Of a DNA stretch of 64,000 nt, positions 1 through 64,000 are shown piece by piece. Numbering within the stretch: the stretch's first letter is position 1; each line of letters starts with the position of its first letter. The notes under the pieces are model-generated. The model did no database searches, had not been told where the DNA came from, and saw nothing but the letters and a program-made list of their open reading frames with translations. The position numbers and the translations under genes are program-made. The DNA is from a virus. The stretch is from IMG/VR virus record IMGVR_UViG_3300025466_000023, positions 1-64,000 of that record. The stretch is one strand, 5' to 3'.

Positions 1-1041
1 TGATGTTAGTTCCCAACCATTACCAGTACCGCCACTACCGCCACCGGCTGTTGTTTGTACTGTGCCATCTGGGAAGTAGATAGCATTGGTAACTGTTAGA
101 GCATGTGCTCCTAGCACACCTTGAATGATTGTATTGTTGTCAATAACAGTTGTTGATGTGCTGTTTTGTGCGATTTCTAAGATAGGCAGTAGTGTTTGGA
201 TTGTAGTAGAATTAACACTGATAGTTCCATCGCCGTTTCGTTGTAGACCAAATCCTAGACTACCACTTAGTGCGGCTGTTGTTTGAACAGTGCCATCTGG
301 GAATGAAATAAAGTTGCTGACTGTTACTGCTGTGGCCGCCACAACACCCATAACTTGTAAATTATTATCAATAGTAGTAATGCCAGGATTACCTGAAATT
401 TCAAATACAGGTAGCAGGCCTTGGATGGTTGCAGAATTTACGCTTAGAGTACCATCTGAATTTAGTACGAGTCCAAAGCCAGGAATAACAACGTTGGTAG
501 CTGTTGCACCTAGTGTTGTAGTACCAATAACTGTGATAGGATATGCTGGCTGTACAAATATACTGCCACCTGGTACGTTTAGGTTTAGAGTAATGTGGTC
601 GCCGTTTGTATATGCGGAACCTACTGTTGCTGTTGTTTGACCATCAGCAAATAGTACTGTCCAACCTGATTGAATTTCTTGATTAAGTGTGTTCAGAGGA
701 ATATTAAGAATATGCCCTAACAACCCACTTTGTTGTCCTAGGTAGTCTGTAGTAATAACAATTTCTGTACTAGAAGTAACAATACCATAGTTAGTTCCTG
801 TACCGCCACTTCCGCCCTGACCTTGACTACCTTGTTGTCCTGCAGGGCCTTGCGGGCCTACTGGGCCTTGCGGACCTGTTGGTCCTACAGCACCCTGTAA
901 TATTGGTTTACCACCCGGAGTTGTACCGTCATGAATATAAAGCAAACCAGTGTTAGTATCTACTGATATTTCACCGGGACGCAGTACAATACCGATATCT
1001 GTTTCTTCTACTAGTTTACCTTGAAATATTCTTGTTGTCAT
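1..1041 (-). CDS. Tail fibre protein with collagen-like stretch (partial, runs off window start)
   Basis: Not in the ORF track; my translation from ATG at 1041 gives MTTRIFQGK...GEISVDTNTGLLYIHDGTTPGG, then G-X-Y repeats (GPTGPQGPVGPQGPAG) and two FPDGTVQTTA motifs also seen in neighbouring fibres. Confidence 0.85.
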   Translation of the reverse strand, partial: MTTRIFQGKLVEETDIGIVLRPGEISVDTNTGLLYIHDGTTPGGKPILQGAVGPTGPQGPVGPQGPAGQQGSQGQGGSGGTGTNYGIVTSSTEIVITTDYLGQQSGLLGHILNIPLNTLNQEIQSGWTVLFADGQTTATVGSAYTNGDHITLNLNVPGGSIFVQPAYPITVIGTTTLGATATNVVIPGFGLVLNSDGTLSVNSATIQGLLPVFEISGNPGITTIDNNLQVMGVVAATAVTVSNFISFPDGTVQTTAALSGSLGFGLQRNGDGTISVNSTTIQTLLPILEIAQNSTSTTVIDNNTIIQGVLGAHALTVTNAIYFPDGTVQTTAGGGSGGTGNGWELTS

Positions 1042-1122
1042 AGTGTTTTTTACCTAAAATTCTGCTCGCGGCTAGCTTAACTAAACAGTATTTATGGTAA
1101 AACTGGGGAATTTAAAGCTAGG

Positions 1123-3756
1123 TTAATATTGAGACCAGTTATTCTTACCAATTATGCTAGTAACATTAGTACCCGTCGGCCCGTTGGTATTAGTTTGTAA
1201 GGTCCAATTGTATCCAAAATCATACGATACATATATTTGTGATACACTCGAACTGTTGACGCCCGACATTAAGAAAACTCCCGAGTTTTGCGTAAAGTGC
1301 TGAACTTGAAAATTAGCAATCGTAGAAATTTTACTATTAATTCCAGTAAGTGTATTAGAATTATTGTCAAACCCTATCATGTACACGTTTGTAGTGTATC
1401 CGCTATACCCAACTAGTAATAATGGAGTATAATATCCTGCTTGTAGACCGACAAACGTTACGCCGTCTGAGGTTATTCTTCCTAGATCTGTCCAGGCAGA
1501 GGGTGTTCCTAATGGCATAGATTGCCCATATCCAGTATCACTTACACTAACCCAATATGCACTATTTTGTGAAATTAATTTGCTGGCATAAATTTGGGTA
1601 ATTAGGGTCCACGCTGTGGGACTCAACTCTGAAAGATATGCACCTGTAGTTCCGGTATTACTGACACCTACCATATAAAAATTGGAACTACATACCGCAT
1701 CTGGGCAATATCCAGATAATTTTGACCAAGTTGTTGGTGGATTAGTTGTGCTAATATAAACAGTTGACGAACTCGGTACTAACGCAACACCTAGAATACC
1801 GTATGTGGAACCATGTAATTTTGTAATACTTCCTACTACCGGACTTGTTATAGTTGCAGTAAACCAAGACAAGCCAGTTCTTATATTTGTAGAGGTGGTC
1901 CAGTGAATATTGTTTGAATTATCTGCAACCATCATATACTGTTCTTCTTGTATCGTAGACCATCCTGTTTTATAGTTTGCTAGACCCGTACCATAATTTG
2001 ACCAAGTATTACCGCTGTCTAACGATCTAACGGTGTTAGTTCCGTTGTAGGCATAGAATACAGTTCCTTGCCATGTAGACAATGTTGTTAATCCTGTTTT
2101 GTTTGCTCGTGCGGCACTAAATGCAGAAACACTAGTAGCAGATGTTGCATTAAATGTAGTAACATCGGTTATAAGAAGACCACTATATGTATAAGGTATT
2201 GTGGAAACAGTAGTCAAAGATGTCCAGGTATTGCTAAGAGTTGAGACAGTATATCCGTAAGGATTATTATTACGATACTTTAAAAAATTACCATAAGCGG
2301 TTGTGCTAACTCCACTACCGTCACTAGGTATTTTTACAATAGCACTATATTGGCTTGCGCGAGCAAATAACGGTGTTACACTATCAGACGGGAGTAATAC
2401 AGGCATAGTTGCAGTAACAGCAAAATTAATATTCATTGCCGCGTATAGATTACCGCTAGAAGAACCCTGTGTTAATGAACACATTGTTGTAAAATAATCT
2501 ACGCCTGCGGTATCCGATGCTCCAGATATATTAGATAAATTTCTTTGCCATACTACGTTTCCAGAAGTGTCAAATTTATAAAAATAGATAGAACTTTCTA
2601 AAGTTTCAGTGGAATCGTAGACATCAAATGACATATACAAATATCCATCAGATCCAAAGATTAAATTGGCACTTGAATTAGAAGGTGTTCCATTTTGCGG
2701 ACTGATTAATTTTGTCCATAACAACACCCCAGCATTAATTTTTAATAATACAAAAGCATAATTGGTATTAAATCCGCTTGCAATAGGACTTACACCAACA
2801 AGTACGTACACATTATTTGTGTTATCAACAGCTAGATTTACTATGGTATTTGGATTTAAAAAAACCATACCTAAGTTCCAATAGGAACTGAATCCAGAAG
2901 ATATCAAATCTATAAGTTGCGTAGATGCAATCGAAGCCGATCCAATAGAAAGTTGATTTAGATATAAAGTTCCGCTATTGTATGTATTTGAATTAAATGC
3001 AGATCCTAACACATAGGCGCTATTAGATGTAGCGTTATAGCACACAGGTCCTGTTACGTGATCCCAAGAAGTTTGTGTGTTAAATCTGAAAAATGTCTTA
3101 AATGTTGATGCAACAGTAGTTGCAGTTGCACTCATAAGTAACATGCCTGCTACTTGTTTAGATGATGTAGGATCTGTTAAATTTACAGATGCATAAAAAT
3201 TATTTGTAGGATTGTAATATGCTAGCCCGCGTGAAAAAGTATCTACAGCTATACCACCTACTTGTACTTGAATACTGGTAAGATTAATTGGAACCGCAGA
3301 AGAAGTTGACATAGAGTAAAAAATGGCATTTCTACTAATTTGACTACTGCCGCCGCTTGCGTTGCTAGTATTAAAAGTGTATAGTCGACTATCGCTAGTA
3401 TTCCAATAAGATGTGACTGGGGTAATGCCAAATTGATACCTAACACTATCTGTTCGAGTTCCATCATAGCTATTTGATTGAATTAAATTTCCTGATGAAT
3501 CAAATACAGAAACTAACCCTTCTGTTCCAGCGGAATAAAAACTTGATAAATTTGTACCATTACTACTTATATTATATATTCGTTCAGCAGAATCCAATAC
3601 TATATTTGGATAACCAATACTAGCACCGGTTACTTGACCTAACGGGGTTTGAAAAAGATTAAAAAAGAAAGTGCTACTTCTAGAATCGCTAATAACGGTT
3701 ATCGATGCTCCTACTCCATGCAAGGATCTAGCTGTAAATTGTCCTAGTCTAGGCAT
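1123..3756 (-). CDS. Virion-associated S/T/N-rich beta-propeller-like protein (putative receptor-binding/tail tip)
   Basis: 877 aa; propeller-like repeats (KFDTSGNVVWQR, KINAGVLLWTK) and Asp-box motifs (SLDSGNTW, SYDFGYNW); lies in the fibre module. Confidence 0.6.
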   Translation of the reverse strand: MPRLGQFTARSLHGVGASITVISDSRSSTFFFNLFQTPLGQVTGASIGYPNIVLDSAERIYNISSNGTNLSSFYSAGTEGLVSVFDSSGNLIQSNSYDGTRTDSVRYQFGITPVTSYWNTSDSRLYTFNTSNASGGSSQISRNAIFYSMSTSSAVPINLTSIQVQVGGIAVDTFSRGLAYYNPTNNFYASVNLTDPTSSKQVAGMLLMSATATTVASTFKTFFRFNTQTSWDHVTGPVCYNATSNSAYVLGSAFNSNTYNSGTLYLNQLSIGSASIASTQLIDLISSGFSSYWNLGMVFLNPNTIVNLAVDNTNNVYVLVGVSPIASGFNTNYAFVLLKINAGVLLWTKLISPQNGTPSNSSANLIFGSDGYLYMSFDVYDSTETLESSIYFYKFDTSGNVVWQRNLSNISGASDTAGVDYFTTMCSLTQGSSSGNLYAAMNINFAVTATMPVLLPSDSVTPLFARASQYSAIVKIPSDGSGVSTTAYGNFLKYRNNNPYGYTVSTLSNTWTSLTTVSTIPYTYSGLLITDVTTFNATSATSVSAFSAARANKTGLTTLSTWQGTVFYAYNGTNTVRSLDSGNTWSNYGTGLANYKTGWSTIQEEQYMMVADNSNNIHWTTSTNIRTGLSWFTATITSPVVGSITKLHGSTYGILGVALVPSSSTVYISTTNPPTTWSKLSGYCPDAVCSSNFYMVGVSNTGTTGAYLSELSPTAWTLITQIYASKLISQNSAYWVSVSDTGYGQSMPLGTPSAWTDLGRITSDGVTFVGLQAGYYTPLLLVGYSGYTTNVYMIGFDNNSNTLTGINSKISTIANFQVQHFTQNSGVFLMSGVNSSSVSQIYVSYDFGYNWTLQTNTNGPTGTNVTSIIGKNNWSQY

Positions 3757-3759
3757 AGA

Positions 3760-4557
3760 TTATCCGTAAGTTGATAAACTACCAATGACGGTAGGAGTAG
3801 TAGTTCCGTTACAAATGAATGTGAAACTTACAATATCGGTCTTATTAATGTTGCCTGTTGGAGGTGTTCCGCCCTGCCATTTGATAGTTTGGCTTACTGT
3901 GTTAATATTAACTGCGCTTGGAATATATGCGGTTGCACCTTGTGTAATAATCAATGATGTAGCAATAACTTGTCCTGTTGTGGTAGGAACGTTTGTATAG
4001 TTAGCAGTGATATTGGCCGCATTACTAGCTAAAGCAAATATGTTGCCTGTTGTAAAATCAAGAGTTACTGCATTAGCACTGATACTAGGACTAGTGTATA
4101 ATTCAACTGAGTTAGTTGCTGTGAACACACCAGTTAATTTTAACCCGGCAAACTGCGGAGTATTGGTTGTATTAATAGACTGGGGTAGACTTAATGTAAC
4201 TGCTCCAGTGCTTGCGCTTGCTGTAATTTGATTGCTTGTACCTGTAATGCTAGCGACTCCCAATACTGCACCTGTGCTTCCGTTAAATGCTGTGACACCT
4301 GCATTGGTTACAATAACGCTACCTGTGCTTTGATTTACTGAGATGCCTGTTCCAGCACTAACAGAAAACACACCAACGTCTGTAATTGTAACAGGACCAG
4401 TTGCCGCACTGACTTTAATAGTAGCCGCACCTGTTATTCCAGTAACACCTGCGTTACTTATAAGACCAGCACCTGTAATAGATAATCCTGATCCTACTTC
4501 AACTCCACCTAGAGAAGTTGATGTAGCTGTTAAAAACGATTGTGGTGAGTATGACAT
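3760..4557 (-). CDS. Short tail-fibre-like protein
   Basis: 265 aa; ATSTSLGGVEVGSGL and GVxSxxAGTGISVxxSTGxVTI repeats shared with the 2611-aa fibre. Confidence 0.75.
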   Translation of the reverse strand: MSYSPQSFLTATSTSLGGVEVGSGLSITGAGLISNAGVTGITGAATIKVSAATGPVTITDVGVFSVSAGTGISVNQSTGSVIVTNAGVTAFNGSTGAVLGVASITGTSNQITASASTGAVTLSLPQSINTTNTPQFAGLKLTGVFTATNSVELYTSPSISANAVTLDFTTGNIFALASNAANITANYTNVPTTTGQVIATSLIITQGATAYIPSAVNINTVSQTIKWQGGTPPTGNINKTDIVSFTFICNGTTTPTVIGSLSTYG

Positions 4558-4570
4558 TCTTATCTATTCC

Positions 4571-7500
4571 TTAAATTATAAACCAGTTAGAACCACTGCA
4601 ATACAATGAGTATGCACCGTAGTTTATTGCTAGAGTCAAACTAGCCTGCCCATCAATAGTTCCCGATGGAGGAGTAATTGTGATTGGGTTAGTAGAGGCC
4701 GCACCGCTTTCATCTTTAATTGTAATCGATCTACCGGCTGTGTTAGTTGGCAATGTAATTGCAGTTGCACCGGTGTGGTTGACTCCGATTATATATGTGC
4801 TGTTAGTAGCAGTAAATGGTGTAGATGTTACGCTTGCATAGCCAACTGTTAATCCTGTAACTCGAGCAGTAGTAGCTGTAGTTGCACCAATAACCATGTT
4901 ATCAATCGTACCTGCTGTGCCTGCGCCAATTGTAACTTGACCACCAGTTAATGAAACTGTACCAGTTGTTGTTAGGCCTAAGAATGTTGGACTACTGTTT
5001 GTACCAATATTCTGTGGAGTAGTTAATGTTACACTTCCTGTATTAGCGTTAACTATTACCTGATTAGCAGTACCTGTGATTGTTTGTACACCAATATTAG
5101 TAATTGTTACAGAACCAGTACTTGCACTTAGATTGATACCTGTGCCTGCTGTTACAGAACTTACAACTAATACTGAGCCAGTTGATCCGTTAACTGCTGT
5201 AACACCAATGTTAGGTACGCTAACAGTTACTGAACCAGTAGTTGCAGATACCGCAACGTTAGTGCCTGCGTTAACAGAGTTAACACCTAGTATGCTTCCT
5301 GTAGCACCATTGAATGCTGTAACACCAGTATTGGTAATTGTTACAGATCCTGTTGAAGCACTTACAGATATACCTGTTCCTGCTGTTGCAGATCCAACAC
5401 CAAATACGTTGCCGGAACTGCCGTTAAATGTCAGTACACCTGCGTTGGTTACTGTTACACTTCCTGTATTAGCATTGACTGTAATACCAGTGCCTGGTTG
5501 GATTGCTGTTACACCTACGTCTGTAATTGTAATAGATCCGGTGCTTGCTGAAACTTTAATAGTTGGAGCACCTGTTAAAGCTGTTACACCTAAGTTATTG
5601 ATAGTAAAGCTACTTGCAGGGCCTGTAGTTGTTACAGAGCTAATATTAATTGCTGTACCAGCAGTTGGAGTCACACTTGTAATAACTCGGTTGCCGTTAT
5701 CATTAATTGTAGGAGCCGCAACTGTACCTGTTGATGTTACGTTACCAACAACAAAGTTGCTGAATGTATTATGGCTAACAGTAACAGAACCAGTTGACTG
5801 ACTTACGTTAATGTTTGTGCTACCAGTTAAACTAGTTACACCCAAATTGTTGATTGTAAACGATGCACTTGGACCAGAACTTGTTAAGTTGCTGATGTTA
5901 ATTGCACCACCAGCTGTTGGAGTTACACTTGTAATAACTCTGTTACCGTTGTCTGTTACGTTGCCTGTTGATGTTACGCTACCAAATGTTACTGCGCTAG
6001 TTGTTTCAACTGCTTGGCCAACATAGATAACAACGTTACCTGTTGACGCTGTAATGTGTGTGCCAGTACCTGCTGAAATGCTTGCAACACCGCCACCGCC
6101 TGCTGGAATACTGATTGTACCGTCTGCGGATACATAGATGCCTGCACCAATCTTAACAGCACCTGCGGCCGCGTTAGTAGCTGTATGCACACTAATAGTT
6201 CCATCGCCGGCGCCGTAAACGTTGTTACCTAGTTTAACGTAGCCTAATGCTAGGTTAGTAGCTGTAACTGTTGCGCTTATTGCCGCACCTATTTGTACAG
6301 ATAAATCTGGGAATGTTATTGCTTTAGCACCAAACGCCCACGGATTAACTTGTGTAGACTGTGCTTGAAGGGTAACATTAGAAGTTCCCATTAATAGTAC
6401 GCTACTGCCGTTACCACCTGTTAGTTGTATTTCGCCTGGGGATATTTGTAGACCATCTCCTACAGCGTCTAACAAACTCAATGAGCCTGTGGCATTTAAT
6501 AAGTTAATAGATATGCCATCGCCTGCGGAAGAACCACTATCTAATGTCAAGTTAGTTCCGTTGCTAGCTTCTAGAGTTGAACCTGCAATAGTCAGTTGTC
6601 CTGCTACTGATATTGAGCTGTTGGCAGTTAAATTATTAACAGTCAACCCGTTCGTAACTGTTGCTGTACTGAATGTAACTGTTGCTGTTGTATAGATAGG
6701 TTGTGGTAGATATACAGAACCATCTCCGCTAGCTAATAGATAACTACCTACTTTAATAACACCCAACGATGTATTTGTTGCTGTAGCAATCGCACTAGCG
6801 TTTGTACTTAATGTACCATCTACTGCAACACTTAGACCTGTTCCAATTTTAACTCCACCCATTACTGAAGTTGTAGCTGGACTTAGATAGATGGCTTTAG
6901 TTGTAGCACCTGTTGAAACAATAACAGTACCAGTACCTTGAGAAATATTTGTTAGTACACGATTATTGTTATCATATACTTGCGTAGCATATAGGTTTGC
7001 CCACTGTAGTGCACCAGTACCTAAACCAAAATACCCATTGACTGTTGGATTGATACTAGCGGAGCTCTTCCATCCTGCTGGAGTAGGACTACCCGAGTTT
7101 CCATCAAATGTAAAGCTAGCATATACTTGGCTAGTTGGACCGATATAGATACCAGAATTAACTGCTATTGCGGCATTGATGCTTGCTGTTGACAAGTATA
7201 AACCTACATCGCCTGTTTGGATGTTTGTTGAGTTAACAAATGTTTGATTACCGTCGACGATCAAATCGCCCGCAATATATGTTGAACCGCCTACCCATAG
7301 TGCGCCACCTATGCCAACACCGCCTGCTACTTGTAAAGCACCTGAGCTAGTTGAACTAGCGGCTGTAGTAGCTGTTACTGCCATAGCGGGTGATGTTAGT
7401 ACACCTGTGCCAGGATTGAATGTATGTCCAGGATATACCCAATTTGTTTGATAACTGCTGTTACCTAAAACAAATGAACTATAGAAATTTGTATTTGATG

Positions 7501-10500
7501 TAGCAACTGATGTTAATAGTTGGCTAGCATTTTGTACTGATGTTGCACCGATAGTGTTAACAACATCTAACGCTGTAACTGCTGAGTTACCAACTACGCG
7601 ACCCTTAGTATCTAACGCTATCTTAACAAAATTATTGCCACTACCTTGTGTAACAGTAGCCAATGTGGCATTAAGGATAACACCTGCCGTACCGTTAAAT
7701 CCAACTGTTGGACTACTTACGTCTCCACTTAGGCTAAAGTTTTGTGTAGCTGTTAAGACTGTAGCTGTGTATGCGGCTGGAACTGTACCAGTCACAACTG
7801 CTCCTGGCAATGTTGTGCTTGCTGTTACTGCGCCACTACCGTTACCGTATAGATAACCTGTATATCCTGTTGCAGTAAATTGACCAACTATTGTAGGAGT
7901 GTTAACTGTAGGACTTGTTGCCAATACACTAGGACCAGTACCTGTCGCTGTATTAGCAGTTACACTGAGAACGCGACCAAATTGATCTGTTGTTAGGCTA
8001 CTTGCATAAGCATAAGTTCCTGCTGTACCTGTAGTGCCTAGATTGACTGTTACTGATCCTGTTGACTGACTAACAACAATATTATTTGTTGTTCCAGCTA
8101 ATGTGTTAACACCCAAGTTGTTAATTGTAAATGTTACTGTACTACCTGTCTTAGTTAGGTTGCTGATATTAATGCCACTGCTACCACTTGGTACAACATT
8201 AACTAGAACACGTTGATTATTATCAGTTACGTTACCGCTAAATTGTCCTTGTACTGCTTGAACATTGTTTGTTACTATTAGGCTTCCACCAACTGTTGCA
8301 GATCCACCTATGTTTGCAGATCCACCTATACCAACTCCGCCAGTTACTTGTAAAGCACCGGTGTTAGTACTTGTGCTAGCAGTAGCACTTAGCATATTAA
8401 CAACACCAGTTGAACTAATTGTTAATTGTGGATTACCATTTAGGTTGTAGTTAACTGCGCTAGAATATATGTTAAGCGGCGCATACGCACTATTTGCGGC
8501 ATTTGAAATAGATAGCTTAATACCTTGTCCTGCTGTAGGATTTGTTCCTATTAGTATTTGATCGCCTGTTGTAAACCCTTTAACAACTAATGTATTAGCA
8601 ACACTATTTGGTCCAGTAATGATTTCTGTACCAGCAATAGTTGTATTGTTATTGATCTGTAGTGTGCCACCAACGTATGTATTACCAGTAGACCCTTGTA
8701 CTGTGAATTGATTTGTATTGATTGCAAAGTCACTGCCTAACTGTAATGTTCCTGCGATAACTGTGTTACCTGTTGAAGAACTTACTGTAAATTTATTGCC
8801 TGCTAGTTGTAAACTACCAGCCATTTGTACGCCAGCACCAAATATGATACCGTTAGAAACATATAGGCTTCCACCAATGTTTACATTTTGTCCAATACCA
8901 ACACCGCCAGCTACAACCAATGAACCTGTTTGTGTATTAGAACTGTTTGTTGGATTGTTAAATGCTACTTGTCCTTGTACAGTCTGTCCGCTGTTCAATG
9001 TAACAGCGCCTACAACGTATAAAGAATTACTTAATGAGCTTGCTCCAGTTACAGATAGTGTACCTGCGATACCTGTGTTACCATTCAATGCTGTAACTGT
9101 AAATAACCCTGAATTAACATTAAAATCACTGGCAACTGCTAGAGTTGAATTTAATGTAACAGCTTGCGATACTCCTAAAGAACCATATACGGTAGCTGTA
9201 CCTTGTAATATTAAGTTACCATTTACATTGGCATTACCATTAGTAGCAATGCTACCATCTACACTAGATACTGTGAATTGATTTGTGTTAACAGAGAAAT
9301 TACCTGCTACGTTGGCTAGTGAATTTAAGTATGCGGCACCTTGTACTGTTAGACCGCTGTTAAACAACACAGAGTTAGTTACTGTTAATGTACCTTGTAC
9401 TACTGTATTTCCATTTGCGCTGTTGACTGTAAACACATTAGCGCCTACGTCTAAATTGCCAGTTACATTCAATGTTGATGAAAGCTGTGTAGCACCAGTT
9501 ACGTTTAATGTGCTTAATAGTCCTGTTGCACCAGTTACGTTCAATGTTCCGGCAACACCTGTGTTACCTGTAGAACCTTGTACATTAAATTTGTTAACGT
9601 TAACGTTGAAATCACTAGCTAGAGCAAATGTTCCACTTGAAACAATATTACCTGCGATACTTGTATTACCAGAACTAGCTACAACTAAGAACTTATTGTT
9701 ACCTATGTCAAAAGTACCACCAACGTTTAAGTTGTTACTTAGGTTGACTGCACCAGTTACTCCCAATGTTCCAGCAATTAAAGCATTACCTGTTGCACTG
9801 GCTACTGTGAATTTGTTTGTGTTTACGCTGAAATCATTAGCAACACTCAACGTGTTTTGTAGGTTGACTGCACCGGAAATTAATCCTGTACCATTAACCT
9901 GTAATGTTCCAAAAATCTGTGTATTACCTGTTGCACTATCTACAACAAAAGTATTGCTTGGCGTTATTCCGCCTGTGTTAACAGTGAAGAATTTTGTATT
10001 AGGACTTGCGCTACCTGCAACAGTTAATCCATTGTCAAATGTAGCACTACCAATAGTGATGTCGCCTCCTTGTAGATTTAGGCTACCACCAACCCATAAG
10101 TCACCGCTAATGGCCGCACCACCTGCAATTTGCAAGTCGCCTGTGCCATTGTTGTATCCTGTTGCATTTTGTCCGCCAGCTAGGATCAAGCTACCAAAAG
10201 TAGCTCCACCCCAAACACCGCCTGAAGTAAAATCACTGTTTGCAGATGGTCCAACTCCTGGATCAATATTATCACGTAATTGTAGTCTACCACTAACTGC
10301 ATCACGTCCTAGGAACATGCGTGTAGCCTGTGTTCTAAAATAATGAAGAACGAGACCTTTGTCTAAGCCATCGTTAGCAGTTAGCATTGTTCCGTTAGGA
10401 CCGCCACCAATATCAATAACTGCGTCCTGTACCGCTGTGCTTGTTGAGTTTACTATTGTGCTAGCACCTAATACTGTTAAGTTTCCGCTAATAGTTGCAC

Positions 10501-12406
10501 TACCTGATACAAACAAGTTTTGGCTAATTGTTGCTGTGTTGTTTACAAACAACTGACCGTTCACTGTAGCTGTTGTCTGTACTGTAACTTGATTTAATGT
10601 TGTAATATTAGTTACGGTCAAGCCATCTAATGTTGGATCGGCAGTAAACGCGGTAACCTGTATGGTGTTATTTGGGAATATGATACGACCATACTGATCA
10701 AATTTCCATGTGCTAGATCCAGATTTAACATATACGCTATCAGTGATATCTAGTTGACTAGAGTTACTGTTACCAGTCAATTGAATTCCAGAACCAAATA
10801 CTGCACTGGCATTAGAAGCAGTTAATGTAATAGTACCAAATGAATTATTTGTTTGAACAACTATACTATCTGTACTACTTGCACCACTTGTTAGAGTCAA
10901 TGTGTTACCATTACTTGCTGTAATGTTGCTTGACTGAATTGTTAATGCGCTATCAAATGTTGCACCATTATTAATAGTAGCACCGAGAGGCATTGATACC
11001 GGAGTATCAGCTGGGCCAGTAAATGAAGGTGCAAGGATTCTTGCATTAACTTTAAAGTATGAACCACCAACATTAAAATATGTGTTGCCTACAGATACTA
11101 CTTGTAGATCGTGTGTTCCTGTATTTTGTAATAGGTGGAAGTGATTATCTGTCGTAGGAATCTTGAATACTAATGCCTGGAGATTGTTATCAACAATAAG
11201 GTCTCCGGTTATTAGTCCACTACCTGTAATGTTTGTATTACCGTAGATATTTGTTACAACAGCTTTACCTGAATCACCGATGTTTAAATCACCGTAAGGT
11301 AAGATATACAAGTCTTGTTGATTTACATTTGTAGTAATCAATTCGCCGCTGGCGCCAATCATAGGCCCTAAACTAATACCACCAATTTGATGTGTTAGTG
11401 TAGCAGTGGCAATTAATGTTCCAAGTATAGTTGTAGCACTAGAAGCAATAACTGGACGAGTTAATAGGATATTTCCTATAGGACTTAATGTATAGTCTGC
11501 GGCCGCAGTTGTTGTGCTTACAGTTAATGGGGCACCTAAGTTTAGTGCGCCATTGATGATTAAGTTGCTGTTAACAACAGTATTTGGGCCAGTTGGTTGT
11601 AAAGTTAAATCACCCTGTGTAGTTCCAATAATGGTAACTGCTTGAGTAATTGTTGAGTAACTGTATGTAATATTGCCCACTTGATGAGGAATAACATCAA
11701 CTGGTAGGAATCCAGTGTTATCTAAATAAGGAACTCTGTGCCAAATATCTTGTGTGGCAATATAATAAACACTCGAACTGCTAACTGCTGTAGCTGTGTT
11801 TAATGTCAAAATTGTAACAGGAGTTGTACCTTGTTGGACAACTAGATTTGTTACAGGATAAGCATTGTAGTTTGTATCGTAAACTACCCATGTACCTGAG
11901 ATATAATTTTGAGATGCGCCAAGTGCGGCACCATGCACGTAAGTCGATGATGTAACTAACGATGCAGTAGAAATTGTTGTAACAGTAGCGGTATTGGTAC
12001 CAGTTCCCTGCTGTGTTCCGCCAAATGTAGGATCAAATATAGGATTAAACGCAAAACTAGGACTGAAACTGCCTGTGCTTACATATAGTAAATTGTTGTC
12101 TGTATCTAGTGTGCCAGCAGAATCGCCTATCGAACCTGTTAAATGTCCTGGGGCTCCAACGTGAACTGTTTGTCCTATGCTGATAACACCGTCTGGGGTA
12201 ACGTTTATACCTTGTCCTACTCGTACTGTTCCTGTAGTATATTGATTTGCAATAGGCACTAAAATATTGCTGAGACTATTAGCAATAGCAGTAAAGTTAG
12301 AATTGATTTTATTAAATGCTACGTTAACGGTATCTGCGTTACCTGAATAGGTACTTGTACCTACTTTAACGTATTGAAAACTTATTCTGTTGGTTGCTGT
12401 GGTCAT
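4571..12406 (-). CDS. Very long tail fibre protein (2611 aa)
   Basis: G/T/S/N/V-rich beta-repeats (NKFTVxxxTGNTxIAG, STxTGALxVxGGVGI, AGTGIxVSASTGSVTI); N-terminus VGT...GNADTVNVAFNKINSNF resembles the T4 gp9/gp10-type baseplate attachment motif. Confidence 0.85.
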   Translation of the reverse strand: MTTATNRISFQYVKVGTSTYSGNADTVNVAFNKINSNFTAIANSLSNILVPIANQYTTGTVRVGQGINVTPDGVISIGQTVHVGAPGHLTGSIGDSAGTLDTDNNLLYVSTGSFSPSFAFNPIFDPTFGGTQQGTGTNTATVTTISTASLVTSSTYVHGAALGASQNYISGTWVVYDTNYNAYPVTNLVVQQGTTPVTILTLNTATAVSSSSVYYIATQDIWHRVPYLDNTGFLPVDVIPHQVGNITYSYSTITQAVTIIGTTQGDLTLQPTGPNTVVNSNLIINGALNLGAPLTVSTTTAAADYTLSPIGNILLTRPVIASSATTILGTLIATATLTHQIGGISLGPMIGASGELITTNVNQQDLYILPYGDLNIGDSGKAVVTNIYGNTNITGSGLITGDLIVDNNLQALVFKIPTTDNHFHLLQNTGTHDLQVVSVGNTYFNVGGSYFKVNARILAPSFTGPADTPVSMPLGATINNGATFDSALTIQSSNITASNGNTLTLTSGASSTDSIVVQTNNSFGTITLTASNASAVFGSGIQLTGNSNSSQLDITDSVYVKSGSSTWKFDQYGRIIFPNNTIQVTAFTADPTLDGLTVTNITTLNQVTVQTTATVNGQLFVNNTATISQNLFVSGSATISGNLTVLGASTIVNSTSTAVQDAVIDIGGGPNGTMLTANDGLDKGLVLHYFRTQATRMFLGRDAVSGRLQLRDNIDPGVGPSANSDFTSGGVWGGATFGSLILAGGQNATGYNNGTGDLQIAGGAAISGDLWVGGSLNLQGGDITIGSATFDNGLTVAGSASPNTKFFTVNTGGITPSNTFVVDSATGNTQIFGTLQVNGTGLISGAVNLQNTLSVANDFSVNTNKFTVASATGNALIAGTLGVTGAVNLSNNLNVGGTFDIGNNKFLVVASSGNTSIAGNIVSSGTFALASDFNVNVNKFNVQGSTGNTGVAGTLNVTGATGLLSTLNVTGATQLSSTLNVTGNLDVGANVFTVNSANGNTVVQGTLTVTNSVLFNSGLTVQGAAYLNSLANVAGNFSVNTNQFTVSSVDGSIATNGNANVNGNLILQGTATVYGSLGVSQAVTLNSTLAVASDFNVNSGLFTVTALNGNTGIAGTLSVTGASSLSNSLYVVGAVTLNSGQTVQGQVAFNNPTNSSNTQTGSLVVAGGVGIGQNVNIGGSLYVSNGIIFGAGVQMAGSLQLAGNKFTVSSSTGNTVIAGTLQLGSDFAINTNQFTVQGSTGNTYVGGTLQINNNTTIAGTEIITGPNSVANTLVVKGFTTGDQILIGTNPTAGQGIKLSISNAANSAYAPLNIYSSAVNYNLNGNPQLTISSTGVVNMLSATASTSTNTGALQVTGGVGIGGSANIGGSATVGGSLIVTNNVQAVQGQFSGNVTDNNQRVLVNVVPSGSSGINISNLTKTGSTVTFTINNLGVNTLAGTTNNIVVSQSTGSVTVNLGTTGTAGTYAYASSLTTDQFGRVLSVTANTATGTGPSVLATSPTVNTPTIVGQFTATGYTGYLYGNGSGAVTASTTLPGAVVTGTVPAAYTATVLTATQNFSLSGDVSSPTVGFNGTAGVILNATLATVTQGSGNNFVKIALDTKGRVVGNSAVTALDVVNTIGATSVQNASQLLTSVATSNTNFYSSFVLGNSSYQTNWVYPGHTFNPGTGVLTSPAMAVTATTAASSTSSGALQVAGGVGIGGALWVGGSTYIAGDLIVDGNQTFVNSTNIQTGDVGLYLSTASINAAIAVNSGIYIGPTSQVYASFTFDGNSGSPTPAGWKSSASINPTVNGYFGLGTGALQWANLYATQVYDNNNRVLTNISQGTGTVIVSTGATTKAIYLSPATTSVMGGVKIGTGLSVAVDGTLSTNASAIATATNTSLGVIKVGSYLLASGDGSVYLPQPIYTTATVTFSTATVTNGLTVNNLTANSSISVAGQLTIAGSTLEASNGTNLTLDSGSSAGDGISINLLNATGSLSLLDAVGDGLQISPGEIQLTGGNGSSVLLMGTSNVTLQAQSTQVNPWAFGAKAITFPDLSVQIGAAISATVTATNLALGYVKLGNNVYGAGDGTISVHTATNAAAGAVKIGAGIYVSADGTISIPAGGGGVASISAGTGTHITASTGNVVIYVGQAVETTSAVTFGSVTSTGNVTDNGNRVITSVTPTAGGAINISNLTSSGPSASFTINNLGVTSLTGSTNINVSQSTGSVTVSHNTFSNFVVGNVTSTGTVAAPTINDNGNRVITSVTPTAGTAINISSVTTTGPASSFTINNLGVTALTGAPTIKVSASTGSITITDVGVTAIQPGTGITVNANTGSVTVTNAGVLTFNGSSGNVFGVGSATAGTGISVSASTGSVTITNTGVTAFNGATGSILGVNSVNAGTNVAVSATTGSVTVSVPNIGVTAVNGSTGSVLVVSSVTAGTGINLSASTGSVTITNIGVQTITGTANQVIVNANTGSVTLTTPQNIGTNSSPTFLGLTTTGTVSLTGGQVTIGAGTAGTIDNMVIGATTATTARVTGLTVGYASVTSTPFTATNSTYIIGVNHTGATAITLPTNTAGRSITIKDESGAASTNPITITPPSGTIDGQASLTLAINYGAYSLYCSGSNWFII

Positions 12407-12459
12407 TCTAAAAAGGCTCCTAGGACCCAGTATTTACCGGATTTAAAAGATTTCTTTTC

Positions 12460-14025
12460 TTAGGAGGTCGAGATAGTTGTTGGATTCGGACCATTAAATG
12501 GTTGATATAAAATAGCGTTTGCACCGCCTTGCAAGCTGGCATAGTTAAGATATACTGTGCTAGTGGTGGCGCCATAAAAAGTTTCATTTAAAAGATTTGG
12601 AGTCGAATTCTGTGCTATCCAGTTATTGACCATAGATTGATTGTAAAATGGTCTTGCCTGCATCAAACATGCCACAATACCTGCTACCTGTGGGCATGCT
12701 TGACTCGTTCCTGAGATTTTATTAAGATAAAAATTTGTGTTTGCTGTACTTGTGCTAACTGAACTACGTGTGTCCACTACAGCGTTAAAAATATAGGTAC
12801 TAGAACTATAAGCTCCCATGATGTAATTTCCGGGAGAAAACACGTTTATTCTAGGACCCGTGCTACTAAAAGAAATCTTATGCTCTGGAACGCCTGCTTG
12901 ACTTAGCGCACCTACACATATAACTCCCGTGGCGGCACCAGGAGTAGTTCCTTGATGATAATAGTATTTGTTATTACCAGAATCTATCCAATAGTTATTA
13001 TAATCAGCGCCGCCGGGTACATCTATTTTCATGCTATTGTTACCTGCAGAAGCTGTAAAAATAATACCCGATCTCTGGCATGCTAAGATTTGAGCTTCAA
13101 TCGCAGTAACGCGAATTCCGTGACTTGCTTGGGCTAGTGTTCCTCCGTATGGTGGGATCTGTCCGTATATAGGATTTGGACCAATAGTAGGATGCAAGGT
13201 ACCTTGATAGTTAGTACCAGTCATGTTCGTATATGCTTGATCATATCCCCAACTTTGAGAGCATATAGTAGGAGCCCTCCACCCAAATTTATTTGGAGTC
13301 TTAGCGAGGTGAAATGCTTGTACTGTTTCTAGTGCAGATAAAGGATCAGTATAGGTATTAGAGTTGATAGTCGAATCTATGATATTAATCATGTAGATAT
13401 TGGCCTTTTTAGCCCAACCGTTGGTATTTCCTGCCGCAATACTGGCCACATTAGTACCATGTCCGTCACTATCACCCATCCAACTGGATCCGGGGTTACC
13501 AGTCATAATACCAAACTGTTTCCAATCTATATCAACTACACGACTGCCGCCCGTGCCATCTGGGTTAACAGAAAATTCAGGATGGAACTTTAAAATACCT
13601 GTATCTAGAAATACAATATCAACCCCTGTACCATCTAAGGTATAACTAAAATTTGTTAAAGTAGTTTGGGCTCCAAACGGATCTGCTGTTGCGATACATC
13701 TTGCTAACCCCCAGTTATTTTCTTGCGGAATGATCCCAGTGGTATCTTTGCTGAATGTACCAGTTACAATGTTGTGATGGACAATCTTAGCACCTAATTC
13801 TAAAGGATCTCTATGTGCATCCCATATTCTAGGATCATTTTTTAATGCTTCTGCTTCTTCTGGTGTTAAGATATATTCAGCATTATGATCGCTTTGTGGG
13901 CGAGGATTGACACATTCTACAGGACGATCAGGTATATTAGAGTCACCAGTAGATGGTGATGTTAATTCAATATGAACATCATCCTTATGGTCTGGATCAG
14001 TAACAACAACGTAGTATCTATACAT
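12460..14025 (-). CDS. Subtilisin-like S8 serine protease
   Basis: Catalytic triad motifs VFLDTG, DGHGTNVASIAAG and ISGTSQACPQVAG; oxyanion motif SAGN; N-terminal propeptide-like region. Confidence 0.93.
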   Translation of the reverse strand: MYRYYVVVTDPDHKDDVHIELTSPSTGDSNIPDRPVECVNPRPQSDHNAEYILTPEEAEALKNDPRIWDAHRDPLELGAKIVHHNIVTGTFSKDTTGIIPQENNWGLARCIATADPFGAQTTLTNFSYTLDGTGVDIVFLDTGILKFHPEFSVNPDGTGGSRVVDIDWKQFGIMTGNPGSSWMGDSDGHGTNVASIAAGNTNGWAKKANIYMINIIDSTINSNTYTDPLSALETVQAFHLAKTPNKFGWRAPTICSQSWGYDQAYTNMTGTNYQGTLHPTIGPNPIYGQIPPYGGTLAQASHGIRVTAIEAQILACQRSGIIFTASAGNNSMKIDVPGGADYNNYWIDSGNNKYYYHQGTTPGAATGVICVGALSQAGVPEHKISFSSTGPRINVFSPGNYIMGAYSSSTYIFNAVVDTRSSVSTSTANTNFYLNKISGTSQACPQVAGIVACLMQARPFYNQSMVNNWIAQNSTPNLLNETFYGATTSTVYLNYASLQGGANAILYQPFNGPNPTTISTS

Positions 14026-14026
14026 A

Positions 14027-17000
14027 TTAGAATGTTGAATCTAGTGAGTATGGTCTTAGGTAGCAACCAGTGAAGTAGGTTCCGCCACCTGCACTTTGTG
14101 GTAGTGTATAACTATTACCAGTATTTTGATACAACCATATTTCAATATAGTCTGTACCGGCTGTTAGCATATCAACTACCGCAGATACAACCACTGTACC
14201 GGAGTTAGCCGCAGAGTTTGGAATAACACTTCCCTGTCTATATGGTCCACCATTCTTATAAATCGCCAACTGTGTTACACCTGTTGCGGATGATTTTGGA
14301 ACTGATACACTAGCGGAAATTTGATAGAACCCAGGGACAGTTGGGATCCAGCAGTTACCAGTGCCGCCAGAACCACCGCTAGCTGTTTTCCAAGAGTTGC
14401 TGTTTGTATCCCAGTTGACTGAATTAAATATTACCTTTTGGAAAGATCCACTAGTAATAACTTGGTTAGTAGTAGTTGCTAATACACTAACAGTTGGGCC
14501 CACCCCAATCGGTCTTTGACCTTGGTCAAAGAATCCAGTAGCATAGATAGCACCCTGTACACCAACACCACCAGTGACTTGAAGTGCACCAGTTGTTGTA
14601 TTGATCGCAGTAGTACCATTTGTGATATTAACAGAACCAGATACAGTACCACCAGACCATACTGTACTAGTGCTCAACGGATAACCATTTAAGTAGAAAG
14701 CACCTGCCCATATACCGCCATCAACTGCAAGGGCGTTGTTTGTTTTAACTGTTGTACTTGTGCTGGCATTTTGAATATACATCTTATTAGTAATAGTACC
14801 ACCGTTAAACACAGTTGATGTGCTTAATGGGTAACCGTTTACTAGAATGCTAGTTGGGGTAGCCGCAGAACCAATGTAAACGTTACCGTTAATACCGACA
14901 CCACCATTGACTGTTAAAGCACCAGTAAAGCTACTTGTAGATGTTTGAGTGTTAGTAATAGTTAAGATGTTGGTCATCGTTAACTGTGGAATGTTTTGTA
15001 TACGTGCAAAACCAGCTTGGTTGTACATACGCTGTGTAACAGTATCGATTGTTTCGACGCTAGAAATAGTAATCGATCCAGTATTACCAGTTTGATAGTA
15101 TGCTGTACCTGCACCACTACCCGCACCAGTTGCGTAGAACTGCTGTCCTACGTTATTAGTTGGAGAACCGATAGCAGTAAAGTTTGTATAGTTACCAACA
15201 GTACCTGTTGTTAAAATAGTATACTGCTTACCAATCTTAAAGTTACCAGCAGTATCTGTAAATTGTACAGGTGTTCCACCAGTTATCGCTAGACCTTGTA
15301 CACCGTTTGTTAATGCAGTTTGTATATCTGTAACACCAACGTTTGTTATTGTAGCAACGTATGTACCGTATTGTGTCGATGTTGCAATGCTAATAAAGTT
15401 TCCAGCAAATTGGAATCCGGTATTCAACGGTGAACCATTAACTTGGATGTTAGAAGCGTTAACTGTTCCAGCAACGTTCAAGTTGCCGCCAACACCAACA
15501 CCACCTGTTACAGTTAATGCACCGCTTGTTGAAGCATTAGAAGGCGTAGCATTAGTAATGTTTATTTGATTTGTAGTTGTATAACCTAGGTTTGTTACAA
15601 TCTGTAATGTTGCGCTACTACTGATTAAAACAGCACCTGTTGTTGTGCTGACTCCAATACCAGTTCCGCCTTGGACACTAGTAACACTACTACCCAATGT
15701 AGCAACTGTAACTACAGGACTACCGTTTGAATATATAGATGGTGAACTAATAATATTAGCTGTCAGAGTTCCTTGTACGCCAACACCACCAGCAACAACT
15801 AATGCACCTGTGTAAATGTTAGTCGAACCCAAAGCACTTTGAATATTGATACTACCTACGTTAGTTAAATTGCCACTGCCGTCCCACTGTGCTTTTAGAT
15901 TTCCAACACCATCTGAAAGAGTTACATAGCCATTGTACTGTGCTGACGCTATCGAGCTACCAGCATATCCACCTATAATAACTTGATTAGAAGCTGAGGT
16001 TAATGCACTACCTGCTCCATAACCTAGCATCACTAGGTTAGTTCCTGTTGCGCTACCCAACGAGCCTGCACCAATGGAAATAGTATTTGCACCAGCTCGA
16101 CTTACTGTATTTTGTATGCTAGAACCAATTAATATATTATTGTTAACTGCTGAGCCTGCATTGTTTAATATGTTAGCACCGATAACAACGTTGTTTGAAC
16201 CGTTGCCTGTACCTACTTGTGCTTGGAAACCCACAGCAATATTGTTCTGTCCTGTTTGTAGTTGAGAACCTGCGTAGTTACCTAATAAGGTATTTTGAGT
16301 ACCGTTAGTTAATCCAATACCTGCAGAGTATCCAACACCAACGTTGTCATTGGTTTGTACAAACTGCAATGCGCTAGCACCTATAGCAGTAATGTATCGA
16401 CCACTTGAGTTTCTTGCAAGAGCGTTAGTACCTACTGCTACGTTATTAGCCTGACTACCTCCACCAGCACCTACTGTAACTCCGTTAAAGTTAGAATCCG
16501 CACCTGTATAGATCGAACCTGCAACTCCAACGCCTGCAGAGTTAGTTCCGTATAAACCAACTATCAATGCACCTGTTATTGGACTTGTACTTGCTGTAGC
16601 TGTAGTAATTTGTATAGGAGCAGTTGATGTTACCTGTCCTGTTGCTTGTAATTGTAAATCGTTGGCACTACCTATGATAGTTAAGCCAGTTCCTGTTGTT
16701 GTAATGCTAGTAGCTGTAATACTTCCGTTAACTATTAAGCTACCTGTAACAGTAAAGTTACCGTTAGCACCTAGATTCAATGTACCATCTGATGTGGCAC
16801 TTAGTCCATAACCAACTTTAATAACACCAGCGGTTGCTGTAGTAGCAACAGGCAAACCATTTGCTGACACGCTAATGGTTCCATCTACTGCGGCTGAGAT
16901 GCCAGAACCAATTTTAACACCACCCAATAAGAATGATGTTGCTGTCAATAAGTTCTGTTGTGGTACTTCAATAGTTCCGTCTGATGTGATTATCACACCA

Positions 17001-18148
17001 GCACCAATCTTAACACCACCTAATGTATTTGCTGTTGCAGTTGTTAATACCTGTGCCAAAGCAGTTAAAGTACCAGCAGAGCTAATTGATAATCCACTGC
17101 CCACAATAACTGTACCAGCTGTGGTTGTTGTAGCTGTGCTTATGCTTACAACGGCTGTGTTGCTTAACACACCGCTTGGATCAATGCTTAACCCGCTACC
17201 TACAATGATACCACCGATCGTTGTTGTACTCGCCGGTAACAATGCAAACGATAATGTATTATTAACTGCAATGGTCACTGAACGATTGGTTGGATTGGTA
17301 AACAATTGAACGTTGTTTCCTCCAACGAAAGTAATCGAATCTGTGTTACTGCTAGCTGTTACTAAACTTTGTCCTGCTACTACAATCTTTCCAAATGCTT
17401 TTTGTCCGTCAACATAAGATTTATTAGCGGCATCACCTGCACTCTGAGGACTAGCTAAGTTTAGAATTCGCTTGTTAGTTAGATCTAAGTTGCCTCCCGG
17501 TGCAATAGCCAAGTCGCCTGAACTTGTAATCGTAGTTGCTGTTAATTTTGTTGTAATAATATCAGGTGCAGTTAAAATTCCTTGAACACCTAAATTGGTT
17601 CCATCAAATGTAATGTTTGTACCAGTTACCGTAGTTGTGTTGTAATATACAGCAAGAGTTCCTTTGGTTCCATTGCCTACGTTACCAGATCCACCGCCAC
17701 CTGATCCTCCACCGCCGCCTGCACCACTACCATTAAAGGTAATAGTGTTAGCAACAGGATCAGCTGTAATAGTTAAACCGCCTTGTCCAATAAAAGATAA
17801 TGCACTAGTTGTTTGAGTCAACGCAACTGATCCAACGTTAATCTGTTGGAATCCGGGAACAGCACTTAAAGTTCCATCAATCGCAATAGATAGGTTAGCA
17901 CCAACTTTGATACCGCCAAGTAGGTTAGATTGAGCCGGTTGTAGAACAAACATTTCCGGAATGTTTAATAGATCGCTGTATTGTCCACTGACTGCAACTG
18001 CTGATAAATTATTTTCGATTACAGTACGTAACGAACCTACAGTTATGTTGTGTGTTCCCTGGTCCGTTTGGTTAACAATCGGCAATAGGTCATTTGATGT
18101 GACTTTTGCACTCGCTAACGACGGTAATTGTGAAATCTTTACGCCCAT
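14027..18148 (-). CDS. Tail fibre protein with C-terminal C1q/TNF-like head domain
   Basis: 1373 aa; N-terminus KISQLP...DLLPIV; ATTxxLGGxKxG repeats; NxAxGxxAL repeats; C-terminus KVIFN...PTVPGFYQISASV...LAIYKNG...DYIEIW...YFTG. Confidence 0.8.
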   Translation of the reverse strand: MGVKISQLPSLASAKVTSNDLLPIVNQTDQGTHNITVGSLRTVIENNLSAVAVSGQYSDLLNIPEMFVLQPAQSNLLGGIKVGANLSIAIDGTLSAVPGFQQINVGSVALTQTTSALSFIGQGGLTITADPVANTITFNGSGAGGGGGSGGGGSGNVGNGTKGTLAVYYNTTTVTGTNITFDGTNLGVQGILTAPDIITTKLTATTITSSGDLAIAPGGNLDLTNKRILNLASPQSAGDAANKSYVDGQKAFGKIVVAGQSLVTASSNTDSITFVGGNNVQLFTNPTNRSVTIAVNNTLSFALLPASTTTIGGIIVGSGLSIDPSGVLSNTAVVSISTATTTTAGTVIVGSGLSISSAGTLTALAQVLTTATANTLGGVKIGAGVIITSDGTIEVPQQNLLTATSFLLGGVKIGSGISAAVDGTISVSANGLPVATTATAGVIKVGYGLSATSDGTLNLGANGNFTVTGSLIVNGSITATSITTTGTGLTIIGSANDLQLQATGQVTSTAPIQITTATASTSPITGALIVGLYGTNSAGVGVAGSIYTGADSNFNGVTVGAGGGSQANNVAVGTNALARNSSGRYITAIGASALQFVQTNDNVGVGYSAGIGLTNGTQNTLLGNYAGSQLQTGQNNIAVGFQAQVGTGNGSNNVVIGANILNNAGSAVNNNILIGSSIQNTVSRAGANTISIGAGSLGSATGTNLVMLGYGAGSALTSASNQVIIGGYAGSSIASAQYNGYVTLSDGVGNLKAQWDGSGNLTNVGSINIQSALGSTNIYTGALVVAGGVGVQGTLTANIISSPSIYSNGSPVVTVATLGSSVTSVQGGTGIGVSTTTGAVLISSSATLQIVTNLGYTTTNQINITNATPSNASTSGALTVTGGVGVGGNLNVAGTVNASNIQVNGSPLNTGFQFAGNFISIATSTQYGTYVATITNVGVTDIQTALTNGVQGLAITGGTPVQFTDTAGNFKIGKQYTILTTGTVGNYTNFTAIGSPTNNVGQQFYATGAGSGAGTAYYQTGNTGSITISSVETIDTVTQRMYNQAGFARIQNIPQLTMTNILTITNTQTSTSSFTGALTVNGGVGINGNVYIGSAATPTSILVNGYPLSTSTVFNGGTITNKMYIQNASTSTTVKTNNALAVDGGIWAGAFYLNGYPLSTSTVWSGGTVSGSVNITNGTTAINTTTGALQVTGGVGVQGAIYATGFFDQGQRPIGVGPTVSVLATTTNQVITSGSFQKVIFNSVNWDTNSNSWKTASGGSGGTGNCWIPTVPGFYQISASVSVPKSSATGVTQLAIYKNGGPYRQGSVIPNSAANSGTVVVSAVVDMLTAGTDYIEIWLYQNTGNSYTLPQSAGGGTYFTGCYLRPYSLDSTF

Positions 18149-18174
18149 CTTATTTTCCTAATAATTTAATTTTT

Positions 18175-19899
18175 TTACCAAGCACCAGGTACATCGGCTG
18201 GAGTGATTGGTATTCTAATCCATGTATTAATGTCAACGCACATATAGAAGTAACTGCCGTCCCATGTTACTTGTCCAGGTTGTCCAGGATTAGTACTAGA
18301 CGAAACTGTTGAAGGTCCTAAATTGCTAATAGTACCTCCTGTTGTTCCTTGTGCTAGGCTTAATATGCCGCCTGCTGTTATTGCCAATCCATTACCAACA
18401 ATAACGGATCCTAATTTTGTAGTTGTGGCTGTTGTTTGTGCAACTGCTGTAGATTGAACAGATCCGTCTGGGAACGTAATACTAGTACCTGCACCTGCAA
18501 GACGTAAATTGCCCTGCATGGTCAATGCGCCAGTTTTGTTAACTAAGAACTTACTAGACCATCCTGTTAATGCTGTAGGACTATTATAAACACCTGCATC
18601 AAATAATGTAGTACCGTTGTTGCTGTCGCCTACGATACGTAAACTGAAGTTAATGGAGTCTGTGGCTAGGCCTGCATTCAAGAATTGATTAGTGCGTAGC
18701 ACACTTGAATTATTACCGCCTTCAGTTACTATGGTATAAAGAACTTTGACTAGTCCGCTTCCTGGTGCAAGGACTAAATCATTTGTTCCTGTTGTTGAAA
18801 TTTCATTTGCTGTGAATACGGCGTTACCTGTTCCGCTTACATTGGCAGTCAGTAAGCCATCTGAAGTAACACTTAATCCAGAACCAACTTTAATAACGCC
18901 CAGGGTTGATGTTGTTGCTGGAGTTACCGCTGTTGTATTAACGCTAATCGTTCCATCTGCCGCGGCAAATATACCGTTGCCTAATTTTATTGTACCTAAT
19001 GCTAGGTTAGTTGCTGTTGATGTTAGGCTAAATGCTGTACGTGGAATGTTTCCACCGATATCACTGTAGCTCAATACCACATCGCCAGTTCGTCCTGCAA
19101 CACTTGTAACTTCCGCTGTAATACCATCAAACTTGTCCCAACTAGCTCCGTTGAATACAATTAAATCACCCACGTTCCAAATTGCAATGCCATCTATGTT
19201 TGTAGTTCCTGCTACAGATACTTTATAGTATGTACCTTTTGTACCAACACCGCTGGCCAGTGCAGGAATATTTGAATTTGCGTTCCATGTACCGGAATAA
19301 TTTAAACTACCTACTATGTTTGCACCTATTAAGCTAGCAGGAATATGTCCTGAACTATCTAAAGTTGCCACACCGTTTGGTTGTCCTAACAATGAACTAT
19401 CTATAGGAGTATATGATAATGCTCCGGTAACATCATTGCTGGTCAACGTAATGTTGCCTGTACGGCCATCGAAGCTTAATACACCCGAGTTACTTAATTT
19501 GTAGCTGATTGGATCAATTGCCAATCCTGTTCCAACTTTAATACCGCCTAGAGTAGATGTAGTTGCAACAGGTAATGTATATGTTGGTGGAACGCTGATA
19601 ACACCATTGCCATCTACTAAGATACCAGCACCAATCTTAACACCGCCTAATGTAACATTAGTTGCACTCAACAATGACGAATGCATTTCGTGTGTTGATG
19701 AATTATAATAGTAGGTAACTCCGTAATGATCAGATGGGTTTAACCAAGCCGCGGCGGCTTGATCTGTAACAGTTTCGTTACCTAATTTTAATGCGGTATA
19801 AACTTCGGAGAACATAGAGTTTACTTTTGTAAACGCTGTTCTTAAGTTATCGCCGTTGCCTTGATTAGCAGAAGTTCCTGTGTTAATGTAAAGTAGCAT
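18175..19899 (-). CDS. Tail fibre/baseplate connector protein (gp9/gp10-like N-terminus)
   Basis: INTGTSANQGNGDNLRTAFTKVNSMFSEVY N-terminus; LPVATTSTLGGIKVG and VTSVAGRTGDVVL repeats; C-terminal PGQVTWDGSYFYMCV. Confidence 0.8.
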   Translation of the reverse strand: MLLYINTGTSANQGNGDNLRTAFTKVNSMFSEVYTALKLGNETVTDQAAAAWLNPSDHYGVTYYYNSSTHEMHSSLLSATNVTLGGVKIGAGILVDGNGVISVPPTYTLPVATTSTLGGIKVGTGLAIDPISYKLSNSGVLSFDGRTGNITLTSNDVTGALSYTPIDSSLLGQPNGVATLDSSGHIPASLIGANIVGSLNYSGTWNANSNIPALASGVGTKGTYYKVSVAGTTNIDGIAIWNVGDLIVFNGASWDKFDGITAEVTSVAGRTGDVVLSYSDIGGNIPRTAFSLTSTATNLALGTIKLGNGIFAAADGTISVNTTAVTPATTSTLGVIKVGSGLSVTSDGLLTANVSGTGNAVFTANEISTTGTNDLVLAPGSGLVKVLYTIVTEGGNNSSVLRTNQFLNAGLATDSINFSLRIVGDSNNGTTLFDAGVYNSPTALTGWSSKFLVNKTGALTMQGNLRLAGAGTSITFPDGSVQSTAVAQTTATTTKLGSVIVGNGLAITAGGILSLAQGTTGGTISNLGPSTVSSSTNPGQPGQVTWDGSYFYMCVDINTWIRIPITPADVPGAW

Positions 19900-19900
19900 A

Positions 19901-20410
19901 TTATTTTATTCCTGCCAATGTTTTTAATGACGACAAACTATCGTCATCTTTATCTTTGGGCTCAGGAATCTGTCCTTCCTTATTTGGCCCTGCGATCTTT
20001 TCGTAATCTGTCATTGTTAGAACGCCATGACTTTTCATAGCCAAAATACGTTCAACAACCTTGTGTAATTCTACGTCTGTTTTTACGCCTTCTTTCATCA
20101 ATTCGAATAGTCTAATTAGTAGAGGAATATCTAAACTAACATGATCCTGTGCATCTGGGCCTTCTTCTAATTTACGAGACTGAGCTTCTAGCTGTGCTTC
20201 TAGCATATCCTCTAGGCTTCTAGTTTCAACGATCTTTTTAGTTTCTGTGTCTATTTTTCCGCCAGTTTGCATGGGAATATCTAATGCTAGACTGCGCAGA
20301 AAGTGCATACCACGATCCACTTGCTCCTGCGGAATGGGCACAGCACGAGCCTGCTTAATGGCTTTTGGGTCTGTTGAGACTTCGTTTAGTTTGGTCTTTG
20401 GGCGATTCAT
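19901..20410 (-). CDS. Hypothetical phage protein
   Basis: 169-aa ORF preceded by TAAATA-N6-ATG; ends LKTLAGIK. Confidence 0.7.
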   Translation of the reverse strand: MNRPKTKLNEVSTDPKAIKQARAVPIPQEQVDRGMHFLRSLALDIPMQTGGKIDTETKKIVETRSLEDMLEAQLEAQSRKLEEGPDAQDHVSLDIPLLIRLFELMKEGVKTDVELHKVVERILAMKSHGVLTMTDYEKIAGPNKEGQIPEPKDKDDDSLSSLKTLAGIK

Positions 20411-20499
20411 ACAAGGTATTTATTGCTTTGAGCTCTTGATTTTATCAAGCTGTGATGTTATACTAATGGTTGTTTTAAACCCTAATAAATATTGATATC

Positions 20500-21015
20500 A
20501 TGTCCGATACTCTAGTCTTAAACGCAGACGGAGGACCAATCAGTTTGCTTCCATTAAGCGTAATCAACTGGCAAGAAGCCATCCGTTACATGGTCTTAGA
20601 AAAGGCCGATGTACTGGAATGGCACGACGATTGGATCGTGCGCTCAGCTCGCTGGGAAACTCGTGTTCCATCGGTGATTATTATCCGCGAGTATATGAAA
20701 AAGAAGACAAACATTCGCTATTCTAAGCAAAATGTGTTTCTTCGTGACGGATATAGATGTCAATACTGCGGTGCTGACGTTAATAGACGCTCTGCTACCC
20801 TAGATCACGTACAACCCGTGAGCAAGGGCGGAAAATCAGTGTGGGAAAACTCTGTGACTGCTTGCGGACCATGCAACAGTCGTAAGGGACACGATAGCAA
20901 GATGAAGCCTAAAGTTAAGGCTTACAGGCCAACGTATTGGGAATTAGTTGAAAAACGCAAGAAATTGCCGTTTGATTTGAGACACCCAAATTGGGCAAAT
21001 TATATCAGCTATTAA
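20500..21015 (+). CDS. HNH endonuclease
   Basis: [10 protein letters not shown]...[12 protein letters not shown]...[16 protein letters not shown]. Confidence 0.92.
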
Positions 21016-21227
21016 CCTCTATAAACTATACGGCCTTTAGTTAGGTCGTATGGGCTAACTTCTATTTTGACTCGATCGCCAAGTAGGATCTGTATCCTAT
21101 TTTGGCGCATCTTTCCAGATATATGGCCAAGTAGTTTGTAACCGTCTGTGGTTATAATACGAAACATAGCATTTGGTAATACTTCTTCTACGATTCCTTC
21201 CAATCGTATGACATCTTCTTTTGACAC
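21012..21227 (-). CDS. infA: Translation initiation factor IF-1
   Basis: [23 protein letters not shown]...[37 protein letters not shown]; GTG start. Confidence 0.97.
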
Positions 21228-21244
21228 TTTAGTTCTTTTCTCCG

Positions 21245-21802
21245 TTATGTTGCACTAAAATTAGTAGAAAGTACGATTCTTTGTTTCCCAGCCGGTTTAG
21301 GTTCCGAACTGTGAATTAAAAATCCTGGCATTACTACCATCATGCCGGTGACTGGTGTAATAGGGATACTTGCTCTGCAATTTCCAAATCTACGCTTGTC
21401 ATCAATGTTTTTCCAACTGTATGCAATCAAAGGATCTTGAATCAACAAATCGCCACCATCCTCGTCTATATATAGATACAGTATACCAATCATAAATGAA
21501 GACCCGTGATGATGCGGAGCAATGTATTCACCATCTTTATATCTATTAATCCACGCTCTTTCTAAATTAAGGGTAGATCTAGTATTTGAGTTTTGAGACA
21601 TAAGCTCGTTGCCCATACTTAAAAACTTTTCCTTTAATGTCTGAAAGGTTGGATCACCTAAAGTTTCGTCCCAAAGATTAAACTCATCAACGTTATCTCT
21701 TTTTTTAACTGATCTTAGTTTTACAATTAATTCTGCGATAGAATCTAAAGGAAAATGATCTATTAAAGCATCGACTTTGGTAATATTAACTAACTGTCCC
21801 AC
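21245..21802 (-). CDS. Putative 2OG-Fe(II) oxygenase (TIGR02466-like)
   Basis: AWINRY...PHHH...GILYL...DP...MPGFLIHS...RIVLSTNF. Confidence 0.75.
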
Positions 21803-21803
21803 G

Positions 21804-22046
21804 TTAAATCTTTTCCCCTTTTAAGCCTTTAACTACTAGATCTTTAGCTCTTTGGTCAAGCTCTGCTTCTTCAGCTTCTAGCATTTTAATAGCCATTAAT
21901 GACATGTATTCGGCCAGGGCTTCTTTACCTTCTTCAGTCCAGCGGCTATAATGAGAACTGACTGAACTGTAGTAATAGAACTTACGATTCCGCATAAGTT
22001 CTTGTACGCCGCCAAACATCAGTTCTTTTATAGCATCTTTATCCAT
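21804..22046 (-). CDS. Hypothetical protein (80 aa, MDKDAIKEL...)
   Basis: Start reassigned to ATG at 22046, immediately after the ligase stop; the longer track ORF overlaps the ligase. Confidence 0.7.
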   Translation of the reverse strand: MDKDAIKELMFGGVQELMRNRKFYYYSSVSSHYSRWTEEGKEALAEYMSLMAIKMLEAEEAELDQRAKDLVVKGLKGEKI

Positions 22047-22047
22047 T

Positions 22048-23337
22048 TTAGATTTTTTCACCTTTTGCGAAACCACGGAATCGAAGGAACCTAGGAAACC
22101 GTAGCGAGTATATGTCTTCACTGTCTTGATTCCTAGTTGCCGCATCTGCTCGGACTTCGACCACCTGTCCAACAACAGTATCTTTGTTAATCCATATATC
22201 ATCTCGGAGATCGTCAGTGAAGCCCGATCCAACATTGACTTTAATTGCTTTACCATCATCAATACCTTCGCAAATTAATGCTCCCAGTTTGCCTTCGTTT
22301 TTACCTGTACCTTCTTCTACTGCCGTAACAGTTAAGCTAACTTCGATAAACGGCTTTTGTTTGAGCCAGCTGACGCTACGTTTGCACTCATATACAGCAT
22401 TAGGATCCTTGATCATAATACCTTCATAACCTGCTTCGATTGCGTCTTTATTGAACTGTTTGAACTGTAATTCACCTACAAATTCGTCAAGATTGACTTC
22501 TGTTTGAGGGATAATATCTATATTGCCGCATTTGTCAAAGAAAGGCTTAAATGTCTTTAATAGCGCACTACGACGCTTTTGTCCCATAATGCTTTTGCCT
22601 TTTTGGAATTCACTTAAAGGAAGCACATCGAATACCATTAGACGTGCATCAGTTGCCTGCACATCATCTTTACGATGCACCTGCTTCATTAAAGTTTGGA
22701 ATGAACTAGATACTACTTCACCGTCGAAAACAAAACTTCGACCAAAGTCATCGATATTGGCTAAAAGTGCATCTGCGATATGACTAAAGTTCTCTAACAC
22801 TTTGCCATTACGAGTGTATTGAACAACTGTTTTAGTTTCATAATTTAGAATCGTAATACAGCGAACACCGTCGAGTTTTGGTTCGAGCAGTTTGGTTCCT
22901 ATAATTTTCTTTTCGTGATTGGCACCATCGTGTGCTAACATACATTCAAAAACAGGAATAGCGTTCTTAACAATCTTATTGATAGTCTTTTCGCTTACAC
23001 CGCAACGCAAATCTTTAATAAGAATGCGGCGATACCAATCATTCCATTGTGCATTTGTACTTGCACTTAGAGCTAACTCAATTGCATTACGAGCATCGTC
23101 ACCTGTTAATTGTCGAGTAGCTAACAAATTACATAGTTCTTTGAAAGCGCCCCAAGGAAGACCTTGTCCATCAGGACCGCTAAACTTAGGAACTTTCTTA
23201 ACTCCGTAAGTGATATAGGGGCTAAGGGCCATATGAAACCCTTCTAATAATTCTACGTTATCTTTCTCACGTTCAATGATCGCTTCTTTGGCGAGACGTG
23301 AATTATCTGCTTCTAGCTCTTGAATTATTTGATACAT
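22048..23337 (-). CDS. lig: ATP-dependent DNA ligase
   Basis: Motif I EPKLDGVR, FDGE, EGIMIK, WLKQK and C-terminal OB fold SLRFPRF. Confidence 0.95.
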   Translation of the reverse strand: MYQIIQELEADNSRLAKEAIIEREKDNVELLEGFHMALSPYITYGVKKVPKFSGPDGQGLPWGAFKELCNLLATRQLTGDDARNAIELALSASTNAQWNDWYRRILIKDLRCGVSEKTINKIVKNAIPVFECMLAHDGANHEKKIIGTKLLEPKLDGVRCITILNYETKTVVQYTRNGKVLENFSHIADALLANIDDFGRSFVFDGEVVSSSFQTLMKQVHRKDDVQATDARLMVFDVLPLSEFQKGKSIMGQKRRSALLKTFKPFFDKCGNIDIIPQTEVNLDEFVGELQFKQFNKDAIEAGYEGIMIKDPNAVYECKRSVSWLKQKPFIEVSLTVTAVEEGTGKNEGKLGALICEGIDDGKAIKVNVGSGFTDDLRDDIWINKDTVVGQVVEVRADAATRNQDSEDIYSLRFPRFLRFRGFAKGEKI

Positions 23338-23366
23338 GGAATACCTTTCTAATTGAACATAACAAT

Positions 23367-23395
23367 ATTATAGCAGATTTTTACCAATCTGTCAA
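23367..23395 (-). promoter_or_regulatory. sigma70-type promoter upstream of the ligase
   Basis: Minus strand TTGACA-gattggtaaaaatctgc(17)-TATAAT. Confidence 0.8.
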
Positions 23396-23629
23396 GACCT
23401 GTATGTTTACTTGGGTATCTTTTGCATTAGTTAGGCGCACTTTTCCGCTAACTTTGGTAGCGTAAGTCATTGTAAATGTTGATCTTATTGCGCCTTTATC
23501 CGTTAACCAATGTAGAAATACTTTGGAATCTGGATTTGGGACTAGGATTGCGGCTTCTCCAAAATCGTAATCTACTACACTACGGCCGCCTAGCTGTATT
23601 GGTTTGGTGTTTAGCTGTTTGTATAGCAT
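23381..23629 (-). CDS. Hypothetical protein (82 aa, MLYKQLNTK...)
   Basis: ATG follows the erpA stop by 1 nt and the ORF fills the gap to the ligase promoter. Confidence 0.55.
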   Translation of the reverse strand: MLYKQLNTKPIQLGGRSVVDYDFGEAAILVPNPDSKVFLHWLTDKGAIRSTFTMTYATKVSGKVRLTNAKDTQVNIQVLTDW

Positions 23630-23630
23630 C

Positions 23631-23960
23631 TTACACGGAGAATGAACTACCACATCCACAAGTTGTTTGGGCATTGGGATTTTGGATTACAAACTGACTG
23701 CCGCGAATATCTTCTTTATAGTCTAATGTTGCTCCAACAAGATATTGATGGCTCATAGAATCTATTAGAACAGTAATAGAACCTTTTGTGATTTCAAAAT
23801 CATCTTCGTTTACTTCGCTGTCAAAAGTAAAGCCATATTGAAATCCTGAGCAACCGCCGCCCTGCACAAAACATCGAAGTTTTAAATTAGGATCATTTTC
23901 TTCTGCCAACAGATCGGCTATTTTATCTATACACGATTGAGTTACTGTTATTTGTTCCAT
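23631..23960 (-). CDS. erpA: A-type Fe-S carrier ErpA
   Basis: [17 protein letters not shown]...[16 protein letters not shown]. Confidence 0.92.
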
Positions 23961-24553
23961 TATATTTTTATTACTAAAGATTCATCCCAACCAACTTTTG
24001 CAACTTTTTCATATTCTAAATTCCAACTTATTGCAAGTCTAAGCCGTTGTTGATCTTTATTCGTATTTATGGGCAAAACCATATGCATCAAATAACCTGG
24101 GAATAGAACTGCATGCATTTTTTGAGGAGTGTAATAAAAATCCGTGCAATTTCCATGCACTTCTCCTCTGTAATCCGTTACTGTACCTCTATAAAAATCT
24201 TGGGAACCCCTTGGATCTATAAAACATATATCGCCCCCACCTTCAGTTACGTAGAATGTTCCGACCATCCATGCTCCTGGATGACAATGATTAGGTATAA
24301 AATGAGTAGGCTCGGATATAACTCTTGCCCACGCTCTATTAAACACTATATAACCATCTGTGTATCCAACTGATATAGCATATTCTCTAGCAGAAGATAA
24401 TATTCTTCTTAAAAATATTTGACTTTCATTAGAAGTCAAAGCCATCGGATCTAAATTAACTTTCATCAATTGGTAAGACATTTCTACTATAACAGTTTCT
24501 ATGTCAGCCCAATCGTCGATCCAAATATCTGTAGGGAAAAGGGTTTTTTTCAA
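23960..24553 (-). CDS. Putative 2OG-Fe(II) oxygenase (TIGR02466-like)
   Basis: LFPT...AWAR...[15 protein letters not shown]...DPRG...[10 protein letters not shown]...RLAISWN. Confidence 0.8.
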
Positions 24554-24930
24554 TTATTTTTGTTTTTATAATCTGCTACTGCGGCTTTGATTGCGTCCTC
24601 TGCGAGGATTGAGCAGTGGATTTTAACAGGTGGAAGAGCCAGCTCTTCGGCGATGTCACTGTTTTTAAGAAGTCCCGCTTGGTCGATGTGCATTCCTTTG
24701 ATCCATTCAGTAACCAATGAGCTGGAGGCAATTGCTGATCCGCATCCATAAGTCTTGAATCGTGCATCTTCTATAATTCCTTCTTTGTTTACTTTGATCT
24801 GTAATTTCATTACATCGCCACAAGCAGGTGCTCCTACCATTCCTGTGCCAACTCCCTCTTCGTCTTTAGGGAATGAACCCACGTTGCGTGGGTTTTCGTA
24901 ATGATCAATTACCTTGTCTGAATAAGCCAT
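24550..24930 (-). CDS. iscU: Fe-S cluster scaffold IscU
   Basis: MAYSDKVIDHYENPRNVG, GAPACGDVM, FKTYGCGSAIAS, LPPVKIHCS. Confidence 0.97.
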   Translation of the reverse strand: MAYSDKVIDHYENPRNVGSFPKDEEGVGTGMVGAPACGDVMKLQIKVNKEGIIEDARFKTYGCGSAIASSSLVTEWIKGMHIDQAGLLKNSDIAEELALPPVKIHCSILAEDAIKAAVADYKNKNN

Positions 24931-24931
24931 A

Positions 24932-25249
24932 TTAGTTTGGTACTAGTACAGTTTTGTAACAATTACAACTAGCATCAAGGATAGCTTCCCAATGATAGCC
25001 CGCAGGCTGTGGCATCACCGGAGCGGCTGGGGGAGGATAAACAGGCTGTGGTTGTACGTAAACAACGTTTGGCTGGACCGGACGAGCTATCTCGTATCCA
25101 ATTACACCTCCGATTACAGTAGGCACTACCCACCCATAATTTGGACGATAAACATAGTGTCCGCCACCGTGGTGCCAACCTTCAGCATATGATGTCATGC
25201 ACATGCTTAACCCTGCAGATAAAATAATTGGTAACAATAGTTTTTTCAT
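24932..25249 (-). CDS. Secreted or membrane proline-rich small protein
   Basis: Signal-peptide-like MKKLLLPIILSAG...SYA; GGVIG segment; VYVQPQPVYPPP; C-terminal CNC. Confidence 0.65.
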   Translation of the reverse strand: MKKLLLPIILSAGLSMCMTSYAEGWHHGGGHYVYRPNYGWVVPTVIGGVIGYEIARPVQPNVVYVQPQPVYPPPAAPVMPQPAGYHWEAILDASCNCYKTVLVPN

Positions 25250-25330
25250 AATAAGTACTCCTTCGTACTAATATAACGTTTGAACAACTCAAATAGTTGA
25301 CTTGCATCAGTATTTATATTAAATAATAGC

Positions 25331-25657
25331 ATGATTACACTAACAGAGCAAGCCCAAAAGAAAGTTTTATCGCTATTATCACAACGTGGTAAGGGGGCAG
25401 GTATCCGTTTAGGAGTTAAAACAACCGGTTGCTCTGGACTAGCTTATGTGTTAGAATATGTAGACGAGTACACTCCGGAAACAGGTGTTACCAACTTTGC
25501 CCATAACGAGTTTTGTGTGTTAGTTGACCACAAGAGCCTAGCTTATATGGACGGAATGGTTGTAGATTGGGTTCGCAACGGACTCAACGAGGGTTTTGAA
25601 TTCCAAAACCCCAATGAACGTGACAAGTGTGGTTGCGGAGAAAGTTTTAGAGTCTAA
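25331..25657 (+). CDS. iscA: A-type Fe-S carrier IscA
   Basis: GIRLGVKTTGCSGLAY...GLNEGFEFQNPNERDKCGCGESF. Confidence 0.93.
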   Translation: MITLTEQAQKKVLSLLSQRGKGAGIRLGVKTTGCSGLAYVLEYVDEYTPETGVTNFAHNEFCVLVDHKSLAYMDGMVVDWVRNGLNEGFEFQNPNERDKCGCGESFRV

Positions 25658-26460
25658 CTATCGAACGTGTACCACTCGTACAAATTCATTTCGTTTTTAC
25701 CAATCTTAGTAAATCTATTTTTGAATCCATCAATTAGCTCTTTATTGATTTTATAGATTTCTTCTTTGGCCTCAGTGTCCGGGATAAAGTTTTCTATAGA
25801 GATTTTAATATTACCATCTAGTGAATGTAATGCTATTGCTACTCTGTGCGTATCGACATCTTGTGTTCGATGTATTATATCGCCCCTGCATAACAATAGA
25901 TCTCCTGCTTTGATTTTAGGAGAGATTTTAATATCTTCAATATTGACATTTAGATACCATTCTTGATTGATATCATCTTCTATTACTTTTGTACGATTTC
26001 CCTCTGGAAAGAAACGTGTAGCTCCTTTACCTTTAAGTCTTTCGGCGCCAGCAGAATCATATTCAGCCAAGGTCTTATAACTTAAAACACTCAGTCCAGA
26101 TTTTTCAACGTCGGGTTTGACAATAGGGATATAAAATTTTAATACACTATTATGATTCTTAAAGAATAGATAAGTTCCGTGATCCTGATGCCAATCTAAG
26201 TTCATCATAGTAGTATCTGAAAACAACCCGCCCGGAACAATCGTATCTGTATAAACAGGAGATTGCTTGATAATATCTCTTAACTTTGGCTCAAGTTGTT
26301 TGACTACAAATTCTGGAACATCGTGAAATACTACCGTATCTGGACTTAAAGTAAGGGTAGACTTGCTTTTCATGTATTCTTTGATCAAAAAGATCAAATC
26401 ATGTGTATTAAAAAAATCTGGGATAACAACAAATCCATGTTCTGTCAGTTCATTATACAT
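25654..26460 (-). CDS. PhyH-like 2OG-Fe(II) dioxygenase
   Basis: HGFVVIPDFF, WHQD, AGDLLL...IIHRT...HRVA. Confidence 0.75.
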   Translation of the reverse strand: MYNELTEHGFVVIPDFFNTHDLIFLIKEYMKSKSTLTLSPDTVVFHDVPEFVVKQLEPKLRDIIKQSPVYTDTIVPGGLFSDTTMMNLDWHQDHGTYLFFKNHNSVLKFYIPIVKPDVEKSGLSVLSYKTLAEYDSAGAERLKGKGATRFFPEGNRTKVIEDDINQEWYLNVNIEDIKISPKIKAGDLLLCRGDIIHRTQDVDTHRVAIALHSLDGNIKISIENFIPDTEAKEEIYKINKELIDGFKNRFTKIGKNEMNLYEWYTFDS

Positions 26461-26461
26461 A

Positions 26462-27229
26462 TCAGTCTCTTGTTAATATTTTTTCTTCAACCTTATCCCA
26501 AAAAGCTATTCTAGATTTTATAGCTGTAATTGCGGTATGTTCTGCTTCAATTATTTTTAAAGGATGATTCTCGCATAGTTCTTCTACTAAGTTGATAGAA
26601 GCTGGCCCGTGACTATCTCCATCTACTTCAATGTGTCTTTCTAGATAAAATGCAAATCGACTAGCTTCTATAGAATTAAGATCTAACTGAGCAATTAATC
26701 TTTGAAACATAGCAGGTATTACTGTTTCTCTACCGTAAGTAAAGGCCGCCGCTATTTCGTGTACCTTTCCTCTTTGTATGATATCAAAAGTAGTCCTCAT
26801 AAATTCTTGACTAGGGTCCGGAATAAAAGAATCTATCAAAGCAAAATCTATTCCTTCTTTTTCAACAGATTCTAAAAATTTCATTATGGGTCTAGTATCA
26901 GCGCCAATTTCTGCCATTGTTTGGCAGTATAGGTCAAAGTGACTAATGTGAGAATTACGAAAAGGATCTATATCGCTTTCTTCTGATAATATTATTTCGT
27001 TAATCAACCTGCCTAGTTTACGTTGTCTTGCTGAAGGTAACCACAGATCTCCGCTAGGACATATACGATGCTGTAGTGCCTTAGCCAAGCTCATAAAATC
27101 CCAAACGGCAAACACATGATGCTCCATAAAGATTTTAAGGTCGTCGATAGACTGTATGGTATTAGTAACCAATAGAGAATGGTTTTCTAATAGGTGTTTA
27201 TGCTGGTTGACTTTGGATATCTTTAGCAT
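26462..27229 (-). CDS. DUF3050 heme-oxygenase-like (dimetal) protein
   Basis: FMEHHVFAVWDFMSL, EIILSEESD, SHFDLY, GRETVIP, YLERHIEVDGDSHGP. Confidence 0.85.
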   Translation of the reverse strand: MLKISKVNQHKHLLENHSLLVTNTIQSIDDLKIFMEHHVFAVWDFMSLAKALQHRICPSGDLWLPSARQRKLGRLINEIILSEESDIDPFRNSHISHFDLYCQTMAEIGADTRPIMKFLESVEKEGIDFALIDSFIPDPSQEFMRTTFDIIQRGKVHEIAAAFTYGRETVIPAMFQRLIAQLDLNSIEASRFAFYLERHIEVDGDSHGPASINLVEELCENHPLKIIEAEHTAITAIKSRIAFWDKVEEKILTRD

Positions 27230-28529
27230 CTTGTATCCCTGTTTCTACTAATTCAACGTCTTCGCCAAACAACAGTTTCAGTGCGGCATTTTGAACAGCA
27301 CCGTAATAGACTTTTTCATTTCTACAGTTTTTTAAAAAAACCTCGTCTGGAAATTCAATAGGACAACTAGATTTGCACAATCTTCTTACGTTACAATCTG
27401 CACAATGAGTTTTTTTTCTATTTAGATCCAACTGTACGATACGTATGCCTTTGAGATTATTAATAGTTCCTGCAATATACTTTTCATTTGTATGAGGACA
27501 AAGTCTCACGTTTCCTTGTACATCTATACTGAGCACGTCGCCCGCATCGGCTCCGCAGTTGGTAGTCATAGTAACCGGTATTTGATTCCTCATACTTAAT
27601 CCGTATTGTACGGCTCCAGTCCTACTATCAAAAAGATTAGACTCCATTAGAGGAAAGTTTTTGCCTTTGCCTAGTTTGTGTAATTGCTCTATGCGAGCAT
27701 CTAAGTATCTATTGATGATCTTCTTAAATTCTAAAGTATCGTCACCGGTCATTACGTGATTGGTGCTGTTTTGACTATCTGTTTCATCATACGTCCGTCC
27801 TAATGTAAAACTTAAACTAGGAAATTTTAATTCTAAGCGATCACTAACAACTTTAAACCAATTGTTTATTGCAAACAGATCATAATTTTGTTTACTGATC
27901 ACACAATTAAAACTATACTGTACTTTAGGATATAGTGCATCGATGGCTTTAATTGCACCAGCAACAGATTCTTTATCAAATATATCATCACCTCGAATAA
28001 ACTGTCCAGGTCCGTCATGACTAATACCTATGTTTACTACAGCAGATAGGCTTTGGAAAAAGTCTACATGTTTTTGTCTTAGTGGGCTTCCATTAGTGCT
28101 GATAAAGAAATGTCTTTTAGGACCATCTAAATGTTTCATTACTGGTTGTATGTCGTTCCAGTACAAAAATGGTTCGCCACCCCATAGTTCTATTCTTTCT
28201 AAGTTTTCTAAATCCAAATATGTATCTATAGACTCTATGAACTTATCTAACGCAGTATTCTTACTGCGTTCGTCGGGGTTTCCAATATCTTTCTGCATGC
28301 AATAATCGCAAGAATAGTTACAGGCATGTCCAAATAAAATACGCAACGCAACAGGTTTATTATGTTTCTTTCTAGTCCCGTGTGTCTTTTTGGCTTCTTC
28401 ATAAAACTCTAACGGTTTTTCGGCAGGAAGGCTTACAGTTTCTCCTGCATCGTTTATGAGAGTGTTATTGTCTACATCATAGTAAACAACTCTGCCGCTT
28501 TGTTTTAGTTTAAATTTGCTTAGACTCAT
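27198..28529 (-). CDS. Radical SAM/SPASM protein (443 aa)
   Basis: CNYSCDYC, LWGGEPF, STNG; SPASM C...DVQGNVRLC...CADCNVRRLCKSSC...C; start moved to ATG at 28529 (ATGA overlap with upstream stop). Confidence 0.92.
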   Translation of the reverse strand: MSLSKFKLKQSGRVVYYDVDNNTLINDAGETVSLPAEKPLEFYEEAKKTHGTRKKHNKPVALRILFGHACNYSCDYCMQKDIGNPDERSKNTALDKFIESIDTYLDLENLERIELWGGEPFLYWNDIQPVMKHLDGPKRHFFISTNGSPLRQKHVDFFQSLSAVVNIGISHDGPGQFIRGDDIFDKESVAGAIKAIDALYPKVQYSFNCVISKQNYDLFAINNWFKVVSDRLELKFPSLSFTLGRTYDETDSQNSTNHVMTGDDTLEFKKIINRYLDARIEQLHKLGKGKNFPLMESNLFDSRTGAVQYGLSMRNQIPVTMTTNCGADAGDVLSIDVQGNVRLCPHTNEKYIAGTINNLKGIRIVQLDLNRKKTHCADCNVRRLCKSSCPIEFPDEVFLKNCRNEKVYYGAVQNAALKLLFGEDVELVETGIQDAKDIQSQPA

Positions 28530-29596
28530 TTTTTCTCTATTATTGGAATTGCGTTGACTTGATCCGGTTTGATCAGACCAAATTTGCATTTAATCCAACC
28601 GCTTTCTATAAGACTGTTACAGTATCTAGTGTATGGTTTTAACATTATTCCCGGAATAAAGTTATAGTCATAGTTTACTTTATATGTATCAGTTAATTTG
28701 AAATATTCTCGAAACTTTGGATTATTTGTTTTTTCAATCCAATTTAAATAACGGCGCTGTTTGCCTTCTATCAACTTTATTAGCAACAGATCTTTATTAA
28801 ATGGCTGTGATAAATCGTCTACGATCCACCAAGGCTCTTCACTTATATCGCTAGCATCATCGCTAGAAAAATAGAATCTATCATAAAACAAATGCGGGGC
28901 TTCCCGCTGTATTTGAATTAATCCGTCATCTGTGCTATCAACCCATGTGTTTTGTTCTTCTGCCCATTGATGTTCTAGTATTCGTCTTTCGGCACTAAAA
29001 TCATGATGTACCATATTGCGCATGCCATTTTTATTAGCATACTCAATAACGGGTTTTAGAGATTCTATATCTCCACAATCAACAAATTTGATTTTTCTAA
29101 TAGGACTTGCATCGTTTAGTTTAGATAGTGCATCAAACAATTTATTTTGATTAACACTTTCTGCAAACTTAGAACTAATACTAATACTGGCTATGTTTTT
29201 AAACTTTATATCTTTAATCATTCTAGCTGATCTAAAGATAGCATTGTCTGTAAAACTATATTCCATATTGTGAGCATGTGCTTGATACCAAGCAAATTGT
29301 TTTGGATAGTTTAGTTTAAGGAACATCATGTCGTCGGCTGTGCTAACAACTAGAAAATTGCTAAAAGCATCTTGCCAAAAATGTTCAGCTTTGCTGGTTA
29401 TTTCTGGAAAATAACTAGGTAGGTTGTTTTTAAGATGTTTAAAATTTTTATCTATGTAACAGATTTTACAACCTGCATCACAATAATATCTAGTTCCCAA
29501 ACTAAAATAGATATCATAATTAATTGAACATAGAGAATCCTGAGATAGCCAATACTCATTGAGATCTATTGCTGTTTCAAAATTCCCATCTATCAT
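28526..29596 (-). CDS. Divergent radical SAM-like protein
   Basis: CDAGCKIC (CxxxCxxC) near the N-terminus, but no GGE motif and no SPASM cysteines. Confidence 0.65.
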   Translation of the reverse strand: MIDGNFETAIDLNEYWLSQDSLCSINYDIYFSLGTRYYCDAGCKICYIDKNFKHLKNNLPSYFPEITSKAEHFWQDAFSNFLVVSTADDMMFLKLNYPKQFAWYQAHAHNMEYSFTDNAIFRSARMIKDIKFKNIASISISSKFAESVNQNKLFDALSKLNDASPIRKIKFVDCGDIESLKPVIEYANKNGMRNMVHHDFSAERRILEHQWAEEQNTWVDSTDDGLIQIQREAPHLFYDRFYFSSDDASDISEEPWWIVDDLSQPFNKDLLLIKLIEGKQRRYLNWIEKTNNPKFREYFKLTDTYKVNYDYNFIPGIMLKPYTRYCNSLIESGWIKCKFGLIKPDQVNAIPIIEKK

Positions 29597-30702
29597 TGTT
29601 TAATTTCAAATCCTTCTGTAATACCTACCCAGTCGACTAAATTCTTTTGTTGTTTAAGTTTATCCGTATGCATGATTGCAAAGTTCATTATCTGATAAAA
29701 ATACTTGCAATTGCCTTTAGGTTCCTCGTTAAACATTTTATACATATACTTCAATCCACAACTAGCACGACTAGGACAAGTTACGCATGAAGGCAATATC
29801 TTATCATCGTCGCCTATGTCTTTCCAAACCACAGGAGTATCTGTGTCCCACTGTCCTGTTCTAGCTTCGTCTCTGCGATATTCTAACCATTCAAATTCTG
29901 GATAGATATAACCGTCTGGCCCTAATATTAATTTACTATGTTCTGCAAAATAGGCCTTGTCTATAAACTGATAATTTCCATCTATGAACACATTAATTTT
30001 TTTAATATAGAGTATTTGTAAGAACTCTAAAAATGCTTCAAAGAACTGTTTTAAATCAATGTTGTCAACTATCACATCGAATTTCTGTTTTCCTCGTTTA
30101 TGTCTTAGCGGAATTATGTTTACACTAGTACATCTAGTAGTATAACAGGTATTGACAAAATTAGCAATATTATTAAAACTAAAACTTCTACGATCATCTA
30201 TTGGTAAAACCCATTGCCATTTCCATTGTTCGCAATTTTCATTTAGCACCTTGGCCATAGCTTCAACATCAAATGATTCTCTGTTTTGCTCTTGGAACAT
30301 GAAATCATAACTAACTGTTGCGGCCAGTATACCTTTATATTTTTCAAAGAACTCTTTGTTTTCCACTACCAAAGATCCATTTGTAGTCATGCTAACTAGC
30401 CAGTTATTCCTACGTGCAATAGGTTCTAGCCATTCCATTATCTCATACATCCGCTTAATAAACAGCAGAGGTTCACCTCCATGAAAGGAGATTCTAGTTA
30501 TACTATTTGTTTGTTTTTCTGCCCAAAGAAAGAAATTCTTTAGTTTGTCAACTTGCCGAGGCCCTACTGATTGTCCACCAAGGTCCTCGATATAATCTCT
30601 ATCGCAATAAACACAATCAAAGTTACATTTATTACCTAGGTATATTGTAACTATGCGTATTTTATCTAAGGGATTAGGATTTACTAGATTTATTCTTGAC
30701 AT
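29593..30702 (-). CDS. Radical SAM protein with partial SPASM domain
   Basis: CNFDCVYC, FHGGEPL, TTNG; GPDGYIYP lacking the usual Cys; CVTCPSRASC...C. Confidence 0.9.
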   Translation of the reverse strand: MSRINLVNPNPLDKIRIVTIYLGNKCNFDCVYCDRDYIEDLGGQSVGPRQVDKLKNFFLWAEKQTNSITRISFHGGEPLLFIKRMYEIMEWLEPIARRNNWLVSMTTNGSLVVENKEFFEKYKGILAATVSYDFMFQEQNRESFDVEAMAKVLNENCEQWKWQWVLPIDDRRSFSFNNIANFVNTCYTTRCTSVNIIPLRHKRGKQKFDVIVDNIDLKQFFEAFLEFLQILYIKKINVFIDGNYQFIDKAYFAEHSKLILGPDGYIYPEFEWLEYRRDEARTGQWDTDTPVVWKDIGDDDKILPSCVTCPSRASCGLKYMYKMFNEEPKGNCKYFYQIMNFAIMHTDKLKQQKNLVDWVGITEGFEIKQ

Positions 30703-32434
30703 TTTTAATCAACCTGTGATTAAATGTTTCTGTAAGAGCTTTAGTTTCAGACTGTAATATTATTAAATGCAACAATCCTAAGAAAAATGCTCGTTGAGCA
30801 GGATCTAGTGTTTGACTATCCATTTTGTTATCTGTTGGTGCTATGCTTCCTTTATCTAAAATAAAGTAATAGAAATCACTAATTTCCATAATACTGTCAT
30901 CAACTAAACTTACAATTTCTTTAACAAAATTATTAGCACCTTGGGTAAGATTTATTTCTAGATTCATTATTTTACGCCACAGTGATAATAGTTTTCTATA
31001 ATCATCAATTTCATCTATTCCGTTATGGACTTTATCTAAAGAAGGATGGTAATTATAAAAATAATAAAATAACAAATAACTTAATCCTCTAACAAATGCA
31101 GGATGTTCGCCCATTGTTTGTTGTGCAGAAACAATCTTTTCAAACTTCAATTTAAACTGTTTTTTAGCAACGTCTTCTTGCAGATCAACAAACAACTTAA
31201 CAATTTTTTGACACATGTCGTCCGGACGAAACATTTTTGTTCCTGTGTCCAAATTGCCAGCAGGACATTGATAGCAGGCATTTTTGTAATCACAAGTTTG
31301 ACATTGTTCTTCTTCCTCAAACATCTTAGCATATTCTTTTTGGAAGTTTCTATATCTATCAATATAGATTTTGTCTTGCCAAAGGTTACCTAATATTGTT
31401 TCGCCTGTAGGGCCTGCCTTTTGATTAGTAAAGAAATAGCATCCGCTAAAGTCACCTGATCCATCAATAGCAATCATGTCTGCACCAATCATGCAGTTTT
31501 CTTCGCCCTTCTGTCCTACCCCTTCTGAAAAGTGTATGGTCATATCTTCGTGTTCTTCTAGTACTGCTACTATATCATCGTGCAGTTTTTGCCATTCTTC
31601 TTCTCGCCATTGAACGAATCCTCTAGCACTATCTAATACTAATGGATGAACGACTATTCTGCGTATACCTCTAGAATATAAATTGTCAACAAAGTCTCTA
31701 AAATAAGGAGCATTTTCTCTAGCAAGAGTAATCCTCATTGTAACACGTTTTGCGGCTTTAACATCTGCGGGCATACGACTTATGCAGTCCATTACTTTAT
31801 CGATATCCTTCTGCCCGATTTCTCTATGGTCAACTTCAGAGCGATTTGTATCAAGACTGATTAATACTCCTGTAAAGTCGTATGAAAAATATTCATTTAT
31901 AAATTCATCTGTTAACAAAATACCGTTTGTTACCAGACCAATTACTGTATTTGTTTCTCCTGTACAGGTTAGAGATATTTCTTGTTCATTGGTCTTTAAG
32001 AATTGAAGTATTAGCTCTTTGTGTATCAAAGGCTCACCGCCAAAGAACTGAAACACTTTACGTTGTCTTTGGTTGCTGTCTCTAAGGAATCTAAATGCCG
32101 TTAGTAGACTTTCATTTGTAAATCTACCAAAGTCTTTGTTATGCTGTTCGTAACAGTACGTACAACTTAGATTACAAGCATTGGTTAATATTAAATTCAT
32201 CTGCTTCAAATCTTGAAACAAAAATTTACTATCTTTAAAACTTAATATTTGTTCAGTCGGCTTAGGTAGTACGCTTACAAGTCTGTTGGTTTTTTCTAAC
32301 CCTTTAGGGGTTATAATATTTGAGCTATGATATGCAAAGGATCCGTCTTCTGAAACACTAACACTAGATTTATGATCTAGGAATCTTTTCTTTTGTGCTT
32401 CAGTTTTGATCCAGGCAATTGGATGTTCTGCCAT
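30674..32434 (-). CDS. Radical SAM/SPASM protein with C-terminal extension (586 aa)
   Basis: CNLSCTYC, FFGGEPL, VTNG; CMIG...DGSGDFSGC...CQTCDYKNACYQC...MC; start at ATG 32434 overlaps the upstream stop (TAATG). Confidence 0.93.
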   Translation of the reverse strand: MAEHPIAWIKTEAQKKRFLDHKSSVSVSEDGSFAYHSSNIITPKGLEKTNRLVSVLPKPTEQILSFKDSKFLFQDLKQMNLILTNACNLSCTYCYEQHNKDFGRFTNESLLTAFRFLRDSNQRQRKVFQFFGGEPLIHKELILQFLKTNEQEISLTCTGETNTVIGLVTNGILLTDEFINEYFSYDFTGVLISLDTNRSEVDHREIGQKDIDKVMDCISRMPADVKAAKRVTMRITLARENAPYFRDFVDNLYSRGIRRIVVHPLVLDSARGFVQWREEEWQKLHDDIVAVLEEHEDMTIHFSEGVGQKGEENCMIGADMIAIDGSGDFSGCYFFTNQKAGPTGETILGNLWQDKIYIDRYRNFQKEYAKMFEEEEQCQTCDYKNACYQCPAGNLDTGTKMFRPDDMCQKIVKLFVDLQEDVAKKQFKLKFEKIVSAQQTMGEHPAFVRGLSYLLFYYFYNYHPSLDKVHNGIDEIDDYRKLLSLWRKIMNLEINLTQGANNFVKEIVSLVDDSIMEISDFYYFILDKGSIAPTDNKMDSQTLDPAQRAFFLGLLHLIILQSETKALTETFNHRLIKNVKNKSSKS

Positions 32435-32703
32435 TACAATGTACCACGAGTGCAATCACATTGACATTGACAATCGCAAACAGTAGTAAAATCATCATAA
32501 TAAGTGTGAGTATGATTTACAAGATTATTAAGAACGTTTGCCATTGCGGCAAATGTTGAAGCCGAAATACGTTGTCCAGACCCCACAGTTCCAGGTACGC
32601 TTACGCCTTGATTAGGTGCGGAAGTATAGTTAGCGTCCACGTTTCCGTCGGTTACGATCTGTGCATCTACTGTTGCGGTATTTGTTGAAGTTGTATCAGC
32701 CAT
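32434..32703 (-). CDS. Small protein with helix-HxH repeat and Cys-rich C-terminus (candidate radical SAM substrate)
   Basis: 89 aa ending HTHTYYDDFTTVCDCQCQCDCTRGTL; stop overlaps the start of the first radical SAM gene. Confidence 0.8.
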   Translation of the reverse strand: MADTTSTNTATVDAQIVTDGNVDANYTSAPNQGVSVPGTVGSGQRISASTFAAMANVLNNLVNHTHTYYDDFTTVCDCQCQCDCTRGTL

Positions 32704-32705
32704 AA

Positions 32706-33743
32706 TTAATCTCCAGTGTATTTATAACTGCTATTTCGATAAACATCTAAAGTGACTACGCATTTGTTTTCTAGTCCACCTAGACTTCTAGCTGTCTGTG
32801 AAAGACCCATAACAGTATTTTCATTCCATCTAATGTGTATATACCCTTGTTCTTGTCCATCTTTAAACTCAAAATATACCTTATTACTGTCCGGATCTCT
32901 AGTCCAATTTAGGTTAGATATTACTTTAATGTTTACTTTTGGAACTTCTTCTTGATAGCGCCACTGAAAAATGCTGTTTCCGAATGGTTTTAACCAAAAC
33001 TTATCACCCGCAACAATTTTAGAATTACCTAAATAGGCAATATTCTTGCTCATTGAGGGTCTAAAGATTATGTCTCCTATAGACCCAAAATGTGCCTCCG
33101 TAGTCCAAAACCTAACTTCTTCATCTTCCTCTGTATCAAAATACGGAGAAATAGCTGTTAAGTCTGGATTAGGCACTAGATAATAGATAGGCAGTTCTCC
33201 TGTTCTATATAAGAAAAACCATACAATACTTAAAACTTTGCTAGAGCCCGATTTGACCAAAGAACGATCGGGTAAGTAGACAAATTCTGATTTCAAATGA
33301 CCTTCTATTGTCTCTTCATTTTGTGCTAACCTATTTTCACTATCGAGCAATCGAGTAATCCATCTACTGTTGTTAGTAATATATTGATTATCAACATTAG
33401 TATTTTCATCAAATACTGTAGCAAAGGCAACACTTCTGCTAGCAGGATCTTCATCTAAGTAATCAAATGCAGTCTGCATATCTATGTCAATCGAAAGTCT
33501 TTCTCTATTAGGCAGATGTTGTTTAAAGAAGTGATACAACGTTAGCGTAGATTCTTTAGTTTTATTTCTACCTATAGTGATATTAAAATTATTCTTTGAA
33601 AAACAAGATAATCTTTGATAATAATCCCTTGCTTCCCATATACCTAATCCCTTGTAAAATCCCCCTACATTCCACGCATTTTGTATATCTCCCCAAGGAG
33701 TTGGATAATGAGGCAACTGTTGCACTATTACTGTTTTTTTCAT
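32706..33743 (-). CDS. Hypothetical protein in the radical SAM cluster
   Basis: 345-aa ORF coupled to neighbours (ATGA overlap upstream, 2-nt gap downstream); no motif recognised. Confidence 0.75.
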   Translation of the reverse strand: MKKTVIVQQLPHYPTPWGDIQNAWNVGGFYKGLGIWEARDYYQRLSCFSKNNFNITIGRNKTKESTLTLYHFFKQHLPNRERLSIDIDMQTAFDYLDEDPASRSVAFATVFDENTNVDNQYITNNSRWITRLLDSENRLAQNEETIEGHLKSEFVYLPDRSLVKSGSSKVLSIVWFFLYRTGELPIYYLVPNPDLTAISPYFDTEEDEEVRFWTTEAHFGSIGDIIFRPSMSKNIAYLGNSKIVAGDKFWLKPFGNSIFQWRYQEEVPKVNIKVISNLNWTRDPDSNKVYFEFKDGQEQGYIHIRWNENTVMGLSQTARSLGGLENKCVVTLDVYRNSSYKYTGD

Positions 33744-34108
33744 TTTATTGATACCTTTAATATCTTCATACTACCTGTAAATCTAATATCTTCATGTACT
33801 TTAACATCGATATTAATATATTGTATTATACCTTTGTTGGTATTACGTTCTTTCATTAATGTATGCCTTACTGTTATTGGTTCGTCTAAGTATATAGATT
33901 TTTTAAAACGAAACTGTTGTTCAATTAACCAAACAGTAAAATAATTAATATCTGTTTCACCCAATGCCTTGGCCGCGGTTAATAAACCAGGCACTACTAC
34001 TCTATCAGAATCTGCTCGATGCTGTGGGTTTCTATCGTTTCCCATCGCACAAAATGCAGTTATTTCTTCTTGAGTTACTTTAATAGGAAATTCAACATAG
34101 CCTATCAA
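33740..34108 (-). CDS. MaoC-like hotdog-fold dehydratase
   Basis: VTQEEITAFCAMGNDRNPQH...VVPGLLTA...RFKKSIYLDE. Confidence 0.82.
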   Translation of the reverse strand: MIGYVEFPIKVTQEEITAFCAMGNDRNPQHRADSDRVVVPGLLTAAKALGETDINYFTVWLIEQQFRFKKSIYLDEPITVRHTLMKERNTNKGIIQYINIDVKVHEDIRFTGSMKILKVSIK

Positions 34109-34919
34109 TTACATCTCCATAGGTCATTGTTATTCCTAATGCAGACAAAGATAATTTGATCATATCAAGTTCTCCATCTGTTACTTGATTACAATAATCC
34201 GCATCGATAAATTCTAAAGTGTATGTTCTAGTAGTTGACTCTTCTGTGTCAACATCAGATGCTGAGCCGCTGAACATGAAACCGCTGTGTTCTACTTTAG
34301 AAACCCACTTGACCATAAATGCTTGTTCGATGCTATCACCTGGACTAATCTTGGGCGGATACTTAATTGTTTTTGGAATCTCAATACTAATATCTCGACT
34401 CCACAATTTGTTTGGATTGCTGTCTATACAATGATATTCAGCGATAGCCAAGTGCGTTCTATCAAAACAACTAGAATTAAAAGCAGAATGAAAACGACCC
34501 GCTGTGTTATATCTATAACCATACCCGTCAGCCCGTGTTGGAAAAACTTCTGTTTCTTCAAAATCAAAAAAGAAACAACCGGGATTATCATTAATGTGTA
34601 AATGATATTTGTTATCAGGATCCCTATGCCAACGAAGGCACTGATTAGGAATTAGATTTAGAAATGTTCCTCGACTGACTTTAATTGGTAAAGACCTAAT
34701 AAACTTTTCAAATACAGTTCCTTGTATCTCAGGCACAACATTTGGGTTTTCGATATAAAAATACTTAAGGCGATCGACTCCCTCTTTTGGTAAACAAGCA
34801 TTCAGCATGCCCATTCTACTCATGTTATGTTTGATAGCGTTCCATTCTTCTAACACCTGCTGGGGATCGACACGTACGGCAGTACGTTCGATAATATTAC
34901 GCATAAACTGTCTACTCAT
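34092..34919 (-). CDS. Cupin/2OG-Fe(II) hydroxylase (Asp/Asn beta-hydroxylase-like) with C-terminal extension
   Basis: LRWHRD...KYHLHI...FHSAFN...DRTHL. Confidence 0.7.
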   Translation of the reverse strand: MSRQFMRNIIERTAVRVDPQQVLEEWNAIKHNMSRMGMLNACLPKEGVDRLKYFYIENPNVVPEIQGTVFEKFIRSLPIKVSRGTFLNLIPNQCLRWHRDPDNKYHLHINDNPGCFFFDFEETEVFPTRADGYGYRYNTAGRFHSAFNSSCFDRTHLAIAEYHCIDSNPNKLWSRDISIEIPKTIKYPPKISPGDSIEQAFMVKWVSKVEHSGFMFSGSASDVDTEESTTRTYTLEFIDADYCNQVTDGELDMIKLSLSALGITMTYGDVIDRLC

Positions 34920-35245
34920 TATGCTCGTGTCCTAATGCTAGTGTTGTGTATTGAAATGTAGGTTTCTAAATCAAAGTGTCCAAATGGATTATTATCAATT
35001 TGTTCAGCTATTTCGTATTCTAAATCACCGTACCAATTATTTTCCTTGGCAAACTGTTCCGGGTCACAATGCAGTTTTTCAGCTTGTTTATAGGCACTAT
35101 AAGTTCCTACAACATGTTGATGTTCATCATATTTTAAACATACAGCAACTAACACGGCTAGATCACGTGAAGATTTTGTCCATGTATATTCTATTTTTTC
35201 TAAGTTGCCCGTTCTATGTCTAGAAGGTCTTTCACGTGAAAACAT
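34919..35245 (-). CDS. Hypothetical protein
   Basis: 108 aa; upstream TATAAATA and AAGGGG SD; TAATG coupling to the next gene. Confidence 0.7.
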   Translation of the reverse strand: MFSRERPSRHRTGNLEKIEYTWTKSSRDLAVLVAVCLKYDEHQHVVGTYSAYKQAEKLHCDPEQFAKENNWYGDLEYEIAEQIDNNPFGHFDLETYISIHNTSIRTRA

Positions 35246-35295
35246 TGTTTAACCCCTTATTATTAGCGGTATTTATAAGTGCTACTTTAATGATT

Positions 35296-36522
35296 TTAAA
35301 ATGCTGGTATACCGACAACAACAGACGAACATTTACCACCAAAACCGTAGGAGTTTTTAACAAAATGAGATTTAGTTATTGTTTTAGTAGACTTTACGAT
35401 TGTAATGTCTTTTTCGAATTCACAACTGGTAAAATTAGCCACGGGTGGCACTTGTTTAGTTTCTAAACTTTTAATTCCATATATAAGTTCTATAAGACCA
35501 CTAGCACTCATTGTATGACCTATATGGCCTTTATTGCTAGTAATATATGCATTGGGAAATAATTTGTTCATAGCATCGTATTCTATTACATCTCCGGCAG
35601 GTGTAGATGTTGCATGAGCCGACACAAATGCAATGTCATCTTCAATAACTCCACTTCTAGTTAATGCCTGAACTGTGGCACTGGTTGCTCCCATACCATC
35701 TTCAGTTGGACTTGTAGGATGTGCGGTTTCTGTATAAAATCCTATGCCACATATTTCAGCAAGAATAGTAGCACCTCTAGCCTGTGCATGTTCTAAAGTT
35801 TCTACCACAACAACTCCTGCACCTTCTCCTAAAATAAATCCATCACGTGTATCGCTAAAGGGTTGGCTAATATAATCTTCATCGCGCTTGCTCAATGCAC
35901 GTAAAACTTGGAAGAAGTACATATCGTATTTTTCAACCATAGCATCAGTACCACCAACAACTGCTATGTCACAATCCCCTGCGGCTAAGCATTTAATGCC
36001 ATAATCTAAAGTGTAGATTCCCGTAGCACATGCACTAACCATTACTGTGCTAGGACCATGCCACCCGTATTTGGCCGCAACTGCACCCGTAGTAAAGTCA
36101 TAGCTAATGCCTAATGTTTGAAATGGGTTGGCTTTAGTTTTGCCAGAATTGTAAGCTATTTCGACTATGTTTCTAGCATCGTTGCCGCCACTGATACTAG
36201 ATATTAATGTAGCTACATTGGTAGTAGTAAATCCACTTTGTCTAACTGCTTCGTCTACGGCCAACATTGCGGCCTTGGTCAATAAGGGCCAATTGCGTGA
36301 CTCGTGTTCTGTATAAACTGTTTGTTCTAATTGGTCTAGATCGGGAAGCTCAAAGGCTCTATGGACTAGCATGGCGGGATCTGTACGAGTATCCCAACTA
36401 TCGACCTTAGGGGTGGGCTGTTTACTGTTGAACAATTTGGTAAAGGTATTATCAACACCAGAACCTAGTGAATTTACTAGGCCCATGCCTGTGATAACAA
36501 ATCGTGTGCTGGGAAGTTTCAT
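35296..36522 (-). CDS. fabF: Beta-ketoacyl-ACP synthase (FabF/FabB family)
   Basis: VITGMG, SACATG (catalytic Cys), GFILGEGAG, AHATSTPAGD, KGHIGHT, NSYGFGG. Confidence 0.92.
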   Translation of the reverse strand: MKLPSTRFVITGMGLVNSLGSGVDNTFTKLFNSKQPTPKVDSWDTRTDPAMLVHRAFELPDLDQLEQTVYTEHESRNWPLLTKAAMLAVDEAVRQSGFTTTNVATLISSISGGNDARNIVEIAYNSGKTKANPFQTLGISYDFTTGAVAAKYGWHGPSTVMVSACATGIYTLDYGIKCLAAGDCDIAVVGGTDAMVEKYDMYFFQVLRALSKRDEDYISQPFSDTRDGFILGEGAGVVVVETLEHAQARGATILAEICGIGFYTETAHPTSPTEDGMGATSATVQALTRSGVIEDDIAFVSAHATSTPAGDVIEYDAMNKLFPNAYITSNKGHIGHTMSASGLIELIYGIKSLETKQVPPVANFTSCEFEKDITIVKSTKTITKSHFVKNSYGFGGKCSSVVVGIPAF

Positions 36523-36568
36523 ATCAGCTGTATTTAAAGCTGATATTTTTTTAAATCACTAATAGTGA

Positions 36569-36946
36569 TTATCTAGTTGTATTATCGTTTTCGTAGTGTG
36601 TATGACCAGCAATAGTGTTTAATACACTGATTGCGGCATTTACTCCGGCCGCAGAAATTTGTTGCCCTGAGCTAGCAGTTCCTATACTTATTGACTGTGC
36701 GGGGCCATTAGTGTTGTTTGCAACACTATAAGTGTTCCTATCACCATTACTACCAAATGTAGCTTCTTGCTCGATATCAGTCCAGCTATGATAATGGCTC
36801 GCAAACTGATTAATAGCATTGCAAATACTGTTAATGTCCGAGGCATTAATTCTGTTTCCCGAATAAAAAGCGCCTGTGTTAGGGCTCGGAGTACCTGCTT
36901 GCCAATTTGGACCGCCTGTAGTTCCCGTTCCTGAACCTGTTCCCAT
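36569..36946 (-). CDS. Small protein with two helix-HxH repeats
   Basis: 125 aa; SGNRINAS...ASHYHSWTD and SGQQISAA...AGHTHYEND. Confidence 0.8.
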   Translation of the reverse strand: MGTGSGTGTTGGPNWQAGTPSPNTGAFYSGNRINASDINSICNAINQFASHYHSWTDIEQEATFGSNGDRNTYSVANNTNGPAQSISIGTASSGQQISAAGVNAAISVLNTIAGHTHYENDNTTR

Positions 36947-36947
36947 A

Positions 36948-37508
36948 TTATGCTCCTAGTGTGATTACCTTAGTATATATCGTTTGATCTCCGCCTTGTG
37001 GAACTAGATAATATATGTTCCTTGCTTGAATATTATATTCTGTTAATAGCGGTCGAATAAAGATATTTTCAAATAGTGTAGTTAATTGCGCAGTATTACT
37101 GTTACAACTGTTTACTTGGTTCTCTAACCATTCTACAGATTTGGCACTATTGTTAATCCAATCTTGTGCAACAAAGTCACTATAGATATTTTCGTACCCT
37201 GGATCTAGAAAAATATCTTGGCTAGCATCGTACCCTTGGGCAACAAGGCTAGTAGTTAACCAATCAGCTAATTTCATTTGTCTAGTAGAGCCCATTTTCA
37301 GCACATCAAAAAAGTCTTGATTAGATGTGTTATTAATTACTCCAATAATCTGTTGTCCTGAAACGGGAGATCCGTTTAGTGTCAATGCTTGCATGCAGGG
37401 ATGACTTAATGCAAATTGAATAAAGATGCTAGAAGTGGAATAAGTGTTAGTAGCTGTATTGATTGCTACGGCAGTCCATGAAAACGTAGATGAAGTTGTG
37501 TCTGACAT
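36948..37508 (-). CDS. Hypothetical protein
   Basis: 186 aa; coupled to neighbours; S/T-rich N-terminus MSDTTSST. Confidence 0.7.
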   Translation of the reverse strand: MSDTTSSTFSWTAVAINTATNTYSTSSIFIQFALSHPCMQALTLNGSPVSGQQIIGVINNTSNQDFFDVLKMGSTRQMKLADWLTTSLVAQGYDASQDIFLDPGYENIYSDFVAQDWINNSAKSVEWLENQVNSCNSNTAQLTTLFENIFIRPLLTEYNIQARNIYYLVPQGGDQTIYTKVITLGA

Positions 37509-37762
37509 TAGCTGTGATCTCCACCATAGTTTTTAACAGGACCATTTGGCGCTGTTTTAACTTTCTTGCCACGTAAGGGCTTTCCAGAACCTTTCTTACC
37601 CTGTGTACCCGATCCGTCTGTGTGATCGGAGTCATGGGCAACATAGCCCCTGCTAACGCATTGTGCATAACGCACATTGGATAAGCGTGAATGCCCCACC
37701 GAGCATTGGCTACGAGTGGGGGCTTTGAGTTTCTTTTCAGTTAATAGTTCGGTGATGCGCAT
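37508..37762 (-). CDS. Hypothetical basic protein
   Basis: 84 aa MRITELLTE...; TAAATA-N5-ATG. Confidence 0.7.
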   Translation of the reverse strand: MRITELLTEKKLKAPTRSQCSVGHSRLSNVRYAQCVSRGYVAHDSDHTDGSGTQGKKGSGKPLRGKKVKTAPNGPVKNYGGDHS

Positions 37763-37770
37763 ACAGTTAT

Positions 37771-38481
37771 TTAGTTTGCCTGGGCTGTACGTGCTCCGTC
37801 CCTTTCACCGTAAAAGAAATGTCCACCTATACGGCCTAGCCTGTGCTTCTGACCAGCCCATGAAGGGTGAATTCGTGTTGCATGAAAGTAAAGTGCATCC
37901 GAATACTTGTCACGCATATCGGAATACGAGTCTTCGTTAGCTAATAGATTCATAGCCACTTCTTGACTTTCGATCCAACGTTCATCCGAGCTCTTGGGTT
38001 TGCTGACTGTCATGCAGTTCCATGAGAATTGACATACTGCCAGTTTGTTCCAAACAGTCATGCGTTCGGTTTTCTGTTCAGTTTTTCCAAACCAACCTAC
38101 CTTTACATCTCGGGTCACGGTTTGTGTCTTGGGAACATCGACGACTAACTTCTGATTTACTACACCACATATAGTAGGTGAGAATCTTCCATCTTGAGCT
38201 CGATTTAGAGTAACTAGGCCTACGGCTATCTTGCCCTCTTTGGGCTCGCTACCTGCTTCATAGAATATATTCCTTGCTAGACAGGCTAGTTCTTTTGGAT
38301 TAACAATGGGACTCACTAGAGTGTCCACTGTTGAGTGTAGCTTATCCTTTGCTTCATCAACAAAGTTGTATGCTACTGTGAATTGACCCTCTTGTGTCGG
38401 GGCCTCGGCATGACCGGGTGCCATTACGGTCAGGGCCGATACTGCTACTAACGCCATTACGACTGAGCGTGTTATAGACAT
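37771..38481 (-). CDS. Cell wall hydrolase, SleB/Hydrolase_2 family
   Basis: CLARNIFYEAGSEP..GKIAV..VTLNR, CQFSW, ALYFHA, IGGHFFY; N-terminal signal peptide; GGAGG SD. Confidence 0.9.
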   Translation of the reverse strand: MSITRSVVMALVAVSALTVMAPGHAEAPTQEGQFTVAYNFVDEAKDKLHSTVDTLVSPIVNPKELACLARNIFYEAGSEPKEGKIAVGLVTLNRAQDGRFSPTICGVVNQKLVVDVPKTQTVTRDVKVGWFGKTEQKTERMTVWNKLAVCQFSWNCMTVSKPKSSDERWIESQEVAMNLLANEDSYSDMRDKYSDALYFHATRIHPSWAGQKHRLGRIGGHFFYGERDGARTAQAN

Positions 38482-38616
38482 ATATCTGTCCTCCTTTGGT
38501 TGTTTACTGCTGTCTGTGTGTCAAATCCTTTTAAGGGTAAGTTTAGTTAATGCAATATTCTAATACTAAGGTAAGAATAGGCCAAAAATGACCTATTTTT
38601 ACTATTATAGCGGGTT

Positions 38617-38817
38617 TTAACTGTTTTCGCTATCGTTTTGAACATCTGGAGTATTACCGCGAGGCTTACGCTCTTTCTTTGGTACTATGAGTGAGTGTAG
38701 ATCTGCTTGTATGGTCATTCGCTTGACATGTCCACGCATTTCTTTATCTGTAATAGATGCTAGGAAACATTTGTTCTGTCTGCTCATTTTGTAGTTTGGT
38801 CCTGGTTTTAAGTACAT
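38617..38817 (-). CDS. Hypothetical protein (66 aa, MYLKPGPNYKM...)
   Basis: AAGGAG SD upstream of ATG 38817. Confidence 0.6.
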   Translation of the reverse strand: MYLKPGPNYKMSRQNKCFLASITDKEMRGHVKRMTIQADLHSLIVPKKERKPRGNTPDVQNDSENS

Positions 38818-38898
38818 GTTGTCTATTGACTCCTTTTGTATAGTTATGTTATACTCAAGACTAGTATAACACAAATTGACGGAGCCGTAAATACCTAT

Positions 38899-39714
38899 AT
38901 GGAACAATACAAACACGAAAACAACCCCTTCTTCAACGACACCTATTCGGATGTCAACACATTTAAAATATCGGGCACCCCTTTAGAAGTAATCCAAAGT
39001 CTGGCTTATGTTAGAGCCATGGGCGGGGGCCACGTTAGGATTGGTATGGGCTTGCTCAATGCCAAAAGCATCTACTATGCAGGAGTAGCGGCCAAACCAG
39101 AATGGCGAGGACGTCTAAACCAAGAAGACCTAGAGATCATCCAGAAGCTGACCCAGAATCAAAAATGGATCAAAAGCGTCGAGCCCTGGGCGGGCGAGAT
39201 CGTTACCTACGACCTGGACAAGGTTGACTATACTGTGGACAAGGACAATGTGTTTAACATGCACCCTATGGACCGCTTTGGTAAAGTTCTAAAGATACAT
39301 TGGACCCAATGGCAACAGGCTCGCTTTAAAAGCTGGCTAGACATTCCTGCTAACGTGGGGCGCCCACAGGGCAAGGCCATAGTATTGTGTGGCGGCAACT
39401 GGAATTCCAATCCTCAGTATGCGCTATGGGCACAGCAAAACATAGGGCAAGTATCAACATTCGTGGGTACCCAATCAGAATTCGACAGCTTTACCAAAAC
39501 CACAGGCATCAAGTGCTCCAAGGTCATTACCAAAGACGTATGGACCCTGGCCACATGGGTTTCGGGCGCACAACAGGTCATTGGTACTCCAGGTTGGGGT
39601 ATCGCAGTAGCACAGGCCTGCAACAAACCCTATGCTGTACAAAAGATCGACAACGTAGACACATGGAATGATCCATGGCTACTAGCTGAGCGCGGCAACA
39701 ACTCAGCATTTTAA
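38899..39714 (+). CDS. GT9-like glycosyltransferase-fold protein (divergent)
   Basis: Aligns by eye with 58248..59072 (xxGGG, QxxI, FVGT, AxAQ); TAAATA-N5-ATG at 38899. Confidence 0.6.
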   Translation: MEQYKHENNPFFNDTYSDVNTFKISGTPLEVIQSLAYVRAMGGGHVRIGMGLLNAKSIYYAGVAAKPEWRGRLNQEDLEIIQKLTQNQKWIKSVEPWAGEIVTYDLDKVDYTVDKDNVFNMHPMDRFGKVLKIHWTQWQQARFKSWLDIPANVGRPQGKAIVLCGGNWNSNPQYALWAQQNIGQVSTFVGTQSEFDSFTKTTGIKCSKVITKDVWTLATWVSGAQQVIGTPGWGIAVAQACNKPYAVQKIDNVDTWNDPWLLAERGNNSAF

Positions 39715-39725
39715 AGGAGCCTACT

Positions 39726-39953
39726 ATGGCATCAGGACTACAAAAACTCAAGCATCACGTGTTGTTGTTAAAAAACAAGCATGAAAAGCTGGGCAAAGAA
39801 TTGGCTCGTGAATCAAGCGAGCTAGCACCCGACGACCACAAGATCGATTTGATCAAACAGGCCCAGGGTCGCATTGAACAGCAGATCGTCATGCTGGAAA
39901 GTCGTATCAACAACGCAGTCAATGTCAAGAAACCAGATATCATGCAACCATGA
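39726..39953 (+). CDS. Small coiled-coil protein (DUF465-like)
   Basis: LKNKHEKLGKEL...PDDHKIDLIK; AAGGAG SD. Confidence 0.55.
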   Translation: MASGLQKLKHHVLLLKNKHEKLGKELARESSELAPDDHKIDLIKQAQGRIEQQIVMLESRINNAVNVKKPDIMQP

Positions 39954-40540
39954 TCATCAATATTCGACGAGAGCCCATACGCTATATCGAAATCAATGAC
40001 TTCCTAGACCAGCCCACTCTGGATCGTTGGTTAGCAACGCTAGATCGCATGACTTGCCAAGCAGGTGACGTCACTGACCCACAGGGCCAAAGCAGAGTTA
40101 ATTCTATCAAGAAAAACAAAAATGCTTGGCTAACTCCGCCAAATGATCTAGGGCTAGAGTTTAGAGATCGCTGTTGGTCACAGGCCATCAAGCAGGCCCT
40201 AATAGATATGGATGACTACCTGTTTCTAGCACACAGGCTAGTGGATGAAGGTAGCATGATGTATTCAGTTTACGATCAGGGCGACTACTATCAATGGCAC
40301 AGAGATCGTACTCCCTATTTGACCTACAATTTGGTTCTAGAAGCCGCTAAACAGGGTGGTGAATTTGAGCTTAGTACCAGTATTCAAGAACCCCATTCAG
40401 CTACAGAAACTCTAGCCAATACGTCAAACACACTGATAATATTTCCCAGCTTCCTAGTGCATCAAGTCAAGCCCGTAGTTGAGGGACAGCGCAAGACACT
40501 ACAGTACTTTCAAAACTCCACTAGAACTTTTAGTCAATGA
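39950..40540 (+). CDS. 2OG-Fe(II) oxygenase (prolyl-hydroxylase-like)
   Basis: YQWHRD, GGEF, IIFPSFLVHQVKPV..GQR. Confidence 0.88.
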   Translation: MIINIRREPIRYIEINDFLDQPTLDRWLATLDRMTCQAGDVTDPQGQSRVNSIKKNKNAWLTPPNDLGLEFRDRCWSQAIKQALIDMDDYLFLAHRLVDEGSMMYSVYDQGDYYQWHRDRTPYLTYNLVLEAAKQGGEFELSTSIQEPHSATETLANTSNTLIIFPSFLVHQVKPVVEGQRKTLQYFQNSTRTFSQ

Positions 40541-40541
40541 A

Positions 40542-41063
40542 ATGTTGCCCTATTTTAAAAAGCTATCACCGGGCTGGTTAAATCTCAGAGGATTTGAGTG
40601 GGAACAGCGCAAGGGCGAAATGGCAATAGAACTGGGCAAGGATCCGGTTTATCTACGCTACTATCGAATCAAAGACTATCCAGAATTTTGGACTAGATTC
40701 CGTTTTCAAGGGCCCAAACCAGCTAGCATATATCTATGCGAAACCACGGGCACGGGCTATCAGGGCATACATCAAGACATAAACACAGGCACTACCCTAA
40801 ACTATTATATTGACTGTGCGGGGGATCCCACACGTTTTTATCGATACACGGGCCAACTGCCCGAAGAGCCCACTGAACACAATATTGACCCCGAATTGAT
40901 ACAGCAGGTAGCTGAATTCATAGCACAGCCTAAAGACAGCTATTTGTTAAATGTGCAAGAGTGGCATGATGTAGTCAAGGCCAGCATCTTACCCAGAAAA
41001 TTCATACAGTGGAATTGGACCGAACAGTTTGATCTAGTTAGACTTACTCTACTGAATAACTAG
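40542..41063 (+). CDS. Putative cupin/2OG-type oxygenase
   Basis: GIHQD...LNYYI...YLLNVQEWHDV...R; start reassigned to ATG 40542. Confidence 0.55.
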   Translation: MLPYFKKLSPGWLNLRGFEWEQRKGEMAIELGKDPVYLRYYRIKDYPEFWTRFRFQGPKPASIYLCETTGTGYQGIHQDINTGTTLNYYIDCAGDPTRFYRYTGQLPEEPTEHNIDPELIQQVAEFIAQPKDSYLLNVQEWHDVVKASILPRKFIQWNWTEQFDLVRLTLLNN

Positions 41064-41068
41064 AACTT

Positions 41069-41290
41069 TTAGTCAACCCAAGCTTCTCGCTTGACCCGCC
41101 CTACCCAATCCATCCAACGCAGTGCAAACATGGTGTTGTAAGGCCAACGGCTGTCTAAGACCACTGTAACATCACCAAAAGCATTGAACTTGATATAGCC
41201 TCCTTCGGCCTGTACTTCGGCCCAGATATCTTCTGAAGGCGCATCAGGCCATAGTGTATACTCTATGATATAGTGAGTTGGTTTTACCAT
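41069..41290 (-). CDS. Hypothetical protein (73 aa, MVKPTHY...)
   Basis: TAAATA-N5-ATG start; ends FALRW, similar to the FLLRW end of 56573..56833. Confidence 0.55.
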   Translation of the reverse strand: MVKPTHYIIEYTLWPDAPSEDIWAEVQAEGGYIKFNAFGDVTVVLDSRWPYNTMFALRWMDWVGRVKREAWVD

Positions 41291-41361
41291 ACAGGTATTT
41301 ACTGTTGTTTTTATTTCGATTTGTGTTATAATAGCAGTTAAGTATAAAAAGGAATTGAGCA

Positions 41362-42093
41362 ATGACAGCAGTAAAAGGAAGAAAACAATTAACCTATTTG
41401 GAAAGAACCAAACTGTTTAGATCTCAGCCACGCGAAATTAGGTTCTATGACTGTGAGCTGATCAACAAATACATCAATTTAATAGAAAGTTTCAGCAAAG
41501 ACGACTATCAGCTTTACGAACGTCTACTGCACAGTTACAAACGTGTACAACCCATGTTGAAATACTGTGGTCATAGAGGTATACAGGGTCCAGCACTAGA
41601 ACTAGCCAATATCAGAAGCCAAGATCTAAAACTACATCAAAAACTACTACAAGTCTTGAGAAACAGATGGACTGATACCTATAGAGTGCAACAACAAAAG
41701 GTCAACGCAACTCCGCATATTTTTTGGAACAAAATGGCATCGAATATACAACGTCGATGTCAAGTGGAAAATATAGCATTATACCCAGGATGGCAAGGAC
41801 CTACAGGCAAAGAAGTCTTGATAGACTTTTTGATTGAGCAGTTTGAACGTCAAAAAGGTCTTTGTGCTATATCTTGCGATAATATGACTTTAACCATTGG
41901 ACAAAAGCAAAAAAATCAAAACAAGTGCAGTCCTGATAGAAAGAACAGCAACCTAGGCTATACACCTGATAATCTTTGGCTGGTCACTTGGTGGGTAAAC
42001 TGCATGAAGATGGACATGAGTATGTTGACGTTTTGGCGTAGAGTTGATACCCTAGCTGAAAGCAGGCGTCAAAGACTGGGTTTTAAAGAATAG
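41362..42093 (+). CDS. Putative His-Me finger (HNH-like) endonuclease
   Basis: QKGLCAIS...SPDRKNSNLGYTPDNLWLVTWWVNCMK. Confidence 0.7.
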   Translation: MTAVKGRKQLTYLERTKLFRSQPREIRFYDCELINKYINLIESFSKDDYQLYERLLHSYKRVQPMLKYCGHRGIQGPALELANIRSQDLKLHQKLLQVLRNRWTDTYRVQQQKVNATPHIFWNKMASNIQRRCQVENIALYPGWQGPTGKEVLIDFLIEQFERQKGLCAISCDNMTLTIGQKQKNQNKCSPDRKNSNLGYTPDNLWLVTWWVNCMKMDMSMLTFWRRVDTLAESRRQRLGFKE

Positions 42094-42124
42094 GTTTTAC
42101 CATGTGTATATTCCAACGATCTTA

Positions 42125-42152
42125 CGCGAAGCGTCGGTTAGCAAATTTTTTG
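42125..42152 (+). repeat. CGCGAAGCG-N9-AAATTTTTTG element, copy 1
   Basis: The same bipartite motif with the same spacing occurs inverted at 57173-57200. Confidence 0.7.
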
Positions 42153-42268
42153 CTCGATAGAGAAGCAGGAACCAAAAAAAGACCTGCTATACACTAGGAT
42201 ATAGTCAGGCCCTTCTGTCTCTTCAGCGAGCAGAGTCGCTGAAAAGACCGACTGCTATTAAAAACCCT

Positions 42269-43714
42269 TTAAAAATGCACGGGTCCTTGGAACCAACCCA
42301 CTAGACTCTTGCGCACACCACGAGTCACGGGAGTAACTGCATGCAACATCCAACTAGGAAACACAGTAATAGATCCCCGAGTTTTGGGTGCTGAGATGGG
42401 CTCAGGTTCTCCACTATATAGCACTAGATCTCCACCTTCATATTCACTAGGATCACTAAGTTGTATAGTAAAGCTGAGCTTGCGCATGCCCGCATCTCCT
42501 GCTCCCCAATCATAGTGCGGAGTATAGTGCCCACCCCGATCTTCAGTATAGATGCTGTACTGCAGGGGTTCAAGATGCTGTATATCATAATGGAACATGT
42601 TGTTGTTAGCTATAGCTACTGCTTCCCACAAGCGTCGATACAACCAAGCACTAGCTTCTGTGCCCTGTATCCAGCCCACATCTGTTACTCGTATTTGGGG
42701 ATTGACAAATCCTTCTACTGCTGTGGATATTTTGGCGGGCGTTATGCCTCTAGAGTCTATGAGCCCAGGTAAGCTAGCTATTTCTTCAGGTGTAAGGAAA
42801 TCATCTAAGGCCGCCCATACACGATCCATTACCAACAGAGCGTGATCACAGGGCTCACGATGCCCACAACTAGTGCAAGCGGGCATGTGTAGTACAGGTG
42901 TTGCAGGAGAGGCCAAGTCAACAGGCGCTGATCCAGCACCTACTGTATATCTATTGCGAGCTTCGGGCGGTGCATGGGTAGTGGCTTCAACTGCTCTATC
43001 AATGGTCAGCAAGCTGGGTTTACTATTATTAGTAGGTGTATTGGGTATTTCGGGTATACCGCGTGAATGATGAGCACGAGTGGGTGCTATGGGCTTGTCA
43101 TAATCAATACTATCGGGCGTACGATTACCAAAGGATGACGCATAAAATCCCACAGGTAGTCGTGATTCGGCCATGGTGTAGATAGCTGACGCTTTAGGTG
43201 ATGTTGTCAGCTGGCTAGGATCAAATTCAGAGTCTATACGTGCCGCGGCTGATTGAAACCAACTGTCAGTAAAGCTGATGCCATAGTCTAGTGGGCCAAT
43301 ACCGGGCGAATACTTAGAGTTAGCTGATGCAAGACTCCAGTCAACTGAGTATGGCTTAACAACATGTCCACGTGCTTGAGTAGCTTCTCTATGAGTTCTA
43401 GTGGTATACAAGGGATTGGGCGGTGTAAACTGAGTAAAGTTAAATTTGGGTTTCCAATCTGCGGTAAACTCATAGTTGTCAAATCCCTGCTCAACTAGTT
43501 CAGGATTAGAGTATTTGAAACTCTTGATAGGATGGAATTCATCTTGTACTGGACGCTCTAGCCCTGTAGAATGATCTATAGCAGGAGGAACATGCGAGTC
43601 AGGTATAGTGCTAGAAACAAAGGAGTCATACTTATCGGAGTGCTTGAAATAGGGCACTGACTCAGTTAATGCTGGCTGTGTTGCGTAGGGTTTATTATTA
43701 GTCTGTTTAGTCAT
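42269..43714 (-). CDS. 2OG-Fe(II) oxygenase (PKHD/P4H-like) with long N-terminal extension
   Basis: C-terminus LQYSIY...HYTPHYD...RKLSFTIQLSDPSEYEGGDL...FPSWMLHAVTPVTRGVRKSLVGW. Confidence 0.88.
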   Translation of the reverse strand: MTKQTNNKPYATQPALTESVPYFKHSDKYDSFVSSTIPDSHVPPAIDHSTGLERPVQDEFHPIKSFKYSNPELVEQGFDNYEFTADWKPKFNFTQFTPPNPLYTTRTHREATQARGHVVKPYSVDWSLASANSKYSPGIGPLDYGISFTDSWFQSAAARIDSEFDPSQLTTSPKASAIYTMAESRLPVGFYASSFGNRTPDSIDYDKPIAPTRAHHSRGIPEIPNTPTNNSKPSLLTIDRAVEATTHAPPEARNRYTVGAGSAPVDLASPATPVLHMPACTSCGHREPCDHALLVMDRVWAALDDFLTPEEIASLPGLIDSRGITPAKISTAVEGFVNPQIRVTDVGWIQGTEASAWLYRRLWEAVAIANNNMFHYDIQHLEPLQYSIYTEDRGGHYTPHYDWGAGDAGMRKLSFTIQLSDPSEYEGGDLVLYSGEPEPISAPKTRGSITVFPSWMLHAVTPVTRGVRKSLVGWFQGPVHF

Positions 43715-43894
43715 AGTAATATTTACGCCAGCAGAAGCCGGATGAGAATTATTGTGACTATATTGCGACTACATGAGTACTGTATAAGCGACTGTGATCC
43801 CTAGGGCGACTGCTCAGTAAACCTGCGTCCAACAACTAACAAGTATAGTATATAATACCCCGCTGTAGAGGTCAACCTAATAGAGCAGAAAGCA

Positions 43895-44000
43895 AAATTT
43901 ACTTTGTTATTGGCTAGAAATTTACTTTGTTATTGTGGGAGATCGTGTGGGGGGCATTGTGGGAAGAACTGTGGGAGCACTATGGGAGCACTATGGGAAG
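43895..44000 (+). repeat. Non-coding direct repeats at the strand-switch point
   Basis: 18-bp aaatttactttgttattg at 43895 and 43918, then about 6 copies of a TGGG(A/G) unit at 11-12-bp period (ctgtgggagca ctatgggagca ctatgggaag). Confidence 0.8.
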
Positions 44001-44182
44001 AGTAGAAAAAGTATTTCTTGCATAGCCTGTCACCCCAACCACCCCTAGAAAATTTTTAGCCTATATTTTCAAATTTTTACCAATTTTCCCCACCCATTTG
44101 GCCAGAATTGGCACCGTTTTGGCCACCAAATCCACCGTTTCTGTGGTTGACAAAACCACTCTACGGCAGTATAATAAATGCT

Positions 44183-44350
44183 ATGAAACAGATAACTCTA
44201 TACCCCGCTGTAATGGTTCTGATAGTATGCTCGGTGTCACTTTTATCAGGATGCGCTCAAGTGACTCCGGGTGCGGAGCCTGTTCAATATATAAACACGC
44301 CCTGGGGATGGGGAGGTAAGTACTGTCATGACAATCCCCAACGGTGCTAA
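44183..44350 (+). CDS. Small lipoprotein (55 aa)
   Basis: MKQITLYPAVMVLIVCSVSLLSG-C lipobox; ATG 7 nt after the TATAAT of promoter 44147. Confidence 0.65.
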   Translation: MKQITLYPAVMVLIVCSVSLLSGCAQVTPGAEPVQYINTPWGWGGKYCHDNPQRC

Positions 44351-44387
44351 AATCAATCAAACTTATATAGTAGGAGTCACGGATATT

Positions 44388-44525
44388 ATGCAAACATATG
44401 ATCTTTGGGTAGTGATAGATGGCAGAGATACTCACATCACTATACAGGCCAAGGACAGCCTACAGGCTCGCAGTATAGGGGAACAGTTGTATGGTCGCGT
44501 ATATGGATGTACGCTACTGAGTTAA
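44388..44525 (+). CDS. Hypothetical small protein (45 aa)
   Basis: AGGAG SD upstream of ATG 44388. Confidence 0.5.
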   Translation: MQTYDLWVVIDGRDTHITIQAKDSLQARSIGEQLYGRVYGCTLLS

Positions 44526-44537
44526 TAAAGGACTATT

Positions 44538-45608
44538 ATGAGTGAACAAGAGCAAATAAACCCCGCTGTAGAGCCCCAATCAAAAGGTAAGATTGGCATT
44601 ATACAGAGCCGTGGCATTGGTGATATCGTGATCGCCCTGCCCATAGCACGTGAATACTATCGGGAAGGCTATGCCGTATACTGGCCCATCTGTGAGGAAT
44701 TCGTAAGCCATTTTGAGGACACAGTGCCTTGGATCACGTGGATGGCCGTGGAAACTGACCCGCAGGGCTTGTTCTTCCTAGACACTCCCTTACAAGCACT
44801 TGAATCAGTTGGCATTACCAGCGAGGACGATATACTGTATCTCTATCAGTACTTGAGTAGTGTACCCGAGCGCACTGATCCCGACTTGTTTGCCATGATG
44901 AAGTTTGATCAGTACAAGTATGCCAAAGCTGGGGTAGCCTTCGCTAAGAAGTGGGAGTTATCAGAGTGTATAACTCGTGATCCTGCTCGTGAACAAGCTC
45001 TATACGATCGGTTGGTTAAGAGTGATCGCTACATGGTCTATCAGCAAAAGGCCTCGGATGTAGAGTATCAGATCGATTTAAGCAATATCGAGCCGGGAGT
45101 ACAATGCATCGAGATCACCGAAATCACTGACTCGATCTTTGATTGGCTCAAGATCCTAGAAGGGGCCGAAACGGTTGTCCTAATCGATTCAGTGTTTGCT
45201 AACCTGATCGATCAGCTGAAGATCTGTGGGAATGCTAGCTTGAACTATATGCGCAAATGGAATCGCCGAGTAGATGGCAATCCGGTACTGTTAGGCGATT
45301 GGTCATATATACCAGTGGAAACTCCGCCCGGGGTACAGGTACAGAGCCTAGCTGATGTGGCCAACACAGTACAGCAACAGCAGTCCAGAAACCCCGCTGT
45401 AGGGGCCCCAGCACAGCCCGCACAGCCACCTGCAGGTCCAGGTTATGGATCAGCCGCGACCTATAGCCCATTTGGAGCTACCAAGGGCGGTGTTCCTACC
45501 AGTTTCCTAGGTGCTACTCGCCAGGGACAACAGCAACTGCAGACCAAGGCCGCTCCCAAGCTGAATTCAGCACAGAGTCTGCTGGCAGGACTAGGATTGC
45601 GCCAATAA
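44538..45608 (+). CDS. GT9-like glycosyltransferase with Q/P/A-rich C-terminal tail
   Basis: IGIIQSRGIGDIVIALPIA...; DSIFDWLKILEGAETVVLIDSVFANL. Confidence 0.7.
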   Translation: MSEQEQINPAVEPQSKGKIGIIQSRGIGDIVIALPIAREYYREGYAVYWPICEEFVSHFEDTVPWITWMAVETDPQGLFFLDTPLQALESVGITSEDDILYLYQYLSSVPERTDPDLFAMMKFDQYKYAKAGVAFAKKWELSECITRDPAREQALYDRLVKSDRYMVYQQKASDVEYQIDLSNIEPGVQCIEITEITDSIFDWLKILEGAETVVLIDSVFANLIDQLKICGNASLNYMRKWNRRVDGNPVLLGDWSYIPVETPPGVQVQSLADVANTVQQQQSRNPAVGAPAQPAQPPAGPGYGSAATYSPFGATKGGVPTSFLGATRQGQQQLQTKAAPKLNSAQSLLAGLGLRQ

Positions 45609-45629
45609 AGGCAGTATAATAGTTACTAA

Positions 45630-45706
45630 GGGCCGTTAGCTCATTTGGTTAGAGCAGAGGACTCATAATCCTTTGGTGGTGTGTTCGAATCACACACGGC
45701 CCACCA
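45630..45706 (+). tRNA. tRNA with CAT anticodon, probably tRNA-Ile2 (elongator Met not excluded)
   Basis: Acceptor GGGCCGT/ACGGCCC, loop CTCATAA, TTCGAAT, encoded ACCA; G1-C72 paired (not initiator); C4-G69 and C5-G68 match TilS determinants. Confidence 0.93.
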
Positions 45707-45710
45707 GTAA

Positions 45711-45910
45711 ACCGTAACGTGAGTTGAAATGGAGTTCCGGGATCACCGGCTGACACGGGGGATCTTTGGCAACGCCAATAAGTTGGTAAATGAGCCTAGC
45801 TCGAGAACATGTTGTGAAACATCTAACCTAACACACGTGAAGGGTCCGCCGACGTCAGCGGATGCAGACTCTGCATAGCACATGGGGCTATGTGAGGAGT
45901 GACCCACGGT
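45711..45910 (+). ncRNA. Candidate structured ncRNA downstream of the CAT tRNA
   Basis: Closing accgt/acggt; helices ccgg/ccgg, ttggc/gccaa, gagc/gctc, atgtt/aacat, gggtc/gaccc, ccgc/gcgg, tgcag/ctgca, catagc/gctatg. Confidence 0.5.
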
Positions 45911-45945
45911 GCCCAGCCAAACATGCTAGAGCTGGGCGACTTTTC
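45911..45945 (+). terminator. Hairpin, probable terminator between convergent units
   Basis: gcccagc...gctgggc followed by gactttt. Confidence 0.5.
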
Positions 45946-45946
45946 C

Positions 45947-46123
45947 CTATGCGTCTACAGTTATTACGTCCACGTCCACATCCACATCCTCTCCCTCATA
46001 GTCCGTTTGTATTTGCACAATATGTGCATCGGCTAGCTCGCGTGTGCTAAAAGCGGCTACATTGTACATAGCGTCCTCGTCATCACCCCATCCGCGTACT
46101 TGTACTATATAAACTTTTTGCAT
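45947..46123 (-). CDS. Small acidic early protein (58 aa, MQKVYIV...)
   Basis: Own promoter (46179-46151) and AAGGAG SD. Confidence 0.7.
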   Translation of the reverse strand: MQKVYIVQVRGWGDDEDAMYNVAAFSTRELADAHIVQIQTDYEGEDVDVDVDVITVDA

Positions 46124-46279
46124 GTCTGCTCCTTTAGTGTTTAAGCGTGTAGTATAACACAAAACAAAAGCCCTGTCAAGTGTAGGGTCTTTGTGGCGTC
46201 TTTACACAACTTTACAATTAAACTGTTGACAAACGGTAAAACCGGCAGTATAATAGAGACATAGTAAGAAGGAAAACAA

Positions 46280-46462
46280 ATGAAAATGACACTAAAAGAA
46301 TTCGAAGCAAAGATGGACAACTATGAGCTGGAAGATGCTTATGCAGAGTATATAATGGACAACTGTGGGGGACGTTATGTTGTATGTAACGGAGACACAC
46401 TAATCAACGCAATGGAAAGTGGAATCTTTTACGAGGAGTTTATGGAAACAATGGTTGAGTAA
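46280..46462 (+). CDS. Small acidic early protein
   Basis: Promoter 46226 and AAGGA SD. Confidence 0.7.
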   Translation: MKMTLKEFEAKMDNYELEDAYAEYIMDNCGGRYVVCNGDTLINAMESGIFYEEFMETMVE

Positions 46463-46542
46463 ACTGTAGGGTTATTATAGCAAGCGGTTGACAAATGGTT
46501 TAACCGATCGTATAATAAAGACTTAGCAACAAAGGAGCACAT

Positions 46543-46614
46543 ATGGAATGTACACATTGTCGCAAGTGGCGCTGGAATGGATTTAAGAGCTGTCCTACAG
46601 CACCAAAGTCCTAG
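46543..46614 (+). CDS. 23-aa microprotein MECTHCRKWRWNGFKSCPTAPKS
   Basis: Dedicated promoter 46488 and AAGGAG SD; below the ORF-track cutoff. Confidence 0.6.
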   Translation: MECTHCRKWRWNGFKSCPTAPKS

Positions 46615-46683
46615 TAAAAAGAAAGGGTATTATAGCCCGGGGTTGACAAATGGTTAAACCGGTGCTATAATAAAGACATAGAC

Positions 46684-46876
46684 AGTTAGAAAAGCATTAA
46701 AGGTTACCTACACCACTAGGCGCCTAGAGAGATGGAAGCGTACCGACGGGTACCTGGTATCTAGGGCATGAAGGCTTCGAGCAACGGTGGATAAGGCAGG
46801 CAGTAATGACGAAGGCACTAGCACTATAGACGGTATAGAGCAAGTAGTCCGGAGTTCCTTTAGTTCTTTTCTAACT
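46684..46876 (+). ncRNA. Candidate ~190-nt structured ncRNA
   Basis: Starts just after promoter 46643 with no SD/ATG leader; ends pair (agttagaaaag/cttttctaact, taaagg/ccttta); internal helices ctaga/tctag, gtacc/ggtac, ctata/tatag. Confidence 0.65.
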
Positions 46877-46951
46877 AGCTAGTTACAGGGTGTTGGCCTG
46901 AGGGCTGAACATTAAACGAGGTGCTCGCTCAGCCCGCCCAATCTAATTCAA

Positions 46952-47026
46952 GCCGTGGTAGTCCTCGGGGAGGGCAACTGATTGTCTATCAGTATCAGGT
47001 GGGTTCGAGTCCCATCCACGGCGCCA
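46952..47026 (+). tRNA. tRNA-Asp(GTC)
   Basis: GCCGTGG/CCACGGC acceptor, ACTGA-TTGTCTA-TCAGT anticodon arm, GTTCGAGTC, discriminator G plus CCA. Confidence 0.9.
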
Positions 47027-47096
47027 TGTTTTTTTTGGTTGACAAGTGGTAAAACCTGTGTTATACTAATAGCACATTAACACTAAAGGAGCGAAG

Positions 47097-47303
47097 ATGT
47101 CAGGTATATACGATGCAGTTCAAAACCCGATCCCACGCAGTGGATTCTATGCAACTCCAGACAGTCTAGAGGACTTGATGGCTTACATTGGTTCAATGTC
47201 AGGTCCAGAGAGGGCAGTGGCAATGACCGTAGCAATGATGGCTCTCAACCTAAGCTACGAGTTGGTCGAGTCTAAGATCCTAAGCAAGGAGGTATTTGTA
47301 TGA
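47097..47303 (+). CDS. Hypothetical early protein
   Basis: Promoter 47039 plus AAGGAG. Confidence 0.7.
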   Translation: MSGIYDAVQNPIPRSGFYATPDSLEDLMAYIGSMSGPERAVAMTVAMMALNLSYELVESKILSKEVFV

Positions 47304-47524
47304 AAACAATAACAACGCTACGCAATGGCAACTTATACGAGATGTCTATCACAGAAGCTATAGAGATCGTAGAAACCTACAAACGAGTTAACGGTCATCC
47401 TGGGGTCTTAGAAGCGGTCATAGAGATGGGCGACTTGGTTGCCTTAGACGAGCTCCCCACCATCCAGAAGGTGGCCTATCGTAGATTTATGAAGGATATG
47501 CAGGCTTTGTTTGCTCCGGCCTAA
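47300..47524 (+). CDS. Hypothetical early protein
   Basis: AGGAGG SD; ATGA overlap. Confidence 0.7.
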   Translation: MKTITTLRNGNLYEMSITEAIEIVETYKRVNGHPGVLEAVIEMGDLVALDELPTIQKVAYRRFMKDMQALFAPA

Positions 47525-47582
47525 GGGCCTTTAATCCAGGCAGGGAATCAACCGTAAGACCTGGATCTTTTTACACACACAT

Positions 47583-47780
47583 ATGATTAGAATCGATCCC
47601 ACACTGAATCCACTCGAGGTCATCATCGTGACCGAACACATGCGAGAGCGGGGCAAAGAGCACTATCAACTCCTACCCGGCAACCGTTGTATTTGGGCCA
47701 CATCAGGCTCAAGTTCTTGCCCTATCAACGAATATTTTATCTTTAGAGATGGAAAACTGGTTGACATACAGATAGACTGA
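47583..47780 (+). CDS. Hypothetical early protein
   Basis: 65-aa ORF in the co-oriented array. Confidence 0.6.
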   Translation: MIRIDPTLNPLEVIIVTEHMRERGKEHYQLLPGNRCIWATSGSSSCPINEYFIFRDGKLVDIQID

Positions 47781-47819
47781 TGTTATACTACACATACACT
47801 GAAACTAAAGGAGCATGAT

Positions 47820-48044
47820 ATGGAACTAGCAACACGCGAACTATACGATCAACGCCACGGCGGACCTTTTGATAGGGGTTCAGCTGATTCATGGTATGGT
47901 CGTGCATTTGATCCGCACTACTACGTCGAAGGCACAGCCACTAGCACTAGAGTCGGACTTGCTGGGATGACAGCTGAAGAAATCACAGCCTATTCCGCTG
48001 GTTACAGCTGGAACGAGAAGTTTGGCGGTAAAAAAGAATACTAA
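47820..48044 (+). CDS. Hypothetical phage protein (RHGGPFDRGSADSWYGR motif)
   Basis: Promoter 47761 plus SD. Confidence 0.75.
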   Translation: MELATRELYDQRHGGPFDRGSADSWYGRAFDPHYYVEGTATSTRVGLAGMTAEEITAYSAGYSWNEKFGGKKEY

Positions 48045-48103
48045 ATGGTTGACAAATGGTTTAACCGGCAGTATAATATACACATACACTAAGAAGGAGC
48101 GAT

Positions 48104-48367
48104 ATGAACATTAGCACACTAGAATCCTATGTAGAACAGCAAAATCGCTGGGGTTCGATCTTTGGTCAGGCGCAACTGAGTCTGCTGTCCGCAGAAGATC
48201 GCCAGCGTATCGCAGATCGCATCGAAGCAGATCTTTCACCCGAGAACCTCACATGCGATGGTGAGTTAAGCAGGTCTGCTGTAACAGCTCGTTACAACTT
48301 GTTGACGAGGGCCGCTCAAGAGCTGGCTAGCATTGACCCTAATGTAGTTTTCTGTGACTTTATCTAA
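48104..48367 (+). CDS. Hypothetical phage protein (LSPENLTCDGE motif)
   Basis: Promoter 48049 plus SD. Confidence 0.75.
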   Translation: MNISTLESYVEQQNRWGSIFGQAQLSLLSAEDRQRIADRIEADLSPENLTCDGELSRSAVTARYNLLTRAAQELASIDPNVVFCDFI

Positions 48368-48376
48368 GGAGATATT

Positions 48377-48961
48377 ATGCCAAATTGGTGCAACAACGTC
48401 ATCGAAGTAAGCCATATCGATCGATCAAAGATGGAGGCTCTTGTGGCCGCAGTTAATGATCACAACTTCTTCAAGCATGTGATTCCTATTCCTGAGGGTC
48501 TGGATATCGTAGCAGGTCGAGTAGGGGCCGATGACAATGCAGAGCAGATCGCCCTAGAGGCCCAAGAGAAACTCAACGAAGAACGTCACGGTTACAAGAA
48601 CTGGTATGACTTTTGCGTTAATGAGTGGGGAACCAAGTGGGATACAGACGCTTATGATACTGTGATACTCCCAGAGGACAGTAACAAGGTTACCTTTGGC
48701 TTTGACACAGCGTGGGGACCGGCTACAGGTGTCTATGATGCCTTGATGGATCAAGGGTTCGCAGTTCGTGCCTATTACTATGAGCCTGGCATGGCTTTCT
48801 GCGGAATACACGATGAGAACGGTGATGAGACCTATGACATCGGTGGCTATACATCGGAGACCATCAAGGATGCGATCCCTGAAGAATTAGACGAGATGTT
48901 CGCTATCTCAGAGGTTATGGCTGAATACGAAGCCGAAGAGGAAGTTAATGAAGACGAATGA
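48377..48961 (+). CDS. DUF1281/YubB-like protein
   Basis: MPNWCNN...WYDFCVNEWGTKWD...FDTAWGP...YYEPGMAFCG. Confidence 0.75.
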   Translation: MPNWCNNVIEVSHIDRSKMEALVAAVNDHNFFKHVIPIPEGLDIVAGRVGADDNAEQIALEAQEKLNEERHGYKNWYDFCVNEWGTKWDTDAYDTVILPEDSNKVTFGFDTAWGPATGVYDALMDQGFAVRAYYYEPGMAFCGIHDENGDETYDIGGYTSETIKDAIPEELDEMFAISEVMAEYEAEEEVNEDE

Positions 48962-49175
48962 AGTCATTCAATGGTTGGGTGCCCTTGGGATCATAGGAGG
49001 GCACCTCCTTAACTCGATGGGCCCAGAGTACTATCCGTGGAACATAGTCAGCTTCTTTACGGGCACGTGCTTGTTCATGGTTTGGTGTATACGTGTGGGA
49101 AATAAGCCACAGTTAGCTGTCAACGTTGTGGCTTTTTTGCTAGGCGTAATAGGATTAATCCGCGCATTTGGTTGA
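48948..49175 (+). CDS. Small membrane protein
   Basis: Three hydrophobic segments; YPWN motif. Confidence 0.65.
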   Translation: MKTNEVIQWLGALGIIGGHLLNSMGPEYYPWNIVSFFTGTCLFMVWCIRVGNKPQLAVNVVAFLLGVIGLIRAFG

Positions 49176-49230
49176 CAACTGGTAAAACCTGTAGTATACT
49201 ATAGACATATTAACACAGTAAGGAGCTGAA

Positions 49231-49716
49231 ATGGGAACACGCAGTCGTATCGCAGTAATGCATGGTGATGTTTGCAAAAGCGTTTATTGTCATTGGGATG
49301 GCTATCTCGAACACAACGGAGAGATCCTCGCACAGCACTATGATTCAACAAAGGCCAACAACTTGGTCGCGCTGGGGGATCTCAGTAGCCTACGAGCTGA
49401 GATTGGTGAGAAGCACGCCTTTAGTCGACTTGAAACACCAATGGATGACGAGGCCTACGAAAAGCTCTACGGCAACATGACCACGTTCTACGGACGTGAT
49501 CGTGGCGAAGAAAACACTAGCTGGAAAGTAGCACATTCATTTGAAGAGTTCCTCGAGCAGGTTCACAACTGTGGTGCTGAGTTCTACTACGTGATGAAGG
49601 ATGAAGTATGGTACGCTGGCGCTGTATATGAAACAGCCGGCGTAATTAAGGAAGGTCTTGTACCTCTCACAGAGGCTCTCAAGACAGTTAACGTGGAGGA
49701 GACTGTAAATGGGTAA
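49231..49716 (+). CDS. Hypothetical phage protein (MGTRS...YCHWDGY motif)
   Basis: Promoter 49172 plus SD. Confidence 0.75.
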   Translation: MGTRSRIAVMHGDVCKSVYCHWDGYLEHNGEILAQHYDSTKANNLVALGDLSSLRAEIGEKHAFSRLETPMDDEAYEKLYGNMTTFYGRDRGEENTSWKVAHSFEEFLEQVHNCGAEFYYVMKDEVWYAGAVYETAGVIKEGLVPLTEALKTVNVEETVNG

Positions 49717-49843
49717 CTTTATTCTAGGAGTATTGATCACGCTGGCCATTCTTTACCCTGCGGTAACCAAAGAGTGGTTTGGCAAGGCTGTAGACACAAC
49801 TAATTCAGTAGCAACTAGCGTAATTAAGGAGAACACAAAATGA
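49709..49843 (+). CDS. 44-aa single-TM protein MGNFILGVLITLAILYP...
   Basis: GGAG SD; overlaps both neighbours; not in the ORF track. Confidence 0.55.
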   Translation: MGNFILGVLITLAILYPAVTKEWFGKAVDTTNSVATSVIKENTK

Positions 49844-50022
49844 GTAGATTTGCACAGACGTACGAAGATCCCGAGTACGAATACGAGAGTTCAGACGATG
49901 AATCCACGTGGCAGGATGTTGATACAGCGCCATTGGGTGAGATCGTCGACAACTGGGTACGCTTGACTGTGGCAGAAAAGCAACAGGAAGCATACAGTCC
50001 GTTCCAAACAAGCAACTCATAG
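49840..50022 (+). CDS. Small acidic protein
   Basis: AAGGAG SD; E/D-rich. Confidence 0.6.
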   Translation: MSRFAQTYEDPEYEYESSDDESTWQDVDTAPLGEIVDNWVRLTVAEKQQEAYSPFQTSNS

Positions 50023-50109
50023 GGGTTGACATTTGGGCATTTTGGTAGTATACTATTAATAGTTAGAAATAGTTCTAACGTTTTTTAATCACACACACAG
50101 GAGTTTTAT

Positions 50110-50451
50110 ATGAGTAATTTGTATTCACATGCAGGCGTTTCGTCTTACAATGGCGAGACCAAGGTTCGTTTCGCGAATGATGCGTTACGTGTCAAAGTAC
50201 TTGCCAAGAACGGTCACAAGGACATCGATATCGTTGAGTTACGTGAGCCTATGACCAAGGAAGCCGCTGTAGCGTTCCTCTTGTCGATCAACTTCGACAA
50301 TGGTAACAAGGTTGTACGTGCGGCCTTAGAAGCCGCGGCTGATAAGCGTGGCGTTGCTATTCCTGCAACTAAGCCAGCTAAAGCTGTCAAGGCCAAGGCA
50401 ACTGCTGTTGCTGAAGCTGTTGTTGCTGAAGCAGAACCTGCATTGATGTAA
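50110..50451 (+). CDS. Hypothetical protein with A/K-rich tail
   Basis: Promoter 50026; AGGAG SD. Confidence 0.75.
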   Translation: MSNLYSHAGVSSYNGETKVRFANDALRVKVLAKNGHKDIDIVELREPMTKEAAVAFLLSINFDNGNKVVRAALEAAADKRGVAIPATKPAKAVKAKATAVAEAVVAEAEPALM

Positions 50452-50654
50452 TGGAAGCGGTACGTGAAACTACCGATTGGGGCTCTAACAAGTGCGCTAA
50501 TCACACGTACCTCCTGGACGGTACAGCACTAGTCGGCTATATTAAAGCCAATGAAACTGTACCGTTCTTCTTCAAACAACCACTCAAGGGTTTCGATAAA
50601 CGGTACAGAACCTTTGAAAAGCTAAAGACTAACCCGTTTAAGGAATATCTATGA
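50451..50654 (+). CDS. Hypothetical protein
   Basis: TAATG coupling. Confidence 0.65.
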   Translation: MEAVRETTDWGSNKCANHTYLLDGTALVGYIKANETVPFFFKQPLKGFDKRYRTFEKLKTNPFKEYL

Positions 50655-50848
50655 AAACCATTTTATCAATCATCGGGATCATTGCATTCGTCATCCTGAT
50701 TATCATCATCGGGCCGCTGTTGACGATCTGGGCGTTTGATACCCTGTTCCCAGCACTAGCTATCCCATACACTATCTCTAATTGGTTCGCTGTCATCATC
50801 TTAGGAGCATTCTTCCGTGCAAATGTTTCGATCAAAAAGAAAGACTGA
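50651..50848 (+). CDS. Small membrane protein
   Basis: Two hydrophobic helices; AAGGA SD. Confidence 0.65.
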   Translation: MKTILSIIGIIAFVILIIIIGPLLTIWAFDTLFPALAIPYTISNWFAVIILGAFFRANVSIKKKD

Positions 50849-51275
50849 ATACGTAACCCCAGAGATCTTCAAGGACTGGTCTAATTCGGGCCACGAGCTG
50901 GAGAATATAGGTTGCCGACTTGATGCTGTCAGAGAAACGCTCGATAGGCTCTCAAAGAAAGATCTACCTGATGATCACTGGGCGATCAATCGCTGGAAGA
51001 CCGTCGAATCCATCCTGACACGCAAGTGGCAACACACAGTCAAGATGAAAGACGTCGGTCTCAGGCAGATCAAGCTCGCAGGCCGTGATTCGGGTCCCAA
51101 GATCCGATACGATTGGTGGGAACCTTCAGAAGAAGTAGCGGTCACGCTACCACTATTTGATGCATTCTACAGACTGATCACTGAAAGTTTTGGAATTCAG
51201 CAGGGTAGCCTAGAACGAGCTTGGCAAATGGCAAAACAAGAGCAATTGGAGAAAGCACGCCGCGGTTTGGCATAA
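50817..51275 (+). CDS. Hypothetical protein
   Basis: About 150-aa ORF in the array. Confidence 0.65.
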   Translation: MQMFRSKRKTEYVTPEIFKDWSNSGHELENIGCRLDAVRETLDRLSKKDLPDDHWAINRWKTVESILTRKWQHTVKMKDVGLRQIKLAGRDSGPKIRYDWWEPSEEVAVTLPLFDAFYRLITESFGIQQGSLERAWQMAKQEQLEKARRGLA

Positions 51276-51360
51276 TTAACCGTTGACATTTAGAATGTGT
51301 TCATTTACAATAGTACTACGTTGGTAGTAACCAACAATACACATTAAGAGGATTATAATA

Positions 51361-51630
51361 ATGAAACGTATTAACTTAGAAACTAAAACAGGTAAGGTTT
51401 TTTCAATGTTGCAAGCTGGTCAAAAGTTGACAGCTAGCCAAGCTAAGAAGCATGGTATTGGTAATTTGGCCGCAGAAGCATCACGTCTTCGCCAAGCTGG
51501 TTACGCAGTCTACGCTAACTCACGCAAGGCTAACAACGGCGTTGAAGTTACAGAATATGAGTTGGGTAAGCCATCACGTGAGATCGTAGCCTTGGGTTAC
51601 AAAGCTCGCGCAATGGGCATCACGCTCTAA
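51361..51630 (+). CDS. Putative winged-HTH DNA-binding protein
   Basis: LQAGQKLTASQAKKHGIGNLAAEASRLRQAGYAVY...YELG pattern; own promoter 51283. Confidence 0.55.
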   Translation: MKRINLETKTGKVFSMLQAGQKLTASQAKKHGIGNLAAEASRLRQAGYAVYANSRKANNGVEVTEYELGKPSREIVALGYKARAMGITL

Positions 51631-51684
51631 ACGAGTCGCGACAGCGACATTCGCTCCAAGTCCGGGGGTAGTGTCCCGGCATCC

Positions 51685-51726
51685 GAACCCTAGCCTATCG
51701 TGAGATAGGCCGGGGTTCACCTTTTG
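51685..51726 (+). terminator. Stem-loop terminator
   Basis: gaaccc-tagcctatc-gtga-gataggc-cggggttc followed by acctttt. Confidence 0.6.
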
Positions 51727-51811
51727 TGGCTAAAATACAACACCAAAAGAGGTTGACATTTGGTTAAACCGAAGGTATAATGTACACATACACTAACAAA
51801 ACGGAGCAGAA

Positions 51812-52153
51812 ATGAAATTACACATCGTAACGCAGTACATGGAGAACTATGGTGCCCACGATTGGGATGGCGAGGGTGAGTGCCCACAACGTTGGAAGTT
51901 CAAGGGCGGTGAGGACTATTTCTATCAGTTGGGCGCAGTAGAACCATCCGCTGAACACGTCGAAGAACTAGTCTTCGCTCTACGTGGTCAGATCGAGTGG
52001 GATGACCTGGGATCTCGTCAGTACATCACCGGCTACGGCCTTGTGGAAGATTCATTCATGACCGAGTTCGAGAAGAGCCAGCTGGAGTATGAAGGGGAGA
52101 TCACCTACCCTGCCAAGCGATTAACCCTAGAGGTTGACAGGGCTTTGATTTGA
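51812..52153 (+). CDS. Hypothetical phage protein (TQYMENYGAHDWDG motif)
   Basis: Promoter 51753 plus GGAG. Confidence 0.75.
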   Translation: MKLHIVTQYMENYGAHDWDGEGECPQRWKFKGGEDYFYQLGAVEPSAEHVEELVFALRGQIEWDDLGSRQYITGYGLVEDSFMTEFEKSQLEYEGEITYPAKRLTLEVDRALI

Positions 52154-52192
52154 AGCTATACTACACAGACACTAACAACTTAGGAGCAACAG

Positions 52193-52276
52193 ATGTCAAC
52201 AACAGCGATCATAATAGCAACATTCGTAGTTACAGCGATCTTCGCATTCAAATGCTGGTTAATCACTAAACTCTAA
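52193..52276 (+). CDS. 27-aa single-TM microprotein MSTTAIIIATFVVTAIFAFKCWLITKL
   Basis: Promoter 52134 plus AGGAG SD. Confidence 0.6.
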   Translation: MSTTAIIIATFVVTAIFAFKCWLITKL

Positions 52277-52285
52277 GGAGCACAT

Positions 52286-52498
52286 ATGAAAGTTATCGTT
52301 ACTACCACCCTAAACCAAGAGTTGGAAGTACCTGACAACTGGGATCGATTGGATGTGTTTGATTTCCTAGCTGAATGCCAGAGTTTTCGCACAGCGTTCC
52401 AGGGAGTTTCTAACGAAGATCAAACAGCTCGTATCGTCGACCTCCACGTGGTAACCGAAGAAGTCCTAGAGCTGGGAGAAGAAGCATTTGACGATTAG
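52286..52498 (+). CDS. Small acidic protein
   Basis: AAGGAG SD. Confidence 0.7.
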   Translation: MKVIVTTTLNQELEVPDNWDRLDVFDFLAECQSFRTAFQGVSNEDQTARIVDLHVVTEEVLELGEEAFDD

Positions 52499-52559
52499 GG
52501 GTTGACAACTGGTAAAACCTGTAGTATACTACACAAACACTGAAACTAAAGGAGCAGAA

Positions 52560-52877
52560 ATGAAAGAACTAGAAACTAAATCAGCAGGCTATTTCGCAGT
52601 AGCCGCGGCAATTGATGCACAGCGCCGCAATTCAAACAACAAGAGCTCATACACGCAAGAACAGATTCGCCAGGCTGTTACAGCTCGCGACTTGTTAGAC
52701 ACAGCGTTTTCTTACTCAAAGCTCTACATTAACTATCGCAAGAAGTTTATCGCTATCAAAGCAGAAGGTGCCCGTGCTAAAGATGCACTAGCTCGTGAGG
52801 TTGTTAAACTGTTTGAGAGCAACGGCTACGGTGTTGTATCTACGCCACAGGGCATGATCGTCCGTATTGACAAGTAA
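52560..52877 (+). CDS. Hypothetical protein
   Basis: Promoter 52502 plus SD. Confidence 0.7.
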   Translation: MKELETKSAGYFAVAAAIDAQRRNSNNKSSYTQEQIRQAVTARDLLDTAFSYSKLYINYRKKFIAIKAEGARAKDALAREVVKLFESNGYGVVSTPQGMIVRIDK

Positions 52878-52924
52878 GGTAAAACCTGTTATACTACACA
52901 AACACTGAAACTAAAGGAGCAACT

Positions 52925-53020
52925 ATGCAAGACGTTTTATACTTTCTTTATATGACACAAGAGCTTTGGATCTTCCTAGCTATTCTTTTAACAGCAATCA
53001 TCATCGTCGAAGGAGTTTGA
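52925..53020 (+). CDS. 31-aa single-TM microprotein MQDVLYFLYMTQELWIFLAILLTAIIIVEGV
   Basis: Promoter 52867 plus AAGGAG SD. Confidence 0.6.
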   Translation: MQDVLYFLYMTQELWIFLAILLTAIIIVEGV

Positions 53021-53021
53021 T

Positions 53022-53366
53022 ATGAAGGGTTTCTCTAAAGAGCAGATCATTTCTGCAGTTCAAGGTGCTATCCAAGAGGCTCAGATCGCGGCACGCCAGG
53101 TCTATGCCCAGGTGGGTGAACGTGATGCCTGTGGCTTTGGTTGGGTTGAGATCTATGTGGGTCGCACCAACTCTAAAGAAGCTAAGGCACTGATCGAAGC
53201 TGGCTTCCGCAAGGACTACAAGCCTAAGTGCCTTACATTCTGGGATCCAGCGGGTCTTGGCACACAGAGCGTGAGCGTCAAAGAAGCGGGAGCAGAAGCC
53301 TTTGCTCGTTACTTTAAGGCCATGTTCCCCGAGGCCAAGATCTACGGTTGTAGCAGATTGGATTGA
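53022..53366 (+). CDS. Hypothetical phage protein (ACGFGWV...SRLD motifs)
   Basis: AAGGAG SD. Confidence 0.75.
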   Translation: MKGFSKEQIISAVQGAIQEAQIAARQVYAQVGERDACGFGWVEIYVGRTNSKEAKALIEAGFRKDYKPKCLTFWDPAGLGTQSVSVKEAGAEAFARYFKAMFPEAKIYGCSRLD

Positions 53367-53449
53367 TGTTGTAAAAATACAACGGGGAGTTGGTTGACAA
53401 GGCCAACTTTCCCCAGTATAATACACACATACACTACAAAGGAGCGACA

Positions 53450-54154
53450 ATGTTCAAGTTACTGTCTACAGCAAATCCCAAGATCCAAAAGGGTACAGCA
53501 AAAGGTTATCTGTCATTTATTCTGCACCTTGCGCCAGCAGACTTGAGCGGTCGTGAAGTATGCCCTAAGCGTACAGCTGGTTGCACGGCGGCCTGTCTCA
53601 ATACAGCGGGCAGAGGTGGTATGTTCAAGCGCGGTGAAACAACTAACGTGATACAGCAGGCTCGTATACGCAAGACCCAATTGTTCTTCGCAGACAGAAC
53701 CACATTCTTTAACTATCTCACGCAAGATATCCAAAAGGCTCTATCAATGGCCAAGAAGCTGGGACTCAAGCCCGTGTTCCGCTTGAATGGAACTAGTGAC
53801 TTGAGCTGGGAGAAATATACCATAGCAGACACTGGCTTGAACATCTTTGAAATGTTCCCAGAAGTACAGTTCTATGACTATACCAAAGTACTTGGGCGCA
53901 AGGTCAAGGACATTAATAACTATCACCTTACATTCAGCAGAGCAGACGGCAATGCCGCAGATGTTCCCAAAGCGGTTGCTCAGGGCATGAACGTAGCAGT
54001 GGTCTACGACGAGATCCCCGAGAATGTATTCTCAGCGGACGAAGATGACTTGCGCTTCTTGGATCCCAAGGTAGGCGTCATCGGACTCAAAGCCAAAGGT
54101 CGTGCCAAGAAGGACACTACAGGTTTCGTAATCCGCATCAAGGTCTTAGCATGA
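53450..54154 (+). CDS. Gp88-like Cys-motif protein
   Basis: VCPKRTAGCTAACLNTAGRG, FRLNGTSD, QFYDYTK, YHLTFS, DDLRFLD; start reassigned after promoter 53394. Confidence 0.75.
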   Translation: MFKLLSTANPKIQKGTAKGYLSFILHLAPADLSGREVCPKRTAGCTAACLNTAGRGGMFKRGETTNVIQQARIRKTQLFFADRTTFFNYLTQDIQKALSMAKKLGLKPVFRLNGTSDLSWEKYTIADTGLNIFEMFPEVQFYDYTKVLGRKVKDINNYHLTFSRADGNAADVPKAVAQGMNVAVVYDEIPENVFSADEDDLRFLDPKVGVIGLKAKGRAKKDTTGFVIRIKVLA

Positions 54155-54372
54155 TAGAGATCAACGGACTAACCCAACGGCAACGCAAGATCGCAGACGT
54201 GCTTTGGATGATGAATGGCCGGGAGGCCGTTCTCAGCTTTATCAACAGTCTAGAAGCTGATACCAAGCGAGATGCTGAAGTAGTGCTCAACATGATGGTC
54301 GCGGCCGTCATGGATGAGATCGAAACTGTGGAGCCAGAAACACAAGAACTCATTGACAAATTCCGAAACTGA
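54151..54372 (+). CDS. Hypothetical protein
   Basis: ATGA coupling. Confidence 0.65.
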   Translation: MIEINGLTQRQRKIADVLWMMNGREAVLSFINSLEADTKRDAEVVLNMMVAAVMDEIETVEPETQELIDKFRN

Positions 54373-54411
54373 CAGTATAATACACATTTACACACTAAGA
54401 AAGGTAATTTA

Positions 54412-55278
54412 ATGGCCAAGGCAAAACCCTCGCTAGTTTCTAGTTTACTAGAGTTCGATCAAGAAGCTATCCGTGCCAACGAAATGGCTGTAGCACAGGA
54501 GTCAGACGAAGAGATCGTAGAGCGTCTCAGAGAACGTTTCCAGATCCTAACAGACATGACCCGCGCTGTTCGCAAAGGTGATGTACGTGCTATGATCGTA
54601 TCAGGCCCCCCAGGAGTTGGTAAAAGCTTCGGAGTCGAAGAAGTACTGCAGAAGGACGGTATCTTCGATGTACTAGGTGAACGCAAGCCCAAGTATGAGA
54701 TCGTCAAAGGCGCTATGAGTGCCATTGGACTTTACGCCAAACTCTACGAGTTCTCAGATGCTAACCACGTGCTAGTGTTCGATGACTGTGACTCAATCCT
54801 GATGGAAGATCTTAGCCTGAACATTCTCAAGGGCGCATTAGACAGCAGTAAGAAGCGTTTCATCTCATGGAACACTGACTCACGTTTACTACGTAGTGAA
54901 GGCATTCCAGATCGTTTCGAGTTCAAGGGTGCGGCTATCTTTATTACCAATATCAAGTTCGAGCACGTCAAGAGCAAGCGACTGAGAGATCACTTGGATG
55001 CATTGGAAAGCCGTTGCCACTATATCGATCTGCAGATGGATACCACACGTGAGAAGATACTCAGGATCAAGCAGATCGTCAACGACGGCATGTTGGATGC
55101 ACACGAGTTCGAAGAGCCAGAGATCGCCAAGGATGACATCGTCAAGTTCATCACAGACAACAAGGACAAGTTACGTGAGCTGAGCCTGCGCATGGTGCTC
55201 AAGCTAGCAGACTTGAAGAAGAGCTTTCCAGCCAACTGGACAGCTATGGCACGTACAACCTGCATGCGGAGAACATAA
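54412..55278 (+). CDS. AAA-family ATPase
   Basis: Walker A SGPPGVGKS, Walker B VLVFDDCD, FITN, ALESR. Confidence 0.88.
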   Translation: MAKAKPSLVSSLLEFDQEAIRANEMAVAQESDEEIVERLRERFQILTDMTRAVRKGDVRAMIVSGPPGVGKSFGVEEVLQKDGIFDVLGERKPKYEIVKGAMSAIGLYAKLYEFSDANHVLVFDDCDSILMEDLSLNILKGALDSSKKRFISWNTDSRLLRSEGIPDRFEFKGAAIFITNIKFEHVKSKRLRDHLDALESRCHYIDLQMDTTREKILRIKQIVNDGMLDAHEFEEPEIAKDDIVKFITDNKDKLRELSLRMVLKLADLKKSFPANWTAMARTTCMRRT

Positions 55279-55571
55279 TGGCACGCTCGGATGCAGACTA
55301 CATCACGCTCAAGGCCCTAGGCTGTCATTGGCTAGGCCCTGAGTACGATAGCCGTAGGCACATGGGCCCTACACCCTACTGTGGATGCAAGACTCTAGTG
55401 CCAGGCACGCTCTACTGCACAGAGCATTACCCGCAGATGTATCAAAAGGGTAGCGCACTACGCAAGCGCCACAAGGACATACGCAGGGCAGAAGCTGTAT
55501 GGGACATCGAAAGCCTATTCCATGAAGCTGTAGCCGAGCTGGAAGCAGAAGGTGAAAACATCCTAGATTGA
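55278..55571 (+). CDS. Hypothetical Cys/His (Zn-finger-like) protein
   Basis: CHW...YCG...YCTEH. Confidence 0.6.
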   Translation: MARSDADYITLKALGCHWLGPEYDSRRHMGPTPYCGCKTLVPGTLYCTEHYPQMYQKGSALRKRHKDIRRAEAVWDIESLFHEAVAELEAEGENILD

Positions 55572-55909
55572 CAGCTCAAAAGCATGCTTAGGAGGCCGGT
55601 GGTACTACCAGGGGGTGGCCGGTCATGTAAGCATGCTTTGTTGTTTTTGCGCAACAGCGCATGCCAAAAATACCCCACCAGTTAGATGGGATCACCAGGG
55701 GTTTGGTTCTCCAGGACCTGGATTTTTTGCACCCAATTTTTTTTACCACTAGCCTTGAAATCTTCAAATTAAAAAATTTGCGCAGAAAATTTTTATTGAC
55801 TGCGCATGCGGTCTCTGTTATAATATAGCTATGATCAATCCCTTACCCGAACGGCCCATTACACCCGAAGAGCTAGAAGCTTTTCTACAGTGGCTTATGA
55901 GTCATTAGC

Positions 55910-56119
55910 GTGGATCATCACACTATACTAGCTAGGATCATCGGTTGTTTACTCAGCTTACTAGATGCGGCCAATCTACGCAATCGTGCTTATCTAGCTG
56001 AACAGCGAGTAGCCACTCTAGAACTAGCCATAGAAGACATAGCTCGTATCAATAGTCGCAGTCCCACGCCCAATCCCTTGATCACTCAAATAGCTTCCCG
56101 CATACAATCTAGTAAATAA
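55910..56119 (+). CDS. Hypothetical protein
   Basis: 69-aa ORF downstream of a TTGACT-N17-TATAAT promoter at 55796. Confidence 0.5.
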   Translation: MDHHTILARIIGCLLSLLDAANLRNRAYLAEQRVATLELAIEDIARINSRSPTPNPLITQIASRIQSSK

Positions 56120-56123
56120 CTGC

Positions 56124-56309
56124 ATGTCTGCAGAATCACTAGTATCAAGACTCATGCAATACAGCCATCAGCTACATCCACAGTACTCGCGTGAACAGCA
56201 CTGGGCTTGGATATCTAGTGTTCTTGCCAGTCTAGTACTAGAAAAGAATCATATGGACAACATAGTCTTAGCTAGGCTTAATGCTAGACTTGACAGCTTG
56301 TTGAGTTAA
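56124..56309 (+). CDS. Hypothetical protein
   Basis: TAAATA-N5-ATG. Confidence 0.6.
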   Translation: MSAESLVSRLMQYSHQLHPQYSREQHWAWISSVLASLVLEKNHMDNIVLARLNARLDSLLS

Positions 56310-56321
56310 ATTAGTTAAATT

Positions 56322-56540
56322 ATGCTACAGTACTATATACTAACACTATCACCTAGAGCCAGAGAAGTCTTTGCTTGGATACATGATAACAGTATCACGT
56401 GTGAAGTGCATCTCAATCGCACACGTTTTTGGCTCGATCCTGATACCAAGCTATACACAGAGTTTGCCATTCGTTTTGCTGACTCTTGTCCTGAAGTTTT
56501 AGAATCTCCAGATGACTACGGTTTAGGCCATTATCCCTAG
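56322..56540 (+). CDS. Hypothetical protein
   Basis: 72 aa; EVHLNRTRFW. Confidence 0.6.
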   Translation: MLQYYILTLSPRAREVFAWIHDNSITCEVHLNRTRFWLDPDTKLYTEFAIRFADSCPEVLESPDDYGLGHYP

Positions 56541-56572
56541 CGTTTTTGTTATTGATTTTAAATATCTATACT

Positions 56573-56833
56573 GTGCGCACTAGATATCTACCTGATCTAC
56601 ACCCATTTGAACACATAGCTTCAGCACCATGGCCCTTGTCGCGGGATCAGGCACAGCAGTTGGATTGGGTCAACAGCGTTACTATACTAGAAGCTTGGCT
56701 GACTCAGTATGTGGGCGCACACTACTCACATTGGGCCTATCACAATGCTGGTTGGGGACTACAACCAGGATACTGTAGCATAGCATTCCGTCGAGCACCA
56801 GATCGTACCTTGTTCCTACTGCGCTGGACATAA
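56573..56833 (+). CDS. Hypothetical protein
   Basis: TAAATA-N8-GTG; ends LFLLRW. Confidence 0.55.
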   Translation: MRTRYLPDLHPFEHIASAPWPLSRDQAQQLDWVNSVTILEAWLTQYVGAHYSHWAYHNAGWGLQPGYCSIAFRRAPDRTLFLLRWT

Positions 56834-56841
56834 GTACCTGC

Positions 56842-57018
56842 ATGGAAACACATGCTCGCACACTTGCTCGTACTATCTTATACAGAATCGTTGCACTATT
56901 GATCACTGCCATTTGGACTGGATTGAGTGACGCTGTGATAATTCACCTTATACTGACTGCTGTACACTATCTTATGGAGAGACTATGGATCAAGATCACT
57001 TGGGGCAGGACTGGGTAG
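56842..57018 (+). CDS. DUF2061-like small membrane protein (58 aa)
   Basis: Not in the track; METHARTLARTILYRIVALLITA...VHYLMERLWIKITWG; TAAGTA-N5-ATG. Confidence 0.7.
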   Translation: METHARTLARTILYRIVALLITAIWTGLSDAVIIHLILTAVHYLMERLWIKITWGRTG

Positions 57019-57172
57019 AACCCGCACCAGAGCCCCTGACAGGCCGCGAGTGGCTGTTCTACTGTGTGGCATTCTTTGTCTTGTTCTTGGAGTTCCGTTA
57101 TATGTGGACGTGGTGTCAATGGTTTACCAATTGTCCCAAAACCTAGTGATCTGTTCTGATAAATCTTCGCTA

Positions 57173-57200
57173 CAAAAAATTTTTTTACGACCGCTTCGCG
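57173..57200 (-). repeat. CGCGAAGCG-N9-AAATTTTTTG element, copy 2 (inverted)
   Basis: Reverse complement reads cgcgaagcg-gtcgtaaaa-aaattttttg. Confidence 0.7.
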
Positions 57201-57240
57201 GGGGTGCTTGTAAGGATGCCCGCTTGGTTTTACCAAATCT

Positions 57241-57816
57241 ATGACTCAAGTACACCTTATACCCGAACTAGTTGGTCCTGCTACTAGGATCTTATTATCC
57301 ACTACACTGGACCTAGCTAGACTGTCACAGTATGCACAGGACGGCACGGACCCCTCTGATCACGAACGGTACAATCCCGGACGCATGGTCAACAGGTGTT
57401 GGGACTGCTATGGTCATCATGTTACAGAAGCACTATTGAGTCTGTGGACGCCTTACTTTAGCAACATATGGAGTGTAGAGCTCGCGCCCACGTATTCCTA
57501 TGCTCGTTATCATTGGCCAGGCGCAGAACTCAAAAGGCATGTGGATAGACCCAGCTGTGAGTATTCGGCAACAGTACTGCTAGCTTGTGAACCTGATCCT
57601 TGGCCCATTTATATGGCGGGTCAAGAGTATGTGTTGAATCCCGGGGATTGTATAACTTATAAGGGCGCAGAAGTTGAACATTGGCGTGAACCTTTTAGGG
57701 GCGAACGTTGCTTGATTGCCACTTTCCATTGGGTCGACAGCCGGGGCCCGTATGCACACGAACGTTGGGATGGCCGCACAGGCCTGGGTATGAAGCCAGT
57801 TAAATACAACAGATGA
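57241..57816 (+). CDS. 2OG-Fe(II) oxygenase-like protein
   Basis: PTYSYAR...LKRHVDRPSCEYSAT...WPIYM...GDCITYKG..VEHWREPF. Confidence 0.8.
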   Translation: MTQVHLIPELVGPATRILLSTTLDLARLSQYAQDGTDPSDHERYNPGRMVNRCWDCYGHHVTEALLSLWTPYFSNIWSVELAPTYSYARYHWPGAELKRHVDRPSCEYSATVLLACEPDPWPIYMAGQEYVLNPGDCITYKGAEVEHWREPFRGERCLIATFHWVDSRGPYAHERWDGRTGLGMKPVKYNR

Positions 57817-58034
57817 AACGTTACCTAAACTTATTTTTTAGTCTTGCACCCGCACCCTTGTTCCTGCTGGGTGCTGTATGGAGTTGGTCAAATGGCGCCA
57901 GCATCTGCGGTGCAGTATATGAAATGCCCGTTATGTGGTTGGTCATGGCCTTTGCACACACTACACCCTGGCTAGCTTGGTGGAGTCAGCGAGATCTTCA
58001 AAAGTTCCAAACCCTGCCAGACAAACAGCAGTGA
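57813..58034 (+). CDS. Small membrane protein
   Basis: Two hydrophobic segments; TAAATA-N6-ATG. Confidence 0.6.
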   Translation: MKRYLNLFFSLAPAPLFLLGAVWSWSNGASICGAVYEMPVMWLVMAFAHTTPWLAWWSQRDLQKFQTLPDKQQ

Positions 58035-58247
58035 TAATGCCCGTCTAGGGTATTAAGTATCAACCTATATACATCCCACAAGCGCCACGATTCTCGTTGA
58101 TAAAATCCATCGGGCACATAGCCAATATCATATGCTTTGACTGTGCCCTTGGGTCCTCTAATATAGACCCAACACTTGGGATTATCTGCCGGGCCCTCTA
58201 CAGGCACCTGGCAGTAGTCTAGACCGTCAATAGTTTGCCATTCTAGA

Positions 58248-59072
58248 TTAGAAGTAGAATCCATTGGGTCTGCGGAAGTAGGTTTCACAACCTTCTAGTG
58301 TGCAGTTGTCCTTGCGATGATCACACCAAAAGTTAACACCCAAGCCCTGTGCTATGGCCATGCCCACTGATTGGTTGGCTATGTACAGCTCTGAACCCTG
58401 GATTACTTCTGCTAGTTCCAGTAGGTCAGCTGTTTTGTAGTGCTCTATCTTGAGTTGGAAATCTTTTTCAAAGTTGGCATGCTCTTCAGCTGTGCCCACG
58501 AACCAAGCACGATCGGCCCAGTTTTCCTGTTTGAATCTTTGCCATACAGGTGCTACTTGTCCGTTGCCATAGCGATCGGTTTTGCTGACTACGATTTTCT
58601 TACTGCCCAAATCACGCGGCTTTACATTGGTCAACCAAGGAGCTGTAATTTCGGGTTCCCATTGATCTGGATCCAAGCCCACAGCATGAGCATAGATACG
58701 ACCATAGTGGCCCTTGTCATAAACGTTGCCATAGAACCAGCAACAGATATTGTCTAGAGGATGTGTAATAGCTTCACCGTTATAGGGTGCCCATTTAGTA
58801 ATATAGGGCTGTGCTTCGATTAGGGGTGCTAGGAGATCAAAGTCCTTTTTGGTCATGCGTCCCGAGTGTGTGCCACCGTTGGGCCAACCAATGACGTCTC
58901 TGCACAAGGTGTCTAGGTTTTCTAGTCTTAGATAAAAATCACCACCACCTAGCAAGCGAATTGGGATCATTGAATATATGATGTCGCCAAAAGTCCATGT
59001 TTGGCTGAATGAAGGTTTCTCACCTGGTTTCCAAGGTGCGGGCGTATAAGGCCCTAAAGGCTGTAATTCCAT
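58248..59072 (-). CDS. GT9-like glycosyltransferase
   Basis: TFGDIIYSM...; TADLLELAEVIQGSELYIANQSVGMAIAQGLG resembles the heptosyltransferase C-terminal motif. Confidence 0.7.
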   Translation of the reverse strand: MELQPLGPYTPAPWKPGEKPSFSQTWTFGDIIYSMIPIRLLGGGDFYLRLENLDTLCRDVIGWPNGGTHSGRMTKKDFDLLAPLIEAQPYITKWAPYNGEAITHPLDNICCWFYGNVYDKGHYGRIYAHAVGLDPDQWEPEITAPWLTNVKPRDLGSKKIVVSKTDRYGNGQVAPVWQRFKQENWADRAWFVGTAEEHANFEKDFQLKIEHYKTADLLELAEVIQGSELYIANQSVGMAIAQGLGVNFWCDHRKDNCTLEGCETYFRRPNGFYF

Positions 59073-59102
59073 AATGTCCTCTAGTTAATTAAGTGCGTAT
59101 AT

Positions 59103-59534
59103 TTACTCTGTGTACCAACGCTGGCAACGTTGATATGAGCATAACACGTTATGAGAACCTGCGTCAACCAAACTGCAATCCCACCATACGTTAAAACAAC
59201 CCAGGGCGGGTTCGTAACGGCTGGCATCAAATCGAACATAGACCATTTGATCCACCATGGCATGACCTGCCCAATGATAACGGCGAAGCTGTAGTTCGTG
59301 TATGTCTTTGAAGTGAGCAAAGCTGATTAATTGTGGCCAAGTGGCCTGTAGTACTGCCATTTCAGTTACACCCTGTATGATCAACTTACCAGTGCGGCTA
59401 TCACTTGGTAAATTTTTGCTGTTGATGGTTATACCTAATGATCCCAACACTTCCTCTGATAAGGGAAACGGATCGGATTGTATCAGCAGGTTAGCATTGT
59501 TATTAAAAGCTGAAATGATAGTTGTAGTGAACAT
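59103..59534 (-). CDS. Hypothetical protein
   Basis: TAAATA-N5-ATG start. Confidence 0.5.
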   Translation of the reverse strand: MFTTTIISAFNNNANLLIQSDPFPLSEEVLGSLGITINSKNLPSDSRTGKLIIQGVTEMAVLQATWPQLISFAHFKDIHELQLRRYHWAGHAMVDQMVYVRFDASRYEPALGCFNVWWDCSLVDAGSHNVLCSYQRCQRWYTE

Positions 59535-59570
59535 GTGTGTATTTAACTAAATATTGGGCGAGGACATATT

Positions 59571-59921
59571 ATGGAAAAACAATACACATTTGAATGGGTT
59601 ATCGAACGTTTTGAACGTGCCGAAAAACTCAACGGTTTAGACAATGTAGTAACTAAGGCATTTTTTACTATCATTGGAAAAGACAATCTAGGTAACTCTG
59701 CACCCTTTTACGGTTATGTAGATATTCCCGAACCAAACCCTGCAGACTTTACTCCTTTTGAATCTATTACTCCTCAACAGGCATTGGCTTGGGTAGAAAA
59801 CTGTTTGGATGAAGAAGCAATTACTACTATTACAGATCGATTGATAGTACAGCTAAATCAAGACGATATGATCAATCCCGGCAATAAGACCGTAGCAACA
59901 CCCTGGTCTCATTCAGCTTAA
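59571..59921 (+). CDS. Hypothetical phage protein (tail-assembly-chaperone-like)
   Basis: YTFEW...NVVT...FTPFESITPQQALAWV...PW; GAGGA SD. Confidence 0.6.
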   Translation: MEKQYTFEWVIERFERAEKLNGLDNVVTKAFFTIIGKDNLGNSAPFYGYVDIPEPNPADFTPFESITPQQALAWVENCLDEEAITTITDRLIVQLNQDDMINPGNKTVATPWSHSA

Positions 59922-60028
59922 AACTGAACCGTTTAGGATCAAAAACAAGCAAAAATTGAACCTAAATGACGTCAAAAACTTCAAAAACGCCCCTGTAGAA
60001 ATCTAGCTAGGTCTACGTATACAAAGCA

Positions 60029-60054
60029 AAAAGCACTGACGAATCAGTGCTTTT
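60029..60054. terminator. Bidirectional intrinsic terminator
   Basis: aaaagcactga-cgaa-tcagtgctttt between convergent genes. Confidence 0.75.
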
Positions 60055-60099
60055 CTTTTGAGTGAAATCCGGGCTATGCCCTTCTGAGCCGCCTCGGAA

Positions 60100-60282
60100 T
60101 TACTGAGGTTTTGGTGCTTTTGGCATTGGGCTTGTATCCTTTGCAGGAACGGCTTTCTTAGGAGCCTTTTTGTGTACGTACTGTGGATGTGCTTTTTCTG
60201 GTGCTGGCTTAACTTTCTTGGCCGCAAACGCAGGACTTGCTACTAGTACAGCTGATAATAAAATTGCTGATAATTTTTTCAT
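60100..60282 (-). CDS. Small secreted K/P/A-rich protein
   Basis: Signal peptide MKKLSAILLSAVLVASPAFA; AAGGA SD. Confidence 0.7.
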   Translation of the reverse strand: MKKLSAILLSAVLVASPAFAAKKVKPAPEKAHPQYVHKKAPKKAVPAKDTSPMPKAPKPQ

Positions 60283-60292
60283 ATTTTTTCCT

Positions 60293-60979
60293 TTATATGC
60301 TCAATCGTTTGTCATCATAGTGACGGATTGCGCTCATTAGTTTATCAATATACCCAGAATTTCTTAGGGCTTTGAATGCAAGATTGCCCTCGTCATATTC
60401 CCCTCCTTTGGCAAGGCTTTTGACTCTAAACTTTTTAAGATCCATTCGAGTTTTACGGCACTTGCTCAAGCTACCTGTTTCGATAGCTTGATCAATTTTG
60501 GACTGCCAATGATCGGCCATGGACTTGATTAGATCTTCGTCAAAATCTTGTTCGGGTTCTGGAGGTTCTTCTTTCCACCGATTGTGTAGCAGGCTATAAG
60601 AAGCACTAACGGTTTTATCGCTAACGTCTTCTACATAACATTCTACATCAATTCCGTGTATGGTAATTTCGTGATCTTGATGCCAGATTGCTCGTTTGGT
60701 ATTGAACAATTCTCTAGCACCACCATCACAATCTACGTCTTTAAAATCTATTACTAGATGTAGATCTAAGTCCGAATCTGGACTGTAATTGTAATTTACT
60801 TGACTGCCCGTAATTAAAATATCTACAAGTTTAGCAGGAACATTTAGGCTTTTATAAAACTCGCCCGCGATGCGCATTAGGGCTTTGTACACATCTTTAT
60901 GTAAGCGATTGCCCTTCCATAATTTAGGGTTAAGTCTAGAGTGTACTGCAACAGGTTGCTGAAATTCAAAGATGTTCAT
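60293..60979 (-). CDS. Pol-beta-superfamily nucleotidyltransferase-like protein
   Basis: ITGSQVNYNYSPDSDLDLHL (GS...DxD) and DVECYVE. Confidence 0.75.
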   Translation of the reverse strand: MNIFEFQQPVAVHSRLNPKLWKGNRLHKDVYKALMRIAGEFYKSLNVPAKLVDILITGSQVNYNYSPDSDLDLHLVIDFKDVDCDGGARELFNTKRAIWHQDHEITIHGIDVECYVEDVSDKTVSASYSLLHNRWKEEPPEPEQDFDEDLIKSMADHWQSKIDQAIETGSLSKCRKTRMDLKKFRVKSLAKGGEYDEGNLAFKALRNSGYIDKLMSAIRHYDDKRLSI

Positions 60980-61008
60980 AGTATTGTATTTATGGGTTAA
61001 ATATTAGT

Positions 61009-61593
61009 ATGAGCACATTTAAAAGTTTAGCTGGGCAATTACTTATAGCCCAGCCCCGCAACAATATTGGACACTTCCAGAAATCCGCAATCATCCTAGC
61101 ACAACATGGCCCTGCAGGAGCATGGGGTGTTGTTGTCAACAAAGAAGCACCCAACGTTAATATTAAAAATGTCATGAGCGCGGCCGGTATTGATTACCCC
61201 GAAAGGCTAATGACTATACCAGGAAAGAATGGCCCTATATACATGGGCGGTCCTGTAGAACAAACAAGAGTTCACGTAGTACACACTATGGATTGGTTTG
61301 CTAGTTCTACTATACAAATTACCGACCGTTTAGGCATCACAGGCGAGATGAGTGTGTTGGCCGCAATTAGCCAAGAAGAAGGTCCTGAAATGTGGCGAAT
61401 TGGAGTAGGACTTGCGGCATGGTCAGCAGGACAACTAGATGGAGAACAAAGTGGAATATTACCCTGGACTCCAGACCATCAATGGCTTACTACTCCAGCA
61501 ACTGAAGATCTAGTATTAACAGGCTCCGGCGATGAACAATGGCAACGCTGTATCGAAGCCTGTGTCAGCAACAAAGTCGCTGAACTGTTTTAA
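61009..61593 (+). CDS. YqgE/AlgH family protein
   Basis: GQLLIAQP...FQKSAI...GAWGVVVN...GGPV...AAWSAGQLDGE...W. Confidence 0.88.
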   Translation: MSTFKSLAGQLLIAQPRNNIGHFQKSAIILAQHGPAGAWGVVVNKEAPNVNIKNVMSAAGIDYPERLMTIPGKNGPIYMGGPVEQTRVHVVHTMDWFASSTIQITDRLGITGEMSVLAAISQEEGPEMWRIGVGLAAWSAGQLDGEQSGILPWTPDHQWLTTPATEDLVLTGSGDEQWQRCIEACVSNKVAELF

Positions 61594-63017
61594 TCTTTCT
61601 CAGAATTCAATCCAGCCAAGATAGCATGGATTCCTGCTTGACCATTTTTGGTCTTGATCTTACTAACACTAACACCTTCGTTAGGATCTTTAATCTCCCC
61701 AGTTCCTTGATCAATAACTGTTGAAGTTTTCTTTAGACTTTGATATATTGTCGCACCCTGTGGCTTGAAGGATCCTTCATCCTCATCGCCCAAGTCTTTA
61801 ATCCTTAGAGTATCTACGTCAAATTCTAAGTCAACCTTTTGACCTACACCAGAACTGTTACGTGTCTTCATAAACTGGATTTGATAACGTCCACGTTCCT
61901 TCATAGCACGACTTGTAAAAATACCAATCACGTTATCAGCTGTTTGAATCTTAGATAAGCCGCCTGAAATATGACTGTGGTCAAACTCAATTTCTTCAAC
62001 TGCTGAACGATTCAACTGTGATGCAGTACACACGATGGCTTGTGTTTCCATCGCCAAGTTACGCAGTTCTTCTGACACATATTTGTCTTTGACAAACAAG
62101 TCGCTTGGACTAACCTTGACACTCATTGGCATCATAAGATCTAAATAGTCGATTAAAATTACGTCAGGAGCGTATCCTTTTTTGACCTGATATTCTTTCA
62201 AGTAGGCTCTAATGTCGTTTGCGTTCTTACCACTCGGCATATATTTGATTTGTACACTACCAGACTTCTTACCTAACATCTTGACCTTGAGTTCAACATC
62301 ATCGAGACTCTTAAAAATCTCACGTGTTGGAATGTCAGTAAGCATACTATCCATACGCATAGCCACTAAATTCTCTGCCAACTCAAATGTTAGATATAAA
62401 ACATTTAAACCATTGACTGCCCAGTTACAACCTAAGTTTGCAAGGAATAATGATTTACCACCACCTGATGCCGCACACCAAATGTTCAATTCACCTCTGT
62501 TAAAACCACCATACAATTTCTTGTCAATCGATGGCCAACCTGTCGAAATTTGACCGTTTGAGTTCTTCAATGATTCTAGTCGCTGTCTTGGATCTTCAAA
62601 GTAGTTTGTACCCATATCCTTGTTCAAACTAATTTGTATCGCATCCTTAATCAGTTTTTCAACTGGAAAGTACTCTCCCTTTTCAAGTAAGTCAGCTGAC
62701 TGCAAAATCGCTCTTTCTAGCCCCTTATGACGTGAAAAATTCTCAAATTCATTCATCAGCCATTCATAGTTTTCTTTGGGTAACACAGCCGGATTCAAGT
62801 CTGTTCCACAGCTGGCATTGACGATCTGCGGCTCTGGCATTACCTTGTATTCATCTACATATTTTTTGATAAAACTTGCGGACTCCTGCAGTTTTCTGTC
62901 GAAATTTTCGGGGTCAAATATGTTTGCACAACGCATAAATGTGTCTGCATCGCTCATAAACATTTCTATGTAAAGTTTTTGAACGTCGTGTGTATAGTTT
63001 GTAATTTGGTCAGCCAT
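61590..63017 (-). CDS. DnaB-like replicative helicase (T4 gp41-like)
   Basis: ISTGW, Walker A AASGGGKS, LTFEL, LIDYLDL, TASQLNR, KTRN. Confidence 0.92.
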   Translation of the reverse strand: MADQITNYTHDVQKLYIEMFMSDADTFMRCANIFDPENFDRKLQESASFIKKYVDEYKVMPEPQIVNASCGTDLNPAVLPKENYEWLMNEFENFSRHKGLERAILQSADLLEKGEYFPVEKLIKDAIQISLNKDMGTNYFEDPRQRLESLKNSNGQISTGWPSIDKKLYGGFNRGELNIWCAASGGGKSLFLANLGCNWAVNGLNVLYLTFELAENLVAMRMDSMLTDIPTREIFKSLDDVELKVKMLGKKSGSVQIKYMPSGKNANDIRAYLKEYQVKKGYAPDVILIDYLDLMMPMSVKVSPSDLFVKDKYVSEELRNLAMETQAIVCTASQLNRSAVEEIEFDHSHISGGLSKIQTADNVIGIFTSRAMKERGRYQIQFMKTRNSSGVGQKVDLEFDVDTLRIKDLGDEDEGSFKPQGATIYQSLKKTSTVIDQGTGEIKDPNEGVSVSKIKTKNGQAGIHAILAGLNSEKD

Positions 63018-64000
63018 CTGTTTTCTCTAGTTTCTTTTTAAGTAGTTTAATTTTTATCTCGTTTGTCTCACGGTACTGCAAAATCGTGAAAAGTGTGTAA
63101 ATTCTACCATATTTTTTCACTGCATCGGCAACGTCTTTTATGTCCTCTCCCCACTCGGGTAGACTCACAGTCCAACCTTCTTTGAGTGCGGTCTGTATCA
63201 TCTTTGCCCCGGGCTTGTCTTGATCAGGTACGACTATGACTGTCTTGCCTAGTTGGTTAATTCTGGCAATTTGAGCATCATTTGGCTCATTATGACCTAT
63301 CGCCACCCCATCTATGGCAATAGCATCAAACTGTCCTTCGACTACTATTACATACTGTCTATCGTCATGTTGATTGTCTACGTTGAAGACATATCCTGGA
63401 CTCACATGGGTTAGATATTTTGGTGATCCTTCACGTATTTTTCTGCCTGTATAGCCAACAACCTTACCTTCTAGGTAAAAAGGCACAATAACTCTGTCTT
63501 TGAATCCAGGCTCATCTGTCCAATAGAAATCAAACCAGTCAAGGTCGATCTTCCTACTCAAGATATATTCAACAGCGTCTAAAAAATCTGTGTCAGTGCA
63601 ACCAGCTTCTAATAATTCCATCATAGGAACTGCTCCCGTAGGCAATTCTCTTGGTTCTATCACAAAGTTTTTTGGAACTGGTGCTTGTTGTATCTCGTCA
63701 CGACTTTTGAGTGCTTCCATAGCACATCTAGTGACATCCTCGTCACTAACACCTAACCATCTGAATAAGTCTCTTGTGTTTTTGCTCAGTAGTTTTCCAG
63801 GAGTCCATCCTGCTTTGAATCCACAGTTGAAACAGTGATATTGGAAACCGTCATCGTTGGTAAGTATACCACCTCGTTTTCTTTTATCTATCTTTTCTCC
63901 GCGGTGATGGCAACAAGGCGCATTGAAACTAGTCCAGCCGCTTGGTGTAGACTTTCGCTTCGGAGGTAAGGACGCTGTTAAAGTTGCCTGTATGAGGTTC
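63010..64000 (-). CDS. DNA primase (partial; start just beyond the window)
   Basis: Frame open to the window end: SFNAPCC...YHCFNCGF Zn domain; TOPRIM VVEGQFDA, VPDQDKPG, IKDVAD. Confidence 0.88.
   Translation of the reverse strand, partial: NLIQATLTASLPPKRKSTPSGWTSFNAPCCHHRGEKIDKRKRGGILTNDDGFQYHCFNCGFKAGWTPGKLLSKNTRDLFRWLGVSDEDVTRCAMEALKSRDEIQQAPVPKNFVIEPRELPTGAVPMMELLEAGCTDTDFLDAVEYILSRKIDLDWFDFYWTDEPGFKDRVIVPFYLEGKVVGYTGRKIREGSPKYLTHVSPGYVFNVDNQHDDRQYVIVVEGQFDAIAIDGVAIGHNEPNDAQIARINQLGKTVIVVPDQDKPGAKMIQTALKEGWTVSLPEWGEDIKDVADAVKKYGRIYTLFTILQYRETNEIKIKLLKKKLEKTDG

What the first reader, a model, noticed from the sequence alone, without database searches (positions are those of the whole stretch)
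25654..37508. Phage-encoded RiPP-like cluster: four tandem radical SAM proteins coupled to a CDCQCQCDC-tailed small protein, with oxidases and fatty-acid enzymes
Seen: an 89-aa gene ending VCDCQCQCDCTRGTL overlaps (TAATG) the first of four consecutive, overlapping CxxxCxxC genes. These are followed by a DUF3050 heme-oxygenase-like gene and a PhyH-like gene, and preceded by MaoC, a cupin hydroxylase and FabF, all on one strand. Established: radical SAM/SPASM enzymes install thioether crosslinks on Cys-rich peptides (sactipeptides, ranthipeptides), and heme-oxygenase-like dimetal oxidases and 2OG oxygenases tailor peptides and amino acids. Inference: the phage encodes a multi-enzyme maturation pathway whose substrate is the alternating-Cys tail. 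No transporter lies in the cluster, so the product may be a modified virion component rather than a secreted peptide. I know of no characterised system with this architecture.
Basis: partly seen in the sequence, partly recalled or inferred. Interest (0 to 1): 0.93.

Follow-up and report, generated by a model that had tools for sequence, protein, structure and literature searches.

The report
Phage radical-SAM cassette, cysteine-ladder protein
A large freshwater phage carries a widely conserved, undescribed gene set in which four radical-SAM-type enzymes sit next to a tiny protein ending in alternating cysteines, most likely to modify chemically a small fibre-like part of the phage tail.

Summary
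The core observation is real. An 89-aa gene ends in CDCQCQCDCTRGTL, and its stop overlaps (TAATG) the first of four consecutive CxxxCxxC genes. A DUF3050 gene and a FabF-like gene lie on the same strand. The MaoC and PhyH labels are weak, and the cupin label has no support.

The cassette is conserved. The order is 2-repeat HxH protein, a ~300-aa beta-rich protein, the Cys-ladder protein, rSAM1, rSAM2, a degenerate rSAM, rSAM4, and usually DUF3050. It recurs in Ralstonia phage RP12 and in more than 100 uncultured phage contigs.

The ladder gene is present in 32 of 33 and 71 of 80 rSAM-anchored loci. All ten exceptions are cut contigs.

Three findings are new here:
- 94 of 108 loci carry exactly three HxH repeats, split 2+1, 1+2, or fused as three in one protein. 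This argues for a pseudo-trimeric unit.
- rSAM4 is the specific counterpart of the single SPASM enzyme that sits beside a true tail fibre in Achromobacter phage JWF. That fibre has a Cys ladder directly before a Hint domain.
- The KAS set and the PhyH-like gene are accessory (12 of 117 and 0 of 117 loci).

The most likely function is radical-SAM modification, probably thioether cross-linking, of a tail-associated module. Nothing has been tested biochemically. This scan has already noted the same cassette on other DNA. I found no paper describing it.

The parts
36948..37508 (-). p186, a conserved upstream small protein of unknown function
   Evidence: No Pfam or PHROG hit. BLASTP finds relatives directly upstream of the 2-repeat HxH gene in many related loci, at 21-27% identity.
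36569..36946 (-). hxh125, a protein with two helix-HxH...D repeats and no Cys tail; paralogue of the ladder protein
   Evidence: The 89-aa protein matches both repeats (E 1e-7 and 1e-3). It hits phrog_31780, unknown function. Invariant residues are H51 H53 D57 G65 G68 H115 H117 D121 in 18 of 18 sequences. The AF2 model has pLDDT 78, with the order helix, strand, strand, helix. No PDB match was found.
35296..36522 (-). FabF-like beta-ketoacyl synthase (accessory)
   Evidence: Pfam ketoacyl-synt 112 bits and Ketoacyl-synt_C 87 bits. TIGR03150 296 bits, below the 494 cut-off. Found in 12 of 117 related loci.
34919..35245 (-). p108, unknown function; travels with the KAS set (accessory)
   Evidence: No family hit. 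Co-occurs with the KAS, p275 and p122 in 9 of 117 loci.
   Evidence: No Pfam or PHROG support for a cupin. Travels with the KAS set.
33740..34108 (-). p122, weakly MaoC-like (accessory)
   Evidence: MaoC_dehydratas 13 bits, E 0.066, cut-off 27. Travels with the KAS set.
32706..33743 (-). p345, a core beta-rich protein that is always next to the ladder gene
   Evidence: AF2 model pLDDT 82, pTM 0.82, mostly strands. The best BFVD match is a 295-aa uncharacterised RP12 protein, E 8.8e-16, TM 0.69/0.80, which has the length and position of RP12 ORF075. The C-terminal part (220-340) is Ig-like only at Z up to 6.4, which is not decisive. A gene of this size is adjacent to the ladder gene in the inspected loci.
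32434..32703 (-). cys89, with one helix-HxH...D repeat, a 3-residue spacer and the alternating-Cys ladder C76 C78 C80 C82 C84 followed by T-R-G-T-L; the presumed substrate
   Evidence: Sequence. Invariant residues are M54 L61 H64 H66 D70 C76 C78 C80 R86 G87 in 22 of 22 sequences. Among 127 unique ladder proteins, D70 is present in 127, the 3-residue spacer in 126, and the [RK]G ending in 123.
30674..32435 (-). rSAM1, a radical SAM enzyme with a full 7-Cys SPASM domain and a C-terminal extension
   Evidence: Radical_SAM 63 bits. CxxxCxxC plus seven further Cys are invariant in 31 of 31 sequences. The best NCBIfam hit is PapB at 118 bits, cut-off 340. The best PDB sequence match is 5wgg/5why, E 2.5e-14. 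The TAATG start is shown.
29593..30702 (-). rSAM2, a radical SAM enzyme with four conserved C-terminal Cys (one auxiliary cluster likely)
   Evidence: Radical_SAM 39 bits. CxxxCxxC plus C306 C309 C315 C332 are invariant in 28 of 28 sequences.
28526..29596 (-). p356, a degenerate radical-SAM-like protein that keeps CxxxCxxC but has no auxiliary Cys
   Evidence: No Pfam or NCBIfam hit. It hits phrog_36229. The motif is kept in 27 of 28 sequences. Its nearest ESM-Atlas clusters by features are viral radical SAM clusters, score 0.96. hhalign against the rSAM2 family gives only 2% probability.
27198..28589 (-). rSAM4, a radical SAM enzyme with a full SPASM domain; counterpart of the lone enzyme beside ladder-bearing tail fibres
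   Evidence: Radical_SAM 45 bits. SPASM domain TIGR04085 28.4 bits, cut-off 27. CxxxCxxC plus six Cys are in 26 of 26 sequences and a seventh in 23 of 26. JWF gp030 and RSP15 ORF045 match it at 133 and 124 bits, against 48 bits or less for rSAM1 and rSAM2.
26462..27229 (-). DUF3050, a heme-oxygenase-like protein (frequent partner)
   Evidence: PF11251 272 bits. Present in 56 of 78 loci that extend at least 1 kb past rSAM4. Modelled as a di-iron, CADD-like protein in PMC4520260 (passages read).
25654..26460 (-). Weakly PhyH-like ORF (not part of the conserved cassette)
   Evidence: PhyH 17 bits, below the cut-off of 22. No relative in 117 related loci.
23631..25657 (.). Fe-S assembly genes beside the cassette: IscA-like 25331-25657 (+), IscU 24550-24930 (-), IscA-like 23631-23960 (-)
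   Evidence: Fe-S_biosyn 67 and 66 bits, NifU_N 178 bits. IscA relatives lie near the cassette in 5 of 117 loci.

Best explanation
This is a conserved phage cassette that matures a small fibre-like protein module.

The module has three helix-HxH...D repeats. Here two lie in the 125-aa protein and one in the 89-aa protein. I infer that the repeats pack as a pseudo-trimer whose six histidines could hold a metal, as HxH motifs do in trimeric phage fibres. That comparison is recalled, not tested.

Only one repeat continues, after an invariant 3-residue spacer, into an alternating-Cys ladder that ends x-R-G-x-x. I infer that this ladder folds back as a beta-hairpin onto the H.H.F.D.Y strand.

The SPASM radical SAM enzymes most probably install thioether-type cross-links from the ladder cysteines. 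rSAM4 is the first candidate, helped or followed by rSAM1, rSAM2 and the degenerate p356. Likely acceptors are the neighbouring Asn/Gln/Asp/Glu residues or the facing strand, with invariant D70 opposite C78. DUF3050 may add an oxidation.

The matured module, probably together with the beta-rich p345, would then become part of the tail or fibre apparatus.

What is shown: gene content, conservation, co-occurrence, repeat arithmetic and enzyme family placement.
What is inferred: the substrate-enzyme link, the chemistry, the metal site, the hairpin and the location in the virion.
For: Co-occurrence:
- The ladder gene is present in 32 of 33 IMG/VR loci found with rSAM1.
- It is present in 71 of 80 metagenome loci found with rSAM2. 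In the other 9, less than 1.7 kb of contig lies upstream.
- All 4 genome-collection loci found with the ladder protein carry the enzymes.
- RP12 has an unannotated 65-aa ladder ORF.
- The collections share some contigs, so these counts are not independent.

Coupling and conservation:
- The ladder gene's stop overlaps the rSAM1 start as TAATG.
- Conservation of the ladder protein is shown.
- 62 of the 85 relatives found among 1.84 billion representative proteins carry a ladder.

Three repeats per locus:
- 94 of 108 loci have exactly three HxH repeats: 2+1T in 59, 1T+2 in 34, and 1+2T in Ewingella.
- There is a single-chain form with three repeats plus the tail, P0030.

Enzyme placement:
- Full SPASM Cys sets are conserved.
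- The nearest families are thioether formers: PapB 118 bits, QhpD 83, CXXX-repeat 81, SCIFF 80, and CteB in the PDB.

Tail context:
- Tail-fibre and baseplate genes flank the cassette.
- In JWF a tail-fibre protein carries NCNCDCNCNCSC directly before a Hint domain. An rSAM4-like SPASM enzyme lies two genes downstream.

Precedent and structure:
- A SPASM enzyme has been shown to cross-link a protein rather than a peptide: CrpC acting on CrpA, PMC13692751 (abstract and sections 8 and 14 read).
- The AF2 model of the paralogue puts the HxH strand (52-60) next to a second strand (73-78).
Against: - There is no biochemical evidence of any kind.
- All family scores are far below the curated cut-offs.
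- C-x-C spacing matches no characterised thioether motif. No RRE, protease or exporter was found.
- The RP12 record labels ORF072 and ORF073 as virion structural proteins, but it labels the HxH protein (ORF074) and the p345 counterpart (ORF075) as hypothetical. The RP31 virion protein list is in a supplement that I could not open.
- Translational coupling to an enzyme gene is unusual for an abundant structural protein.
- In JWF the fibre has no HxH repeat, so the link rests on the ladder and on rSAM4 only.
- Only two cultured phage groups other than RP12/RP31 matched rSAM4, and the RSP15 fibre ends in only N-C-Q-C-G-N.
- No fold match supports a fibre-like structure for the HxH protein.
- A search for longer proteins carrying the HxH-ladder module found none (the tool calls this weak evidence).
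- Ligand-rich His, Asp and Cys could simply bind metal without any modification.
Confidence: 0.55

Rival explanations
1. The small HxH and ladder proteins are unmodified metal-binding proteins, holding Fe, Zn, Cu or an Fe-S cluster on the His/Asp/Cys face. The radical SAM array acts on some other substrate, such as a lipid, a cofactor, a nucleotide or another protein.
For: - The invariant residues are all classical metal ligands: H, H, D and the Cys run.
- Fe-S assembly genes lie next to the cassette here and in some relatives.
- Lipid-type genes (KAS, desaturase-like) recur nearby.
- p356 has lost features of an active radical SAM enzyme.
Against: - The pairing of the ladder gene with the enzymes is strict and adjacent, and often translationally coupled, across distant lineages.
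- The ladder plus a single rSAM4-like enzyme recurs in JWF without the other genes.
- The nearest enzyme families all act on Cys-rich peptides or proteins.
- The lipid genes are present in only 12 of 117 loci.
Confidence: 0.15
2. It is a true RiPP. The N-terminal part of the 89-aa protein is a leader. The ladder is cut off and released at lysis as a free bioactive peptide, for example a metal chelator, a toxin or a signal.
For: - The layout resembles a RiPP cluster: a small gene directly before SPASM maturases, with Cys confined to the C-terminus.
- The first ~25 residues are variable and the following helix is conserved.
Against: - No protease, exporter or recognisable RRE was found.
- The conserved part is a repeat shared with a non-ladder paralogue and always sums to three repeats.
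- Forms with two or three repeats in one chain exist, and one form has the ladder internal, before a Pro-rich linker and a 180-aa domain.
- The cassette lies in a tail-gene neighbourhood.
Confidence: 0.12
3. It is a protein-derived cofactor system, like the QhpC gamma subunit or PQQ. The radical SAM enzymes and DUF3050 would build a cross-linked, redox-active (quinone-type) centre from the conserved F/Y-x-D-D-Y and Cys residues, for a catalytic role during infection.
For: - rSAM1 scores 83 bits against the QhpD family.
- Aromatic and acidic residues are invariant next to the Cys run.
- A heme-oxygenase-like oxidase is a frequent partner.
- Extra oxygenase-like genes vary around the cassette.
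Against: - No dehydrogenase or other catalytic partner subunit is conserved.
- DUF3050 is missing from 22 of 78 eligible loci.
- The score is far below the QhpD cut-off of 453.
- The tail-gene context and the JWF fibre ladder point to a structural role.
Confidence: 0.08

Closest known systems
Ranthipeptide and sactipeptide maturation by SPASM radical SAM enzymes (PapB/freyrasin, NCBIfam NF047865; SCIFF maturase CteB, TIGR03974, PDB 5WGG/5WHY)
   Same: - CxxxCxxC plus a 7-Cys SPASM domain.
- These are the best family and structure matches for rSAM1.
- A Cys-rich C-terminal target is encoded directly upstream.
   Different: - Scores are 118 and 80 bits, against cut-offs of 340 and 425.
- The target has C-x-C spacing rather than C-x3-D-type motifs (motifs recalled).
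- The target is a folded repeat protein with a paralogous partner.
- There are four enzymes instead of one.
- It is phage-borne, among tail genes, with no protease or exporter.
CrpC/CrpA/CrpB of Methanococcus voltae (PMC13692751; CrpC belongs to TIGR04463)
   Same: - A SPASM enzyme installs ranthionine cross-links on a protein, not a short peptide.
- The substrate CrpA has a paralogue CrpB that shares its N-terminal part but lacks most of the Cys. This parallels cys89 and hxh125 (sections 8 and 14 read).
   Different: - rSAM1 scores 60 bits against TIGR04463, cut-off 525.
- CrpA is about 29 kDa, with ten 17-residue repeats and C-x-x-Q/D motifs.
- It is archaeal and cellular, with one enzyme.
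QhpD/QhpC (quinohemoprotein amine dehydrogenase gamma-subunit maturation, TIGR03906)
   Same: - A small Cys-containing subunit is cross-linked by a SPASM radical SAM enzyme and stays part of a protein complex (recalled, and mentioned in PMC13692751 section 14).
- It is the second-best family hit of rSAM1.
   Different: - 83 bits against a cut-off of 453, covering only the radical SAM core.
- No dehydrogenase subunits, protease or flavoprotein partner are present.
Achromobacter phage JWF gp028/gp030 (and Ralstonia phage RSP15 ORF048/ORF045), uncharacterised
   Same: - An alternating-Cys ladder lies in a tail-fibre gene cluster beside an rSAM4-like SPASM enzyme: 28% identity, 133 and 124 bits, same Cys pattern.
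   Different: - In JWF the ladder lies inside a 483-aa fibre protein, directly before a Hint domain. There are no HxH repeats and only one enzyme.
- RSP15 has only C-Q-C at the fibre end.
- Neither has been studied experimentally, as far as my searches show.
HxH metal sites of trimeric phage fibres and spikes (T4 gp37 and gp12, P2 gpV), recalled and not tested
   Same: - HxH motifs follow a helical or coiled segment.
- Three copies per unit would give six His for one octahedral metal site.
   Different: - Here the three copies are spread over two different chains, or fused into one.
- No sequence or fold match to any solved fibre was found.

Membership tests
Radical SAM superfamily (PF04055) | CxxxCxxC cluster motif and a Pfam score above the gathering cut-off | tested here: met
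   rSAM1 scores 63, rSAM2 39 and rSAM4 45 bits, cut-off 29.5. The motif is invariant in 31 of 31, 28 of 28 and 26 of 26 relatives. p356 has the motif (27 of 28) but no Pfam hit, so p356 on its own does not meet this feature.
SPASM-domain radical SAM enzymes (PF13186 / TIGR04085) | Seven-Cys C-terminal motif for two auxiliary 4Fe-4S clusters | tested here: met
   rSAM1 has seven further Cys invariant in 31 of 31 sequences. rSAM4 has six in 26 of 26 and a seventh in 23 of 26. TIGR04085 scores 28.4 bits for rSAM4, cut-off 27. Pfam SPASM scores 18.7 bits for rSAM1, below 21.5. rSAM2 has only four conserved Cys and p356 has none.
PapB-family ranthipeptide maturase (NF047865) | Whole-protein score at or above the curated cut-off (340 bits) | tested here: not met
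   rSAM1 scores 118, rSAM4 51 and rSAM2 45 bits.
SCIFF maturase (TIGR03974) with a SCIFF peptide | Score at or above 425 bits and a six-Cys-in-45 precursor | tested here: not met
   rSAM1 scores 80 bits. The precursor here has an HxH repeat plus a C-x-C ladder. True SCIFF peptides were seen only in unrelated fecal phage records.
QhpD (TIGR03906) | Score at or above 453 bits and qhp partner genes | tested here: not met
   83 bits over the radical SAM core only. No qhp-like partners appear in any locus.
TIGR04463 (CrpC family) | Score at or above 525 bits | tested here: not met
   rSAM1 scores 60 bits.
RiPP biosynthetic cluster (general) | Leader/core precursor with a recognition element (RRE) on the maturase or a partner | tested here: inconclusive
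   Pfam found nothing RRE-like in the N-terminal 85 and 80 residues of rSAM1 and rSAM4.
RiPP biosynthetic cluster (general) | Leader peptidase and/or exporter in the cluster | tested here: not met
   No family hit in the window's cluster is to a peptidase or transporter, and none is among the conserved core genes of related loci.
Thioether (sactionine or ranthionine) cross-linked product | Loss of 2 Da per link, with Cys no longer alkylatable | not testable with these tools
   Requires co-expression and mass spectrometry.
DUF3050 (PF11251), heme-oxygenase-like | Pfam score above the cut-off | tested here: met
   272 bits, cut-off 22.2.
Beta-ketoacyl-ACP synthase II (FabF, TIGR03150) | Equivalog score at or above 494 bits | tested here: not met
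   296 bits. Both Pfam KAS domains are present. It is therefore a KAS-fold enzyme, but not shown to be FabF.
Virion (tail-fibre) structural protein | Detected in purified particles, or homologous to a known fibre | tested here: inconclusive
   The context is tail genes. The RP12 record does not label ORF074 or ORF075 as virion proteins. The RP31 proteome table is in a closed supplement. No fold match to fibres was found.

The most novel reading that the evidence does not exclude
Large phages use a team of radical SAM enzymes to build a covalently stapled, metal-holding hairpin at the end of a three-repeat pseudo-trimeric mini-fibre. Each ladder cysteine would be linked to the residue facing it (for example C78 to the invariant D70), next to a six-histidine metal site. 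This would be a radical-SAM-made post-translational modification of a virus particle component, and a new C-x-C substrate class for SPASM enzymes.
Probability: 0.35. Interest if true: 0.88.

Novelty: new variant of a known kind. Interest (0 to 1): 0.77.

Why it matters
Radical SAM/SPASM cross-linking is known for small secreted peptides and, so far, for only a few proteins. If this reading holds, a widespread group of large freshwater, marine and soil phages spends about 5 kb on such chemistry, and sometimes adds its own Fe-S assembly genes, to mature a tail-associated protein.

That would add enzymatic radical chemistry to the ways viruses build their host-attachment apparatus. It would define a new substrate motif: a C-x-C ladder after an HxH repeat. 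It would also give a function to four phage protein families now listed as unknown: phrog_31780, phrog_36229, phrog_34539 and the p345/ORF075 family.

Three cultured systems make this directly testable: RP12/RP31 on Ralstonia, JWF on Achromobacter, and a phage-like locus in Ewingella americana E4.

Tried and rejected
- Near-identical DNA in the phage collection: none.
- tblastn of the 89-aa protein against phages: none, although RP12 has a relative. This is probably due to the low-complexity filter.
- Word-indexed protein search with the 89-aa protein: it found only itself.
- The same tool with alignment A1 and 'longer' lengths: no hit among 8000 candidates, which the tool itself calls weak evidence.
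- Complex prediction for hxh125 plus cys89: not available, so the pseudo-trimer was not modelled.
For P0044 it found only the N-terminal small-protein part. The genomic context of the fused forms is therefore unknown, and P0044 could be a gene-calling artefact.
- Fold searches of the hxh125 model: no Foldseek hit at E <= 0.001 and a best Z of 4.1.
- PDB sequence searches with A1, A2 and A3: nothing meaningful.
- hhalign of p356 against rSAM2: 2% probability. The radical SAM origin of p356 therefore rests on the motif, its position in the array and ESM-Atlas features.
- ESM Atlas for p345: no usable hit.
By my reading of the script output, 8 are small HxH-ladder ORFs of this family, one more is a ladder fragment at a contig end, and the rest are out-of-frame or low-complexity chance matches. 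No long fibre was seen. The script also mis-placed some matches.
- The weak rSAM1 hits in fecal 'Bacteriophage sp.' records are ordinary SCIFF systems. 3 of 3 inspected were of this kind.
- Promoter and terminator scans: 56 found against 50.4 +/- 7.7 expected, and 11 against 7.8 +/- 2.7. These are uninformative.
- Sequencing runs: no RNA holder listed.
They may bear directly on the virion claim.
- Literature searches that found no description of the system.

Full report
WHAT IS THERE

The window is part of an 81.5-kb IMG/VR virus record that CheckV estimates as 23% complete. It is therefore a fragment of a very large phage. It contains giant structural ORFs and tail-type proteins.

On the minus strand, from 37508 down to 25654, lie these genes in order:
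- p186
- a 125-aa protein (hxh125)
- a KAS
- p108
- p275
- p122
- p345
- the 89-aa protein (cys89)
- four CxxxCxxC genes
- DUF3050
- a 268-aa ORF

The 89-aa protein ends VCDCQCQCDCTRGTL. Its TAA overlaps the ATG of the first radical SAM gene.

Pfam confirms three radical SAM enzymes, DUF3050 and the KAS. The third CxxxCxxC gene (p356) hits no curated family.

The PhyH label rests on 17 bits and the MaoC label on 13 bits, both below their cut-offs. Nothing supports a cupin.

Next to the cluster lie IscU, two IscA-type genes and two 2OG oxygenases.

THE CASSETTE IS CONSERVED

tblastn found the same array in the Ralstonia jumbo phages RP12 and RP31. RP12 ORF074-080 are collinear with the window's genes. 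An unannotated 65-aa ORF ending NCNCNCACTRGSL lies between ORF074 and ORF075. The RP12/RP31 paper only lists these genes among 'other genes' (passages read).

Co-occurrence was tested from three anchors:
- Anchored on rSAM1, IMG/VR gave 33 loci, and 32 encode a ladder protein. The exception, L032, ends inside rSAM1.
- Anchored on rSAM2, the metagenome collection gave 119 relatives, of which the tool kept 80. Of these, 71 encode a ladder protein. In the other nine, rSAM2 lies less than 1.7 kb from the contig end.
- Anchored on the ladder protein, the genome collection gave four loci: three MAG contigs and an Ewingella americana scaffold. All carry the enzymes.

Some contigs occur in two collections, so these sets overlap.

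The conserved order is: (p186), the two-repeat HxH protein, a ~300-aa protein, the ladder protein, rSAM1, rSAM2, p356, rSAM4 and (DUF3050). In some lineages the small genes move, either to between p356 and rSAM4 or to downstream on the other strand.

The accessory genes are much less conserved:
- DUF3050 is present in 56 of 78 loci that reach far enough.
- The KAS is in 12 of 117 loci. The full KAS/p108/p275/p122 set is in 9 of 117, in two distant lineages and two different orientations.
- The PhyH-like ORF is in none of 117.

THE SUBSTRATE CANDIDATE

In 22 aligned ladder proteins, M54, L61, H64, H66, D70, C76, C78, C80, R86 and G87 are invariant.

A profile search of 1.84 billion representative proteins found 85 relatives. 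Of these, 62 carry at least three alternating Cys.

Across 127 unique ladder proteins from all sources:
- D70 is present in all 127.
- The spacer between position 72 and the first Cys is three residues in 126.
- The chain ends [RK]-G-x-x in 123.
- Ladders have 3, 4, 5 or 6 Cys (32, 27, 58 and 10 proteins).
- The residues between the Cys are Q 164, N 136, A 46, E 45, D 28, and 8 others.

The conserved residues before the spacer alternate as H.H.F/Y.D.Y, and so do the Cys after it. If the chain turns at the three-residue spacer, one face of a beta-hairpin would carry all of them, with D70 opposite C78. This is my geometric inference. Its only support is that the AF2 model of the paralogue places its HxH strand (52-60) beside a following strand (73-78).

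THREE REPEATS PER UNIT

The 89-aa protein matches both halves of the 125-aa protein. In that protein, HxH...D is invariant in both repeats.

I counted HxH...D/N motifs in all small proteins hit by the family profiles. Of 108 loci, 94 have exactly three:
- 59 as 2+1(tail)
- 34 as 1(tail)+2
- 1 as 1+2(tail), in Ewingella

The other 14 loci break down as follows:
- Nine have a single repeat. For most of them I checked that the contig is cut before the place where the two-repeat gene lies in related loci.
- Three have two repeats. One of these has a cut ORF. For the other two my regular expression may have missed a repeat.
- Two have a duplicated two-repeat gene.

Among the representatives, one chain (P0030, 230 aa) has three repeats plus the tail. 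Several have two repeats plus the tail, and three have three repeats without a tail.

A constant total of three, whatever the partition, is what a pseudo-threefold assembly predicts. The counts are my test of that idea. I could not model the complex.

THE ENZYMES

Conserved cysteines:
- rSAM1 and rSAM4 keep CxxxCxxC plus seven further Cys, which is a full SPASM set.
- rSAM2 keeps four further Cys.
- p356 keeps only CxxxCxxC.

From the alignment consensus, and by my own reading of the register rather than a tool result, p356 has a conserved acidic stretch where rSAM2 has GGEP.

The best curated families for rSAM1 are all makers of Cys thioethers, and all score far below their cut-offs:

| Family | Score (bits) | Cut-off (bits) |
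|---|---|---|
| PapB | 118 | 340 |
| QhpD | 83 | 453 |
| CXXX-repeat | 81 | 350 |
| SCIFF | 80 | 425 |

The best solved relative of rSAM1 is 5wgg/5why, which PMC13692751 names as CteB.

That paper shows that the SPASM enzyme CrpC installs ranthionine links on a 29-kDa protein, CrpA. Its paralogue CrpB shares the N-terminal part (abstract and sections 8 and 14 read). This is the nearest characterised analogue in logic.

LINK TO TAILS

The neighbourhood is tail and structural genes in several places:
- In RP12 the cassette follows two proteins annotated as virion structural.
- In locus L011 it lies between a tail-fibre-like protein and a protein like an L-shaped-tail-fibre assembly factor, followed by virion structural proteins.
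- In the Ewingella scaffold a baseplate wedge gene and tail-like proteins lie upstream.
- In the window, tail-type proteins lie about 6 kb away.

p345 gives a confident, mostly beta model. Its best match in BFVD is a 295-aa RP12 protein, the length and position of ORF075. Its C-terminal domain is Ig-like only at undecisive Z values.

Earlier notes of this scan claimed that Cys ladders also end true tail fibres next to one such enzyme. I tested this in cultured phages:
- rSAM4, but not rSAM1 or rSAM2, has relatives in Achromobacter phages JWF and 2-1 and in Ralstonia phage RSP15.
- In JWF the enzyme (gp030) lies two genes after gp028. The record's note likens gp028 to the T4 gp36 tail-fibre family. 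It contains NCNCDCNCNCSC directly before a Hom_end Hint domain that starts at residue 308 (47.5 bits, cut-off 32).
- In RSP15 the enzyme follows a 'putative side tail fiber protein' that ends N-C-Q-C-G-N.

This amounts to one clear example and one weak one. My other attempts to find fibre-fused forms failed.

WHAT IT MOST LIKELY IS

On this evidence I read the cassette as a maturation system for a small three-repeat, probably metal-binding, tail-associated module, whose single Cys ladder is modified by SPASM enzymes. Thioether cross-linking is the most probable chemistry because of the enzyme relatives and the Asn/Gln/Asp/Glu-rich ladder.

rSAM4 is the prime candidate for the ladder step because it is the enzyme retained in the minimal fibre systems. 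rSAM1 is translationally coupled to the substrate gene.

The roles of rSAM2, p356, DUF3050, p345 and p186 are open. The KAS set and the PhyH-like gene are accessory or unrelated.

Rival readings remain possible: unmodified metal-binding proteins, a free RiPP, or a protein-derived cofactor. They are weighed in their own sections.

NOVELTY

Six full-text searches found no description of the system. Pfam and NCBIfam have no model for the small proteins or for p345, and PHROGs lists the relevant families as unknown.

This scan has noted the same cassette several times on other DNA.

The DNA of this window recurs almost unchanged in freshwater and lake metagenomes filed in 2017, 2018 and 2022. Seven of these runs are not flagged as its possible source. 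It therefore belongs to a persistent natural phage population.

Noticed in passing
window 21245-25657: An Fe-S assembly kit lies directly beside the cassette: IscU 24550-24930, and IscA-type genes at 23631-23960 and 25331-25657. Two PF13759 2OG-Fe(II) oxygenases (21245-21802, 23960-24553) are there as well. IscA relatives lie near the cassette in 5 of 117 related loci.
   Followed up: partly
L001 (RP12, NC_041911) 10793-10990: An unannotated 65-aa ORF between ORF074 and ORF075 encodes the ladder protein, ending NCNCNCACTRGSL. The public record misses the presumed substrate gene.
   Followed up: yes
L250 (Achromobacter phage JWF) 3685-5136: In tail-fibre protein gp028 the Cys ladder is directly followed by a Hint domain (PF05203, from residue 308). 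If the Hint domain cleaves itself off, the mature fibre would end at the ladder. The cleavage has not been tested.
   Followed up: partly
L041 (Ewingella americana E4 scaffold, 253 kb) 9482-17666: An isolate genome holds a variant cassette with the repeats split 1 + 2(tail). It sits next to a baseplate-wedge gene, tail-like proteins and a transposase. Whether it is a prophage, a tailocin-like element or a co-assembled phage was not resolved.
   Followed up: partly
L006 6491-7279; L007 17970-19555; L089 1617-2399: By my reading of the sequences, genes that look like membrane fatty-acid desaturases (histidine boxes) lie near the cassette in several lineages, sometimes with the KAS set. I ran no family search on them. 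Together with the KAS set this hints at a recurrent lipid-type accessory module.
   Followed up: no
ladder proteins, position 69 of the window protein: The residue between F68 and D70 covaries with ladder length. It is mostly T or S with 3 Cys and mostly Y or F with 4-5 Cys. This may only reflect lineage.
   Followed up: partly
hxh125 and cys89 C-termini (window 36569-36946, 32434-32703): Both small proteins end with an Arg-containing tail straight after their last conserved motif: ...D-D-R-T-G in most two-repeat proteins and C-x-R-G-T-L in ladder proteins. This could be a shared docking or recognition element.
   Followed up: no
L241-L243 (MT835472, MT835702, MT836452): Unannotated 'Bacteriophage sp.' records from human fecal samples carry classical SCIFF-type peptides (GGCGECQTSCQSACKTSC...) beside a radical SAM maturase. 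These are unrelated to the cassette studied here.
   Followed up: partly
window 20500-21015 (+): An HNH endonuclease gene lies on the opposite strand, between the minus-strand tail genes and the DNA ligase. It is probably a homing-endonuclease insertion.
   Followed up: no
L011 7588-8862 (-); L003 6448-7236 and 11176-11664: Other loci insert different extra genes inside the cassette. L011 has a PHROG-supported aminotransferase-like gene. L003 has an ORF with two E-x-x-H motifs and a 162-aa ORF between rSAM2 and p356. The L003 labels are my reading of the sequences only and were not tested. The slots between core genes seem to accept variable tailoring-type genes.
   Followed up: no

What the first reader, a model, noticed from the sequence alone, without database searches (positions are those of the whole stretch)
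32434..36946. One 29-aa helix-HxH repeat occurs once in the 89-aa protein and twice in the 125-aa protein: a possible 1+2 pseudo-trimer metal site
Seen: three segments align without gaps: SGQRISASTFAAMANVLNNLVNHTHTYYD (89 aa), SGNRINASDINSICNAINQFASHYHSWTD and SGQQISAAGVNAAISVLNTIAGHTHYEND (125 aa). Consensus SG-[QN]-[RQ]-I-[SN]-A-x10-N-x4-H-x-H-x3-D. Established: trimeric phage spikes and fibre tips (P2 gpV, phi92 gp138, T4 gp37, T4 gp12) bind Fe or Zn octahedrally with HxH from three chains. Inference: a 1:1 heterodimer would supply exactly three helices and six His, an asymmetric pseudo-trimer presenting a single Cys-rich tail for modification. Alternatively the repeat is a shared leader recognised by the modifying enzymes.
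Basis: partly seen in the sequence, partly recalled or inferred. Interest (0 to 1): 0.88.

Follow-up and report, generated by a model that had tools for sequence, protein, structure and literature searches.

The report
Phage two-protein module with three HxH units
Two small phage proteins always share three copies of one helix-plus-histidine unit, split two and one, beside four radical SAM genes and often tail-fibre genes; they probably form one cross-linked complex of unknown role.

Summary
The 89-aa protein (A) has one 29-aa unit and the 125-aa protein (B) has two. No other 29-mer in the window resembles them.

The split is conserved. I found one B with two units and one A with one unit plus a CxCxC...RGxL tail in the window and 20 other distinct loci. 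These include Ralstonia jumbo phage RP12. Five of five large phage records hold exactly one B and one A.

All six His and the three Asp are invariant or nearly so. Each unit position has its own sequence signature.

The conserved core is B, A, an orphan ~300-aa protein, three radical SAM enzymes and one degenerate radical SAM-like protein. It often lies next to tail-fibre genes. The FabF and hotdog genes between B and A occur only in this phage.

A three-unit A+B assembly is the best reading. There is no detectable homology to T4 gp37 or P2 gpV. Variants with two or three units plus the tail exist, and their contexts could not be fetched.

The scan's earlier notes cover only this same genome.

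The parts
36569..36946 (-). B: 125-aa protein with two helix-HxHxxxD units and no Cys
   Evidence: ORF. The B-family alignment A2 has invariant H51, H53, G65, H115 and H117, and nearly invariant G30, D57 and D121. Hits phrog_31780.
36776..36862 (-). B unit 1 (S29-D57)
   Evidence: Relatives carry an aromatic residue about four positions before the first His.
36584..36670 (-). B unit 2 (S93-D121); the protein ends four residues later
   Evidence: In the short B proteins the chain ends within a few residues of the Asp.
32434..32703 (-). A: 89-aa protein with a variable N-terminus, one unit and a Cys-rich tail
   Evidence: ORF. There are 56 family representatives at E<=1e-3. Invariant residues are H64, H66, D70, C76, C78, C80, R86 and G87.
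32494..32580 (-). A unit (S42-D70)
   Evidence: A-type units group together, 19 of 19, in the unit tree with support 93/75.
32437..32478 (-). Cys tail CDCQCQCDCTRGTL (C76-L89)
   Evidence: It sits at a fixed spacing after D70 throughout family A1.
32719..32726 (-). TATAAATA, a T4-type late-promoter-like box, followed by GGAG and the ATG of A
   Evidence: The window total of 3 matches is not above chance (6 expected). Its position is suggestive only. The consensus is recalled from T4 biology.
32706..33743 (-). C: orphan 345-aa protein, a core member next to A
   Evidence: jackhmmer finds it in 26 of 28 related loci. No Pfam or PDB relative was found.
30674..32455 (-). Radical SAM/SPASM enzyme (593 aa from the TTG; probably 586 aa from the ATG at 32434)
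   Evidence: Pfam Radical_SAM 3.7e-17; SPASM matched only weakly, 18.7 bits, below its 21.5-bit cutoff. Best NCBIfam hit is PapB at 118 bits, below the cutoff of 340; QhpD, CXXX-repeat and SCIFF maturases follow. Its ATG overlaps A's stop codon as TAATG. Found in 27 of 28 loci.
29593..30702 (-). Second radical SAM enzyme (369 aa)
   Evidence: Found in 27 of 28 loci.
28526..29596 (-). 356-aa protein with CxxxCxxC but no Pfam radical SAM hit (degenerate radical SAM-like)
   Evidence: Found in 24 of 28 loci.
27198..28589 (-). Third radical SAM enzyme (463 aa)
   Evidence: Found in 25 of 28 loci.
26462..27229 (-). DUF3050 protein, an accessory member
   Evidence: Pfam 5.4e-81. Found in 10 of 28 loci.
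33740..36522 (-). Insert found only in this phage, between B and C/A: FabF-like synthase, 108-aa, 275-aa and weak hotdog proteins
   Evidence: None of the four occurs in any of the 28 related loci.
36948..37508 (-). 186-aa protein directly upstream of B
   Evidence: A homologue sits in the same position in L011 and L014 only.

Best explanation
A (89 aa) and B (125 aa) are the two small subunits of one conserved, phage-restricted module.

Shown: the module always contains three paralogous units, each an amphipathic stretch followed by HxHxxxD. Two units are in B and one is in A. A alone carries a CxCxC(xC)n-RGxL tail. The pair travels with an orphan ~300-aa protein, three radical SAM enzymes and one degenerate radical SAM-like protein. 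A's stop codon overlaps the start of a radical SAM/SPASM gene whose nearest characterised relatives make Cys thioether cross-links.

Inferred: A and B bind each other through their three units in a pseudo-threefold arrangement. This places six invariant His and three Asp close together as a metal or cross-link centre. A's single tail emerges six residues after that centre and is cross-linked by the radical SAM enzymes.

Also inferred: the product is a late, stable protein complex that works with the neighbouring tail fibre, for example as a tip or cap, rather than a diffusible peptide.
For: 1. Co-occurrence. B is found in 26 of 27 IMG/VR loci that were fetched with A alone. The miss, L018, ends 87 nt after A. 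RP12, a metagenome contig and a MAG scaffold show the same pair.
2. Copy number. There is exactly one B and one A in 5 of 5 large phage records, two of them at least 90% complete. B has exactly two HxHxxx[D/E] motifs and A one in 19 of 19 distinct rows.
3. Invariance. H64, H66 and D70 in A. H51, H53, H115 and H117 invariant, and D57 and D121 nearly so, in B.
4. Position-specific signatures. A units form one group, 19 of 19, with support 93/75. B1 and B2 units cluster: 5 label changes against a shuffled mean of 27.5, matched in 0 of 200 shuffles. Units never group by phage. The triplication is therefore old and the positions are not interchangeable.
5. Fusion. P0040 (230 aa) has three units plus the tail in one chain.
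6. B unit 2 ends the protein, so no core peptide follows it.
7. Protein-like variants. B occurs with an inserted Gly_rich_2 domain (49.7 bits) and with a beta-rich domain plus a Hint-like module. A occurs with a mini-intein inside the tail (TIGR01445, 27.2 bits), and with a ~190-aa C-terminal domain.
8. Neighbourhood. Tail-fibre or virion-protein PHROG hits fall on the adjacent gene in L003, L010, L011, L016, L019, L020, L022, L026 and L028. A protein ending W[KR]Q[VI][YFW]PAVY abuts the cassette in 9 of 18 distinct viral loci.
9. Enzymes. The nearest families are the PapB, QhpD, CXXX-repeat and SCIFF thioether maturases. A is translationally coupled to the first of them.
10. A late-promoter-like box lies directly before A.
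11. Range. Only 1 relative was found among representative genomes of 185,579 species, and it is a full cassette on a 25.6-kb MAG scaffold.
Against: No sequence homology to known HxH metal sites was detected: T4 gp37 tip 2.9%, P2 gpV 0.2%. Neither profile has a PDB relative.

Eight of 56 family representatives have two strict units plus the tail in one chain. They align to the whole B model. If these systems have no third unit, three is not obligatory.

The RefSeq annotation of RP12 names ORF072 and ORF073 virion structural proteins but calls B (ORF074) hypothetical. The list of the 32 RP31 virion proteins is in a supplement I could not open.

In this window and in L008, L013, L015 and L021 the gene next to the cassette is not recognisably a fibre. 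No fibre-end protein was found in the 81.5 kb held for this phage.

Tail-fibre regions are also hot spots for accessory genes, so adjacency is weak evidence.

The TATAAATA count in the window is not above chance.
Confidence: 0.42

Rival explanations
1. Leader or docking model. The units are recognition elements for the radical SAM enzymes. A is a RiPP precursor, with the helix as leader and the Cys tail as core. B is a second substrate, a decoy or a chaperone built from duplicated leaders. The end product is a modified peptide released at lysis, such as a toxin, metallophore or signal.
For: A has the layout of a precursor: variable N-terminus, conserved helix, Cys-rich C-terminus. It sits directly upstream of, and is coupled to, a SPASM maturase. 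Three distinct unit signatures and three active radical SAM enzymes could pair one to one. Two of the enzymes have about 80 residues ahead of the radical SAM core.
Against: No PqqD/RRE domain was detected in those N-termini. B unit 2 is followed by only 3-5 residues, so it leads no core. The invariant residues are the His and Asp inside the unit, not only the helix. The conserved core has no protease or exporter. There is always a single A gene. Variants with large folded domains and an intein look like proteins rather than peptides.
Confidence: 0.3
2. The HxHxxxD motifs are themselves the modified sites. Radical SAM enzymes cross-link His, Tyr or Asp side chains within each unit, as three-residue cyclophane-forming enzymes do, so both A and B are substrates.
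For: The invariant H, H and D have fixed spacing in all three units. Cyclophane-forming maturases (YhhB, XyeB) are among the weaker NCBIfam hits. There are more enzymes than one tail seems to need.
Against: The best enzyme hits are thioether formers, not cyclophane formers. Nothing here speaks directly to the chemistry.
Confidence: 0.12
3. A and B are small metal-handling proteins, a store or chaperone for Fe, Zn or Fe-S that serves the neighbouring radical SAM enzymes, and are not their substrate.
For: The proteins are rich in His and Cys. An IscU/NifU gene lies nearby in this phage.
Against: The Fe-S genes are absent from all 28 related loci while A and B are kept. CxCxC tails next to SPASM enzymes are typical substrates.
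Confidence: 0.05
4. The similarity is chance or low-complexity, and the ORFs are not genes.
For: None found.
Confidence: 0.01

Closest known systems
Radical SAM/SPASM thioether systems: ranthipeptides (PapA/PapB), SCIFF peptides, QhpC/QhpD of quinohemoprotein amine dehydrogenase, CrpA/CrpC
   Same: A Cys-rich small protein is encoded directly before a SPASM radical SAM enzyme. These families are the enzyme's best NCBIfam hits. QhpC (recalled) and CrpA (abstract of PMC13692751 seen) show that such enzymes can cross-link proteins that stay as subunits, not only short peptides.
   Different: Scores lie far below every family cutoff, for example 118 against 340 bits for PapB. The tail is CxCxC, not CX3D (the PapB motif is recalled). 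There are three active enzymes plus one degenerate one, an obligatory Cys-free two-unit partner B and an orphan protein C. No RRE, protease or exporter was detected. The system is restricted to phages.
HxH metal sites on the threefold axis of phage fibres and spikes (T4 gp37 needle, T4 gp12, P2 gpV, phi92 gp138; recalled)
   Same: There are three HxH motifs per assembly, six His in all, in a phage and often beside fibre genes.
   Different: The three motifs lie on two different small chains rather than on a homotrimer. Each is preceded by a helix-like stretch and followed by an invariant Asp. No homology was detected to the gp37 tip or gpV. gp12 and gp138 were not compared. Metal binding was not tested.
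Asymmetric caps on trimeric phage organelles: PAAR proteins (a one-chain pseudo-trimer on the spike) and T2/S16-type gp38 adhesins with Gly-rich domains (recalled)
   Same: A pseudo-threefold small unit next to a trimeric fibre gene. One B variant carries a Gly-rich domain (PF21722).
   Different: No PAAR or gp38 family hit. The likeness is by analogy only, and the fold is unknown.
PHROG phrog_31780 (unknown function)
   Same: Both A and B match it, as does the B of L028 at 1.6e-20.
   Different: The family carries no function and does not record the 2+1 split or the tail.

Membership tests
Trimeric HxH metal-binding fibre and spike tips (T4 gp37, P2 gpV) | HxH motif present | tested here: met
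   Three HxH motifs, invariant across relatives.
Trimeric HxH metal-binding fibre and spike tips (T4 gp37, P2 gpV) | Detectable sequence homology to a solved member | tested here: not met
   hhalign 2.9% (gp37 C-terminal 326 aa) and 0.2% (gpV). PDB profile searches returned only His-tag artefacts.
Trimeric HxH metal-binding fibre and spike tips (T4 gp37, P2 gpV) | Three identical chains supply the six His | tested here: not met
   The units lie 2+1 on two unlike chains in 21 of 21 loci.
Trimeric HxH metal-binding fibre and spike tips (T4 gp37, P2 gpV) | His residues converge on Fe or Zn | not testable with these tools
Radical SAM/SPASM thioether RiPP systems (PapB, SCIFF, QhpD type) | Radical SAM enzyme with SPASM domain next to a Cys-rich substrate gene | tested here: inconclusive
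   Adjacency and coupling are met, but the Pfam SPASM match is below its cutoff (18.7 vs 21.5 bits).
Radical SAM/SPASM thioether RiPP systems (PapB, SCIFF, QhpD type) | Enzyme scores above the family's curated cutoff | tested here: not met
   PapB 118 against 340; QhpD 83 against 453; SCIFF 80 against 425.
Radical SAM/SPASM thioether RiPP systems (PapB, SCIFF, QhpD type) | Peptide-recognition (RRE/PqqD) domain | tested here: inconclusive
   No Pfam hit in the whole enzymes or in their N-terminal 85 residues. Divergent RREs are often missed.
Radical SAM/SPASM thioether RiPP systems (PapB, SCIFF, QhpD type) | Leader protease or exporter in the cluster | tested here: not met
   The conserved core holds only B, A, C and four radical SAM-type proteins.
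Radical SAM/SPASM thioether RiPP systems (PapB, SCIFF, QhpD type) | Thioether cross-links in the product | not testable with these tools
   This needs mass spectrometry.
phrog_31780 | Profile match | tested here: met
   A 2.4e-6 and B 1.8e-4. L028 B 1.6e-20 and L003 B 7e-11.
PAAR or gp38-type caps | Family profile match | tested here: not met
   No Pfam family for A or B at E<=0.1.

The most novel reading that the evidence does not exclude
A and B form the first known virion protein stapled by radical SAM enzymes. It would be a pseudo-trimeric cap for a trimeric tail fibre. The three invariant Cys of A's tail would be thioether-linked, one each, to the three invariant Asp of the three units, using PapB/QhpD-type Cys-to-Asp chemistry. 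This would lock a six-His metal centre. The three active enzymes would each serve one non-equivalent position.
Probability: 0.08. Interest if true: 0.92.

Novelty: new variant of a known kind. Interest (0 to 1): 0.72.

Why it matters
Phages from very different lineages keep the same seven-gene cassette. They include a T4-like freshwater myovirus, a phiKZ-like Ralstonia jumbo phage and contigs of 160-380 kb. About a third to a half of its coding length is oxygen-sensitive radical SAM enzymes.

No paper describing it turned up in seven full-text searches. The A gene is not even annotated in RP12.

If the product is a cross-linked fibre component, it would add a new kind of post-translational chemistry to virion assembly and host recognition. 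If it is a released peptide, it would be a phage-specific RiPP class with an unusual obligatory partner protein.

Either way the 2+1 rule gives a sharp, testable structural hypothesis. RP12 and RP31 are cultured phages in which it can be tested.

Tried and rejected
Structure route. Complex prediction (A+B+Fe) and structure prediction (B alignment) were not available. No fold or interface was obtained, so fold search could not be used.

ESM Atlas. B's nearest clusters are unnamed viral proteins and the Atlas holds no model of it. C's Atlas model is poor (pLDDT 0.26) and its structural hits have TM<=0.32.

PDB by profile. Nothing was found for A, B or C.

Scans of viral contigs, genome contigs and metagenome contigs with A3, A4, P0039 and P0040, and a designed DNA pattern, returned only ordinary B+A loci or nothing. 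tblastn of P0039 against phages and plasmids found nothing. The partners of these variants therefore remain unknown.

Other searches. The search for longer fused B forms found none, which is weak evidence. The word-index search with B found only its own cluster. megablast and tblastn of the region and of B against phages found nothing.

Expression. No RNA holder was listed.

Virion evidence. The passages I read in PMC5468394 say that 32 RP31 virion proteins were identified, but the list is in Fig. 4 and Table S3.

Papers. PMC12801897 (passages read) and PMC5332604 (passages read) mention phage radical SAM genes but not this cassette.

Rejected readings. FabF and hotdog as part of the system: they occur in 0 of 28 related loci. 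Chance similarity: ruled out.


Full report
**1. Observation**

The minus strand encodes an 89-aa protein (A, 32434-32703) and a 125-aa protein (B, 36569-36946). A motif scan of all six frames finds the unit G-x2-I-x-A...H-x-H three times, once in A and twice in B, and nowhere else in the 64 kb.

The ungapped 29-residue units share 10-14 identities, with BLOSUM62 scores of 55-64. Of 34,841 29-mers in the window's open frames, no other reaches 35. Both proteins hit phrog_31780, a family of unknown function. Neither has a Pfam or NCBIfam family.

**2. Where the window comes from**

The window is part of an 81.5-kb viral record that CheckV rates 23% complete. Near-identical DNA is held by 20 freshwater and lake metagenome runs. 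Its baseplate and tail proteins are about 27-36% identical to those of T4-like Synechococcus and Prochlorococcus phages.

**3. Family of A**

An exhaustive HMMER search gave 56 representatives at E<=1e-3. An alignment of 33 one-unit members has invariant H64, H66, D70, C76, C78, C80, R86 and G87. Its consensus is G..I.A.TF..ML.VL..L..HTH...DDY.T.C.C.C...RG.L, after a variable N-terminus.

**4. The 1+2 split is conserved**

- Ralstonia jumbo phage RP12 has a 125-aa ORF074 with two units. It also has an unannotated 65-aa ORF with one unit and a CNCNCACTRGSL tail. These are followed by the same enzymes.
- A scan of IMG/VR with the A alignment alone returned 27 loci.
- A profile built from B proteins then found a B in 26 of those 27. 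The miss, L018, ends 87 nt after A, whereas its nearest relatives carry B about 4 kb further on.
- I removed duplicates and near-duplicates: L001, L004, L007, L009, L014, L017, L018 and L023-L025. That left 18 viral loci plus the window. In 19 of 19 rows, B has exactly two HxHxxx[D/E] motifs and A has one.
- A 1-kb metagenome contig (L031) and a 25.6-kb scaffold of a Bdellovibrio MAG (L037) show the same pair.
- Searching five whole records, of 175-379 kb and two of them at least 90% complete, gave exactly one B and one A in each.
- In the B alignment H51, H53, G65, H115 and H117 are invariant, and G30, D57 and D121 are nearly so.
- The A and B profiles are homologous over the unit (hhalign 97.6%, E 4e-12).

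**5. The three positions are not equivalent**

A units carry F..ML.[VI]L..L..HTH.FYDDY. B1 units have an aromatic residue about four positions before the first His and are followed by a [YF]GN motif. B2 units have N..[IL]R.H.H.I.D and end the chain.

In a tree of 57 units the A units form one group (19 of 19, support 93/75). B1 and B2 units are clustered but not resolved, with only 29 columns available. The tree needs 5 label changes, against a shuffled mean of 27.5, and 0 of 200 shuffles did as well. Units never group by phage. The triplication therefore predates these phages.

In all three classes hydrophobic positions repeat at 95-100 degrees per residue. This fits an amphipathic helix ahead of HxH, but it is an inference.

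**6. The conserved cassette**

| Window protein | Found in related loci (of 28, L001-L028) |
|---|---|
| A | 28 |
| 593-aa radical SAM/SPASM | 27 |
| 369-aa radical SAM | 27 |
| 463-aa radical SAM | 25 |
| 356-aa protein with CxxxCxxC only | 24 |
| Orphan protein C | 26 (by jackhmmer) |
| DUF3050 | 10 |
| FabF-like synthase, hotdog, 275-aa, 108-aa, PhyH-like, NifU, 2OG oxygenase | 0 |

C lies next to A in every locus where I checked positions and has no Pfam or PDB relative. The genes that lie between B and A in this window are therefore a local insertion.

The 593-aa enzyme is nearest to the PapB, QhpD, CXXX-repeat and SCIFF thioether maturases, but far below every family cutoff. Its likely ATG overlaps A's stop codon as TAATG. 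Directly before A there is a TATAAATA box, then GGAG, then the ATG. The window total of three such boxes is not above chance.

**7. Neighbourhood and variants**

The gene next to B has tail-fibre or virion-protein PHROG hits in L003, L010, L011, L016, L019, L020, L022, L026 and L028. In RP12 the upstream ORF072 and ORF073 are annotated as virion structural proteins.

A protein ending W[KR]Q[VI][YFW]PAVY abuts the cassette in 9 of 18 distinct viral loci. In L020 and L022 it is a 90-aa protein made of that end alone. Pfam gives YadA_stalk in 2 of 9 of these proteins and CBM_5_12 only at E 0.11 in 1 of 9. None was found in the 81.5 kb held for this phage.

In L008, L013, L015 and L021 the neighbour is not recognisably a fibre.

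B variants:
- L028 has a Gly_rich_2 domain (PF21722, 49.7 bits) inserted between its two units.
- L003 and L016 add a beta-rich domain.
- L003 also has a Hint-like module, below the Pfam cutoff.

A variants:
- L013 has a mini-intein inside the Cys tail (TIGR01445, 27.2 bits against a cutoff of 24.5).
- P0054 has a Pro-rich linker and a ~190-aa domain after the tail.

**8. Range**

Among 50,697 phage records, only RP12 and RP31 (three records) hold a close homologue of the 593-aa enzyme. Among representative genomes of 185,579 species, a motif scan found three stretches and one true relative, the MAG scaffold with the full cassette. The module is essentially viral.

**9. What argues against a strict rule of three**

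Of the 56 representatives, counted by a strict motif:
- 43 have one unit plus the tail;
- 8 have two units plus the tail;
- 3 have two units and no tail, including this B;
- 2 have one unit and an aberrant or truncated tail.

P0040 is counted among the 43, but by HMM it has three units in one chain. P0011, P0034 and P0038 have a looser second unit. The two-unit-plus-tail proteins align to the whole B model. I could not fetch their contigs, so I cannot say whether a third unit is encoded nearby.

**10. Comparison with known systems**

hhalign gives 2.9% for the T4 gp37 C-terminal 326 aa and 0.2% for P2 gpV. No RRE was detected in the enzymes. The core cassette has no protease or exporter.

The closest working analogies are two. 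One is small proteins cross-linked by radical SAM enzymes that remain subunits: QhpC (recalled) and CrpA (abstract of PMC13692751). The other is asymmetric caps on trimeric phage organelles: PAAR and gp38 (recalled).

**11. Reading**

It is shown that A and B are a conserved pair with three specialised units, six conserved His and three conserved Asp. It is also shown that they are tied to radical SAM enzymes of the thioether-forming type.

It is inferred that they assemble through the three units, that the His and Asp form a metal or cross-link centre, that A's tail is cross-linked, and that the complex serves the neighbouring fibre.

The leader or docking model remains a serious rival. I found no published description in seven full-text searches. 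Supplements that might list RP31 ORF70 among virion proteins were closed.

Noticed in passing
L013:9923-10543: An A-type peptide carries a mini-intein (TIGR01445 intein N-terminal region, 27.2 bits, cutoff 24.5) inserted inside its Cys tail. Splicing would restore a CxCxC...RG tail.
   Followed up: partly
L003:8632-9987 and L016:9027-9908: These B-type proteins are extended by a shared beta-rich domain. In L003 there is also a Hint-like module starting at residue 270 (PF05203, 29.5 bits, below the cutoff of 32.1).
   Followed up: partly
L028:7122-8279: A B-type protein has a 230-residue glycine-rich domain (PF21722, 49.7 bits) inserted between its two units.
   Followed up: partly
L001:6793-6990 (Ralstonia phage RP12, NC_041911): The 65-aa A-type gene between ORF074 and ORF075 is not annotated in the record.
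   Followed up: yes
window 33740-36522: A FabF-like ketoacyl synthase, a weak hotdog/MaoC protein and two unknown proteins sit between B and C/A. None occurs in any of the 28 related loci, so they are a local insertion of unknown purpose.
   Followed up: partly
window 25311-25318, 32719-32726, 35270-35277: All three TATAAATA boxes in the window lie on the minus strand just upstream of gene starts. The total is not above chance.
   Followed up: partly
L002:9189-9458, L020:8211-8480, L022:9252-9521 and others: A conserved fibre end...AGDIAV.GG.IY....W[KR]Q[VI].PAVY-COOH, abuts the cassette in 9 distinct loci. In two loci it is a free-standing 90-aa protein.
   Followed up: partly
L037 (NCGL01000045.1, Bdellovibrio MAG scaffold, 25.6 kb): This is the only hit among representative genomes of 185,579 species. 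It carries the whole cassette and is probably a phage contig binned into the MAG.
   Followed up: partly
window 23960-25249: An IscU/NifU-type scaffold (Pfam 1.4e-52) and a 2OG-Fe(II) oxygenase lie just downstream of the radical SAM block. They are absent from all 28 related loci.
   Followed up: no
P0054 (256 aa, NCBI and Logan sources): An A-type protein in which the Cys tail is followed by a proline-rich linker and a ~190-aa domain instead of RGxL.
   Followed up: no
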